Source: Monocercomonoides exilis PA203 (taxonomy: Eukaryota; Protista; Preaxostyla). From it: a DNA stretch of 64,000 nucleotides. Where the stretch lies: contig LSRY02000027.1 in assembly GCA_001643675.2 (NCBI GenBank), positions 1 through 64,000 on the forward strand, given 5' to 3'. Made by a program: the position numbers and the translations under genes. The notes beneath the pieces were generated by a model. That model ran no database searches, was not told the DNA's origin, and saw nothing but the letters and a program-made list of their open reading frames with translations. Each line of letters opens with the position of its first letter. Position 1 is the stretch's first letter. Of the stretch, positions 1 to 64,000 are shown piece after piece.

Positions 1-2962
1 TAACCCCACCCTAACCCTAACCTAAGGTAAGAGAAAGTAACCCTAACCCTAACCGTTTCCTAACCGAACCCACCCTAACCTAAGAGAACCCTAACCTGCA
101 GGTTAACCCCAACCCTAACCCTAACCCTAACCCTAACCCTAACCTAACTCCTAACTCTAATCCCAACCCTGTAACCCTAACCCTAACCCTAACCTAACCT
201 AAGGCTAACCCAACCCTAACCCTAACCCCTAACCCTAACCCTAACCCTAACCCTAACCCCTAACCCTAACCCCAACTTATAACCCTAACCCTAACCTCAA
301 CCCTAACCCTAACCCAGTAACCCTAACCTCAATGGGACCCAACCCTAACCCTAACCCTAACCCTAACCCCTAACCCTAACTCCTAACCCTAACCCCTAAC
401 CCTAACCCTAACCCTAACCCTAACCCCTAACCCTAACCCTAACCCTAACCCTAACCCTAACCCTAACCCTAACCCTAACCCTAACCCTAACCCTAACCCT
501 AACCCCTAACCTAACCCTAACCCTAACCCTAACCCTAACCCCTAACCCTAACCCCTAACCCTAACCCTAACCCTAACCCTAACCCTAACCCTAACCCTAA
601 CCCTAACCCTAACCCCTAACCCTAACCCTAACCCTAACCCTAACCCTAACCCTAACCCTAACCCTAACCCTAACCCTAACCCTAACCCCTAACCCTAACC
701 CTAACCCTAACCCTAACCCTAACCCTAACCCTAACCCTAACCCTAACCCTAACCCTAACCCTAACCCTAACCCTAACCCTAACCCTAACCTAACCCTAAC
801 CCTAACCCTAACCCTAACCCTAACCCTAACCCTAACCCTAACCCTAACCCTAACCCTAACCCTAACCTAACCCTAACCCTAACCCTAACCTAACCCTAAC
901 CCTAACCCTAACCCTAACCTAACCCTAACCCTAACCCCTAACCCTAACCCTAACCTAACCCTAACCCTAACCCTAACCCTAACCCTAACCCTAACCTAAC
1001 CCTAACCCTAACCCCTAACCCTAACCCTAACCCTAACCCTAACCCTAACCCTAACCCTAACCCTAACCCTAACCCTAACCCTAACCCTAACCCTAACCCT
1101 AACCCTAACCCTAACCCTAACCCCTAACCCTAACCCTAACCCTAACCCTAACCCTAACCCTAACCCTAACCCTAACCCTAACCCTAACCCTAACCCTAAC
1201 CCTAACCCTAACCCTAACCCTAACCCTAACCCTAACCCTAACCCTAACCCTAACCCTAACCCTAACCCTAACCCTAACCCTAACCCTAACCCTAACCCTA
1301 ACCCTAACCCTAACCCTAACCCTAACCCTAACCCTAACCCTAACCCTAACCCTAACCCCTAACCCTAACCCTAACCTAGTTTAACCCTAACCCTAACCCT
1401 AACCCTAACCCTAACCCTAACCCTAACCCTAACCCTAACCCTAACCCTAACCCTAACCCTAACCCTAACCCTAACCCTAACCCTAACCCTAACCCTAACC
1501 CTAACCCTAACCCTAACCCTAACCCTAACCCTAACCCTAACCCTAACCTAACCCTAACCCTAACCCTAACCTAACCCTAACCCCTAACCCTAACCCTAAC
1601 CCCTAACCCTAACCCTAACCCTAACCCTAACCCCTAACCCTAACCCTAACCCTAACCCTAACCCTAACCCTAACCCTAACCCTAACCTAACCCTAACCCT
1701 AACCCTAACCCTAACCCTAACCCTAACCCTAACCCTAACCCTAACCCTAACCCTAACCCTAACCCTAACCCTAACCCTAACCCTAACCCTAACCCTAACC
1801 CTAACCCTAACCCTAACCCTAACCCTAACCCTAACCCTAACCCTAACCCTAACCCTAACCCTAACCCCTAACCCTAACCCCTAACCCTAACCCTAACCCC
1901 TAACCCTAACCCTAACCCTAACCCTAACCCTAACCCTAACCCTAACCCTAACCCTAACCCTAACCCTAACCCTAACCCTAACCCTAACCCTAACCCTAAC
2001 CCTAACCCTAACCCTAACCCTAACCCTAACCCTAACCCTAACCCTAACCCTAACCCTAACCCTAACCCTAACCCCTAACCCTAACCCTAACCCTAACCCT
2101 AACCCTAACCCTAACCCTAACCCTAACCCTAACCCTAACCCTAACCCTAACCCTAACCCTAACCCTAACCCTAACCCTAACCCTAACCCTAACCCTAACC
2201 CTAACCCTAACCTAGTTTGAACCCTAACCCTAACCCTAACCCTAACCCTAACCCTAACCCTAACCCCTAACCCTAACCCTAACCCTAACCCTAACCCTAA
2301 CCCTAACTTTTAACCCTAACCCTAACCCTAACCCTAACCCTAACCCTAACCCCTAACCCTAACCCTAACCCTAACCCTAACCCTAACCTAACCCTAACCT
2401 AACCCTAACCCTAACCCTAACCCTAACCCTAACCCTAACCCTAACCCTAACCCTAACCCTAACCCTAACCCTAACCCTAACCCTAACCCTAACCCTAACC
2501 CTAACCCTAACCCTAACCCTAACCCTAACCCTAACCCTAACCCTAACCCTAACCCTAACCCTAACCCTAACCTAACCCTAACCCTAACCCTAACCCTAAC
2601 CCTAACCCTAACCCTAACCCTAACCCCTAACCCTAACCTAACCCTAACCCTAACCCTAACCTAACCCCTAACCTAACCCTAACCCTAACCCTAACCCTAA
2701 CCCTAACCCTAACCCTAACCCTAACCCTAACCCTAACCCTAACCCTAACCCTAACCCTAACCCTAACCCTAACCCTAACCCTAACCCCTAACCCTAACCC
2801 TAACCCTAACCCTAACCCTAACCCTAACCCTAACCCTAACCTAACCCTAACCCTAACCCTAACCCTAACCCTAACCCTAACCCTAACCTAACCCTAACCC
2901 TAACCCTAACCCTAACCCTAACCCTAACCTAACCTAACCCTAACCTAACCTAACCTAACCTA
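1..2962 (-). repeat. Telomere, (TTAGGG)n on the minus strand / (CCCTAA)n on the plus strand
   Basis: Continuous CCCTAA hexamer array from the window start. The first ~350 nt are degenerate. CCTAA and CCCCTAA variants are scattered through it, and it ends in a run of CCTAA pentamers at the junction ...AACCTAACCTA|GGGATG. Confidence 0.99.
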
Positions 2963-5900
2963 GGGATGAAGGGATGGAGAGAGAAGGATTTGGAGTGCAG
3001 GGATGGGGTGCACACCCTATGAGGTAAATTATAAAAAATAGGAGAAAAAAGGAGAGGAAAGAAAAGTGAGGGTGAGGTTGAGAGAGAGAGAGGGAAATGG
3101 ATGGGTTGAGAGAAAGAGAGAGAGGAAAGAGTGGGGAGTCAGAGAGGTTGGGAGAGGCGAGTGCTGCACAGGGGCTGCACAGATGGTGCACAGCGCTGCA
3201 GCGCTCATCCCTCTACTCGCCTTCACCTCATGAATGAAGTGTGGGAGAGAGGGGAGTTGGGGAAGAGAGGAGAATGAGGGAGAAAGAGAGGTTAGAGAGG
3301 GAAGAGAAAAAAAGAATAAAAAAAATCGTGTGGGATGAAGGGATGGAGAGAGAAGGATTTGGAGTGCAGGGATGGGGTGCACACCCTATGAGGTAAATTA
3401 TAAAAAATAGGAGAAAAAGGAGAGGAAAGAAAAGTGAGGGTGAGGTTGAGAGAGAGAGAGGGAAATGGATGGGTTGAGAGAAAGAGAGAGAGGAAAGAGT
3501 GGGGAGTCAGAGAGGTTGGGAGAGGCGAGTGCTGCACAGGGGCTGCACAGATGGTGCACAGCGCTGCAGCGCTCATCCCTCTTACTCGCCTTCACTCTGC
3601 GAATGAAGTGTGGGAGAGAGGGGAGTTGGGGAAGAGAGGAGAATGAGGGAGAAAGAGAGGTTAGAGAGGGAAGAGAAAAAAAGAATAAAAAAAATCGTGT
3701 GGGATGAAGGGATGGAGAGAGAAGGATTTGGAGTGCAGGGATGGGGTGCACACCCTATGAGGTAAATTATAAAAAATAGGAGAAAAAGGAGAGGAAAGAA
3801 AAGTGAGGGTGAGGTTGAGAGAGAGAGAGGGAAATGGATGGGTTGAGAGAAAGAGAGAGAGGAAAGAGTGGGGAGTCAGAGAGGTTGGGAGAGGCGAGTG
3901 CTGCACAGGGGCTGCACAGATGGTGCACAGCGCTGCAGCGCTCATCCCTCTTACTCGCCTTCACTCTGCGAATGAAGTGTGGGAGAGAGGGGAGTTGGGG
4001 AAGAGAGGAGAATGAGGGAGAAAGAGAGGTTAGAGAGGGAAGAGAAAAAAAGAATAAAAAAAATCGTGTGGGATGAAGGGATGGAGAGAGAAGGATTTGG
4101 AGTGCAGGGATGGGGTGCACACCCTATGAGGTAAATTATAAAAAATAGGAGAAAAAAGGAGAGGAAAGAAAAGTGAGGGTGAGGTTGAGAGAGAGAGAGG
4201 GAAATGGATGGGTTGAGAGAAAGAGAGAGAGGAAAGAGTGGGGAGTCAGAGAGGTTGGGAGAGGCGAGTGCTGCACAGGGGCTGCACAGATGGTGCACAG
4301 CGCTGCAGCGCTCATCCTCTTACTCGCCTTCACTCTGCGAATGAAGTGTGGGAGAGAGGGGAGTTGGGGAAGAGAGGAGAATGAGGGAGAAAGAGAGGTT
4401 AGAGAGGGAAGAGAAAAAAGAATAAAAAAATCGTGTGGATGAAGGGATGGAGAGAGAAGGATTTGGAGTGCAGGGATGGGGTGCACACCCTATGAGGTAA
4501 ATTATAAAAAATAGGAGAAAAAAGGAGAGGAAAGAAAAGTGAGGGTGAGGTTGAGAGAGAGAGAGGGAAATGGATGGGTTGAGAGAAAGAGAGAGAGGAA
4601 AGAGTGGGGAGTCAGAGAGGTTGGGAGAGGCGAGTGCTGCACAGGGGCTGCACAGATGGTGCACAGCGCTGCAGCGCTCATCCCTCTTACTCGCCTTCAC
4701 TCTGCGAATGAAGTGTGGGAGAGAGGGGAGTTGGGGAAGAGAGGAGAATGAGGGAGAAAGAGAGGTTAGAGAGGGAAGAGAAAAAAAGAATAAAAAAATC
4801 GTGTGGGATGAAGGGATGGAGAGAGAAGGATTTGGAGTGCAGGGATGGGGTGCACACCCTATGAGGTAAATTATAAAAAATAGGAGAAAAAGGAGAGGAA
4901 AGAAAAGTGAGGGTGAGGTTGAGAGAGAGAGAGGGAAATGGATGGGTTGAGAGAAAGAGAGAGAGGAAAGAGTGGGGAGTCAGAGAGGTTGGGAGAGGCG
5001 AGTGCTGCACAGGGGCTGCACAGATGGTGCACAGCGCTGCAGCGCTCATCCCTTCTACTCGCCTTCACTCTGCGAATGAAGTGTGGGAGAGAGGGAGTTG
5101 GGGAAGAGAGGAGAATGAGGGAGAAAGAGAGGTTAGAGAGGGAAGAGAAAAAAAGAATAAAAAAAATCGTGTGGGATGAAGGGATGGAGAGAGAAGGATT
5201 TGGAGTGCAGGGATGGGGTGCACACCCTATGAGGTAAATTATAAAAAATAGGAGAAAAAGGAGAGGAAAGAAAAGTGAGGGTGAGGTTGAGAGAGAGAGA
5301 GGGAAATGGATGGGTTGAGAGAAAGAGAGAGAGGAAAGAGTGGGGAGTCAGAGAGGTTGGGAGAGGCGAGTGCTGCACAGGGGCTGCACAGATGGTGCAC
5401 AGCGCTGTAGCGCTCATCCCTTCTTACTCGCCTTCACTCTGCGAATGAAGTGTGGGAGAGAGGGGAGTTGGGGAAGAGAGGAGAATGAGGGAGAAAGAGA
5501 GGTTAGAGAGGGAAGAGAAAAAAGAATAAAAAAAAATCGTGTGGGATGAAGGGATGGAGAGAGAAGGATTTGGAGTGCAGGGATGGGGTGCACACCCTAT
5601 GAGGTAAATTATAAAAAAATAGGAGAAAAAGGAGAGGAAAGAAAAGTGAGGGTGAGGTTGAGAGAGAGAGAGGGAAATGGATGGGTTGAGAGAAAGAGAG
5701 AGAGGAAAGAGTGGGGAGTCAGAGAGGTTGGGAGAGGCGAGTGCTGCACAGGGGCTGCACAGATGGTGCACAGCGCTGTAGCGCTCATCCCTTCTTACTC
5801 GCCTTCACTCTGCGAATGAAGTGTGGGAGAGAGGGGAGTTGGGGAAGAGAGGAGAATGAGGGAGAAAGAGAGGTTAGAGAGGGAAGAGAAAAAAAGAATA

Positions 5901-8900
5901 AAAAAAATCGTGTGGGATGAAGGGATGGAGAGAGAAGGATTTGGAGTGCAGGGATGGGGTGCACACCCTATGAGGTAAATTATAAAAAATAGGAGAAAAA
6001 GGAGAGGAAAGAAAAGTGAGGGTGAGGTTGAGAGAGAGAGGGAAATGGATGGGTTGAGAGAAAGAGAGAGAGGAAAGAGTGGGGAGTCAGAGAGGTTGGG
6101 AGAGGCGAGTGCTGCACAGGGGCTGCACAGATGGTGCACAGCGCTGTAGCGCTCATCCCTTCTTACTCGCCTTCACTCTGCGAATGAAGTGTGGGAGAGA
6201 GGGGAGTTGGGGAAGAGAGGAGAATGAGGGAGAAAGAGAGGTTAGAGAGGGAAGAGAAAAAAAGAATAAAAAAAATCGTGGGATGAAGGGATGGAGAGAG
6301 AAGGATTTGGAGTGCAGGGATGGGGTGCACACCCTATGAGGTAAATTATAAAAAATAGGAGAAAAAGGAGAGGAAAGAAAAGTGAGGGTGAGGTTGAGAG
6401 AGAGAGAGGGAAATGGATGGGTTGAGAGAAAGAGAGAGAGGAAAGAGTGGGGAGTCAGAGAGGTTGGGAGAGGCGAGTGCTGCACAGGGGCTGCACAGAT
6501 GGTGCACATGCTGTAGCGCTCATCCCTTCTTACTCGCCTTCACTCATGAATGAAGTGTGGGAGAGAGGGGAGTTGGGGAAGAGAGGAGAATGAGGGAGAA
6601 AGAGAGGTTAGAGAGGGAAGAGAAAAAGAATAAAAAAATCGTGTGGGATGAAGGGATGGAGAGAGAAGGATTTGGAGTGCAGGGATGGGGTGCACACCCT
6701 ATGAGGTAAATTATAAAAAAATAGGAGAAAAAGGAGAGGAAAGAAAAGTGAGGGTGAGGTTGAGAGAGAGAGAGGGAAATGGATGGGTTGAGAGAAAGAG
6801 AGAGAGGAAAGAGTGGGGAGTCAGAGAGGTTGGGAGAGGCGAGTGCTGCACAGGGGCTGCACAGATGGTGCACAGCGCTGTAGCGCTCATCCCTTCTTAC
6901 TCGCCTTCACTCTGCGAATGAAGTGTGGGAGAGAGGGGAGTTGGGGAAGAGAGGAGAATGAGGGAGAAAGAGAGGTTAGAGAGGGAAGAGAAAAAGAATA
7001 AAAAAAATCGGGATGAAGGGATGGAGAGAGAAGGATTTGGAGTGCAGGGATGGGGTGCACACCCTATGAGGTAAATTATAAAAAAATAGGAGAAAAAAGG
7101 AGAGGAAAGAAAAGTGAGGGTGAGGTTGAGAGAGAGAGAGGGAAATGGATGGGTTGAGAGAAAGAGAGAGGAAAGAGTGGGGAGTCAGAGAGGTTGGGAG
7201 AGGCGAGTGCTGCACAGGGGCTGCACAGATGGTGCACAGCGCTGTAGCGCTCATCCCTTCTTACTCGCCTTCACTCTGCGAATGAAGTGTGGGAGAGAGG
7301 GGAGTTGGGGAAGAGAGGAGAATGAGGGAGAAAGAGAGGTTAGAGAGGGAAGAGAAAAAAAGAATAAAAAAAATCGTGTGGGATGAAGGGATGGAGAGAG
7401 AAGGATTTGGAGTGCAGGGATGGGGTGCACACCCTATGAGGTAAATTATAAAAAATAGGAGAAAAAGGAGAGGAAAGAAAAGTGAGGGTGAGGTTGAGAG
7501 AGAGAGGGAAATGGATGGGTTGAGAGAAAGAGAGAGAGGAAAGAGTGGGGAGTCAGAGAGGTTGGGAGAGGCGAGTGCTGCACAGGGGCTGCACAGATGG
7601 TGCACAGCGCTGCAGCGCTCATCCCTTCTACTCGCCTTCACTCTGCGAATGAAGTGTGGGAGAGAGGGGAGTTGGGGAAGAGAGGAGAATGAGGGAGAAA
7701 GAGAGGTTAGAGAGGGAAGAGAAAAAAAGAATAAAAAAAAATCGTGTGGGATGAAGGGATGGAGAGAGAAGGATTTGGAGTGCAGGGATGGGGTGCACAC
7801 CCTATGAGGTAAATTATAAAAAATAGGAGAAAAAGGAGAGGAAAGAAAAGTGAGGGTGAGGTTGAGAGAGAGAGAGGGAAATGGATGGGTTGAGAGAAAG
7901 AGAGAGAGGAAAGAGTGGGGAGTCAGAGAGGTTGGGAGAGGCGAGTGCTGCACAGGGGCTGCACAGATGGTGCACAGCGCTGTAGCGCTCATCCCTTCTT
8001 ACTCGCCTTCACTCCCGCGAATGAAGTGTGGGAGAGAGGGGAGTTGGGGAAGAGAGGAGAATGAGGGAGAAAGAGAGGTTAGAGAGGGAAGAGAAAAAAG
8101 AATAAAAAAAATCGTGTGGGATGAAGGGATGGAGAGAGAAGGATTTGGAGTGCAGGGATGGGGTGCACACCCTATGAGGTAAATTATAAAAATAGGAGAA
8201 AAAGGAGAGGAAAGAAAAGTGAGGGTGAGGTTGAGAGAGAGAGAGGGAAATGGATGGGTTGAGAGAAAGAGAGAGAGGAAAGAGTGGGGAGTCAGAGAGG
8301 TTGGGAGAGGCGAGTGCTGCACAGGGGCTGCACAGATGGTGCACAGCGCTGTAGCGCTCATCCCTTCTTACTCGCCTTCACTCTGCGAATGAAGTGTGGG
8401 AGAGAGGGGAGTTGGGGAAGAGAGGAGAATGAGGGAGAAAGAGAGGTTAGAGAGGGAAGAGAAAAAAAGAATAAAAAAAATCGTGTGGGATGAAGGGATG
8501 GAGAGAGAAGGATTTGGAGTGCAGGGATGGGGTGCACACCCTATGAGGTAAATTATAAAAATAGGAGAAAAAGGAGAGGAAAGAAAAGTGAGGGTGAGGT
8601 TGAGAGAGAGAGAGGGAAATGGATGGGTTGAGAGAAAGAGAGAGAGGAAAGAGTGGGGAGTCAGAGAGGTTGGGAGAGGCGAGTGCTGCACAGGGGCTGC
8701 ACAGATGGTGCACAGCGCTGTAGCGCTCATCCCTTCTTACTCGCCTTCACTCTGCGAATGAAGTGTGGGAGAGAGGGAGTTGGGGAAGAGAGGAGAATGA
8801 GGGAGAAAGAGAGGTTAGAGAGGGAAGAGAAAAAAAGAATAAAAAAAAATCGTGTGGGATGAAGGGATGGAGAGAGAAGGATTTGGAGTGCAGGGATGGG

Positions 8901-11900
8901 GTGCACACCCCATGAGGTAAAATTATAAAAAATAGGAGAAAAAGGAGAGGAAAGAAAAGTGAGGGTGAGGTTGAGAGAGAGAGAGGGAAATGGATGGGTT
9001 GAGAGAAAGAGAGAGAGGAAAGAGTGGGGAGTCAGAGAGGTTGGGAGAGGCGAGTGCTGCACAGGGGCTGCACAGATGGTGCACAGCGCTGTAGCGCTCA
9101 TCCCTTCTTACTCGCCTTCACTCTGCGAATGAAGTGGGAGAGGGGAGTTGGGGAAGAGAGGAGAATGAGGGAGAAAGAGAGGTTAGAGAGGGAAGAGAAA
9201 AAAAGAATAAAAAAAAATCGTGTGGGATGAAGGGATGGAGAGAGAAGGATTTGGAGTGCAGGGATGGGGTGCACACCCTATGAGGTAAATTATAAAAAAT
9301 AGGAGAAAAAGGAGAGGAAAGAAAAGTGAGGGTGAGGTTGAGAGAGAGAGAGGGAAATGGATGGGTTGAGAGAAAGAGAGAGAGGAAAGAGTGGGGAGTC
9401 AGAGAGGTTGGGAGAGGCGAGTGCTGCACAGGGGCTGCACAGATGGTGCACAGCGCTGTAGCGCTCATCCTCTTACTCGCCTTCACCTGCGAATGAAGTG
9501 TGGGAGAGAGGGGAGTTGGGGAAGAGAGGAGAATGAGGGAGAAAGAGAGGTTAGAGAGGGAAGAGAAAAAAGAATAAAAAAAATCGTGTGGGATGAAGGG
9601 ATGGAGAGAGAAGGATTTGGAGTGCAGGGATGGGGTGCACACCCTATGAGGTAAATTATAAAAAATAGGAGAAAAAGGAGAGGAAAGAAAAGTGAGGGTG
9701 AGGTTGAGAGAGAGAGAGGGAAATGGATGGGTTGAGAGAAAGAGAGAGAGGAAAGAGTGGGGAGTCAGAGAGGTTGGGAGAGGCGAGTGCTGCACAGGGG
9801 CTGCACAGATGGTGCACAGCGCTGTAGCGCTCATCCCTTCTTACTCGCCTTCACTCTGCGAATGAAGTGTGGGAGAGAGGGGAGTTGGGGAAGAGAGGAG
9901 AATGAGGGAGAAAGAGAGGTTAGAGAGGGAAGAGAAAAAAGAATAAAAAAAATCGTGTGGGATGAAGGGATGGAGAGAGAAGGATTTGGAGTGCAGGGAT
10001 GGGGTGCACACCCTATGAGGTAAATTATAAAAAATAGGAGAAAAAGGAGAGGAAAGAAAAGTGAGGGTGAGGTTGAGAGAGAGAGAGGGAAATGGATGGG
10101 TTGAGAGAAAGAGAGAGAGGAAAGAGTGGGGAGTCAGAGAGGTTGGGAGAGGCGAGTGCTGCACAGGGGCTGCACAGATGGTGCACAGCGCTGTAGCGCT
10201 CATCCTCTTACTCGCCTTCACTCTGCGAATGAAGTGTGGGAGAGAGGGAGTTGGGGAAGAGAGGAGAATGAGGGAGAAAGAGAGGTTAGAGAGGGAAGAG
10301 AAAAAAAGAATAAAAAAAATCGTGTGGGATGAAGGGATGGAGAGAGAAGGATTTGGAGTGCAGGGATGGGGTGCACACCCTATGAGGTAAATTATAAAAA
10401 ATAGGAGAAAAAGGAGAGGAAAGAAAAGTGAGGGTGAGGTTGAGAGAGAGAGAGGGAAATGGATGGGTTGAGAGAAAGAGAGAGAGGAAAGAGTGGGGAG
10501 TCAGAGAGGTTGGGAGAGGCGAGTGCTGCACAGGGGCTGCACAGATGGTGCACAGCGCTGTAGCGCTCATCCCTCTTACTCGCCTTCACTCTGCGAATGA
10601 AGTGTGGGAGAGAGGGGAGTTGGGGAAGAGAGGAGAATGAGGGAGAAAGAGAGGTTAGAGAGGGAAGAGAAAAAAGAATAAAAAAAAATCGTGTGGGATG
10701 AAGGGATGGAGAGAGAAGGATTTGGAGTGCAGGGATGGGGTGCACACCCTATGAGGTAAATTATAAAAATAGGAGAAAAAGGAGAGGAAAGAAAAGTGAG
10801 GGTGAGGTTGAGAGAGAGAGAGGGAAATGGATGGGTTGAGAGAAAGAGAGAGAGGAAAGAGTGGGGAGTCAGAGAGGTTGGGAGAGGCGAGTGCTGCACA
10901 GGGGCTGCACAGATGGTGCACAGCGCTGTAGCGCTCATCCCTTCTTACTCGCCTTCACTCTGCGAATGAAGTGTGGGAGAGAGGGAGTTGGGGAAGAGAG
11001 GAGAATGAGGGAGAAAGAGAGGTTAGAGAGGGAAGAGAAAAAAGAATAAAAAAAATCGTGTGGGATGAAGGGATGGAGAGAGAAGGATTTGGAGTGCAGG
11101 GATGGGGTGCACACCCTATGAGGTAAATTATAAAAAATAGGAGAAAAAGGAGAGGAAAGAAAAGTGAGGGTGAGGTTGAGAGAGAGAGAGGGAAATGGAT
11201 GGGTTGAGAGAAAGAGAGAGAGGAAAGAGTGGGGAGTCAGAGAGGTTGGGAGAGGCGAGTGCTGCACAGGGGCTGCACAGATGGTGCACAGCGCTGTAGC
11301 GCTCATCCCTTCTTACTCGCCTTCACTCTGCGAATGAAGTGTGGGAGAGAGGGGAGTTGGGGAAGAGAGGAGAATGAGGGAGAAAGAGAGGTTAGAGAGG
11401 GAAGAGAAAAAAGAATAAAAAAAATCGTGTGGGATGAAGGGATGGAGAGAGAAGGATTTGGAGTGCAGGGATGGGGTGCACACCCTATGAGGTAAATTAT
11501 AAAAAATAGGAGAAAAAGGAGAGGAAAGAAAAGTGAGGGTGAGGTTGAGAGAGAGAGAGGGAAATGGATGGGTTGAGAGAAAGAGAGAGAGGAAAGAGTG
11601 GGGAGTCAGAGAGGTTGGGAGAGGCGAGTGCTGCACAGGGGCTGCACAGATGGTGCACAGCGCTGTAGCGCTCATCCCTTCTTACTCGCCTTCACTCTGC
11701 GAATGAAGTGTGGGAGAGAGGGAGTTGGGGAAGAGAGGAGAATGAGGGAGAAAGAGAGGTTAGAGAGGGAAGAGAAAAAAAGAATAAAAAAAAATCGTGT
11801 GGGATGAAGGGATGGAGAGAGAAGGATTTGGAGTGCAGGGATGGGGTGCACACCCTATGAGGTAAATTATAAAAAATAGGAGAAAAAGGAGAGGAAAGAA

Positions 11901-14900
11901 AAGTGAGGGTGAGGTTGAGAGAGAGAGAGGGAAATGGATGGGTTGAGAGAAAGAGAGAGAGGAAAGAGTGGGGAGTCAGAGAGGTTGGGAGAGGCGAGTG
12001 CTGCACAGGGGCTGCACAGATGGTGCACAGCGCTGTAGCGCTCATCCCTTCTTACTCGCCTTCACTCTGCGAATGAAGTGTGGGAGAGAGGGGAGTTGGG
12101 GAAGAGAGGAGAATGAGGGAGAAAGAGAGGTTAGAGAGGGAAGAGAAAAAAGAATAAAAAAAAATCGTGTGGGATGAAGGGATGGAGAGAGAAGGATTTG
12201 GAGTGCAGGGATGGGGTGCACACCCTATGAGGTAAATTATAAAAATAGGAGAAAAAGGAGAGGAAAGAAAAGTGAGGGTGAGGTTGAGAGAGAGAGAGGG
12301 AAATGGATGGGTTGAGAGAAAGAGAGAGAGGAAAGAGTGGGGAGTCAGAGAGGTTGGGAGAGGCGAGTGCTGCACAGGGGCTGCACAGATGGTGCACAGC
12401 GCTGCAGCGCTCATCCCTTCTTACTCGCCTTCACTCCGCGAATGAAGTGTGGGAGAGAGGGGAGTTGGGGAAGAGAGGAGAATGAGGGAGAAAGAGAGGT
12501 TAGAGAGGGAAGAGAAAAAAAGAATAAAAAAAATCGTGTGGGATGAAGGGATGGAGAGAGAAGGATTTGGAGTGCAGGGATGGGGTGCACACCCTATGAG
12601 GTAAATTATAAAAAATAGGAGAAAAAGGAGAGGAAAGAAAAGTGAGGGTGAGGTTGAGAGAGAGAGAGGGAAATGGATGGGTTGAGAGAAAGAGAGAGAG
12701 GAAAGAGTGGGGAGTCAGAGAGGTTGGGAGAGGCGAGTGCTGCACAGGGGCTGCACAGATGGTGCACAGCGCTGTAGCGCTCATCCTCTTACTCGCCTTC
12801 ACTCTGCGAATGAAGTGTGGGAGAGAGGGAGTTGGGGAAGAGAGGAGAATGAGGGAGAAAGAGAGGTTAGAGAGGGAAGAGAAAAAAAGAATAAAAAAAA
12901 ATCGTGTGGGATGAAGGGATGGAGAGAGAAGGATTTGGAGTGCAGGGATGGGGTGCACACCCTATGAGGTAAATTATAAAAAATAGGAGAAAAAGGAGAG
13001 GAAAGAAAAGTGAGGGTGAGGTTGAGAGAGAGAGAGGGAAATGGATGGGTTGAGAGAAAGAGAGAGAGGAAAGAGTGGGGAGTCAGAGAGGTTGGGAGAG
13101 GCGAGTGCTGCACAGGGGCTGCACAGATGGTGCACAGCGCTGTAGCGCTCATCCCTCTTACTCGCCTTCACTCTGCGAATGAAGTGTGGGAGAGAGGGAG
13201 TTGGGGAAGAGAGGAGAATGAGGGAGAAAGAGAGGTTAGAGAGGGAAGAGAAAAAAAGAATAAAAAAAATCGTGTGGGATGAAGGGATGGAGAGAGAAGG
13301 ATTTGGAGTGCAGGGATGGGGTGCACACCCTATGAGGTAAATTATAAAAAATAGGAGAAAAAGGAGAGGAAAGAAAAGTGAGGGTGAGGTTGAGAGAGAG
13401 AGAGGGAAATGGATGGGTTGAGAGAAAGAGAGAGAGGAAAGAGTGGGGAGTCAGAGAGGTTGGGAGAGGCGAGTGCTGCACAGGGGCTGCACAGATGGTG
13501 CACAGCGCTGTAGCGCTCATCCCTCTTACTCGCCTTCACTCTGCGAATGAAGTGTGGGAGAGAGGGGAGTTGGGGAAGAGAGGAGAATGAGGGAGAAAGA
13601 GAGGTTAGAGAGGGAAGAGAAAAAAAGAATAAAAAAATCGTGTGGGATGAAGGGATGGAGAGAGAAGGATTTGGAGTGCAGGGATGGGGTGCACACCCTA
13701 TGAGGTAAATTATAAAAATAGGAGAAAAAGGAGAGGAAAGAAAAGTGAGGGTGAGGTTGAGAGAGAGAGAGGGAAATGGATGGGTTGAGAGAAAGAGAGA
13801 GAGGAAAGAGTGGGGAGTCAGAGAGGTTGGGAGAGGCGAGTGCTGCACAGGGGCTGCACAGATGGTGCACAGCGCTGTAGCGCTCATCCTCTACTCGCCT
13901 TCACTCTGCGAATGAAGTGTGGGAGAGAGGGAGTTGGGGAAGAGAGGAGAATGAGGGAGAAAGAGAGGTTAGAGAGGGAAGAGAAAAAAAGAATAAAAAA
14001 AAATCGTGTGGGATGAAGGGATGGAGAGAGAAGGATTTGGAGTGCAGGGATGGGGTGCACACCCTATGAGGTAAATTATAAAAAATAGGAGAAAAAGGAG
14101 AGGAAAGAAAAGTGAGGGTGAGGTTGAGAGAGAGAGAGGGAAATGGATGGGTTGAGAGAAAGAGAGAGAGGAAAGAGTGGGGAGTCAGAGAGGTTGGGAG
14201 AGGCGAGTGCTGCACAGGGGCTGCACAGATGGTGCACAGCGCTGTAGCGCTCATCCCTTCTTACTCGCCTTCACTCTGCGAATGAAGTGTGGGAGAGAGG
14301 GGAGTTGGGGAAGAGAGGAGAATGAGGGAGAAAGAGAGGTTAGAGAGGGAAGAGAAAAAAGAATAAAAAAAATCGTGTGGGATGAAGGGATGGAGAGAGA
14401 AGGATTTGGAGTGCAGGGATGGGGTGCACACCCTATGAGGTAAATTATAAAAAATAGGAGAAAAAAGGAGAGGAAAGAAAAGTGAGGGTGAGGTTGAGAG
14501 AGAGAGAGGGAAATGGATGGGTTGAGAGAAAGAGAGAGAGGAAAGAGTGGGGAGTCAGAGAGGTTGGGAGAGGCGAGTGCTGCACAGGGGCTGCACAGAT
14601 GGTGCACAGCGCTGCAGCGCTCATCCCTCTTACTCGCCTTCACTCTGCGAATGAAGTGTGGGAGAGAGGGGAGTTGGGGAAGAGAGGAGAATGAGGGAGA
14701 AAGAGAGGTTAGAGAGGGAAGAGAAAAAAAGAATAAAAAAAAATCGTGTGGGATGAAGGGATGGAGAGAGAAGGATTTGGAGTGCAGGGATGGGGTGCAC
14801 ACCCTATGAGGTAAATTATAAAAAATAGGAGAAAAAGGAGAGGAAAGAAAAGTGAGGGTGAGGTTGAGAGAGAGAGAGGGAAATGGATGGGTTGAGAGAA

Positions 14901-17900
14901 AGAGAGAGAGGAAAGAGTGGGGAGTCAGAGAGGTTGGGAGAGGCGAGTGCTGCACAGGGGCTGCACAGATGGTGCACAGCGCTGCAGCGCTCATCCCTCT
15001 TACTCGCCTTCACTCTGCGAATGAAGTGTGGGAGAGAGGGGAGTTGGGGAAGAGAGGAGAATGAGGGAGAAAGAGAGGTTAGAGAGGGAAGAGAAAAAAA
15101 GAATAAAAAAAATCGTGTGGGATGAAGGGATGGAGAGAGAAGGATTTGGAGTGCAGGGATGGGGTGCACACCCTATGAGGTAAATTATAAAAATAGGAGA
15201 AAAAAAGGAGAGGAAAGAAAAGTGAGGGTGAGGTTGAGAGAGAGAGAGGGAAATGGATGGGTTGAGAGAAAGAGAGAGAGGAAAGAGTGGGGAGTCAGAG
15301 AGGTTGGGAGAGGCGAGTGCTGCACAGGGGCTGCACAGATGGTGCACAGCGCTGTAGCGCTCATCCCTCTTACTCGCCTTCACTCTGCGAATGAAGTGTG
15401 GGAGAGAGGGAGTTGGGGAAGAGAGGAGAATGAGGGAGAAAGAGAGGTTAGAGAGGGAAGAGAAAAAAAGAATAAAAAAAAATCGTGTGGGATGAAGGGA
15501 TGGAGAGAGAAGGATTTGGAGTGCAGGGATGGGGTGCACACCCTATGAGGTAAATTATAAAAAATAGGAGAAAAAGGAGAGGAAAGAAAAGTGAGGGTGA
15601 GGTTGAGAGAGAGAGAGGGAAATGGATGGGTTGAGAGAAAGAGAGAGAGGAAAGAGTGGGGAGTCAGAGAGGTTGGGAGAGGCGAGTGCTGCACAGGGGC
15701 TGCACAGATGGTGCACAGCGCTGTAGCGCTCATCCCTTCTACTCGCCTTCACTCTGCGAATGAAGTGTGGGAGAGAGGGGAGTTGGGGAAGAGAGGAGAA
15801 TGAGGGAGAAAGAGAGGTTAGAGAGGGAAGAGAAAAAAAGAATAAAAAAAAATCGTGTGGGATGAAGGGATGGAGAGAGAAGGATTTGGAGTGCAGGGAT
15901 GGGGTGCACACCCTATGAGGTAAATTATAAAAAATAGGAGAAAAAGGAGAGGAAAGAAAAGTGAGGGTGAGGTTGAGAGAGAGAGAGGGAAATGGATGGG
16001 TTGAGAGAAAGAGAGAGAGGAAAGAGTGGGGAGTCAGAGAGGTTGGGAGAGGCGAGTGCTGCACAGGGGCTGCACAGATGGTGCACAGCGCTGCAGCGCT
16101 CATCCCTCTTACTCGCCTTCACTCTGCGAATGAAGTGTGGGAGAGAGGGGAGTTGGGGAAGAGAGGAGAATGAGGGAGAAAGAGAGGTTAGAGAGGGAAG
16201 AGAAAAAAAGAATAAAAAAAATCGTGTGGGATGAAGGGATGGAGAGAGAAGGATTTGGAGTGCAGGGATGGGGTGCACACCCTATGAGGTAAATTATAAA
16301 AAATAGGAGAAAAAAGGAGAGGAAAGAAAAGTGAGGGTGAGGTTGAGAGAGAGAGAGGGAAATGGATGGGTTGAGAGAAAGAGAGAGAGGAAAGAGTGGG
16401 GAGTCAGAGAGGTTGGGAGAGGCGAGTGCTGCACAGGGGCTGCACAGATGGTGCACAGCGCTGTAGCGCTCATCCCTCTTACTCGCCTTCACTCTGCGAA
16501 TGAAGTGTGGGAGAGAGGGAGTTGGGGAAGAGAGGAGAATGAGGGAGAAAGAGAGGTTAGAGAGGGAAGAGAAAAAAGAATAAAAAAAATCGTGTGGGAT
16601 GAAGGGATGGAGAGAGAAGGATTTGGAGTGCAGGGATGGGGTGCACACCCTATGAGGTAAATTATAAAAATAGGAGAAAAAGGAGAGGAAAGAAAAGTGA
16701 GGGTGAGGTTGAGAGAGAGAGAGGGAAATGGATGGGTTGAGAGAAAGAGAGAGAGGAAAGAGTGGGGAGTCAGAGAGGTTGGGAGAGGCGAGTGCTGCAC
16801 AGGGGCTGCACAGATGGTGCACAGCGCTGCAGCGCTCATCCCTCTTACTCGCCTTCACTCTGCGAATGAAGTGTGGGAGAGAGGGGAGTTGGGGAAGAGA
16901 GGAGAATGAGGGAGAAAGAGAGGTTAGAGAGGGAAGAGAAAAAAAGAATAAAAAAAATCGTGTGGGATGAAGGGATGGAGAGAGAAGGATTTGGAGTGCA
17001 GGGATGGGGTGCACACCCTATGAGGTAAATTATAAAAAATAGGAGAAAAAAGGAGAGGAAAGAAAAGTGAGGGTGAGGTTGAGAGAGAGAGAGGGAAATG
17101 GATGGGTTGAGAGAAAGAGAGAGAGGAAAGAGTGGGGAGTCAGAGAGGTTGGGAGAGGCGAGTGCTGCACAGGGGCTGCACAGATGGTGCACAGCGCTGT
17201 AGCGCTCATCCCTTCTTACTCGCCTTCACTCTGCGAATGAAGTGTGGGAGAGAGGGAGTTGGGGAAGAGAGGAGAATGAGGGAGAAAGAGAGGTTAGAGA
17301 GGGAAGAGAAAAAAAGAATAAAAAAAATCGTGTGGGATGAAGGGATGGAGAGAGAAGGATTTGGAGTGCAGGGATGGGGTGCACACCCTATGAGGTAAAT
17401 TATAAAAAATAGGAGAAAAAAGGAGAGGAAAGAAAAGTGAGGGTGAGGTTGAGAGAGAGAGAGGGAAATGGATGGGTTGAGAGAAAGAGAGAGAGGAAAG
17501 AGTGGGGAGTCAGAGAGGTTGGGAGAGGCGAGTGCTGCACAGGGGCTGCACAGATGGTGCACAGCGCTGCAGCGCTCATCCCTCTTACTCGCCTTCACTC
17601 TGCGAATGAAGTGTGGGAGAGAGGGGAGTTGGGGAAGAGAGGAGAATGAGGGAGAAAGAGAGGTTAGAGAGGGAAGAGAAAAAAAGAATAAAAAAAAATC
17701 GTGTGGGATGAAGGGATGGAGAGAGAAGGATTTGGAGTGCAGGGATGGGGTGCACACCCTATGAGGTAAATTATAAAAAATAGGAGAAAAAGGAGAGGAA
17801 AGAAAAGTGAGGGTGAGGTTGAGAGAGAGAGAGGGAAATGGATGGGTTGAGAGAAAGAGAGAGAGGAAAGAGTGGGGAGTCAGAGAGGTTGGGAGAGGCG

Positions 17901-18712
17901 AGTGCTGCACAGGGGCTGCACAGATGGTGCACAGCGCTGTAGCGCTCATCCCTTCTACTCGCCTTCACTCTGCGAATGAAGTGTGGGAGAGAGGGAGTTG
18001 GGGAAGAGAGGAGAATGAGGGAGAAAGAGAGGTTAGAGAGGGAAGAGAAAAAAAGAATAAAAAAAATCGTGTGGGATGAAGGGATGGAGAGAGAAGGATT
18101 TGGAGTGCAGGGATGGGGTGCACACCCTATGAGGTAAATTATAAAAAATAGGAGAAAAAGGAGAGGAAAGAAAAGTGAGGGTGAGGTTGAGAGAGAGAGA
18201 GGGAAATGGATGGGTTGAGAGAAAGAGAGAGAGGAAAGAGTGGGGAGTCAGAGAGGTTGGGAGAGGCGAGTGCTGCACAGGGGCTGCACAGATGGTGCAC
18301 AGCGCTGTAGCGCTCATCCCTTCTTACTCGCCTTCACTCTGCGAATGAAGTGTGGGAGAGAGGGAGTTGGGGAAGAGAGGAGAATGAGGGAGAAAGAGAG
18401 GTTAGAGAGGGAAGAGAAAAAAAGAATAAAAAAAAATCGTGTGGGATGAAGGGATGGAGAGAGAAGGATTTGGAGTGCAGGGATGGGGTGCACACCCTAT
18501 GAGGTAAATTATAAAAAATAGGAGAAAAAGGAGAGGAAAGAAAAGTGAGGGTGAGGTTGAGAGAGAGAGAGGGAAATGGATGGGTTGAGAGAAAGAGAGA
18601 GAGGAAAGAGTGGGGAGTCAGAGAGGTTGGGAGAGGCGAGTGCTGCACAGGGGCTGCACAGATGGTGCACAGCGCTGCAGCGCTTCATCTTTCTACTCGC
18701 CTTCACTCTGCG
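2963..18712. repeat. Subtelomeric tandem satellite, ~369-bp unit, ~43 copies
   Basis: Near-identical unit GGGATGAAGGGATGGAGAGAGAAGG...GCGAGTGCTGCACAGGGGCTGCACAGATGGTGCACAGCGCTG(C/T)AGCGCTCATCCC...ATCGTGT recurs every ~368-370 nt. The plus strand is strongly purine-rich. The last unit diverges after CACTCTGCGA at ~18712. Confidence 0.99.
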
Positions 18713-19208
18713 ATTCGAAGTCTCGCCAAAAACGATGCTTCGCATGTTTTTCGCTCGACTTTGTACTCGAGTTCAGGCTCGCAAAACTTTCAATACTTAT
18801 TTAATGTTTTTATTTTTATCAATTATCATTATTATTTCATATTTATTGCAATTGTGTATTTTTATAATTTTTATTTCTTTATTTTTCGAATATTTCAATA
18901 ATGAACTCAAATAATAATGAATTATTAATCAAAGAATGTAATGAACAATATTTGTAGTTAATATTTATCGATAATTAATTATTGTATTTTATTAATTAAT
19001 TTTTTTCGATATTAGTTTAATTTATTCATAGATACCACAATTTAATTTATGAAAATATCAATTTTCCCTTAAATTGAAATGAAAAATATAACTAAAAAGG
19101 GTTGCCATTTTTTTGGTGTTACGAAATTGTGAACATATAGAAATGTTGTCAAGAAATTATGTTAAATTTGTCCCACATCCAAAGTGCACAGCGCAGTTTA
19201 ATAAATCG

Positions 19209-21864
19209 ATGTCCAGAAGCGTTATGAGCGACAGTGAAGATGGTTCCATATCGAAAACTGTTTTGATCTCATCCAAGCCAAAGTTCAGAACTCCTTTGAT
19301 GAAGAAGATCTCACAGTTTGAATCAGAGAGCAAAGTCAAAGAAGAAATGCAGAAGCCAATGGAAAGCAAGAAGAAGAAAGAGGTGTTCGTGATAGATTTA
19401 TCTGAAGATTCAGACATTGAAGGCGATTCGTGTAGCATGGAAACATTGAGTTCTTCTTCATCATCTGAATCGGAATATGCCTTTGACCTGAGAAAGATGC
19501 GAAAGATAAAAATTAAAAATCATTCAGGTTGTCGCAAGATTGTTAAGAAAGATGACACAACCGATTTCACTGAAAGCAGTTCTTCGGGTTCGATGGAAAA
19601 GTGCAGACAAATTGGAAAGAAGAAACAGAAGAAGTCTAGTTCAATAAAGACTGCGAAATTAAAAGGAAAGACAGAGCAGATAAAGGTGAGTTCTGAAGGT
19701 TCATTGATATCAGCATTGTTGAAGCAGAATGTGGAAAACAAGCAGTTTGATCTGAATGAAGGAAAAGAAAGATCATCAATGCATGAAGTTATCACAGAAT
19801 CAATCAGAATAGATGATAAATTGGAAGTTAAAGGAAAAGATCAAGAGAAACCTTCAAGTTCTCAAAAGACTCTTGGGAAGAACAGCATCAGGAAGGTTGC
19901 AATTCAAAGGAAAACGAAAGTGTTTCAAAAACGAATGAACTGTCGGAACAAGCAATATCTGAAGGTTATGAGAAGTGCATTTGTCCTGTTAGCACACCAA
20001 TTTCTAATCGTTCTGTCAATGAATTTGATACAATAAAAAAAATAAGATCGATGTCTGAAGATGAATTGAATTCTTTTGAAGAGCCAGGAGCAGTGTATAG
20101 CGAGTCAACACTTAAAAAACATGCATGGGTTCAAAAGGTTTATGATGCATTTTGTGAAATGAAAGATATGAATGGATTTCCATTGGATGAGAAGAACATC
20201 ACATCCTTTCTCCGATTTTGTTACAGAAGTCGCATTTACACCAGAGATACAGTGGAAAATGTCTTTGCTTGTAGCTTAAAACGTATAAATACGGAAATTA
20301 CTGGACAGAGGTTAACAGAAGAAGTCAGAGATGCAATTTCACTCGTTATAAAGGAAGGGCGAGTGGATAAAGGTGTTAAGCCGAACGGATGTGGAAAAGA
20401 ACCATGCCTTTTGAAGGACGTGGAAAGAATCGTTGAAAATACAAGTGACTTGCATCCAGACAAAGCTATGGAGGCTTCACTGTGGTTGACAGCAGTTTCC
20501 ACGGGTGCGAGAGCTGTCACAATGTGCAACGTGCTGTTATCAGACATAGGTGTTATTCTTGATGCAGTGGGGAAAGACACAAAAGTTCTCAAAATGAAGT
20601 TTCGAGTAACCAAAGGGAATATCAGGTGGAACCATGATGTCACATTGGAAGGCAATCTTGAAGAGAGGACAAATACGAATGTGTTATATTGGTTGAACGA
20701 GCATTTGAAGAAAAGCTTTAAATTGGATCTTCATAATCGAGATTGTTGGGTTCTCACAGAAACGCAAAAGGAACAAAAAATATGGAATTGGAGAAGAGAT
20801 TCCATGTCAATGCGGTTGAGGCTACGAGCAAGAGCAGCGGGATATCCAATTAACCTTTTTCGTTCCATTCTTTTAGAAGTGGATTCATGTGTTCGGCTCT
20901 TTTAGCAACAGGTTTGGATGCACATTCGCGCGACTCAACTTTCACATTCACAGCTGCAATTGCGGGATGGGTTCCCAATTCTGCTGTGCAGCAAAGATAT
21001 GCAAAGAATGCAATATCTGCCACAATCGTTTCAAGCAGAATTGGGAATCCAGACGTTGATGGAAAAGAAGTGATAGAAAAAGCATTGTTGGATATTGAAG
21101 TTTTCCACAACATCAAGTTAGATAAAAATTGCAATCATAACGTTAGCGATCGTTTTGCAGTGCGGAAGGTTCGGATATATTTCAAAAGCAGGATTGCTGT
21201 AAATGGCATAACAGGATCAAATGAAAAAACGACAAAGAAGAAACGATATTATTACAAACAACGTGCATGGAGGTCAGCTATTTGCAGCTATGTCAAGAAT
21301 GACGCAATGATGGAGAGAAACGCATATGAAATATATTCAAAACATAAAAACTTCAAAAAATCGAGATGTCGACATTCAACAATTTTGAATGGCAGAATGG
21401 AAGTTGGATTGAGAAAGATTGCGCAAAGGATTGAAGAGGGAGAAGACGAAAATAAGATAGCGGAGGAGTTGATTGAGTTAGTGGACAAAGAGGAGATGGA
21501 AGGGAAAAAGGAAATGAAGCAAATAAAGAGAAAAAAGGTGTATAATTATGACGCAGCACTGCAGAGGGAGAGAGATGAAAATGGAAGGAGAAAGAGATTG
21601 AGATGGAGCGAGGAAGAAGATGAGACATTGAAAAGGATGCGGAAGGAAGGAAAGAGTTACTCGGAGATGGCGGAGGAGCTTAGGATTAGATTACCGACAG
21701 ACTGCAGAGACAGATTGATAAACTTGGGTTTGGTTGAAGGATGGACAACTATGGCAGGGCTGAAGATGAGAACGAGGAAGACATTGATTGAGCATGTCAA
21801 AGAAGAAGTTCTGAAGGATGAAAAACAAACTGAGAGTGAGGATAAAGAGAAGGATGAAAAGTAA
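19209..21864 (+). CDS. Tyrosine recombinase with low-complexity N-terminus and C-terminal Myb/SANT-like domain (copy 1; two apparent frameshifts)
   Basis: ORFs 19113-20036, 20051-20905 and 20887-21864 join through two frame changes. The frame of the 20051 ORF is open back to ~19832. Adding one T to the run at 20856-20860 gives NLFSFHSFRSGFMCSALL. Catalytic motifs: TGAR (20501-20512), TKGN, HSFR (20866-20877), AGW, QRY (Tyr 20998-21000). Myb-like RKRLRWSEEEDETL...RLPTDCRDRLINL at ~21589-21726. The start at ATG 19209 is a best guess. Confidence 0.85.
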
Positions 21865-22114
21865 TTACAGAAGGTTCGCACATGCAATGCTGTGCGATAA
21901 TCACTCAATTTACCTTTTTATTTATTAATTTTCATTTTGACGATCGCAGTTTTTCAAGTTAGATTAATTCTTCATTGACTTTTATTGTTTAATCCAATTT
22001 GATATTTGCGCTTTTATTTTCGCATTTAGCGAGTTCACAAGGTTTTATTTGAAATATAAATAATCCAAATTAAATGTAAAATGCACTTTTCTTTATTTTC
22101 GCACATTCTTAAAA

Positions 22115-22300
22115 TTGCGCAACTGTGTAAGTTAGATGACACCGTCAGTTGTGATAACGCGCGCACTTTATCAAAATGAATTCGACGAAGTTGAATTCAT
22201 TTTGACTGTAAACGAAGCCCAATGGGGAGGAGGCTTCGATTACAGGTGCGCGCTGGGGTGGGTGGGAGGACAGCGCGCCAGAGCCTCCCATAATGGGAGA
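22115..22300. ncRNA. GC-rich multi-hairpin structured element (ncRNA or ssDNA structure), function unknown
   Basis: 13-bp perfect stem 22171-22183/22193-22205 extended to a cGAAg loop. Further stems at 22206-22219/22232-22245, 22159-22166/22246-22253, 22248-22255/22271-22278 and 22285-22291/22293-22299. Confidence 0.45.
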
Positions 22301-23495
22301 TTTTTGTGAAAAATGCACTTTTAAAGGCCACTTTTCTTTGTCAATTTTTCTTTTTTTTTGGCTAATTCTTCAAATTTTTTTGAAAAAATTTCCTGTCATA
22401 ATCGGTAATTTCAATAATTTCAGATAAATAAATTTATCTATGTTTCGTGATAATTGTAATTTCATTGGGTTGATTTGATTTTCATGATTCACATATATGA
22501 TTTCAATAATTATTATAAATCATATCATTGTTTTATTATCTTTTCCTGATAATTTTAATATATTGAATATTCAATTTGAAATTCATTTGCGATAAAGAAA
22601 TTAAGTTTGAAAGATTTGAAACATTTACAAACTGATACCAAAGTGATTGATCACTTTTCCTTTTCATTTAAATTTCATTCTTTTGGATAAATGAAAATAA
22701 ATAGGTTGACTCTTCAAACAAAAATTCGAAAGATATCATGAAAGTTAATTAAGATCGAAGAAAATAAATATGATTGAGCACATTCATGTGAACACATTCA
22801 TATAATTGACAACCACATGGGTTAATATTCAAGCTATGTTGAACAACATTCATGGATTAAAGCAACAATTTCTTAAATAATAACACTTTGGGATATTAAA
22901 ATGTAGTCAAATGGGTTCAAATCACGAAATGTTTTTGAAGAAAGTTAAGATAGACTAATGGGAGATCAACATTTTGTCACATGGCCGATCTAACTCTAAC
23001 ATATTTTTTCCTATTTTATAAAAAATAAATTTATTAAAAAAATGAATATTTTTGGGTTAGAATGACAATAATAATAAGCAATTAATTAATTTTTAATTTT
23101 TTCTTTTTTTCTCCAATATTATATTATTACACACAACACACAACTAGCACACTGGTATAATATCTCCCTCCAATTCAGTCTTCCCAGTGAGATATAAATT
23201 ATTTTTTATTTTTCTTCATTGATAAAAATCGAAGGTTATTTTGATATATAATGCTATATAATTTACCATACACTTATTATAGATGAAAAACATGACTAAT
23301 AAACAAAATACTAATTCATAATTTCACTAATGTGTAGTATCAAATCACTCAAAAATACACTTTTCTTAGGACTTCTTACAAAAAGTGATAATCGTAGGTT
23401 CTTGTCAAAAATTGATGTCAAAATGATACTAAAATTACGTACAATGTGTTGATGATAACATGTGCTAACCCCCACTTTTTTTCCATGCACAGATG

Positions 23496-23527
23496 AACCC
23501 CTAACACTAACCGAACCTAACCTAGGG
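23496..23527 (+). repeat. Degenerate interstitial telomere-like tract ending in AACCTAACCTAGGG
   Basis: AACCCCTAACACTAACCGAACCTAACCTAGGG. The last 14 nt are identical to the telomere/satellite junction at 2952-2965. Confidence 0.7.
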
Positions 23528-23559
23528 CCAGGAATGGAAAAAGAGAAAAAAGAGATTTT

Positions 23560-23865
23560 TTTGGGTTAACCCACACAGGAGGGTCTGTTTGGCAGGGCCC
23601 AGGCCCTGTGAAAAGGCAGGAATTGAGGTTTTAGAAGGCGTCCGCTCCGCGTCCGCCTTCTACGAAGGCCACATACTGCCTATAGGGGCACCCCCATGAA
23701 ACTCGAGGGGAAGGCAAATTTTTTTCCAAAAAATTAACTCAAAAAATGACTGAAAAATCATAAAAAATTATGTTTTTCCCCTGGATTCCGGAATGATAAA
23801 TTCCAAATGGTAGTCAATACTAGAGTTGTACCGCACTCCGTAACCCTAACCTAGTTTTGAAATTC
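23560..23865 (+). ncRNA. Candidate structured RNA with telomere-template-like motif (possible telomerase RNA); boundaries unknown
   Basis: GC-rich hairpins: CAGGGC/GCCCTG at 23593-23608 and TAGAAGGCG/CGCCTTCTA at 23632-23662. They are followed by TAACCCTAACCTAGTTTTGAA (23841-23861), whose tail matches variant repeats in the telomere. Confidence 0.35.
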
Positions 23866-24914
23866 ACAGTCATTCGATAAAATTAAGGATTATGTCTCAA
23901 ATGGATAATAGCAAAATTCATATATAATTAATATTGAAAGTGTAATGTGTGAGAAGTTTCTTTCTTTGATTGTTAGAGTTTGAAATTTATTTCTTATTTC
24001 TCAAGCAACTTCATATGAAAGATCTTTTATGAACGAATGGAAAAATCAAAATTCTACACAGTTATAGAAGCCAATAGAAAATAATGTTATCCTTTTTCAT
24101 TTCAAAGAAGCTCAGCGTTTGCCATTAAGTTTCTGTTGAATCAAAAGGAAACTTAAATTCTGAAAAAACTCTCCGAATCTTTGTTCGAAATGAACATTCC
24201 TGTTTGTGCTCGGATTGATTGAACCCTCCAATTCAATAGTTTTTCTTATTAAAGTCTGACTTTGTAATTGTTTCCGTAAGCATCGTTATTTTTCAATTTA
24301 AATATTTCTGAAATTCTTTTCTTCATTCGCAATATTCATCAAATCAATCATTATTTTTTCCATTTAATTTTTGCATAAATCAAATATTAAATTATTTTCA
24401 GCATCAACAGTGTAATTTTATTCATTTTCAAGCACATATATCTTTAATCATTTCATCCATCTGATTCGATATTCAACTGTTGCATTCAAAGATTATCGAT
24501 TCATCTTCCTTCAAGCATAAATCATTTTCCACAATCAATATTACCATGTCTGCAATCAACAAGCCATTTGTGAAACTCAATAAATGCTTCGTTTGTTCCT
24601 TTACAGCAAGCATCACATATCAATCATCAATCCAACAATTGTCCATTTCATTTAGCATTGAAACATTCAATGTTCTGATGTTGTTTATTAGCCTTAACCA
24701 TGTTGTGATTATGCTTTTGATTTTCTCACGAGATCGCTTTTTCAATGTTAATCAATCAGACTTTCACAACTATTGAAATGATTCTCACTGCACAAAGCAA
24801 ACACAATTCATAATTAACTTATTAGAAACATGCACATATTGATATTTCTTTCTCTCATGCAGCATTCTTCTGATTGTCACGTGTCTTTAATCAAATTCAG
24901 TATCAAATAGAATA

Positions 24915-25364
24915 CAGTCTAAACCGGATATAATCACGTCGAATATAATCACATTCGTTTATTGTCACATTTCTCGATGCACCGAGATTTTTTGCTTGTT
25001 TTTCATTCATTTTTCATCGCATATAATCACAGGGCTGAATATATATAATCACATTTTGTTTCATTATGGGTGGATTTTTCAATGAAATTTTGAATTTTTG
25101 ATCAAAAATCTCATTTTTTTGATTTCACGAAATAATGTTTTAATAAGTCTAAATAACATAATAAAACATTAAAAATTGTTATTTCGATTGAAAAATGTGT
25201 GGTTGTGTGGGATTATATAAAATGGAAAAATTTATCCAAAATAAATTATTTCAAAAATTAATTTTTATTTTCTTCTGTGTAAAGCATCATCGTGTATAAT
25301 CACAATCGGATATAGTCACAAAAAGTTGTGCAAAAACCGATGTGATTATATCCGGTTTCGACTG
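24915..25364. mobile_element. Non-autonomous Tc1/mariner-superfamily (pogo-like) MITE, ~450 bp
   Basis: Inverted termini TACAGTCTAAACCGGATATAATCACGTCG (24913-24941) and CGATGTGATTATATCCGGTTTCGACTGTA (25338-25366) match at 27/29 positions including the flanking TA (putative target duplication). TATAATCAC recurs subterminally. No ORF. Confidence 0.85.
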
Positions 25365-25728
25365 TAGTAGCCTACGGAAATGTTTTCCCCGCAACAAAAA
25401 AATCAAAGAGATAGCAAACGTTTGATTGTTTGAACAATGAATTATTCATCCATCTTTTCGTACTTTCTATATTTTCACTTCGAAATGTTTGATTATTAAG
25501 AATGAAACAATGAAACATGATATCTTTTTATAATTTTCTGTAAACAGCAAATAAAAACAAGCAATCCAATACAAAGAGAAATTTGCAGTTTAATTGTTCG
25601 AAAAAGAAAAAGGTTATCAACATTATGATATCAAAGAAATTGTGACAGATAAGGAGTTCACACTGAAAAGAATGAAATTCTGCAAATATGTCTTTCAGTC
25701 TTTTTCACTCGCTTGCTTTCATGTTCGT

Positions 25729-28700
25729 TTATGCCTTTGCATTTTCCACATCTTCGTATTCATCACCCATTTGCAGTAAATCCAAAACGTTCTCCGGGAA
25801 ATCCAAATTAGCATCGTCGTTGTGTTCAGCCTTGATTTTTTTGAGAATGTTCCTTAATCTGTCGCGGCAAGAGTTTCCTGATCTGCACTTCAACTCTTTG
25901 CTTATTTCTTCGAAAGATTTATTGTCCAGCAATCCTTTCATCAAAACATCATCTTCCATTCGAGTCCACTTGATTCTTGTCTTGCAACTTGTTATTGGAT
26001 TCACTTCTCTGTTCTCTTTGAGCTTTTCCTTTGGCTTAAAGTTTGAAACTTCTAACATGATCTTTCCATCAAGATAGTCATCTATTTGCGATAGATATTC
26101 ATTTGCCAAGTTTATCAAATCTCCGCCACTGGTCTTAACGAGTTGTAGAATATACTCCTTGCATGCATGAATAGCTGTTTGATTCTTCTTTCTTTTAATA
26201 TCATGTGCCTTTACAAACTTTGCAGCTGCCATCGAATGCAATTTGGAGATATACGAAGATGGATATCCAAATTTCCAACAGGTGAACTTAATGATTTGCA
26301 AGACGTAAAATCGAAATGTATCCAAAATGCTTTCTATTCTCCATTCACTCCTTGTGATTTCGACATTATGGAAAACAGTTGGGTTTGACAAATCCAAGGC
26401 AAACGGCTCCTCAGACTCCAATACATCGTTAGGAAAATTTGTTCGGTTGGAAATTATAGTTGCTTTTGTTGTTCTGCTCACATACTCCTCCTCTGTTGGT
26501 CCGCCAAACTTCCACTTCGCAATAAATGAAGCAGTTTCAAGAACGCTTTCTCTCTTTAAAGGATTGTTCCCAATTTTCAAAAGAGCGGAACAAAGAAACC
26601 CTGATCGTAAAGAGTGGAAGCCAAAAAGCTTATCGGGATAGCCTGCCTGTTTTGCCCTCTTCTGTATCCTCACTCTCATTGCACCTTTGCGCAAGCCCCA
26701 TACGCGCTCCTAAGCTAATTCCCTCAGGTCCCATTTATCAAACTGTGTTAGAGACAGACCGAATTCTTGCACTAAGTATTCTTCGAACCACCAAATGAAA
26801 TTCAAGCTGCTTTTTGAACAAATGTCCCCCTCCAGGGTCACGCAATGGTCATCCATTCTGTACCCTTTTCCACATTCAACATTAAACGTAACCTTCAGAA
26901 AGGTTGAACCTGGCTTGGCGAACATCCGAACGATATCTTTCATCTTCACCATTGAACACGTTATGCTTCTGGAACCTGTCGACAAAGCAAAAATAAAAAG
27001 GGATGCTTCCCTTGGCTTCTCCAACACCCAGTCTGGAATACATCCAATAATTCTTTCAAGATCTCCGACAATTAAAGGCTCCTTCTTTTTGGATTTAATC
27101 AAATTTGCTCCTCCTTTTGTATCAATATTGAAGTGATACAGTTTTGTCTTCGCAGCACGAATCTCACTCATTGCTTGCTTCACAGCAAGCTTCACCTTCA
27201 CACTGACGGATGAATCAGATTGACTTTCAGAAAGAAAATACAAACTTGGGATGATAGAAGCACACAGAGACTTCACTGAATAACGAAGTCCAATTCCCAA
27301 AAGCTTGAGAAATCCATATGTTGGATCTTCCTCCAATGGCCAGGTTGGAAAATGAAACTTTTCACAAAACAAACAAAACATTCCCCTCATCCATTCATGA
27401 CTTTTCGATGTTTCTCCGTATGTTGGTGTCCCTCTTTTGATATATGTTTGTAAAGTCTCCGCGCTGTAAGTTCTGAGTGCATTAGATAATCGATTTGGTG
27501 TGTCGTAGACAAAGCGTGGAGAATCCATCGCTGGTGTGGAAGATCCAGTTGAAATCAAATCCAAAGGCCTGAACTCTTCGTCTTGTTCATAACCATACAA
27601 TTCCTTTCTTGTTTTTCTCACTCTGAAAGCTTCATCAGTTGTAATTTGCTCAATAAATGTGTACGGTTTCTTTCTTGACATATTCAATTTGTGCAACAGA
27701 GCACTTTTCGTCTTAGCCGTGTCAAAAACAGTCCTTCGCTTTTTCTTTTCCTTTTTCTTCAGAAATGATCTTTGTTTCTTTTGTTTTCTTCCTTTCACTT
27801 TTGAAATTTCCAAATCTGAACTTGCAATGCTTCCACAATTTTCCTGCGAACTCTCATTTTCTTCTTCATCATTATCTATCAGCATGATCTCTTTATCTTC
27901 AGCGGTTTGTTTTCTATCCATTTCATCCACTGATGGCTTTCTCTTCTTTCCCTTCGAACTTTTGACATTCACTTTTTCACCATGAAGAACCTTTCTGATA
28001 TCGATAAAAGTTAGGTTCTGAAGTTCTTCATTGACCTGCAAACGTTAAACTCTTTCTGTTGAAATGTCATTATTTGCTATTTCCTTATCATGATTTTCTT
28101 TCTCTGACTGTCTTCTTGTCGATATGGTTGAGAGTTTGGATGCAGAATATATTTCGGATGAAGAACGCCTTTGTTTGTACACTCTCTTCTTTTCCGTTTC
28201 ATCCACCTTTTGGTATTTCTTCAATGTTCCTTCGATGATTTTAGCGGTTCTGCTTTTCTTCGGTCGTCCTCTTTTTTTTCTCTTAATACAGGTTTTCTTC
28301 AATTCTTTGATGTTCTTTTCCTGTTTTTTGGAATTGTTGGGATCTTCCGTTTCTGATTGCTCTTCCAGCTGAACAATTGTAACGTTTGAAATCGTTGCAC
28401 CACATATTTTGTCCTTCAAAGCATTAAAATCGTTAACATGCATGAGTTGCTGCTCAAAAATAGAAATCAGCTCCTCGAAATTATCGTAACTCATTTGATT
28501 TATCGTGTTCTCCTTTGAAAAAGATTGATTAACATGTTGCGATGAACAAATATTGAAACAATATTGATCTTTATCGTTGCAAAACTCTTTCCGAAATTCT
28601 TTGTATTCGGCTTTTCGTGTTATCTCAGGGTAAATATGTTTCCTTGACCCATTTGTGGCTTCTGTTGCATTTGCAGTTCTTTGCATAAATTGGAAATGAC

Positions 28701-29430
28701 TCGAAAACATTTCTGGACATGCACAAACAGATGCAGATGAATATCCAACAAGTGAATCCGAAAATGTTGATGACTGTGCATAAGGATCGCTCCTATCAGA
28801 ACTTTTATTCATTCCTTTCGATTCAGATTCTTCAGAATAGAAAGTCTCAGTTGATGAATTCGTCTCCTCCTCATTTGATGACTGTAAAGATTGTTCTGTT
28901 GTTTCATTTTCTTTGTTGTTGTCGGAACTGAGTTTGTCTGGAAATTCGTCTGTTGAAGAATTTTCTATGTTGTCAATCTTTCTTTTCATTCTCTCTGCGC
29001 AGAGCTCGTCAAGATTTTCTTTCCTAACGGAAAACAGCGGCCTTGGGAAAATGCTTTTATGTGCGCACTCACGAATGCAATCCAAAGATATTTGCTCTGG
29101 ATACTGTTCCAAGACGGTTGAGTTAAAATCAAATTTGGGTAAGGAATCATCATTTTTCAAATTCATAAGCCACTGCGAGATTGAAGATATTTGGTCAGCA
29201 TTGTCCATTTTTTTCTTTTTGGCTTTTTCCTTTTGAGCAGCATTGTTTGCAATCCTTTCAAGCGATGGAGTGGAAATGACATCGTCAAAGCTACTGAATT
29301 GAACGGTTGAAGATTGACGAAGTGGGGACATTGGCGGGCTGATGAAGAAAGGAGAAGATGGAGCAGATATTGCATTTAAACGAATGGAAGGAGTGTGATG
29401 AGGGGTTGTTGTTGGAGTGAGTTGCGGCAA
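25729..29430 (-). pseudogene. Tyrosine recombinase with C-terminal Myb-like domain (copy 2); single reading frame interrupted by two in-frame stops
   Basis: ORFs 28045-29430, 26710-28041 and 25729-26694 share one frame, separated by TAA (28045-28047) and TAG (26710-26712). Motifs KEPLIVGDLERII, EASLFIFALSTGSRSIT, HCVTLEGD, AGYPDKLFGFHSLRSGFLCSALL, AKW and EEY align with copy 1. Myb-like KTRIKWTRMEDDVL...RSGNSCRDRLRNIL. The true 5' end lies upstream and is unresolved. Confidence 0.8.
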
Positions 29431-30827
29431 ACGGCAGAAATCTGGCTGCGAAGGCGATGCAACTCCTTTCTGCGCTCTTCTTTCGTCTTCCTTTTGATTT
29501 GTGATTTCTTGATTTCGTTCTTTATAGAAAATAAATTGCCTATAATAAAAACGAAAGAAATCATAAACAAACTGTAGAAATTCATTGTATTTTTGCTTAT
29601 TATTGAATAAACGAATTGAATTTTTAACAGTGAAAAATGCTTTGCATACTATTTATCTCCAGCGTATCGGAATCTTCTTAACATTGCAATCTTTCAAATC
29701 CGAAAAAAGAACAGGAAAAATAGATAAATTGTGAGAAATTTATATCAAAGAAATGTTCCAAACTTATTTTTATTAAATGTTCTTCAAAAATTAACAAGAT
29801 ATAAATTGGATTTATCAGAAAAATTTATATCCTTGGAAGTGATCAAGATAGATGGAGATAATGGTTTGTTCCGCAACATATTAAGGTCATGATCAATCAA
29901 TTATTCTTTTGTTTCAGATTTTTCCAAAGAGGAAAATTAGCGTATCAGATGTTGTCGATATTGAACAAGAGTTAATTTTTAAGTATGTTGGCTATATTGT
30001 AATTAAAAAAATATTGATTTTGATTCAATTTTTTGATTAGTTCGTTTTTCAATTTTCCAGAGCTCGATCATGAATTTGCAAGTGAAACGAAGTGGAATTT
30101 CTGTTTATCAGGAAAGTCAACTGAAAGGCAGATAAGATTTCATCAGAAAGAAAAGCTGAACTTTATGATACAAGTTTGCCAAATTTTGTTGATTTATCTT
30201 TGAAAGTGAATAGTAAATTCTTTTTATCAGTATTCATGGTTAGGAGTTAGATCATAAAGCTGTTTTCAGGCAAATTAATCTGTTCTTTTTATGAAAACCG
30301 AATATTTTCATTGACGAATGAAAACAATAAGATTTTATGTTTCCATTTAATCAAATAAAGAAAAAATCAATATTTTTGTATGTTAATGCAGTTTACTCAT
30401 CTCATTCGTTTTTAAAAAAACACTTTATTCATGTTAATAACAAAGCATTTTTAAAATAATCATCATATTTTATGAAAAAAAAAGGATTTCTCAGACAATA
30501 ATTAATTTTCCACAATCAAAACATATATTTCATTGAAAAATAACATTTTCAAATTATTCCAAAAAGTTTTGGAGCAAAAAGCGGGAAAGATCGGAAGCTT
30601 TATTATTTAAATTAGGTTAGCAGTATTAAAGACCCACAACTTCATTTGAATTTTGCCGGTCAACCGTCCAACCAATTTCCACAAAAAATATATCAAACGA
30701 TTGATAAATCTTTGTTCTTAATTTCCATTTCAACCACCACATTTATAAGTCCTTCAAACCCTTCAAATTCTCAGTTTAGGTTAAACTTTTTTTCTAACCT
30801 AATTTGGTGAAGAAGAGATGGTGAACA

Positions 30828-31500
30828 ATGAGAAGAAGAAGGGGGAAAGGAAGTTATGTTAGAGATGATGAAAGAGAGAAAGAAAAAGATGAGTTTCAGT
30901 TTGAGAAAAAATTGAAAGCTGTTCAGAGGAAGCAATTGGTGAAAGAAAAGAAAATTTTGATGGACAGAAAGAGAGCTAACAAGAATTATTCAATTGGAAG
31001 AAGAGAAAGGTTGCCAAAAAGAAACAGAATGCGAATATATCTTCAGAAGTCTATCTATAACACAAAAAATTCCTGAAAATGATGAAATCAAAGAAAACGA
31101 AAGAGCTTCTTTAAGAAAAATGCAGATGATACTGAAAGAGATAACAGAAAAGAAAAAATGGAAAAAGAATGATACAAACCAACAAAAACGAGAAAGTTGT
31201 TTTATTTGTGCAAATAGAAAGAAAGAAGAGAGTGTTTGGGAGGCTTGTGGAAGGAAAGAGAGGAAGGAGCTGTTCTGCTGGAAGTGAAAAACAAGATGAA
31301 TGAGGATCATTACCAGAACAAAGAGATGATCAAGAAGCTGACAGAGCTGGAGTGAGCAGAAGTCACGAAAGACTGAGAAGAGATTGACGAGCAGATAAAA
31401 CGAATACTGACTGCGAAGAACATGGTCTAAGGAGAACAGAAGAAGATCCAGGAGCTGGTAGAGGCAAGCTGAAAGACAAGAAAAAGAAGAAAGTGCATGA
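30828..31500 (+). pseudogene. Fragmented charged/coiled-coil coding-like sequence
   Basis: Short E/K/R-rich ORFs in shifting frames with many stops; no recognisable family. Confidence 0.25.
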
Positions 31501-32205
31501 GAAAATCGATAAAAAGGAAAGAAAAAGAAAAGATCAATTTATCTGCATGATGTTTCATCTCTGTTTGAGACTCTTCTCATTTAACTTTTCACTTTCAACG
31601 AGCCTTTTATCACCGCCATCTCCTCTTCATCATCAATATATTCAGTCACATCCACTTCTTTTCAGTAATAAACTTTATTAAAAGCAGAATATCCCTCTTT
31701 ATCCTCGTCATCATTGTAATCAACTCCCTCTACAACTTCTTCTTATATGTTTCTTCTTATTTGGCATTGGATCAGAGCATCCACTTAGTCAAATGTTTGT
31801 TTTGTTCAATTCAGCAGAGCTGCTGAGAAAGCAAAAAATAATTTCATTTCATTCAACTTTTATCGAATTCAGAGCCAGAAACCGTCTTTTATTATTTTTT
31901 CGGAAGCACAAAAGAAATATTCATTCTATAACGGAATATCTGTATAAATTTTATGTCAACGGAAATGGTTCAATGTCAAATCAAGAAAAGCCGATTATCG
32001 GACACACAACCAATGAAGTTTTCCTCTGCATTATTTATTTTGAGATTGAAAGAATTACAGGAAGAAGAAAGAGAAAGGTGGGAAAAGATTTCTTTGAACA
32101 AACAGTTGCAGGGATGGTTTTCAAGAGATTTCGCAAGGCCACATGCCTTCAAAAAGTCGCAGAAGATGAAACGATGAGGGAAACATATTTTTTTGAAAGG
32201 CATAT

Positions 32206-33218
32206 TTAACAGAAAATTCTATGAAAGAAGAGAATAAATGCCCGACAAGCAATGCTGATTTCATCAAATGCGCATGTGAGATGTTTTCTTCTGTATTGTG
32301 TGCCATCTCCCCAATTTTCTTCGACCTTGCCTTCATTTGGACATATTTTCACCGACAAGTCAGCTGATGAAATGATTTCTGCCTTATGATCTGCACCTTC
32401 TTCAGAAGACCCATCGCGTTGTGTGTCCTCTTGTAGGGCATCTTTGATAGCCAGCAACACATTTCTTTGATGTCAAGTATGCTTTCCACGCATTCATTGT
32501 CAGCTGTATGCCCGTTGAGAAATATAAACAAATCGACATTCCAATCACCGAATGCTTCTGTTCTGTCATGCCCAAGAACCGAGTTGTCTTTCTGAGTGAT
32601 GCTTATCATGAAGGCGAACAAGGGCTCTTTCACAGAAGCGACAAGGGACTCACACACATAATACACATCTCTTCCAACACTCGCTTTGTTGGCTGAAAAC
32701 ACGATATTGGTGATGGAAAAGGAGGATTCTGACACCAATGAGCCTTCATTGAACTCGATCATGAGTGCTCCGCCTCTTCCTCCAGAACTTGTATCCTCGC
32801 TCACAGAGCAGCTGGAGAAGGCTGTGTCACTCACTGAAAAAGTATTGGCAGGGGCAGATGAGGCGAATGAGATGCACCCGCCATTGGTGGCAGTCTGTTG
32901 GTTTTGTGGAGCTGAGTTGATGTTTGTGATGGTGCAGTTGGCGAGGGAGAGGGAGAGGGCAGGGGAGTTAGCAATTGATGAAGAAATAAAAGAAGAAAGA
33001 AGAGGAAGTGCAGGATGAATGAAATGAATTCCTTTGGTGATTAAGGAGCGATAGAGGGAGTATGTGGAATGAGAATGCAAAAGAAGCAATAATGGAAAAT
33101 TTTGGACGAAGAACAAAGAGGATGGAGAGAGAAGTCGATAAGAGATAAGATCAGGAGAAGAGAGAGAAATAGAAGAATTTGAATCAACTGTTGTTCTTGG
33201 CAATATTTCCTTTTCCAC
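32206..33218 (-). pseudogene. Fragment of a beta-helix-like surface protein family
   Basis: ORF 32349-33218 has NGGCISF, FSSCSVS..GGRGGALMIEF and FSANKASVGRDVY, repeat motifs of the same style as the 34681-37134 protein. The flanks are short and disrupted. Confidence 0.45.
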
Positions 33219-34680
33219 AATTCCATCCAGCTACTCAATCACTAGACTGGAACCGATAATTCGTAATGTTGAAACTTTATAAATAAAAGATAACGAACAG
33301 TTCTCTTTTTTTGAATTTCAAAAAATACAAATTTGTAGCATTTTTCAAAAGTTCTATAAATATTTTTTCCATTTTATCAGCTTTGTTTAACATGTTAAGT
33401 ATCTTTTTTCACTTTTAAATGTGTTTTGTTGATTAAACTTTATTAATTTTCAGGTTCATTTTTATTAAACTTGATCAAAAAATCGTTTTTCGTAAAAAAT
33501 GTTAAATACGTATGTTTTTTTGGTCTTATAAATAAAACAAATATTCATTGCAGAAATAAAAGCTAAATACTTGTTTTTAATCAATCTAACTCTTTGATCA
33601 TAGAATACCACAATAGATAATATTTTTTCGATTTTTGATCTTTTTTTATGATATCAAAAAAAACCACCCATGTTATTGTTTTGTATTTTATCTCGCCCTT
33701 TTTTCCACGTCATTTGGGAGGGAGAAGTTTTTCACTTAAACCTCCCATAAATCGTGATCAATACTCATTATCTTGGAGCAAACCTGTCTCTCTGCGTTCT
33801 GTCAAGAAATTTCATTTCTGTAATCATTCAATTGATCCTGTCAAGCATTTCTGTGGTGAAACTTTGAACACTTCATATGCATCCATCTCTTCAACATTTT
33901 TATCCACATCTCAGATCATGTGTTTTGTTCATTTTCAGAATTATTTTCCATAGTTGTGAGCTACACTGAAAATGAAAAGTAGAAAAAAATAATCAAGAAA
34001 TGGTCTCACTTTTGTCAATTGGATCATTTGCAGCTCTCCATTCAAATTTTCTGTAAAAGAAGTTATTTTTTCCTAATTTGTTTACTCTGAAAGAAAAGAT
34101 AAAAATTATTTTGTGATTTTGTTCTTTTTTTCCTGATTGTTTATGTGGACAAACAATTTCAAGTTATGTGGATGCCGTTTTATAACAATATCCTTCTTTT
34201 TTTTTAATTCAATCTGAAAATCAATTTGTCGATTAAATTCAAAGAATTATTGTGATTTTTTTTCGAAATTGAATTGAAAAGAGATCAACATTATTTATAC
34301 AAATTATTCTTAGAGAAGTTTCTGTTATTGAAAAACAATAACAAATGAATAATATTTATTGTTATCGAGATAATAAGTTTTTTTGTTATGTTATTTTTCT
34401 TGATTTCTCAAAAGTTTCAGTGTATTTTTCACATTTTGAAAAAAGACTAATAAAAAAATTGCTTCCATATTTATCAACAAAGAGATTTTGGTAATATTTT
34501 GTGTTCATAGAATTATTTATCGAGTGATATGTTTTGAATAAAGTGAGAATATCTTTGAAAAAAACAGTTAAACAAATTGAAAAAGTAATTAAAAAGCATG
34601 ATTATATTATGCAAATGAATATACACAGAGATACAAGAACAAATGCTTATTAAGAAGATGAATGATGGATCCCTTTTAAA

Positions 34681-37134
34681 TCAATTATTCATTTCTTGTT
34701 CCTTATTGCCGTTCTCATCATTTCTTGATCTTTTTTTCCTCACAATAACAATGATTATAACTATCACCACAACTGCTGCCACAACAACGACAATCGGTAC
34801 AACAATGGCAACAATGATCCCTGCCTTCTTCTTTTTGTTTTGTTCTTTGAGTTTCTCTTGTCTCACTTTCACATACTTCTCATACACATCCTCAGGCTCT
34901 GTTTCTGCATCTTTTGCTCCCTCAATCCACCCAACAGTCGATTCATTGAAGTCATTCGCAAACTCAAAGGCATCTTCTTGTTTGCAGAACTCTTCGAAGT
35001 CCGGGGCAATGATGAACAGAGAAGTTGTTTTCGAGCCAGCTGTGTTTGAGCTGTCGATCTTCAGGTTGTTTGCTGAAGGGAGTTTCAGATTCGATGTTGC
35101 CTTGGGAATGTCAATGAATATTGCTCCTGATTTCCCTTCTGGTGCTGAACATGACTTGAATGAGCATTTGCTTGACCTTCCAATGGCCACTCTTGATTCT
35201 TCTGAACTGAGGGTGATATCCAACCCTGCTGCTGCTCCTTTCTCCGACTTCACATCCTGAACATTCAATCCTTCGATTGACACCTTCGAAGATGAATCAC
35301 TCTCATCTCTGATGCTGACAGCTGCTCCACTTTCCACATTCACTTTACTGATGTCCATTCCTCTCAATGACACCTCGCTGGCTCCAGAAAATGAAAATGG
35401 TGATGAAGAGAATGTCACAAATGAGGTTTCATCTGTGCATTTCACTGTGTCCATTTCCACACTTCCGGATGTCACACTCACGAGACTGCTTGTCAAGGGG
35501 CTGTTTCCATCAGCATTTGAATTCATTCCTTCTTGTGTTTGTGATCCAATTCTGGCAAATCGACATGTTGATATTTTCAATGATATTGAACCTAATCCTG
35601 CACTGATCAATGAGTCCCAATTCTTTTCTGTTGAAGAGAATTGAAATGCCAGATACTTGAATTCCACGATTTTCTTGCAAGAAAAGAGAATTGATGAAAC
35701 AGAAACATCACAATTAATGGAGACTTCTGTATTTCCTTTTCCTTTGTCATTCACTCCTTCAATTGTGATTCCACTGTTGATGCTGAAACTTATGTTTTCT
35801 GCTTTCATTGGATCAGATGTTTTCACAATGTCAATGAAACATTTCCCACTCTTTTCCAAGAAATCATAAGCCCTTTTCAAACTCTTAATAGCTGATTCAA
35901 CACTGATTCCATTTCCTTTTCCTCCGTTCTTCACAAATGCCCTTGTCATATTATCTGGTTTTTGTGGAGTTGGATCAAAATACAAACTTGTGAAGTCATA
36001 TCTCATATCCCTATATATCTCGAAAATAATATTTTCCAAATTATTCTCCTGTGTGTAGTTTTCTGCAAAACTTTCCTTCATTTCAAGTGCAACATCATTT
36101 AGCAGGTTTTTGTAGTTTAAAAATAGATATAATGCTGTATTTTTCTGTGACTCTCCTTCTCCAACTTTGCAGTTCTCAAACACAAGATTCCTTCCATCAG
36201 TTGGCCATTTCAGTTGAGATGCACTGTGAACACCGGCCAAGAACAAATTCATTGCACCAGATTGGCCACTTCTGCAACTGCAAGAAGTAAAGGTTGTAAC
36301 ACCTCCATCTCCCACTGTGAATGTTCCTTCACTACCTACGCTAGAAACGTAAAACACAGCATAACCATTCGCTTTGCATTCGCTAAAAGTGCTTCTGTTC
36401 AAAGTCAAATCAATTTTTTCATTGTTGCCTCCGCTATCAATTTCAACAACACTTCCGATTTTTGATGTCACTTGTTTCAATGTCATATTTGTGAAAATCA
36501 CTGTTTTTGTTCCATTAGAATTAACTGGACTTCGTCTAAATATTATTTCTTCATTGCCGTCTCCGCATTCAACTGTATCCAAGATCAAGTTGAAACCGCT
36601 TGCATCTATCAGTGAAATATATGCATCACCTGTTCCGAAAACTGGTCGAAGGAATTTGCAATTGCTAACAGTCAATGAGCCTGTGCTCTTAATCAGAAAT
36701 CCAGATTCGACTTTTTCATTATTTCTGATATCAAAAAGATATGACAGAATTCGAAAAGCCAGATATTTGAATTCAACAATTCCGTTGCATTCAATAACCT
36801 TTGTTTCACTTTCTTGAATCGTGCCATTCATATTTATATCAATAATTGTGTTTTCGCTTCCATCACAATCAATTCCTTCAATAGATATTCCTTGCATTTT
36901 GTTGAGTGTAATTTGTCCAAACGAAAATGCATCTGCATCTTTGACAACATTGATCTTGCAAACCTCATCTTCCCCCAAAAGATCATAGGCACTTTTCAAT
37001 GATTTCTTTTCCTGGCCGATCTCTGTACCAGTGTTGGTATCACTTCCACTTTGCTTCACATAAACTGAATAAGGTTTTTCTTCATTCACTGCTTGTGTAG
37101 TTGACAACACGAAAAACAGAAGAATAAAAATCAT
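34681..37134 (-). CDS. Type I membrane/surface protein, 817 aa, internally duplicated ectodomain (probable parallel beta-helix)
   Basis: Signal peptide MIFILLFFVLSTTQA. Two ~370-aa repeats (KSLKSAYDLL/KSLKRAYDFL, GISIEG/GITIEG, VEFKYLAF twice, FTSCSC..SGAM/FKSCSA..SGAI). TM helix AGIIVAIVVPIVVVVAAVVVIVIIIVIV followed by RKKR and a short tail. Single ORF. Confidence 0.85.
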   Translation of the reverse strand: MIFILLFFVLSTTQAVNEEKPYSVYVKQSGSDTNTGTEIGQEKKSLKSAYDLLGEDEVCKINVVKDADAFSFGQITLNKMQGISIEGIDCDGSENTIIDINMNGTIQESETKVIECNGIVEFKYLAFRILSYLFDIRNNEKVESGFLIKSTGSLTVSNCKFLRPVFGTGDAYISLIDASGFNLILDTVECGDGNEEIIFRRSPVNSNGTKTVIFTNMTLKQVTSKIGSVVEIDSGGNNEKIDLTLNRSTFSECKANGYAVFYVSSVGSEGTFTVGDGGVTTFTSCSCRSGQSGAMNLFLAGVHSASQLKWPTDGRNLVFENCKVGEGESQKNTALYLFLNYKNLLNDVALEMKESFAENYTQENNLENIIFEIYRDMRYDFTSLYFDPTPQKPDNMTRAFVKNGGKGNGISVESAIKSLKRAYDFLEKSGKCFIDIVKTSDPMKAENISFSINSGITIEGVNDKGKGNTEVSINCDVSVSSILFSCKKIVEFKYLAFQFSSTEKNWDSLISAGLGSISLKISTCRFARIGSQTQEGMNSNADGNSPLTSSLVSVTSGSVEMDTVKCTDETSFVTFSSSPFSFSGASEVSLRGMDISKVNVESGAAVSIRDESDSSSKVSIEGLNVQDVKSEKGAAAGLDITLSSEESRVAIGRSSKCSFKSCSAPEGKSGAIFIDIPKATSNLKLPSANNLKIDSSNTAGSKTTSLFIIAPDFEEFCKQEDAFEFANDFNESTVGWIEGAKDAETEPEDVYEKYVKVRQEKLKEQNKKKKAGIIVAIVVPIVVVVAAVVVIVIIIVIVRKKRSRNDENGNKEQEMNN

Positions 37135-38704
37135 TCGTTTTGATGTTTCTTGATCAATATCTCAACAGATCAACACATCCTTTATTCAAACACAAACCGA
37201 TTCATTCAATGGTTTGCACTTCATTCAAGATAATTCGAAAAGTGAATTTTAATCATCGGATAGTATCCGCAACATGTAATATACTCATATTTGAAGATCA
37301 AGTGATTTATGAAATGAATAAAAGTTAACGCCCAAAATATATTTTGAAAACCCATTTATCAAATGAAGGCTCACAAAAGGACTGAAAAAGTTTGTCGAAA
37401 CTAAATGTTTGATGAGTAAAAGTGAATAAAGAAAAATCAGGAAAAAATGTTTCACTATTGGTTTTTCTGTTATGAACATGTAAGATTTCCTTTTATTTCA
37501 ATGCAGAAACTCCTGAATTAATTCTTTGACTCAAGTATTATTTCTTTCACATTGAATGTGGATAACAGAAAAAATGAAGTTTTGAAACATTATCAATTGT
37601 GTATTGATTCACCGCCTCGTTTGAAAATGACAAATTTTTTTCTTGTTCTTTCCACCGGAATCAATAATACAAATATTTTAATATCTTTCTTTTACTAATC
37701 AGAATCTTTGACTTGACTCGTCGATCGCATCACCTTATGAACCATTTCATTGTGATATTATAAAAAAATCTATGTTGATGTGTTTTTGTTTCCTAAAGAG
37801 TTTCTATCTTCCTTGTGCTTCATATTTTGTGCTTCCTCGTCTATCTCATCTGGAGCCAAGAGTGGTTCATTATTGAACATTTGGATGTGGAGAAAAAAAA
37901 AGAATGCAATTGCGACTTATGGAATGAGCATTTTTCGAAATCAACGCTTGAAATCGACCCTTTTCATGATTTTGTATTGGTAGTTTCATGGATATCAGCA
38001 AGGAATATTTTCAAAATCCAGATGCTTTAGCAGATTGATGTTCATGAAAAAACAAAGTGGAATATGAGGCGTGCGTATCTGAAAACAGAAAAACAGCAAA
38101 CCTGTTTTATTTCATATGATAAACGCCATTATAGCATTTGATGAATATTTTCATGGATTAAAATGTTATTTTATTCAGAAACCACTTTCTCATGTTTGTT
38201 CATTGTGGTATCCAGTTTTTTGTCCTTTTTCATCTCCTCAATGTTGAATTATTCCATTTGAATATTCTTCAGATAGTGAAAAATGAAGAAGAAATCCATT
38301 CACAAGCAATAATGAATGAAAAAAGAAATGAAACAAATGAAAATCTTTTTTAAAACGAGAGATTGTTCGATGAAATAGTTATTTTTTGAATGATTTTTGA
38401 AGAAATAAGGAATGAAACATGTTTGTTGCAAGATTTATGAATTGTTTGACATTTTGTTATAAAACACACTTTGATAAAAAAGAAAGTATATCCAATTCAA
38501 TTCTGATTTTTAAAATTTAATAACCATAAATTATTATTTCAGTTTTTAATGGAAATGAGAGAAAGCTATTCCAAGGGTGCTGTCGATGCATGTTTTGGCA
38601 TAGATGTGCTTCATTTGCAATATTTTATATTTTGAAATCGTTTTATCCAGGCAACCTTCCCGATGATATTTTGAGGATGTTCGAGTTTTTATTTTCAAAA
38701 TCTT

Positions 38705-40603
38705 TTGATGAAACAAACCTATTCCTTTTTGTGTGTGATTGTTGCAAATAGGATCTTTGGAAAATGCAACTTTTCAACGATTCTTTCGTTGTCGCAGGTG
38801 TATCGCCGATTCAATCTGCTCTCAAAAACGGAAGAGTTTGAATTTAATTTTTTTTTTTCATTTTTTCAAAGAAAGAATCAACATTTGACTCTTTGCATCA
38901 CCTCTTCCCACTGGCCGTCAAGATGTGCGAAAATTAAGTATCAAGTGATAATTCCCTTCATGCACATGACTTGCCTTCTACCAGATTGTGCATTTCAATA
39001 TATTCATTTTTTTAACCCTCATTCGGAAGAAGACTGGAAAGAAAGCTACAAATACGGGGTGAGCGCAAAGGGATGGAAGGAGACATTGCAGTTTGTGATC
39101 TGAAGCATTTGAGCATTTTTAATTCTTTGACTGGTTGTTTGTCTTTAATTTATGTGTTTTGCGTGAATATTCTCTGCTTCATTTGGAATTTACAAAGAGC
39201 TGGTACACATACGAGATTTTCCACGGATCTCTGGGGAGAATAGGAAAAATTTGATGAAAAAGACGCAAAAAATTACAATTTTCTCAATTTTGCGATTAAT
39301 ATCAGAAATTTTGATAGTACTTGGATTACTCAGTTTCTTGAGGGATAGAGAAGTTGCCTTTCGAGCGAGAGTGGATGGAGAAGCAGCCAAAAAGCCATTC
39401 ACAGACACTTTGACGTTTTCAACGCTTCTGATTGGATTGTTTTGTTTGGTTGATTGTGTCATCTCGCACTTGAAAAAGTACAAGTATTCAAACAAATGGT
39501 GGTATGTTGCCAATGGAATTATTCTTTTGACTGTGATGTATTTCGACTATTTTTGGAAGCACGTTACGATATTTCTGTTCACATGGCCATATTTTGAATT
39601 CACTGCTTTGATGTGTGTATTGCTGTTTGAAAACGAATTCAAACAGACAGCTTCATTATTCAAATACATGGATTTGCTGTTGGATGTCATTTCGGCTGTT
39701 CTTTTGCTGTTCTTTTTTGTGATTGCTTCACTGAAAGCAGACGGTTTGATCTGACTGTTAAATTAAAAAATTTTTGAAAATTAATTTTTTCCTTTTTCTT
39801 TTTTAATATTCTTTCTTTCTTTCTTTCTTGTCAAATTCATCACATGATGTTAAACAGCACACATTTATCGAGTTTTAGTGAGCCTGACAACGTTCAAGTG
39901 GAGAACTATATTTTCTTTATCAATTTGGAGTATATTGATCATCTTTGACCGTTCCTTTATTGCGATATATTCTGATAAGATGTTTGGCAAAAAAATGGAT
40001 AATTTTGATGCTTCGCTGATTGTCATTTCAATGACACTTGTAGCAGTGGTTGTGCTTCCGTTTCTGATTCTTGCTCCGCTGAAGCTGGATGGTTCTATCA
40101 AGCTGCATTTTGGTTTTTTCATTGCTTCTTTGATTGTTCCTTTTGTGATTTTTGAATTGTTATGTATTCCTGATGAATCAAAAGGCATGTGTGAAGAATT
40201 GGAAGTGAAATGGTGGAACGAAGAGATTGAAAGCGGGTGTTATTTTGCCATTCAGAAATTTGAATGGCTGCGAATGAGATTTGGATTGAGCAAGCTTTTA
40301 AAGGATGAGGCTATTGTTGGATTTGACGAGCACAACGAAAAAAATTCATGGAAGCCAGTGTGAAAAGCGGTGAACATGAGAAAAACAGCATCACAATTTT
40401 GGATGGATAGATTTGAAACCGAAAAAGCATTGAAAATACGAAGGGATTATTATGCAAGGCTTAAAGGCTCGGATCCCAATTGGTGGGAAAGCTTTGCCGA
40501 CAAAACAGAAACTTTTGCAGTCAAGCTCTTCAAGCGCATAAACACTTCGTTTTTCAAGTGTTTATTTGTGTTAGTTATTGTTGTAGTTTATTTGATTCTG
40601 TAA
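38705..40603 (+). CDS. Putative multi-pass membrane protein, multi-exon or fragmented
   Basis: Consecutive plus-strand ORFs (38705-39103, 39251-39754, 39878-40363, 40370-40603) with hydrophobic TM-like segments, separated by T-rich spacers. Exon structure unresolved. Confidence 0.4.
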
Positions 40604-41559
40604 AATTTCCTTGTTCAGATATTAAGAGTTTTTTCTTTCATTTGAAGCAAATTTTGTTTTCAGTTTTCAGTTATCAGTTTTTATTTTCTTTTTCAGTTCA
40701 ACTTTGTTGGCTTTGAAATTGCAATTTTTTTCTTTTTTGAGCACTGTAACTCCGAAAATCGCAAAATAATCTTTCGAAAGAAAGCAAAATTTGAGAATTG
40801 AGTAATTATTTTTTTGACATTTTCATTGATTCCAATCAAAAATGCCAGTTCAAAAATATCCGTTTGAGTTGCAAGGTTTCAATTTTTCATTACAGAGTTT
40901 TGCGACAAGTATTTATCAATATTGCAAGAGATGCCCAGAGCATCAAACAAACGATTGATATTTCAACTGAATGAAAAAAGTGTATTTTGAAAAGCACATA
41001 ATGAAATTGTAAAAATAAATAATAAAAATTGCTCATCTTTGGATCAAGTCATCATTCATATTCATTGAAGCTTTCTTTTCATGAAATATCGTTCGCTTTT
41101 CTTTTTCTTCTTATTTCCGCGATAAGTCTGAAAACGTTCTGCTTCATCCTTTCTTGCTGCACGACAACAGCGAGCTTTCAAGAATGACTCACATTCTATC
41201 TTTGAATGAAGACATGATATTTGTTTCTCCGATGGAGCTTCCAGAAGTCGTGGCGAGGAATCCAAAAAAGATTCTTGTGGTCGTGGCAGCTCAGCAGTTG
41301 TATCTTCGCCCAGCGCCTTTAGTAATCTTTGTCTGCTTCACCATACCTGAGATTGAGAAGCGAAGAGAAGAAGCAGCAGTGGTTGAGTACTTATCACTTT
41401 CATCATTCAACGCATCTGTGATTGATCCTTCGGATGCCTCGGAGGTGGTGGCGTCATACGCATCAACCATAGCGATGAGCGATACAACCCCGCTCAGTAG
41501 CAGTTCGCCTTCTCTTGTTGGCACACTTTCCTTATCAGATGCCTTGGTTACAGACGAAT

Positions 41560-42061
41560 CAGAGAGTAGAGAAAAATATTAATCTTCCAACAGCATATTG
41601 CAAAATTTTCAGCGAAGGCTTGAATAAGCCATCACCTTTGTGATCTTCTCCTTCATAACTGGATAGAAGATACGCTCAAGGAGCTTTCTGGCTAAGGAAA
41701 AATGCCTGCTTCAAGCTGATCGTTCCCTTTGCTCCTCAGCTTGTTTGGCAGCACTCACTTTGACTCCTGAAATCAGCTTCAGCATCTTGTTGCTTGTCTC
41801 TCCTGGAAACAGGACCCGCTAAGTCGCCAGCTCAAATGCCATCCTCCACATATCCCAGATGTTTACATTCTGCCTCATCACACAGCCCAGCATCGCTTCC
41901 GCACACCGATGAAAGAGAGATGCCTGGTATGGCGCTCGGATCTCTGCTTCCTTTGTTATTGATACAGCAGAGTGCCGAAACCGCACAGACAAGCAGATTG
42001 AGGAATCTCTGCTCCAGATTCCACTTGCATCAATCTTGGGTTTGAAGACGAATATGCACAT
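41560..42061 (-). pseudogene. Decayed CMGC (PRP4/DYRK-like) protein kinase fragment
   Basis: EIRAPYQASLFHRCAEAMLG...NIWDMWRMAFELAT*RVLFPGETSNKMLKLI resembles PRP4-type subdomains VIII-X (PYLVSRFYRAPEIILG...DMWS...ELYTGKILFPG.TNN.ML.L). A DFG-like LCGFG lies in another frame. In-frame TAG at 41819-41821. Confidence 0.6.
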
Positions 42062-42519
42062 GTATTGAATTCTGTGTTTCTCCTAATTATCGCTTCTTCT
42101 GATATCTATTTGAATGATTCAATTTTCATCTTTCAACAGCAATAACTGTGCGCACAATTTCACAGTTAAAAATAAATCGTCATCAGCAGCACAGATAGTT
42201 CCAATTCGCTTCTTTTCCTATTCATCGAATTTTTAAATAAAAGTAATGATCTTAGTCAAACCTTTCTCATTTCTTCTTTTGTTATTTCCATAAATATCTT
42301 GTTTGCTCACAAAAATCAAAATAAATTATTCAAATAAATTTCTATTCATTTTCTTTTTTTGTGTTATTTGGTTACATCCATTGAAATATGAAAGTCGAAT
42401 AAATACGAACAAAGCGTGGGTTTTTTCATAAATGAAAAAAGTGTACCCAAAATAGTTGTTTCAGAAGTTGAATTAAAATGAGTATGATATTTTTTTTTTG
42501 ACATAATATTAATAATAAC

Positions 42520-43080
42520 ACATAAATCATGTGCATTTTAATTCTCTTTTCATTTCGGTCATTCCTGCAGTAACCTTTTCATTTGATCAAATTTTGAAAA
42601 TTAAAAATAAGTTTTAAAAGTGCATACAATCCGAATGTTTGTTTGTTGAGTAACAATTTTACTTTCAAGGTCTGCAACACTTGCAGTCAAAATGGAAATT
42701 TTCTTTGGTATGTATGAAAGTATTTCTGTATGAGTCATTTCAACGCATGTTCCAAGACCAACATCAACCATGAGTTTCGAGAGATCTGGAACTTTCGCTT
42801 CACATAAAATATTTCCACCAATGTCTGTCAGTGTTTTTAATTCCTTCATTGAATTGTTTTGAAAATGTAATACAATAGTCCGGAGATCTTCAGTAAAAAC
42901 GAAAAAGACTTTTAAATTCATCCATAAATGATAAACATACAATTTTGCAATTTCTTCAAACACCTTATCTCGCTTTTCAAGCAAAATTCGAAGATCCTTC
43001 GTCATTTTTTCGTGAAGAATCTCGTCTACATGAAGATAAATGAAACTCGAGGCAAATTCGTTATAAATAAATGCAAACAA
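42520..43080 (-). CDS. UXT: UXT-like alpha-type prefoldin subunit (intron-containing)
   Basis: DLRILLEKRDKVFEEIAK...ELKTLTDIGGNILCEAKVPDLSKLMVDVGLGTCVEMTHTEILSYIPKK matches the UXT pattern (RDKVYEQLAKY...DLGCNFFVDTVVPD..IYVALGYGFFLELT..EAL.FI). GTATG donors at ~42940 and ~42627; probable last exon VTAGMTEMKK. Ends approximate. Confidence 0.8.
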
Positions 43081-46012
43081 TTTTTAAAATTTCCAATTTC
43101 TATTCCAATATAATGTTAAACAGATAATAAAAAAAGATTTTCCTTTTCTCTGCTTGCAAAAAGGAAAAAATAATCGCAAAAAACAAATATTTAATGTTGG
43201 AAAATTGGTTTTTTTTTTTTTTTTTTTTCATAAAGAGCATAATTTTTTTCCCAATGAAAAATATCATTGATCTTTAAGAACAAAACTGTTAAAATGAACA
43301 AACTTGAAATCTTTTCAGTGGGGGCCATCTCTCGATTTCCGTCTTCGGTTTTACCATCAATGAATTCTTCCATTCTGTTTATTTGAAGTGCAATCTATTC
43401 GCAAAGAATATCCCTTATAATAAAGTAAAATCAAATAAATATCAAACATCGTTCACGATCCAACAAATTGAGAAGGTTACAGTCAATATCCAAATTGTTT
43501 TGCTTTATAAAAAAATATTTGGAAACGATTTCTATGAAAGCAGCCTGATTTGGCTGAGAGAGGCAAGAAATGCCAGTTTTTTGTTTCTTGCTGATCAAAT
43601 CAACAAATATTCATCAAAAACAAATGGAGAATTGCCATTCTATTCATGATGCTCCATGAAATTGATTTCTTCCCCCTTTGGAACAGAATTAATTTATGAT
43701 ATGGAAATGAAAGTCGATGGAAGAAAATAACTGCAATCAAGCAAAAGGATTGAGAAGGAGAGTTTCATGACTATTTTGAGTTCTTGATTGTTTTGTCGAA
43801 AACCAAAGAACATCTAATGTTTGCATTCTTGAAGATCCTCGCTTGTTGTTTTATTTTGCAGTTTCTGATTTCATTGAAAAGGATTGAAGTGATTGCTGAA
43901 GACAAAAGAAGTGAAAAGTTCCAAAATCGAAATGGATAAAACAAGCAAAACGTCTATTGCAATTCTTCACAAAAAAAACCAAACGAATGGCAGAAGAACA
44001 AGGTTGGATGGTTCAATTGCAAAAGCATCATGGGCCGTTAAAAAATGGATTATTTGAAGCAAAACGATCAAAATTGATTTCACTGGCCAAGCTGCCTGGC
44101 TTTGCACTTGATAAGGGTTCGACAATGCGTTTTGCTCATCCTTTTCAATTTAAATGATTGAGCATTATTGGTTGCAAAATACATTTGCCTCGGATGAAAA
44201 GAGATTGGAAAAGGAATTTTTTGGAGACGACTCTGTTGCAGGAGCAACGAAAAGTATAAATTGTTATTATTATTATTCAGAGACCAAAAGCATTGGTGTT
44301 GTTGATATGGAAGGAATTGGCCGACATTTCAGCTTCTGCTCCATCAGAATGAAGGTGAATGGCAAACACTTTTGTTTTCTCAACGAAGATGCTCTTGTGT
44401 AAATGAGGCATTCATCAGGCTATTCAAAAACTCTTCCTTTTTGCTTCAGCAATATCAGCGTGATGCAAGAGCATGAAAGAATGAAAGGACCTCTTTTCGA
44501 ATGTCTCAACAATCCATCATTTTTGTGTCAACATCGTTTTCAGATGAAAAGTTTCCTTCTTTTCTGCATTTGAGCTGCTTCGTGATGAACACCTTGCAGG
44601 CATCGAAAACAACAACATTAAAATTTATCATCTTCTTTTTCTTCTTTTTCTTCTTCTACATTATCTGATCGTATTTCTTAATTATCTGATTCATTTTCAG
44701 AGATTAAGAGGAAATAAAGAAGAAACGAAAAAACATACAGATAAAAGAAAAATATGGAACAAAAAACGAAAAGAAGAAGAATGAAAGAAGATAAGAAAGA
44801 GAAAGACGAAATAGTATTTGGTTTTATTGAGTATGATGAATGGAAATGAAATTGAAAGATTATAAAGGCAGAAGATAAGGATGAAAAAGAATAAAGTACA
44901 TATGGAGAAGTTACCAACAACTGCAACAACTATCAATACGAATTCTACAGTCTGCGTTGATAAGCACAGGCAATTTACAAATGCTTTATGAATTACCTGC
45001 AGGGCTGATCCTGCAAGGCTCTCTTCTTCACTAGGAGCTAAACAGCACTGTTATTGAAATAAACAGACTTGCTCATCACATAAATAGCGCTGTATCTATT
45101 TTCAACTTCAATACTCCATTGAACAAAAGCAGGATATTTTTGGTATGTTTCCTTCTTAATGTGATGTAGAAAGTGAGAAATGACATCCATTGCATTATGA
45201 ATGAATCGATGTTGAACATGAAAAACAAGGCATACAAAGTAAATGGAACAGGTGCAGTGGAATGGTCTTTGTGAATTATGAACGAAGGCCGTGAACTTTC
45301 TTTGTTGCGAGACTGAAGGGTACGACAAGCAAAACCATTGGAGATAGTTGCAAAATAACAAAGAGTAATTCTCCGATTATTCCGTGTAATCTTTTGTACC
45401 ATGTTATTTGTGATCACAATTCGTTGGAAAAGTGAAGTCACAAACACTATTCGTTAATTCAAAAGCAGAGATAATTGGAATTTTTTCAGAAAGTGATATT
45501 GCTGAAAGAAGAAATAAAATTTCTAATACGGTTGAGCTTGCATCAAGCAAGTTAATATCAAGATGCAAAAACAATAATATGGAATTGAGCTTCGGAATTC
45601 AACTTAGGAAATGTTAGAAAATATGCAAATGATTTGAACAGTCTGATCAAGGAAGTGGATTTTTGATCGTAAATGTTTACCAGTTCTGAAATTCAACATT
45701 TTTCTTTCGGACAATGTGAAGGTTGAACAATTCAAGCATTTCAGAGAAGCTATTATTTATATTGTCGAAAATAAGAATTTAAAATGCTTCCTTTTATGCT
45801 AATTTCTCAACATTTGCATGTGAAATGTTTGAAAAGAAAAATCTTAAATTCTCTTTGAAAATATCAAAATATCGGAAATATAACAACAAAATTAAAAATG
45901 ATATACAATTAATCTTTTCGTGTATGAATAGATAAAAACAACATTTAGCTTTAACAAATTTTGAGAAAAGTATCGGAAATATGAAAAAAATGAAACCATA
46001 ATTATTTTTTAA

Positions 46013-49000
46013 CTATTTGCGATTAATCTTAATTGTATGGTTGATATTTTTGAATCCCCATTTCTTTTGAGAATTTGAAATCGTAAGTTTTTTTAGATAG
46101 CGCGATTCAAATGGTGCTTTTGATTGCGAAATATGTGATGAATTGTTTGACCCATTCAGCTTGTGATGATCATTTTGCATTGCTTCTTCGGATATTGGTT
46201 TTGTCACAACAGAAAGACAATTAGAAGATTGAATAGACTTTAATGATTGAGATAATAAAATAACATTTGCTGCTTCTGTCTCATCAGCTTCCAAAGGAAC
46301 AATTTTTGGGTGAACTGAAGATGAAACGCTTTCGTCATCTGAATTTGATTGTTCATAGATATCTTTTAAGTGCATTGAAGTTGATTCTGTTTTTTCCATT
46401 TTTTCTTTTGATATTGAGTCAAAAATCTTTTCTAGTTGATTTGTAGTTTTTGCAGGTAAGGAACATTCTTCATCTAAATTCTTCTGATATGTTTCGCTCT
46501 CATAGGGAGTAAATGAATCATCTTTAAGAATGCAACTTGTCTCGTTCAATTCCAATTCTGTTGAACTGTCTTGATTTGAAAGATTCGGAAATATAATTGC
46601 ATGAGGAAGGTCATAACACTGGGAGATTGGAAAGTATGATTGTAAGTCAGAAGTATACGAAGATCCTTCATCGCTTTCCTTTAAATAAACTTCAATAAAG
46701 CATTCCATAAATTGAGGGTCTGGAAATACTTTTGATTCTTCAGAATCTTGATGCTGCTGTTGCTTAGAGCCCGCATCAGAATAAGAATCTGAAAATGTTA
46801 AAGTCTCTCCAAATGGAAGAGACTCTTCAGAAGACCTATCAATTTTCTGATAATCCAACAAAGTATTTGTAGCATCAATGACATCTTGTTTTTTGTTCAT
46901 AAAAGATTCTTCATTAACTTCAGAAGAAGGAATAGAATGAGAAGAGCCTAGCAACGATGTATTTTCTTCTGTTTCTGAGACAAGTGAGTCAAAGTGAAGG
47001 AAATTAAAAGAGAATTTCGAATGCATTTGTTCCTCTGCTTCAACAAGAATCTGTAGAGGGCTTTCGGATGCCGGCAATGCAAATTCCAAACCTTCAATTG
47101 TAACTTTCTCATATTTCGGATTCAGCAACTCGCTTAAGCGTTTATCCTGCAAAGCCAACGAAGAGATTAAATTTTCAGATGAAGCATCATTCAGAACAAG
47201 TGAATGAGTATCGCCTGGTCGTACAGCAGATGTATTTGAAGCAGAATTTGTTTGAAAACCATCTTGTGTAACAGCAGAGTAATGTTGGATGGGTTCTGAC
47301 TGATTCTTCTGAATACTTATAACTTGATCCGCATCGTAGTCATAGTTATTGTTTACTGATATATCTGCATCCTGTCGCAAAGACGACCTTGTGAGTCTTC
47401 CATAAGAAAGAAAATTGCTTTGCTTGACCGGCTGAAACTCCGCAATTTCGTAGAAATCGTTGCCAGTTCCATGAGGAGAAGCGCTTGTACTGTTTTCAAC
47501 ACCGGTTGTTGGATAGTACGAACTCGCAAATTTCTCTGCACGCAAATCTTCGTGTCTGTCTTCAGCGGGTGGATATCTTGTTGGATTTGCAGGAAAATAC
47601 TTTTCTTCTTCCAGGAAGTGATTCTCCATCATCTCGTCTGCATTCTCCATTCCGTGAGAATAGTCTAAATTCGTCCTGGAAAACGTCGATATTGGGCCTT
47701 GCAAGTTTTTCATGAAGTCGTGTATAGGGTGTGGATAAGCTATCATTACTGCCGGATTTAATATTTCTTGGCTCATTTGAGAAGGCGAGTATTCAAATGC
47801 ACCAGAAATTGGCAGTGTCTGCGCGTGCATCAATTTGGCTGTCTCGTCTGTTTCATTAGCAAATCCCATCGGGAGTATCCGCTGGTTTCCTAGGAAAGCA
47901 GGTGAATAAGAGCGTGTTGGTGTGATCATTGGCTGCGGAGTGGGATTCAGCATCGCTACATTCAGAGGCTGCAAAGGAACGAATGGCTTCGGCTTCAGAA
48001 AAGGAAGTGGTGCTGGTGTTAATGAAGCTTTTGGTTGTTCAATAAACTGATTGACGGGTGCAGGCGAAATTCTTTCAGGTGTAGCTGACATTGGACGCTG
48101 TGTGAGCCGAATAGATGAATTTCCACGTTGATTTTGCAGCTGCTTTGCTTCTTTCTGGTTGACTTCTCTTTCCTTTTTCTCTTTTTCTTTTTGCTTTTTC
48201 TTAAGTTCTTTGGCTTTTGCCCGTTCTTCGGCAAGCTTTCTTTCTCTTTCTTTTCTTTTCTCTTTTTCTCTGGCTTTTGCGATGGCAAGCTCTTCCTTTC
48301 TCTTCTTCTCCAACTCTTTCTCTCTTTCTTTTCTCTCCTTTTCCAGCTGAAGCTGACGTTCTTTCTCTTTTTCTCTTCGAAGTTGCTCCAATCTTTCCCT
48401 TTCTTCTTCTTCTTTCTTCTTTTGCTCTCTTTCCCTTCTTCTTCTTTCTTTCTCTTCTTTCTCTTTCTTTATTCTTTCTTGCTCCTCTCTTCCAATTCTT
48501 TCTCTTTCTCTTTCTTCTTCTTCTCTCTTCTTTCTTTCTCTTTCTTCTTTCTCTTTCTTCTTTTGCTCTCTCCTTTCCTTTTCCTTTCTTTTCCTTTCTT
48601 CTTCTTGTTTTGCCTTCTCCTTTTCTCTCTGTTCTCTTTCTAATCTCTCTTCTTCTGTTTCCTCCTTTCGTTCTTTTGCCTTTTCTTCTCTCAGTTTCTT
48701 CTCTCTTTCTTCTCTTTCTTTTCTCTCCAATTCCTTCTGCTTTGCCTTTTCTTCGCGTATTCTCTGCTTTTCCTTCTCCTTCTGAATCATCTCTTCCTTT
48801 TTCTTCCTTTCATTTTCTCTTCTTTCCCTTTCTCTCTCCAACTTTTTCTTTTTCGCTTTCTCCGTCTCTTCTTCTCTCTTTCTTCTTCTTTCTCGTTCTC
48901 TCAGAAGTTCGTCTTCTCTTTTGCGATATTTCTCTTTCATTCTCTCGTGAAAGCGATCCGATTCCAACAGCCTAATTTTCTCCAGCATTTCAATCTCGTC

Positions 49001-52000
49001 CAAATCTCCGTCAAAGTCTCTGTCTGAATCGTCGTCGTCACTGTCGTTTCTTCTCCAATGGTGATGAATTCTGCTTCTCCCCATCTCGTCCATCTTCATC
49101 GCTATTTGCATAATCCTGTCGCTCGGACTGTTGCCTCTCTTGTTCCCCCATTCACCTTCATTCAGAATCTTCTCCAGCTGACTCAGCTTTCTTTTGTCTC
49201 CTTTTGACAGATTCCCTCTTGATTCAGTGCGAAGCCGCTCGCTCATCATCTCCAACAGCCTTTCTGCTGCTCTTTCGCGCTGCTTTGACCCTTTTCCGAG
49301 TCCAGATCTGCCTTCTCTGTGTCTTCGTGACTTTAAATAACTCAAAAAGGGTGGCGATGGAGGAGAAGGAGGGGAGGGCTTTCTGGGCGAGCGTGAACGC
49401 GGTGGAGAAGGGTATTCGCTGCGCAGCTCAGAAATCAGCGTTGAGAGAGCAGAGAAGAAGGATGCCTGTGTTGATGGAGAAACGTGATCGTTGCTGCGAT
49501 TCATCGAAGCGACGATGGAAGATGTGAGGCAGGACAAAGTGTACAGCCTCGTTCGCCGAGAGGCTGTCCCATTTCTCAGACGAGAAAATGGAAGGTCATC
49601 ATCGTCGTCTTCGTCATTGTCTTTTGGAGACGTAGAAGAACGCTTCGAAGTCTTCAAACTTGTGTCTATTATTTCAATGTCTTCTGATTGGGTAGCTGCG
49701 CTTGTTTTGCTCGTGGCTTCTTCGACAGAAGCTTCTTCCGCTTTAGTTAATTTTTGTTCTTCTTCTGGCTCTTTCTGAGTTTGTTGTGATGGTAATTGAT
49801 CCCCTTTGCTAAGAATAGAGCTTTCCTCATTTCCCTTTTCCTCCTCAGTTTGCTTGGTATGCTCTTTTTCTTTGAGCTTGTTTTCTTCTTTATTTTCTTC
49901 CAATTCATCTTTTGATTTTTCATCTGTTTTTGTTTCATCATTTTTGGAATCGTTTTCTGCTTCTGCAACCTTTTCTTCCTTCTTCTCTGCTTCCAAAATG
50001 CTGGCAATTGTTGCAAGAGGAATAAAATTAGTCGTGTCAACTGGTTGAATTGTTGATTGCTTTCTTTTGTCGTTTTTGGCCAAATCGCTTTTTGTCTGCT
50101 CTTCATCCATTTCTCGGTCCATTCCTTCTTCATAACTCCTTATCTTTTGGAATACTTTTTGTTCCACTTTCATCATCTTCTTTTCATCTGGCTCTTTCTT
50201 TGGAGAAGTTGACAAAGATAGTTTGTTGATTCTCTTTCTCAGCTCAACAATTTGATCGATCAATTTCGAGCGCTGTTTTTCGATTGAAGTGTGTTTCTTT
50301 TGCATTTCTTCTTTTTGTCGCTTCAGTCTATCAATCGCTTTCTTTTCCTCTGCTTTAGCTTCTCTGGAAATAGGCTTCCGCCGCTCTTCTTTTATCTTCA
50401 TCTTTGCTCTGATGTTGTCGTTAATCTCGCAGAGCTGGCTCACATGCTGCATCCATTTAAGATGAAGCATCTGCTCCTTTCTGAGCTTCCGCCTCAGTCT
50501 TCTTTTCAGCTCTTGTTTTCTGTTCCGCTCTGCTAATTTTTGCTGCCTGATGGTTATTCTCTTCTCCATCTTTCTGACGTGTCGTTCCTGGCGCACACAT
50601 TCTTCGTCTGACTCTGAATATTCTGCAGCCTCTTCCCACGGAAGCTCAACACACGAACGAGTGGAGCAGATGGACGAAGTTGACTCATAGCTAGTTGAGA
50701 ATGAGCGAGAAGGAGAAGTGTATGATGAGTACGAAGATGAAGGTGATAAGGAATTGCGATCCAATAAATTGAGCATGGAAGATCTCACAAGCAAGCTAGT
50801 TTCTTTATTTGATGCAATTTGGTTGTCTCTTTCATCGCTATTAAATTTCTCCTTTTCCAAAGATGGTGAAATTTTGTTATTCGCTTTTGGAATATGCTTC
50901 CGTTTCGATTTCTCTTCTGGGCGAGTAGCTTTCTTCGCATTAAAAGCAGAATTTTGTGTTTTCTGTGTGCTCTTTCTGTGGTTTCTGGGATGATGAACGT
51001 GGATGTGGTGGTGATGGCATCGCGAACGATGAGGCGACAGAGAAAGCGGATGAGCAGATGAATGACTGAAAGGCGACTCTGAATTTGAAGAGGAGGAATA
51101 AGGTGAAAGGACCAGAGATGGCGATATGGATGCTGAGGATGATGAAGACAGAGAAGTTGATATTCTGCGTCTTCGAACTAATCCTTCTTTTAAAGAAGAA
51201 AGAGCTGGTGCTACAAGCATCTCGCTGCGACCTCTTTGGCTTCCATTCAGAATCTTATCAATTGTCTTCATGAAGGAATTCTTTTCTTCTTGTTTCTGGT
51301 ATTTGAGATGTGCTGCTTGTTGCTTCAGAAGATGCTTCAAGTTGTCCAACTCCTTTTTCTCCTCGTCTTTCCTCTCCAATCGTGTCAAAAATGTCTTTTT
51401 GCTGAGACGATCCTTAATCTCTCGCAGCTTTTCTCGTTTGAACTTCCGAATAATTGCTTTGTCATGTGCTCTTTCTTCTGATATCTCTGCCGTTCGGTTC
51501 GGCCACCGATACAACTTTTGCTTCTGTTCAAAGGCCAGAGAGTTGAGAACCTTGAGCTTTTGATCAAAGCTCGCTGGTATCTGCATGCGGATCAACACTT
51601 TGTGCTCTTCTTTGAGTGGGCGCGAATGACCCCACGTTATTCTGTCTTGTTCCTTTATTCTTTCTGCTTCTTTTTGCATTGCTCGTCGCATTGGCCAATC
51701 TTGTCTTCTTTTGACAACGCGCTGAATTGTCTCTCTGTTTTCTTTCAGCTCCTTCAGCCTTTCAAACATCTCCCATCCTTTTATCCTCTTCTCTCCGTTC
51801 GATATTTCTCCCAAAATCCTCACTGGCTTAAACATTCCTACGAGAAACTTTGTCAGTGCTTGAAGTTCAGCCAGACGTTCAAAGAAGCAATGATCCGGAT
51901 TGATAGTGAAGAATTCTGTGATTGAAATGCGATCGTCCAACGATGTGTGCTTCTCTTTCATTGCATCTTTGATCCATTCCCAGGCTTCGGCTTCTGTTTC

Positions 52001-55000
52001 CGTGCACCAATACGCTCCAGGATGAAGTGGAACAGTCAACTCCATCGCCTTTGCTGCGATGTACTCTCCTTCCACAATCTCTTTTAGCCATCGTTTCGCT
52101 CTGAGTTGGCTTTCCAACTCCACTTCTGCTCTGTTTGGAGTATCTGCAAGCCATTCAATCCGTCGGCATTCAACAACTACTGCAAAGTCATCCACTGTAA
52201 AATGGCAAATTGCAGATGGCGGAGGAACAAATGGACATTTCAGAGGCAAAAGTTGATTTGAAACAGATTCAATTGTTGAAAGTGATGCTTTACCGATATC
52301 TTTTCTATCTTCTCCATTCTTATTGCTTGAAGAAGAATCATTTCCATCAAGCAATTGAATGTTCTTTGTGCAATTTTGGAGCAATTCAGAGAGAAGAGCA
52401 GTTGTGGTGGCATTAGTACAGAGCAATGTATAATTATTTGTTTCGAGCAAAAGTGCTTCATTTGGTGAAGAAAGAATCACATTGTTTACAAAAGTGCCTG
52501 AAGGAATGCTGCTCAAAGTGTGTGAATGATAATGCTCATAAAGTGGAAGGAATGGATCTTGCCGCAAAGAAGTTATTTGCTCCTTGTTTCCAACATCTTC
52601 ATCGTTTGGTTCTTTCAAATTTTCCGATTTTCTGTACTTTTCGATTTCACCATTCATTTTTGATTCAGATACTGTTTTTTCTTCTTTTCCTGCTGTAAAT
52701 TTCTTTTCATTAGCTTTTGTCGATTCTTCTTTCTCGCTGGATGCTCCGCCATTTGATATCTGTGATTCAACAGTTGCAACTTTGGTAGTTTTGCACGGCG
52801 ATTCGCTCTCGTTAATTCCATCTTCTTTTTCTTTTTCTTCTTGTGGTATTGCCTGTTTAGTGTACATGTTCTTCCAATAGTAATTCATCTCTTCGTTTGA
52901 ATTTGTATCGATCCACTTCAATTTGGAGACAGTGATCTTCGAAGAAAGCTTAACAATCTCTTTGATTATCGGCTCCAACGATATCTTCGAAGAAAGAACC
53001 TCAGAAATAGAAAGCGGAAGAGTAAAAAGCGCATAACAGAATGTGGGGCGAGGGCCAGCCGTAAGAACAGGAATGATAAAATCACAGACATATCCAGAAG
53101 GTGAAGAATCAGGCGAGCGAGTGAATCTGTGGATTTCATAGTCACCTCTGCTCTGATTCTGAACAGTGGGATGTATTGCACTTATTTTTGTGAGCTCTTG
53201 AATGTATTCTTTTGTTGGAATCTGCCCGTAATTATTCGCACACAATTTTGAAACCTCTTCGTTTGCAAGTGCAAATCTGCTAGTGGATTTCACTTCCTCA
53301 TCTTCGTATGACTTCTTTTGTGAACCAAAAAACTTGCTCGAAAGTTTATTTTTAATATTCGTCAACTTTTGTTCATTTTCTTTCTTTCTCTTTTTAATTA
53401 AGTATTCCTGCAATCTTTTCATGTTAGTCTCACGTATTGTTGACACTGGAGGCTCATCAACTTTGCGGCAGACAACTTGAAGCACCTTTCCTTCCCACAT
53501 CATCCATCTTCTTTCTCTCCACGTTATGCTGTCAAGATGGCTTGCATTGCTTGTTTGAAATGCCAAAGATGAATCCAAATCATATCCAGTTCTCTTTCTT
53601 TTCCTTTCTCTTTCTTTTTCTCTTTCTGTATGACGTTGATCCCACTCGCTTGTGTATTTCATCACTTCAGCTTCTGTATTCCCAACAACAGGCTCAACAA
53701 TCAAACATTCTCTTCCCCAGTTGCTATTCAGCCATTTAATCTCATTCTTTTCTGCTTCATTGAAAGATGTCAAAGCAGTTTCGTTTTTTTCTTGTTGACT
53801 TACTTCGGCTTTCTTATTTTCAGACAACTTGTGTGGCATTTCTGAAAGAGTTTGTAACGCTTCAACTGCAACTGAAGAATTCGACTCTGGAAAGTTTGTT
53901 GGCAGATAACGAGAATGCTGCGTATCAAACTCGTTGAGATCGCTAGTCCACAGAACAGTAGAGCCTTCAAAACTGCGACATTGGCTGATTGGTCCTCTCT
54001 GATATTTGTAGCTTCCATTAAGAAAAGTGTTTGAAGGCAAGTCTTCCAAATTGTTGTAATATGATGAATTTGGGCTTCCATTGTTCGTGTTTCTAAATTT
54101 ATTCCCACTGAATTTGAGATCAGAGTCCATCATTTCTTCGATTGCTTCTTTGCTGCATTTAATTAGTGACTCTGCTCTTTTGCCAATGTTCTTGTGCACA
54201 ACATCATCACCATCTGAATCCAGCAAATCTCCAAAAAAGAAGGAAAATTCTTGTGAAGCTTTCTGCCTTTTTTGATTCAATTTTGCTTTCAGTTTCTTCC
54301 TTCTAACGTTCGTTTTGTTCAAAACGCTTTCCAAACGATCTGCCAAATAAACTTTTTCTTTCTTTTCGTTCTCTTCCTCAGTTCCGTAACTTTGTTTCTG
54401 CTTTTCGTAAAATTGGTTCTTTCTGTTTTGCATCTTTGTTATTTCCAGCCATTCCATATGATTGTCATCGCCAACACTTTCGTTGGTTCCACTCCAATCT
54501 GAAATAGGTTCATTAAACACATGAACAGCACTGAATTCCTCTTTCTTCTGTTCTGTCTCATTCTCATCTTTGCTATCAAAATCAGAAACGTCAATTCTGA
54601 AAGGTTTGGAATAAAAATTGTATGTGATATCATGAATATAATTATTGATGTTCTCTTTTTCCTCATTCCATATTTCCCCAGTTTGCTTGCTCCTGTATTC
54701 TTCGAGTGAGTCGTCGAATGTGATTGGATTTGACTCATTGTTGTTCCACTTTCTTCTTGTCGTTGTGTATTTATTATTTTCAGAAATTGTCGAAAGGATA
54801 TCAATATCGTTTTTGCTTCTCATCCACAAATCTTCGCTTTCCAATCCATTAAGATCCCAGATATCTTCTTTTCTCAATCGCCCTCCTTTTTCTCTGCACA
54901 TAATTCCCTTCTGATTGTGTTGCCGAGTCACCCCCACGCTGAACTTGCCTGATAATGCACACCATTTTTCAGTAAACTCCGCCACTTCCATCCGCTGCCT

Positions 55001-58000
55001 AATCTCCTCAAACTGCCGCAGCTCTTGCACTGAGTACTGAGGAAGTAAATCCGAAAATACATCCTGAGACAAAATTGTCATGCTGCTGCCAACACTTTCT
55101 TCCTGCTCCAATTCTTTTTGCCACTCAAGCGAATATATTTCTCTGCTTTCATCCATCATTGCATCATGGTCAAAGCCCTCGTTTTCGAAATCTCTAATCT
55201 TATTCCCATGCATCCTTATCAAAGCTTCCTTTTCATTCGGTGACAGAATGCTGTTGATGCCAAAAGTGAGCACAATTGCAGTAAATTTCCTTTCTTCGTT
55301 GATTCTCCTCCAATTCCATATTCCCATCACAATATCATGCTGCCATCTATTTGTCTTCCTCTGAACTTCTTTCACAAAAGTAAGCACCTTTTCGCGAAGT
55401 TTTGATTCCATTCTTTTTGTGTGAAACATATTGCTGAAGTTGATATTCTTCAAAAAGGGTTTTGCTGATTCATTGGCTGTGGTTGTGTCTGTGAATGGCA
55501 GAATTGATGAAGGTGCAGGGGCAGATGAAGAACCATTATGATCGCTTGATCCAGAAGTTGAGTGAGATGTTGAATCGCCAGTATTTGGAGAGGATCCTTT
55601 TTCGCATTTATCTTCAATTGCTGATACTTCTTTGCTATTTTTAGTGTCTTTTGTGGTTGTTTGTTCAGAATGCTTGATGTTGTCAGCCTCATTTGTTGTG
55701 TTGCGATCTTTGCTGTCAATTTGTTCAATCTTCTCTTCTTCATTGTTAAGCTTTAACTCTTTTGCATCCTCCAATTCTTCTGAATTGTTTTGATTCTTTT
55801 TCTTTTGTTCGTCTTTCATTTTTTCTCCTTCCTTTTGCTCTTCAGTTTCTTGCTTGTTTATCTGATTGGCTTTGCTCTGCTCATTTTCGTCTTGACTCTT
55901 TTTTTGTGTTTCCACTTTTTCGTCACCCGCTTTTTTTGTGTTTTCATTTTTCTCTCTTTTTTCAGTCTCTTGTAACTCTTGTAACTCTTGTAACTCTTGT
56001 AACTCTTGTAACTCTTGTAACTCTTGTAACTCTTGTAACTCTTGTAACTCTTGTAACTCTTGTAACTCTTGTAACTCTTGTAACTCTTGTAACTCTTGTA
56101 ACTCTTGATACCCTTTATACCCTTGATACCCTTGATACCCTTGATACCCTCGATTCCCTTGAGACTCTTGAGACTCCGTGTTTATTCTTTGAGTGTAGTT
56201 TGGCTTGCATTCTAAGTAATTTTCAGGTAATTCAATGTAAATCTGCTTTTTATTCAACCAATCTTCAATATTTTCAGCTATATCTTCTTCTTTCTTCTTT
56301 TCCTCTATTTCTTTGTATGTTTTGTATTTATTCTGTTCAGATTTCGCCCATTCGAATAACTTGAGTGTTATATCGTCCTCAGATTTCATGCTCTTTATTT
56401 TCTGTATTTCAGAATCGTTATTCTCATGTTTTGTGAAATCTTTCCTTTGATACTTTTTCTTTAATTCACTGTTCATTGAATCAAAGTTTGCGTTCATTTC
56501 ATCCAAAATTATTTTGATCTCATTTTCTGCATCTTTTGGTGATATTCCCTCTGGTAGCACTGGTGTACTGCATGGATCAATACAGTCTGAGTATAAACAC
56601 GTTTTGTTCTCTCCGTCAGTTTCTATATCTTTCTTCTTATCAACATCATAAATAACTCCTTTAACATATGCAGGCTGCTTTTTTAAATCATCTTTAAGCG
56701 AACTAAGTGAGTCCAAATGGTTGTCTTCAAAACAAGTGACATTTTCTTTTGTTTCTTTGCATTCAACTTCTTTGTGTGGTTGTTGTTGAGGCTTTATTTC
56801 AATTTTGTCTCCATCTTCATTTCCAATGCCTTCCTTTTTTCTCTTTTTGGCTCGCTCTCCTTCTCCATCTCTTTCTCTTTCTCTTCCTTCTTGCCTTTCT
56901 CCTTCTATTTCGTCTTCAAAAGCTCCCTCTTCAAATGCTCCTTCTCCTCCTTCTCCAACTCCTTCTTCTCCCACTTCCTCTTCGTGATGGTGTCCGTCGA
57001 CTTCTTCGTTGCCATCTTGTTGGTTGTTGTTTTCTTCGTCTTCTGTTTGGTTATTTGGGAGCCCTTCGATATTCACTCCCATGCTCCTCATAATATGGAT
57101 GAAAGTGATGATTGACACTATCAAAATGAGAGTTGCCTCAAAATATGATATACTTTTTCCTTGTTCAATGAGCATTGATGACGATACCTCATACGCGTAT
57201 GCATCAATTGGATAGTCATACATGTCAAATACGGAAGGTGAGAAAATGACTTTGAACGAGCAAGAATCATCACCTGGAAACTGCTGCAATTTTTCCTTTA
57301 TGTATTTGAACGCATCCTTCTCTTTTTGTTCCAGTTCCATCAACCACAACGCAATGCTTGCCTTGTAATGTGGTTCTGTCACTTTTCCTGAATGCACACT
57401 TTTTCCATCAAAAGATGTGGCTTTCTCATTCTGTGGTGCTTCGTCTGACTCATTGGCAGTGCCTTTTCCTTCATCGTTTCTATTCGTCTGCAAAGTGCTC
57501 CTCCTTGTTTTGATTTCTGTTTTCGCTTTTGCCCACTCTGAGAATATTTCGCAAAGCCATTTGTAGTCTCTGCCTTGTGCCATCATCAGAGCGCCTGTCA
57601 TTTCTGAGAATTCAGACATCTTCAGCAGAGACACACCCAAGTTGTCTGTTGTAATGTGCACAAGAACATCCATAACAATGCCAATACTTCTGCGAATCAA
57701 TGAAAGCTGGAAATGAAGCAAGCGAATCAGCTTTATCAGTTTTGGGATCACATTTTTGGGAACATCTGTGCATCTCCATTTGTCAGCAGAATTAAGCTCC
57801 AACAAAAAATGTAGTTGGACAAACTTTGCTTTGACGAAACCTGTCACAATCGCATTTGATGGAATGGCTCTTTCCAATTCTTCCTCCTCTTTTGTCAATC
57901 GAATATGGAGCACTTCACTCAAATCAACTAATTTGAACCATTCATTCAGCATCTGCATCTCATTCAGTATTTCCTCTTTTCTCATCACAAGCAGCTCTGT

Positions 58001-59150
58001 CTGCTGCTGCATAATTCGAAGCATTGTTTTTCTCGCCTCAAATAGCAGGAAATGAGTCTCTTGAGCATTTGAACCATTGAAAAGAAGAGGCATTCCTTCG
58101 AAAGAGGAGGAAGAGGAGTAGCTAAACAGGAAGAAATGCACAACATCAGCAGCTGACGAGAATATTTCTTGTGGAATGCTGTATGACAAGTCTGCTATTG
58201 AAGATGATGATGAAGGTGAAGATGCAGAAGGGGATGAAGAAGTTGATGATGTTGTTTCCATATTCGTTGTTTGTGACGTTATTGTATCTGTACCTGAATA
58301 TGAATATGAATCTGAATTAAGAAAAGGGCAAATCTCCGTCAAATTTGTTGTGACCAACTGGCTTGTGTTGTTCATTATTTCCAATGAAATAACAAAATTA
58401 GAAATGTCTGGAAACATAATCACAGAGCGAGCAAGTATTGATAGAATGTGGTATGTCACATTTGGTATGCTGCCTACTGCATTGTGAGTGATGTCATTCT
58501 GAGTGTTTGCATTGCTTCTCACTCCTCTCTGTTCAACTTCTCTCCAAACAGCTGCAATCAAAGCACTTCCTTCTCTCACTCTGTTTTCATTTGATGGATT
58601 TCCTTCATTTCCTGTTGCTTCGTCAAAAGAAGTGTCTTCTGCTGTTGTGATCTCAGTGTGCTCAATGTTCTCGTTATCAGTCGTCTCTTCTCTATGGATG
58701 ATGCCGCCTCTTGTTTGTTCACTCTCAAAAGAATGAAAAGTATGACCATTGTCAAACAAAACTCTTTCTGTTCCTTTTTCTCCTTTTCTCAACACAAAAA
58801 AGACATATTCAGGAGCTAATGATCTGTAATACTTTGGATCGAAATATTCGCCATATGAAAATGTGTGAAGAATTAATTTGTCAGATGGAATCAAAGGTGT
58901 TGGTGGATTGTCATCTGGTGTTGTGTGGATGTTTGTTGAGGAAGAAGGTGAATCAATTTCATTCGATGAACTCATCTTTGGGGATGATGATGAGGATGAA
59001 GAGGAAGAAGAAGGAGGAGGAGGAGGAGGAGGAGGAGGAAAAGAAGGAGGAGAAGAAGAAGAAGAAGAAGAAGAAGAAATAGAAAATGATGAAGATGAAG
59101 AAGAAGGCGAAGAAGAAGAAGAAGAAGAAGAAGAAGAAGAAGAAGAAGAA

Positions 59151-59197
<47 letters not shown>

Positions 59198-62100
59198 AGA
59201 TGAAGAAGAAGAAGGTGTTTGTGGGGGAGCTTCAAAACATTGAGAAACATGCTTTAATTGAGATGGCATGCAGAGATTAGAAAGAAGAGTGTTTGGATTT
59301 TCTTCGTTGAAGTCAAAATGATGCTGACACAAATAATTAGGAGAAGAGAAGGGAGGAATAGGAGCATCTTGTGTGAGTGTGGTTGAAGGAGGAACAAATC
59401 GAGTGAGATCTGAAGGAGCTTTGTGCAACACATAAATAGAAGTATGTGTTGATGAAGAAGAGGATAAAGGAGAGGATGATGAAGAGGATGATGAAGAGGA
59501 TGATGATGATGTCTGTTCAGATGGATTAGATTGTTCTAATTGATCAACATTGAATGTGTCGTCATCTTCATTTGTGTTCACTCTTTCAGTCATCAAAGAG
59601 AGCAGATTGAAAACAGGCGACTCTTTCGCCTGTTGTCGTGCCAAATTCACAACCAGATCAGAAAAAGTTTGATCATTTGAGAACATTTCATTGGAATGAG
59701 CTAAATGCTTCGATGCTTCATCTACCCTTTCAGCTTTCTTTGATTCGTCATCTGTGTCTTGTTCCATTTCCTCTGTTAATGTGATAAAGGCTGCCATTCC
59801 ATTTGAACTTGCAGGCAGAATAGCTTCACTCTTTCCATTTGAGCCATTTTGTATTCCTTTTTCTTCCTCTGAAGATGAAGCATCTTCTGAATGTGTTTGG
59901 GACTCCTTCTGCAAGCACAGCACAGTTTGTATCGAAAGTGATTTGAGTGGCACATATGGCTGATCATCTTCTGCTTCTTCTTCTGCTGTTGCTGTTGTGT
60001 TGATTCCGTCTTTTTTCTTTTTGTTTTTCTTTGCCTTTTTCTTTGACGTGCTTTTCGTTTTGTCTTCGTCTTCGGTTTTCTTTTCGTTTGCATTCGTTTT
60101 GTTCATCTGTCTTTCAGCGATTGATCTCTTCAACTTCTTTATTTGGCTGCCAATCAGCTCCTTCTCAATCAGATGCGCAGTCGTCACCAGAAACTGCACC
60201 ACATCAGCCGCAACAGAAATCGCTTCTTCGCTCAAAAGCTCCTGTTTCATTGCGCAATACAATGCAAATATCTTCAATATTTCCTGTTTCGCTTGAGATG
60301 CCCGAAGAAGTAGCGCAGACAAATACGAAAGAAGATAGCGCTTCAGAAGCGAGGGCATTCCAACATGCATTTCTGAATAGTGTCTGCCTGGATATGGATC
60401 AGAAAGAGGGTGCATCGAAGAGATGTTGAAAAGGGGAACAAGCAGACTCACAGACGGCGGGTGAGGGATGTACGAAGGCACACGAGAGACCGGTGCATTT
60501 GGTGCTCTTTCGGTGAATGGGAGTTCGTCTGAGTCAGAACAGACGGTGCCTGTCAGAAGAGACAGAAGCGGAGTGAACAGCTCGTGGATCGTGTTGAACA
60601 GCTGCGGGAGAGTGTCTTCTGGTTCACTCGGCGCCAGAATGTCGTCTGGTTCGCTTTTTGTGCGCTTTCTTTTGCTGCTCGACGACTTCGATGAGACAAT
60701 TTCTCTGCTCTCTCCGCGGGACGATCGGTAGCTCTTGTGCGACTCCTCCAGCGCCATCCGCCTCCGCTGCCACGAAAAAGCATGTGGAAACTTTCGAAAG
60801 GCGTTCATCTGCTGCAGCGTGAGAAGAGTCTGCAGTTGTTCGTTCTTCAGCACAGTCAGTGCGAAGATGAAGCGCGAGATTGATTTCTGCCGAAGGGCAT
60901 TCATAATCTGACTCAGCGATGTCTCAGAGGCAGAAGGAGACATCGTCCTCAGCGTGTCCATGATGGATGTTATTCCACTGCTGATTGAATTGCTATACGC
61001 GCGTGAAAGAGCTGTCGATGTTGATGCCTCAGACTGGTTAGTTGGATTTAGTGACTGTGCAATCCATTGCTTTGACTCAAGCGATGTAACCAGACTGAAC
61101 TTGGAGAGTGCGCATGCATTCAACGATGCACTCTCATCGTCTGCTGTCCAATTCGCTTTGACAATTCCATCTGATTTTTCTGTTTCTTTGTCCGTGTCTC
61201 CACTGCCAGACTCTTCAATGTCTGTTATTTTTGGTCCCTTTTTCTTGGTTGAGCTGTTCTTTTCGTCTTCTGCCGATTTCTTTTTGAAGGGAGTTCCGTT
61301 TTCTTCCTCTTCAGACATCCTGTTGAACACCTCCAGTGCCTCCTTTGCCTGCTCGATGAAGTCGTGGTTCTCCTTCCGCCTTGCCATCTTCGCAGCTGCA
61401 ACAGACAGCGCACAGCAGAGGGGCAGGCTGAGATAAGCCGAGCTGTTCTGGAGATGACAGCTGCAGCTCCCAAAAGGCTCGTCGTTGTGCCCATTTTTGG
61501 CTGCTCCATTGCGACGGGACGGCTGCTTCGCTTTTGGCACAGAAAGCTCATCGTCTTCAAAGTGCCGACGAATTTCCTTGCTGAACTGAGTGAAATGATC
61601 TTCTTTTGCATCGTCTGAAGACGAAGACGATGAAGCAGAAGAAGCAGAAGCAGAAGATGAAGAAGAAGAGGAAGAGGAAGAAGAAGAAAATGATGATGAT
61701 GATGATGATGATGCTGAAGCAGAAGTCGAATGTGCATGTTCATTCACACAGCTGTCCACTTCGCTGATGGAAGAGATGATTCGGATGAGCTCAGAGACAT
61801 TCCACTCGTAATGAAGAAGACGCTTAGCTGTCTCCAAAAGGAGCTGTTCAAATGAATTGAGCGACGAATTGGTTGCTTCCGAATTAGACGCATTCATCTT
61901 GTTGCTTTGAGCTTCATCTGTTTGCGAACAACTTGTGGAAGATGGCAAAGTTTCTTGTGTGTTCTGAGTGTTCTGAGTGTTCTGTTTGATGAATGATTGA
62001 GAGAAAAAGGTGGATTCAAAGAATGATGGTTTGTCTTCAGGTGATTGTGAAGATAACTCAAATGGCTGACCTGAAATGAACTCTGAGAATCTGTCAAAAA

Positions 62101-62926
62101 TCAGCTGCTTGTCGCTTTCGTTGAAGAGAGGCATCGAAAAGACAGCTGATTGGTGTGCTGATGCGACGTGTGTGTTTGGCTGGTGTGTTTGGCTGCTTTC
62201 GTCGTCAGCAAAAGAACTCGGCGGAATGATCCATTTCATTGGCAATGTTTGATCGGCTGCTGTGTCTTCTGCACTTTCTTTTTGTGTGTTTGCCTTCGAG
62301 CGATGGAAGCATTCCTCATTCATCAGCTCCTTCAGCGCTGAAAACTCGACTTTCTTTCTGATCATCGGCAGCTCTGAATTACCTCCGTGCAGAAAAAGAG
62401 ACGACAACGGTGCTTCAGCATCTTTGATGAGTCTGTATTCAATAGACGGATGGGATGACTCATCTTCTGTGTTCTCCGTCTCATCATCGTCTCCATCGTC
62501 TTTATCTTCTTCGTCGTCTTCCTTTGAAGATTCTTTGTGTTTTTCTTTTTCCTTCTTCTTTTCCTTTTCTTTCGCTGCTTTGCTCGATTTGTTCGATTTT
62601 GCTTCTTTTGCCTGTTCGCTCTTCTTTGTTCCCTTCTCATCGGAAAGTGCTTCTCCAAAGTCAGCACTGCAGATTTCCTGCAGAAGATGGATCCATCTTA
62701 GAAAATGCTCCAAATGTAGCTGCTTTCTGAAGAGTGGCTGGATGTGGTGTGTCCACTGCACACCTGTTTTATTGCTCGATTCACTCGGCGCATTCACACT
62801 AAAATCAGACAGGCGACGTGAAGGATTGCTGGTTGTGTTCTGCATCCCATCCAAATCAAACAGCAAAGTGTCCTTTGAGACAGAAGTGCTGACTTCATCG
62901 TCGTCTTCTTTGAGATGCTTTTGCAT
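46013..62926 (-). CDS. Giant low-complexity protein, >=5637 aa in one uninterrupted frame
   Basis: 16.9-kb stop-free ORF with poly-Ser/Pro tracts, (QEL)15, GYQ repeats and a long E/R/K tract. The frame stays open upstream to a TAATCAG acceptor-like site near 62957, so further 5' exons are likely. No recognisable catalytic domain. Confidence 0.85.
55968..56102. repeat. Perfect 9-bp minisatellite (TCTTGTAAC)x15 encoding (QEL)15
   Basis: 15 identical units, followed by related 9-bp CCCTTGATA units encoding GYQ up to ~56160. Confidence 0.95.
58985..59215. repeat. (GAA)n/(GGA)n trinucleotide microsatellite encoding poly-Ser/poly-Pro on the minus strand
   Basis: Long GAA and GGA runs within the giant ORF. 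Confidence 0.9.
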
Positions 62927-64000
62927 TGTGTTTGAGGCTGTGGTTGTTGCAGAAGCTGATTATAGACATATGACATTGAAGCAATCAAGTTTGATTTCAG
63001 ATTAAACGTTGGTCATAGAAAAAAAAGGTGATCATCCAAATTCGGTTTTATAAAAAAAAGAATTTCAAAGTTGAAAAGAAAAAACGATGAACAAAAAATA
63101 ATTTTTAATCATGACGAGTCAAACTTATTTTTTCGTTCGCTTTTTGCAATTCTTTGACTTTAGCCAGAGAAATGAACGGTTTGTTGCGCAATTGCGTTTG
63201 AGATAAATCCATAATTGATCCATCGGTTAGCTTAGCTTTATATTTACATTTAAGCAATAGAGTATCGTGACGCTGAACAGAAACGTTCATTAAAGATAAC
63301 GTAATAACTTCGAGTATGTAAAGATCTAAATAGAGTTAAATATGACATCATTTTGTTTTTGTTGAAAAAATAAAAATAAAAATAAAGTTCATTTTACAAA
63401 ATGGATTCATAGCAAACATCTGTGGACCGTTTCAAACTGCTGTTTCAAATTTACTGTTGGCACAAAAGATTGAAAAATGGTGTTCATCTGTTTAAAAAAT
63501 TTAAATTGTCATGCTAAAGGATAAATTTCAAAATAAATCAAAACCTCGTCAGCAGACAACAAAAATGGTGTCAAATAGAACTTAGCAATGTACTGAGGAT
63601 TGTATTGCAATTTTTTAATGTGCAAGTCCAAGATATAACAGCAAATCTCATTGATCTAAGAGCAAAACCTTTAGAAATATAAAGTATTAAAGCAAATCAA
63701 ACTGGATAAAAATCCATTTTTGTGTCCATTTTAAATTTCATCGTTTTCATTTTAATATTTGACATATCAATGAAGGCATAATAACTTATTGAAGAAATTT
63801 TTGAAGCGTAAGAAGTACTCTCTTTTAGATGGTAAGCATGTATCGTTGTTGTTGCAGATACACATGGCAACCAAAAGCGCAATAAGTCAATTTAAATAAT
63901 TTATTAAACAATGAATAAAAAAAGATATTGCACACCACTAAAAGAAGATGCCTTTTTCAAAACAACATCAATTCCATAGTGTCTAACTTCATCGACACAA

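What the first reader, a model, noticed from the sequence alone, without database searches (positions are those of the whole stretch)
23841..23861. Template-like motif whose 3' flank is copied into the telomere: candidate telomerase RNA locus
Seen: the spacer contains TAACCCTAACCTAGTTTTGAA. The telomere has two rare interruptions with the same non-telomeric tail: TAACCCTAACCTAGTTTGAA (2202-2221, one T fewer) and CTAACCTAGTTTAACCC (1371-1387). Known: TTAGGG telomerase RNAs carry a ~1.5-2-repeat C-strand template such as CUAACCCUAAC, and the primer anneals at the template's 3' side. Inference: if this is a plus-strand RNA, occasional primer annealing further 3' (on the U4 or GAA) would copy exactly these variants. 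Annealing on CCUAG would give TTAGG pentamers and the CCTAG seen at the 2962 junction. Telomerase RNAs are poorly characterised in many protist lineages.
Basis: partly seen in the sequence, partly recalled or inferred. Interest (0 to 1): 0.85.

Follow-up and report, generated by a model that had tools for sequence, protein, structure and literature searches.

The report
Telomerase-written scar, not telomerase RNA gene
The template-like 21 letters at 23841 are real, but they sit on the seam between a subtelomeric repeat and a mobile element and are not detectably transcribed; they look like an old product of telomerase, while the likely telomerase RNA gene lies on another contig.

Summary
The same variant recurs genome-wide: the 17-mer with three T occurs at 148 telomeric sites, against 0 for the control pattern.

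The interpretation does not hold for this locus.
- The motif is chimeric. Its first 15 nt end a multi-copy subtelomeric repeat module. Its last 6 nt begin a ~7-kb element whose other copy, on contig C34, has unrelated DNA upstream.
- It has four T. Telomeres carry three T about 15 times more often.
- Its downstream flank is AT-rich and folds no better than shuffles (z +0.54).
- Four RNA runs lay no contig on 21500-26500.

Those same runs hold 90% of the words of a mid-chromosome locus, C13 at about 635,031-635,365. That locus has the exact three-T motif inside a GC-rich island with fold z -4.19, so it is the better telomerase RNA candidate.

Every other copy of the 20-mer lies within 24 kb of a contig end, in telomere orientation. 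I read the window's motif as a buried junction scar that telomerase wrote at least in part, resembling vertebrate TERC-ITS.

Earlier agents of this scan reached a telomerase RNA candidate from other windows. Their notes give no coordinates, so I cannot confirm it is the same locus.

The parts
1..2962 (+). Terminal telomere, C-strand (CCCTAA)n, with variant units at 1371-1387 and 2202-2221
   Evidence: variants recurrent genome-wide
2963..18721 (.). 369-bp subtelomeric satellite, about 43 copies, joined to the telomere through CCTAG
19113..21864 (+). Three adjacent ORFs; the last has a weak C-terminal Myb match (22.7 bits, below Pfam's 24.4-bit cut-off). Earlier notes call this a recombinase-Myb gene; the recombinase part was not tested here
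22454..23855 (+). Mosaic of multi-copy subtelomeric repeat modules: C47-type, the C26 1.06-kb satellite unit, and C15/C10 copies. Homology to them stops exactly at 23855
23498..23527 (+). Degenerate telomere-like relic inside the repeat mosaic, ending in CCTAGG
   Evidence: the same position is degenerate in C26 units
23528..23840 (+). Module A, a GC-richer (44%) repeat unit with at least 40 partial copies near chromosome ends
23841..23855 (+). Telomere-like tail of module A (first 15 nt of the finding). Perfect as far as TAACCCTAACCT in C10, diverged in C15 and in 11 C26 units
23856..23861 (+). Last 6 nt of the finding (TTTGAA). This is the first bases of the ~7-kb element; the C34 copy reads TTCGAA after unrelated upstream DNA
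23856..30799 (-). About 7-kb repeated element carrying the second set of ORFs with a Myb domain (25729-29430, minus strand). Second copy at C34:42515-49009, 98% then 93% identical
24915..25364 (.). 450-bp insert absent from the C34 copy, with terminal inverted repeats (MITE-like)

Best explanation
The 21-mer is a buried junction, not a gene. Its first 15 nt (two telomere units plus TAGT) are the proximal tail of a subtelomeric repeat module. Its last 6 nt are the terminus of a ~7-kb element that carries ORFs with a Myb domain. It resembles the telomere variants because both trace to the same source. Telomerase in this organism sometimes starts copying about 9 nt 3' of its normal template, on an RNA whose best candidate gene lies mid-chromosome on contig C13. 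This writes ...CCTAGTTTGAA at new telomere/non-telomere junctions and inside telomeres. When satellite units and mobile elements later pile up distally, such junctions are left behind as short interstitial copies. Shown: the seam, the copy numbers, the orientation, the lack of RNA contigs here, and their presence at C13. Inferred: that telomerase wrote the tail, and that the TTTGAA of the element end served as microhomology to the RNA's UUUGAA, or was joined there by chance.
For: Seam: homology to repeat modules ends at 23855, and homology to C34:42515 onward begins at 23856. The C34 copy has unrelated upstream DNA. Module A ends in the same telomere-like tail in C10, in C15 and in 11 units of C26, each followed by different DNA. 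All copies of the 20-mer except C13 lie within 24 kb of a contig end and in telomere orientation. Genuine telomere/unique junctions carry the same motif. The three-T form outnumbers the four-T form 148 to 10 in telomeres. The C13 locus has the exact three-T motif in a 44% GC island between 27% GC flanks, fold z -4.19, and 0.90 of its words are held in 4 RNA runs. The same runs lay 0 contigs on window 21500-26500. The window's downstream flank folds at z +0.54. C13 and the window share only 22 nt. A subtelomeric copy on C33 matches C13 for 29 nt, including 8 nt of flank that the window lacks. The TERT RNA-binding domain is present.
Against: The RNA evidence is assembled contigs of four small runs from one study. 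Absence there is weak, and the flanking genes gave no positive control. Module A plus the motif folds well (z -3.5), so an RNA with a 3'-terminal template is not excluded by structure alone. The exact history cannot be resolved between healing of the element end, insertion of the element next to an older scar, and chance juxtaposition of the last 6 nt. No clean empty site exists. That C13 is the telomerase RNA is itself unproven.
Confidence: 0.8

Rival explanations
1. One reading: window 23841-23861 is the template of the telomerase RNA, read from the plus strand, and its 3' flank is copied into telomeres.
For: The template-like 11 nt plus flank match the telomere variants at 20 of 21 positions. 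The motif with these flanks is single-copy. The four-T form does occur in telomeres. The upstream 313 nt plus motif fold at z -3.5.
Against: No RNA contig lies on it in runs that hold the C13 locus. The motif straddles a seam between a repeat present in at least 40 copies and an element whose other copy lacks the motif. The four-T form is the minority, 10 against 148. The downstream flank is AT-rich with z +0.54. Paralogous copies of the upstream module carry a decayed 'template'. One intratelomeric variant on C32 and the C33 copy carry GAAT, as in C13, where this locus has GAAA.
Confidence: 0.03
2. Attachment-site reading: the ~7-kb element integrates site-specifically into the telomerase-written variant unit, and the motif is one recombinant junction.
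For: The element's two ends read TT(T/C)GAAATTCA and ...TCTAACC. Joined, they would resemble the variant unit CTAACC-TAG-TTTGAA. Earlier notes describe the Myb-domain ORFs as fused to a tyrosine recombinase, but only the Myb domain was seen here.
Against: The other junction of the element (about 30799) is not followed by the expected remainder of a variant unit or by telomere repeats. The C34 copy sits in a non-telomeric context. Only two copies are available. The recombinase domain was not confirmed here.
Confidence: 0.08
3. Pure juxtaposition: the repeat tail and the element terminus came together by an unrelated rearrangement, and the match of the last 6 nt to the variant is chance.
For: The two halves belong to different repeat families. 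The T-run is one longer than in the common variant. The C34 copy reads TTCGAA.
Against: By my rough estimate, a 5-6 nt continuation of a 15-nt match, allowing one indel, has odds of about 1 in 100 to 1 in 1000. The same full motif marks many genuine telomere/unique junctions.
Confidence: 0.09

Closest known systems
TERC-ITS: interstitial telomeric repeats flanked by sequence retrotranscribed from telomerase RNA (vertebrates; PMC2246262, PMC8537989)
   Same: A short telomere-like stretch sits directly next to letters that match the RNA just beside the template, at a non-terminal site, and is interpreted as written by telomerase.
   Different: Here the sites are subtelomeric and in telomere orientation, and the telomeric part is under two repeats. 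The RNA-derived part lies 3' of the template. No clean empty orthologous site is available. The telomerase RNA itself is only a candidate.
De novo telomere addition (chromosome healing) junctions, as studied in yeast, Plasmodium and human cells (e.g. PMC5550746, PMC7018233; titles and abstracts only)
   Same: A non-telomeric end joins telomerase-made sequence, with possible short homology between the DNA end and the RNA. The same motif marks genuine telomere/unique junctions in this genome.
   Different: The junction is now 23.8 kb inside the chromosome and retains only 11 nt of telomere repeat. The first-round product includes 9 non-repeat letters.
Telomerase RNA genes (vertebrate TERC, ciliate and plant TRs, trypanosome TER)
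   Same: About 1.8 C-strand repeats that could act as a template.
   Different: No transcript found, no structured core downstream, no match in Rfam, and a chimeric repeat context. The C13 locus fits these features better.

Membership tests
Telomerase RNA gene | Template complementary to at least 1.5 telomere repeats | tested here: met
   TAACCCTAACC at 23841-23851. On its own this is a weak criterion: the same 11 nt end several repeat modules.
Telomerase RNA gene | Expressed as a stable RNA | tested here: not met
   0 contigs of 4 RNA runs on window 21500-26500. The same runs hold 0.90 of the words of the C13 locus. These are contigs only, so absence is weak evidence.
Telomerase RNA gene | Structured core (template/pseudoknot and stem-terminal element) contiguous with the template | tested here: not met
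   The 335 nt from 23810 fold at z +0.54 with 28% GC downstream. Upstream plus motif folds at z -3.5, but that is a multi-copy repeat. No Rfam match.
Telomerase RNA gene | Template flank matches the predominant telomere variant | tested here: not met
   The locus has four T then GAAA. Telomeres have three T at 148 sites against four T at 10. The extended copies with GAAT match C13.
Telomerase RNA gene | One coherent gene, not a seam of unrelated repeats | tested here: not met
   Breakpoint at 23855/23856 between the repeat module and the element shared with C34.
Telomerase RNA gene | Physical and functional association with TERT | not testable with these tools
   TERT is present at C36:2215302. 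Binding needs a RIP or reconstitution experiment.
TERC-ITS-like telomerase-written interstitial site | Telomere-like repeats adjoining sequence identical to the telomerase RNA next to its template | tested here: met
   21 of 22 positions match the C13 candidate RNA. This is conditional on C13 being the telomerase RNA.
TERC-ITS-like telomerase-written interstitial site | Inserted in one step, shown by an empty orthologous or paralogous site | tested here: inconclusive
   The C34 paralogue of the right flank lacks the motif, but its left flank is unrelated, so it is not a true empty site.
Healed chromosome end (de novo telomere addition junction) | Telomere orientation, subtelomeric position, and the same junction motif as at live telomere starts | tested here: met
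   Plus strand, 23.8 kb from the left end. Sister copies on C33, C41, C10, C15 and C26 all lie within 7 kb of an end in matching orientation. Live junctions on C21, C39, C45, C47, C56 and C62 carry the motif.

The most novel reading that the evidence does not exclude
The window motif and its sister copies (C33, C41, C10, C15/C26) are fossil chromosome ends. At each, telomerase made about one pass over an extended 20-nt template before a subtelomeric module or recombinase-type element was added distally. Chromosome ends in this oxymonad would then grow by alternating telomerase seeding and module capture. These would be the first TERC-ITS-like scars outside vertebrates.
Probability: 0.2. Interest if true: 0.55.

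Novelty: new member of a known kind. Interest (0 to 1): 0.3.

Why it matters
For this locus the result is mostly negative: it is a decoy that could mislead a template-based search for the telomerase RNA. It has two uses. First, it shows that in this genome a template-like word is not enough. The true source has to explain the dominant three-T variant, be transcribed, and lie outside subtelomeric repeats. Only the C13 locus does all three. Second, it adds internal, oriented copies of the telomerase-written motif as independent support for an extended template. No telomerase RNA is described for metamonads in the library I could search; a 2024 review states that the Giardia RNA is still unknown (PMC10999387). 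Earlier agents of this scan had already proposed a telomerase RNA candidate from other windows.

Tried and rejected
- Rfam, at gathering threshold on the whole window and at E up to 1 on the two loci, found nothing.
- A DNA comparison of the first ORF block and its downstream spacer (18701-23860) with the element (23856-31000) gave no hit, so the spacer is not an inverted repeat around the motif.
- The post-tail flank of the C10 copy looked similar by eye to the window's flank. It is not significant: 385 of 2000 shuffles did as well.
- A simple attachment-site model for the 7-kb element predicts a matching half-site at its other end. None was seen.
- The letter after GAA at junctions (T at 10 of 16 sites, A at 6) was considered as a discriminator. 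In an AT-rich genome it is too weak, so only the C32 and C33 cases were used.
- Conservation in relatives could not be tested, because the genome collection holds no relatives of this organism.
- The ends and strand of the C13 RNA, and the raw-read support for the T-run at 23855-23858, were therefore not examined.

Full report
**Observation.** The window begins with a 2.96-kb C-strand telomere. The two interruptions are at 2202-2221 and 1371-1387. Within the window the shared 8-mer is not beyond chance: 3 found, 1.87 expected.

The window is contig C22:1-64000 of an 82.3-Mb, 101-contig assembly. That size and contig count match the published long-read assembly of Monocercomonoides exilis (PMC8767320), and earlier scan notes name the same organism.

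Genome-wide the variant is a real, recurrent feature:
- The 17-mer CCTAACCTAGTTTGAAC occurs 148 times, control 0. It is always on the plus strand at left contig ends and on the minus strand at right ends.
- The form with four T occurs 11 times, ten of them in telomeres.
- The shorter variant CCTAACCTAGTTTAACCC occurs at 9 ends.

The variants are genuine as far as an assembly can show.

**What the locus is.** I searched the genome with window 23530-24500.
- The left part (23530-23855) matches about 40 places near contig ends. These include tandem arrays with periods of about 1.04-1.38 kb, a copy at C15:3134-3457 (86%) and a copy at C10 (85%).
- The right part, from 23856 on, matches a single other place, C34:42515 onward, at 98-99%.
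- Direct comparison shows that window 23856-24914 and 25365-30799 correspond to C34:42515-49009 (98% then 93%). The window copy carries an extra 450-bp insert.
- Upstream of C34:42515 the sequence is unrelated, and the C34 copy reads TTCGAA where the window reads TTTGAA.
- Window 22454-23855 is a mosaic of subtelomeric repeat modules, and their homology stops exactly at 23855.

The 21-mer is therefore chimeric. Fifteen letters are the tail of a repeat module ('module A', 23528-23855). Six letters are the first bases of a ~7-kb element that carries the second set of ORFs with a Myb domain.

Module A ends in the same telomere-like tail elsewhere. The tail is perfect as far as TAACCCTAACCT in C10, and it has two changes in C15 and in eleven units of a C26 satellite. 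Each time it is followed by different DNA. The apparent similarity of the C10 flank to the window's flank is not significant. A functional template would not be expected to sit on such a seam, nor to have decayed copies in sister repeats.

**Expression and structure.**
- The 335 nt starting at 23810 fold no better than shuffles (z +0.54). The downstream flank is 28% GC.
- The upstream module plus motif does fold well (z -3.5), but it is a multi-copy repeat.
- Four RNA runs from one study lay no contig on window 21500-26500. This is weak as a negative, because these are contigs of small runs and the flanking genes are not covered either. It is informative by contrast with the next point.

**The better source.** I searched for the three-T motif followed by a non-C base. 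It returned 16 places: three lie inside telomere tracts, most of the rest are telomere/unique junctions or subtelomeric copies, and one is deep in a chromosome, C13:635066 on a 1.597-Mb contig.
- There the exact motif, preceded by G as in the window, opens a 335-nt island of 44% GC between 27% GC flanks.
- It lies in an intergenic gap.
- It folds at z -4.19, and no shuffle did as well.
- The same four RNA runs hold 0.90 of the sampled words of C13:635,005-635,395. The silent 5 kb of the window serves as the control against DNA carry-over.
- C13 and the window share only 22 nt.

Three further points favour C13 over the window as the template.
- Three T outnumber four T by 148 to 10 in telomeres.
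- A subtelomeric copy on C33 matches C13 for 29 nt, that is the 20-mer plus 8 letters of C13's flank.
- One intratelomeric variant on C32 reads GAAT followed by GTAACCC. This fits C13's GAAU and the G before its template, whereas the window has GAAA.

The TERT RNA-binding domain is present at C36.

**Mechanism.** Shown: the motif marks live telomere/unique junctions on several contigs (C21, C39, C45, C47/C56, C62). Every copy with non-telomeric DNA on both sides, other than C13, lies within 24 kb of a contig end and in telomere orientation.

Inferred: telomerase can align a DNA end on the GAA or U-run 3' of the normal template, and one pass then writes the 20 letters. At new ends this produces the junction. 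Inside telomeres it produces the variant unit.

The window motif is then a former junction, buried when satellite units and elements accumulated distally. The element terminus TTTGAA is complementary to what the RNA's UUUGAA would template. It may have served as microhomology for healing, or it may have been joined to an older scar. I cannot tell which, and about one chance in ten remains that the last six letters match by accident.

**Comparison with known systems.** The closest described kind is the vertebrate TERC-ITS. These are interstitial telomeric repeats flanked by sequence retrotranscribed from telomerase RNA at break sites (PMC2246262; PMC8537989). The window's motif shares the architecture with that class but not the setting. 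It is subtelomeric and oriented, it has under two repeats, and the RNA-derived part lies 3' of the template. The defining empty-site test is inconclusive here. As a telomerase RNA gene the locus fails four tested criteria and passes only the template word.

**Novelty.** No telomerase RNA of a metamonad appears in the searchable library. A 2024 review says the Giardia RNA is unknown (PMC10999387). The C13 candidate would therefore matter, but earlier agents of this scan had already proposed such a candidate from other windows. Their notes give no coordinates, so I cannot confirm that it is the same locus. This finding's own locus is a decoy, of modest interest as a TERC-ITS-like scar in a protist.

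**Limits.** There was no raw-read check of the T-run and no strand or end information for any RNA. No relatives were available for covariation, and the recombinase domain of the elements was not tested. Telomere repeats were used only as short patterns within this genome.

Noticed in passing
G000:C13:635031-635365 (L006:1466-1800): GC-rich (44% against 27% flanks), strongly folding (z -4.19) intergenic island. It begins with the exact three-T template-plus-flank motif, and four RNA runs hold 90% of its words. It is the best telomerase RNA candidate seen here.
   Followed up: partly
window 23856-30799 and G000:C34:42515-49009: A ~7-kb element with sharp boundaries in two copies (98% then 93% identity), carrying minus-strand ORFs with a Myb domain. 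Its ends read TT(T/C)GAAATTCA and ...TCTAACC, both reminiscent of the telomere variant unit.
   Followed up: partly
window 24915-25364: A 450-bp insert absent from the C34 copy, bounded by inverted repeats of about 25 bp. It looks like a MITE.
   Followed up: no
G000:C33:1052677 (L009), 6.7 kb from the contig end: An interstitial copy of the 20-mer between genes. It continues for 8 more letters identical to the C13 flank, after one extra T. That is a longer retro-copy of the candidate RNA, or a hint that the C13 assembly lacks one T after GAA.
   Followed up: partly
G000:C10 right end, C15 left end, C26 right end (L042, L044, L055): Subtelomeres are built of modules that each end in the same short telomere-like stretch (TAACCCTAACC or decayed forms of it). 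In C26 these modules are amplified as a 1.06-kb tandem unit.
   Followed up: partly
window 2305-2313: Another isolated telomere interruption (CTAACTTTTAACCC) that the extended-template register does not obviously explain.
   Followed up: no
window 46013-62926 (-): A single uninterrupted ORF of 5637 aa with internal low-complexity repeats.
   Followed up: no
window 1-360: The distal-most part of the telomere is much more degenerate than the rest. This may be read-end error in the long-read assembly.
   Followed up: no
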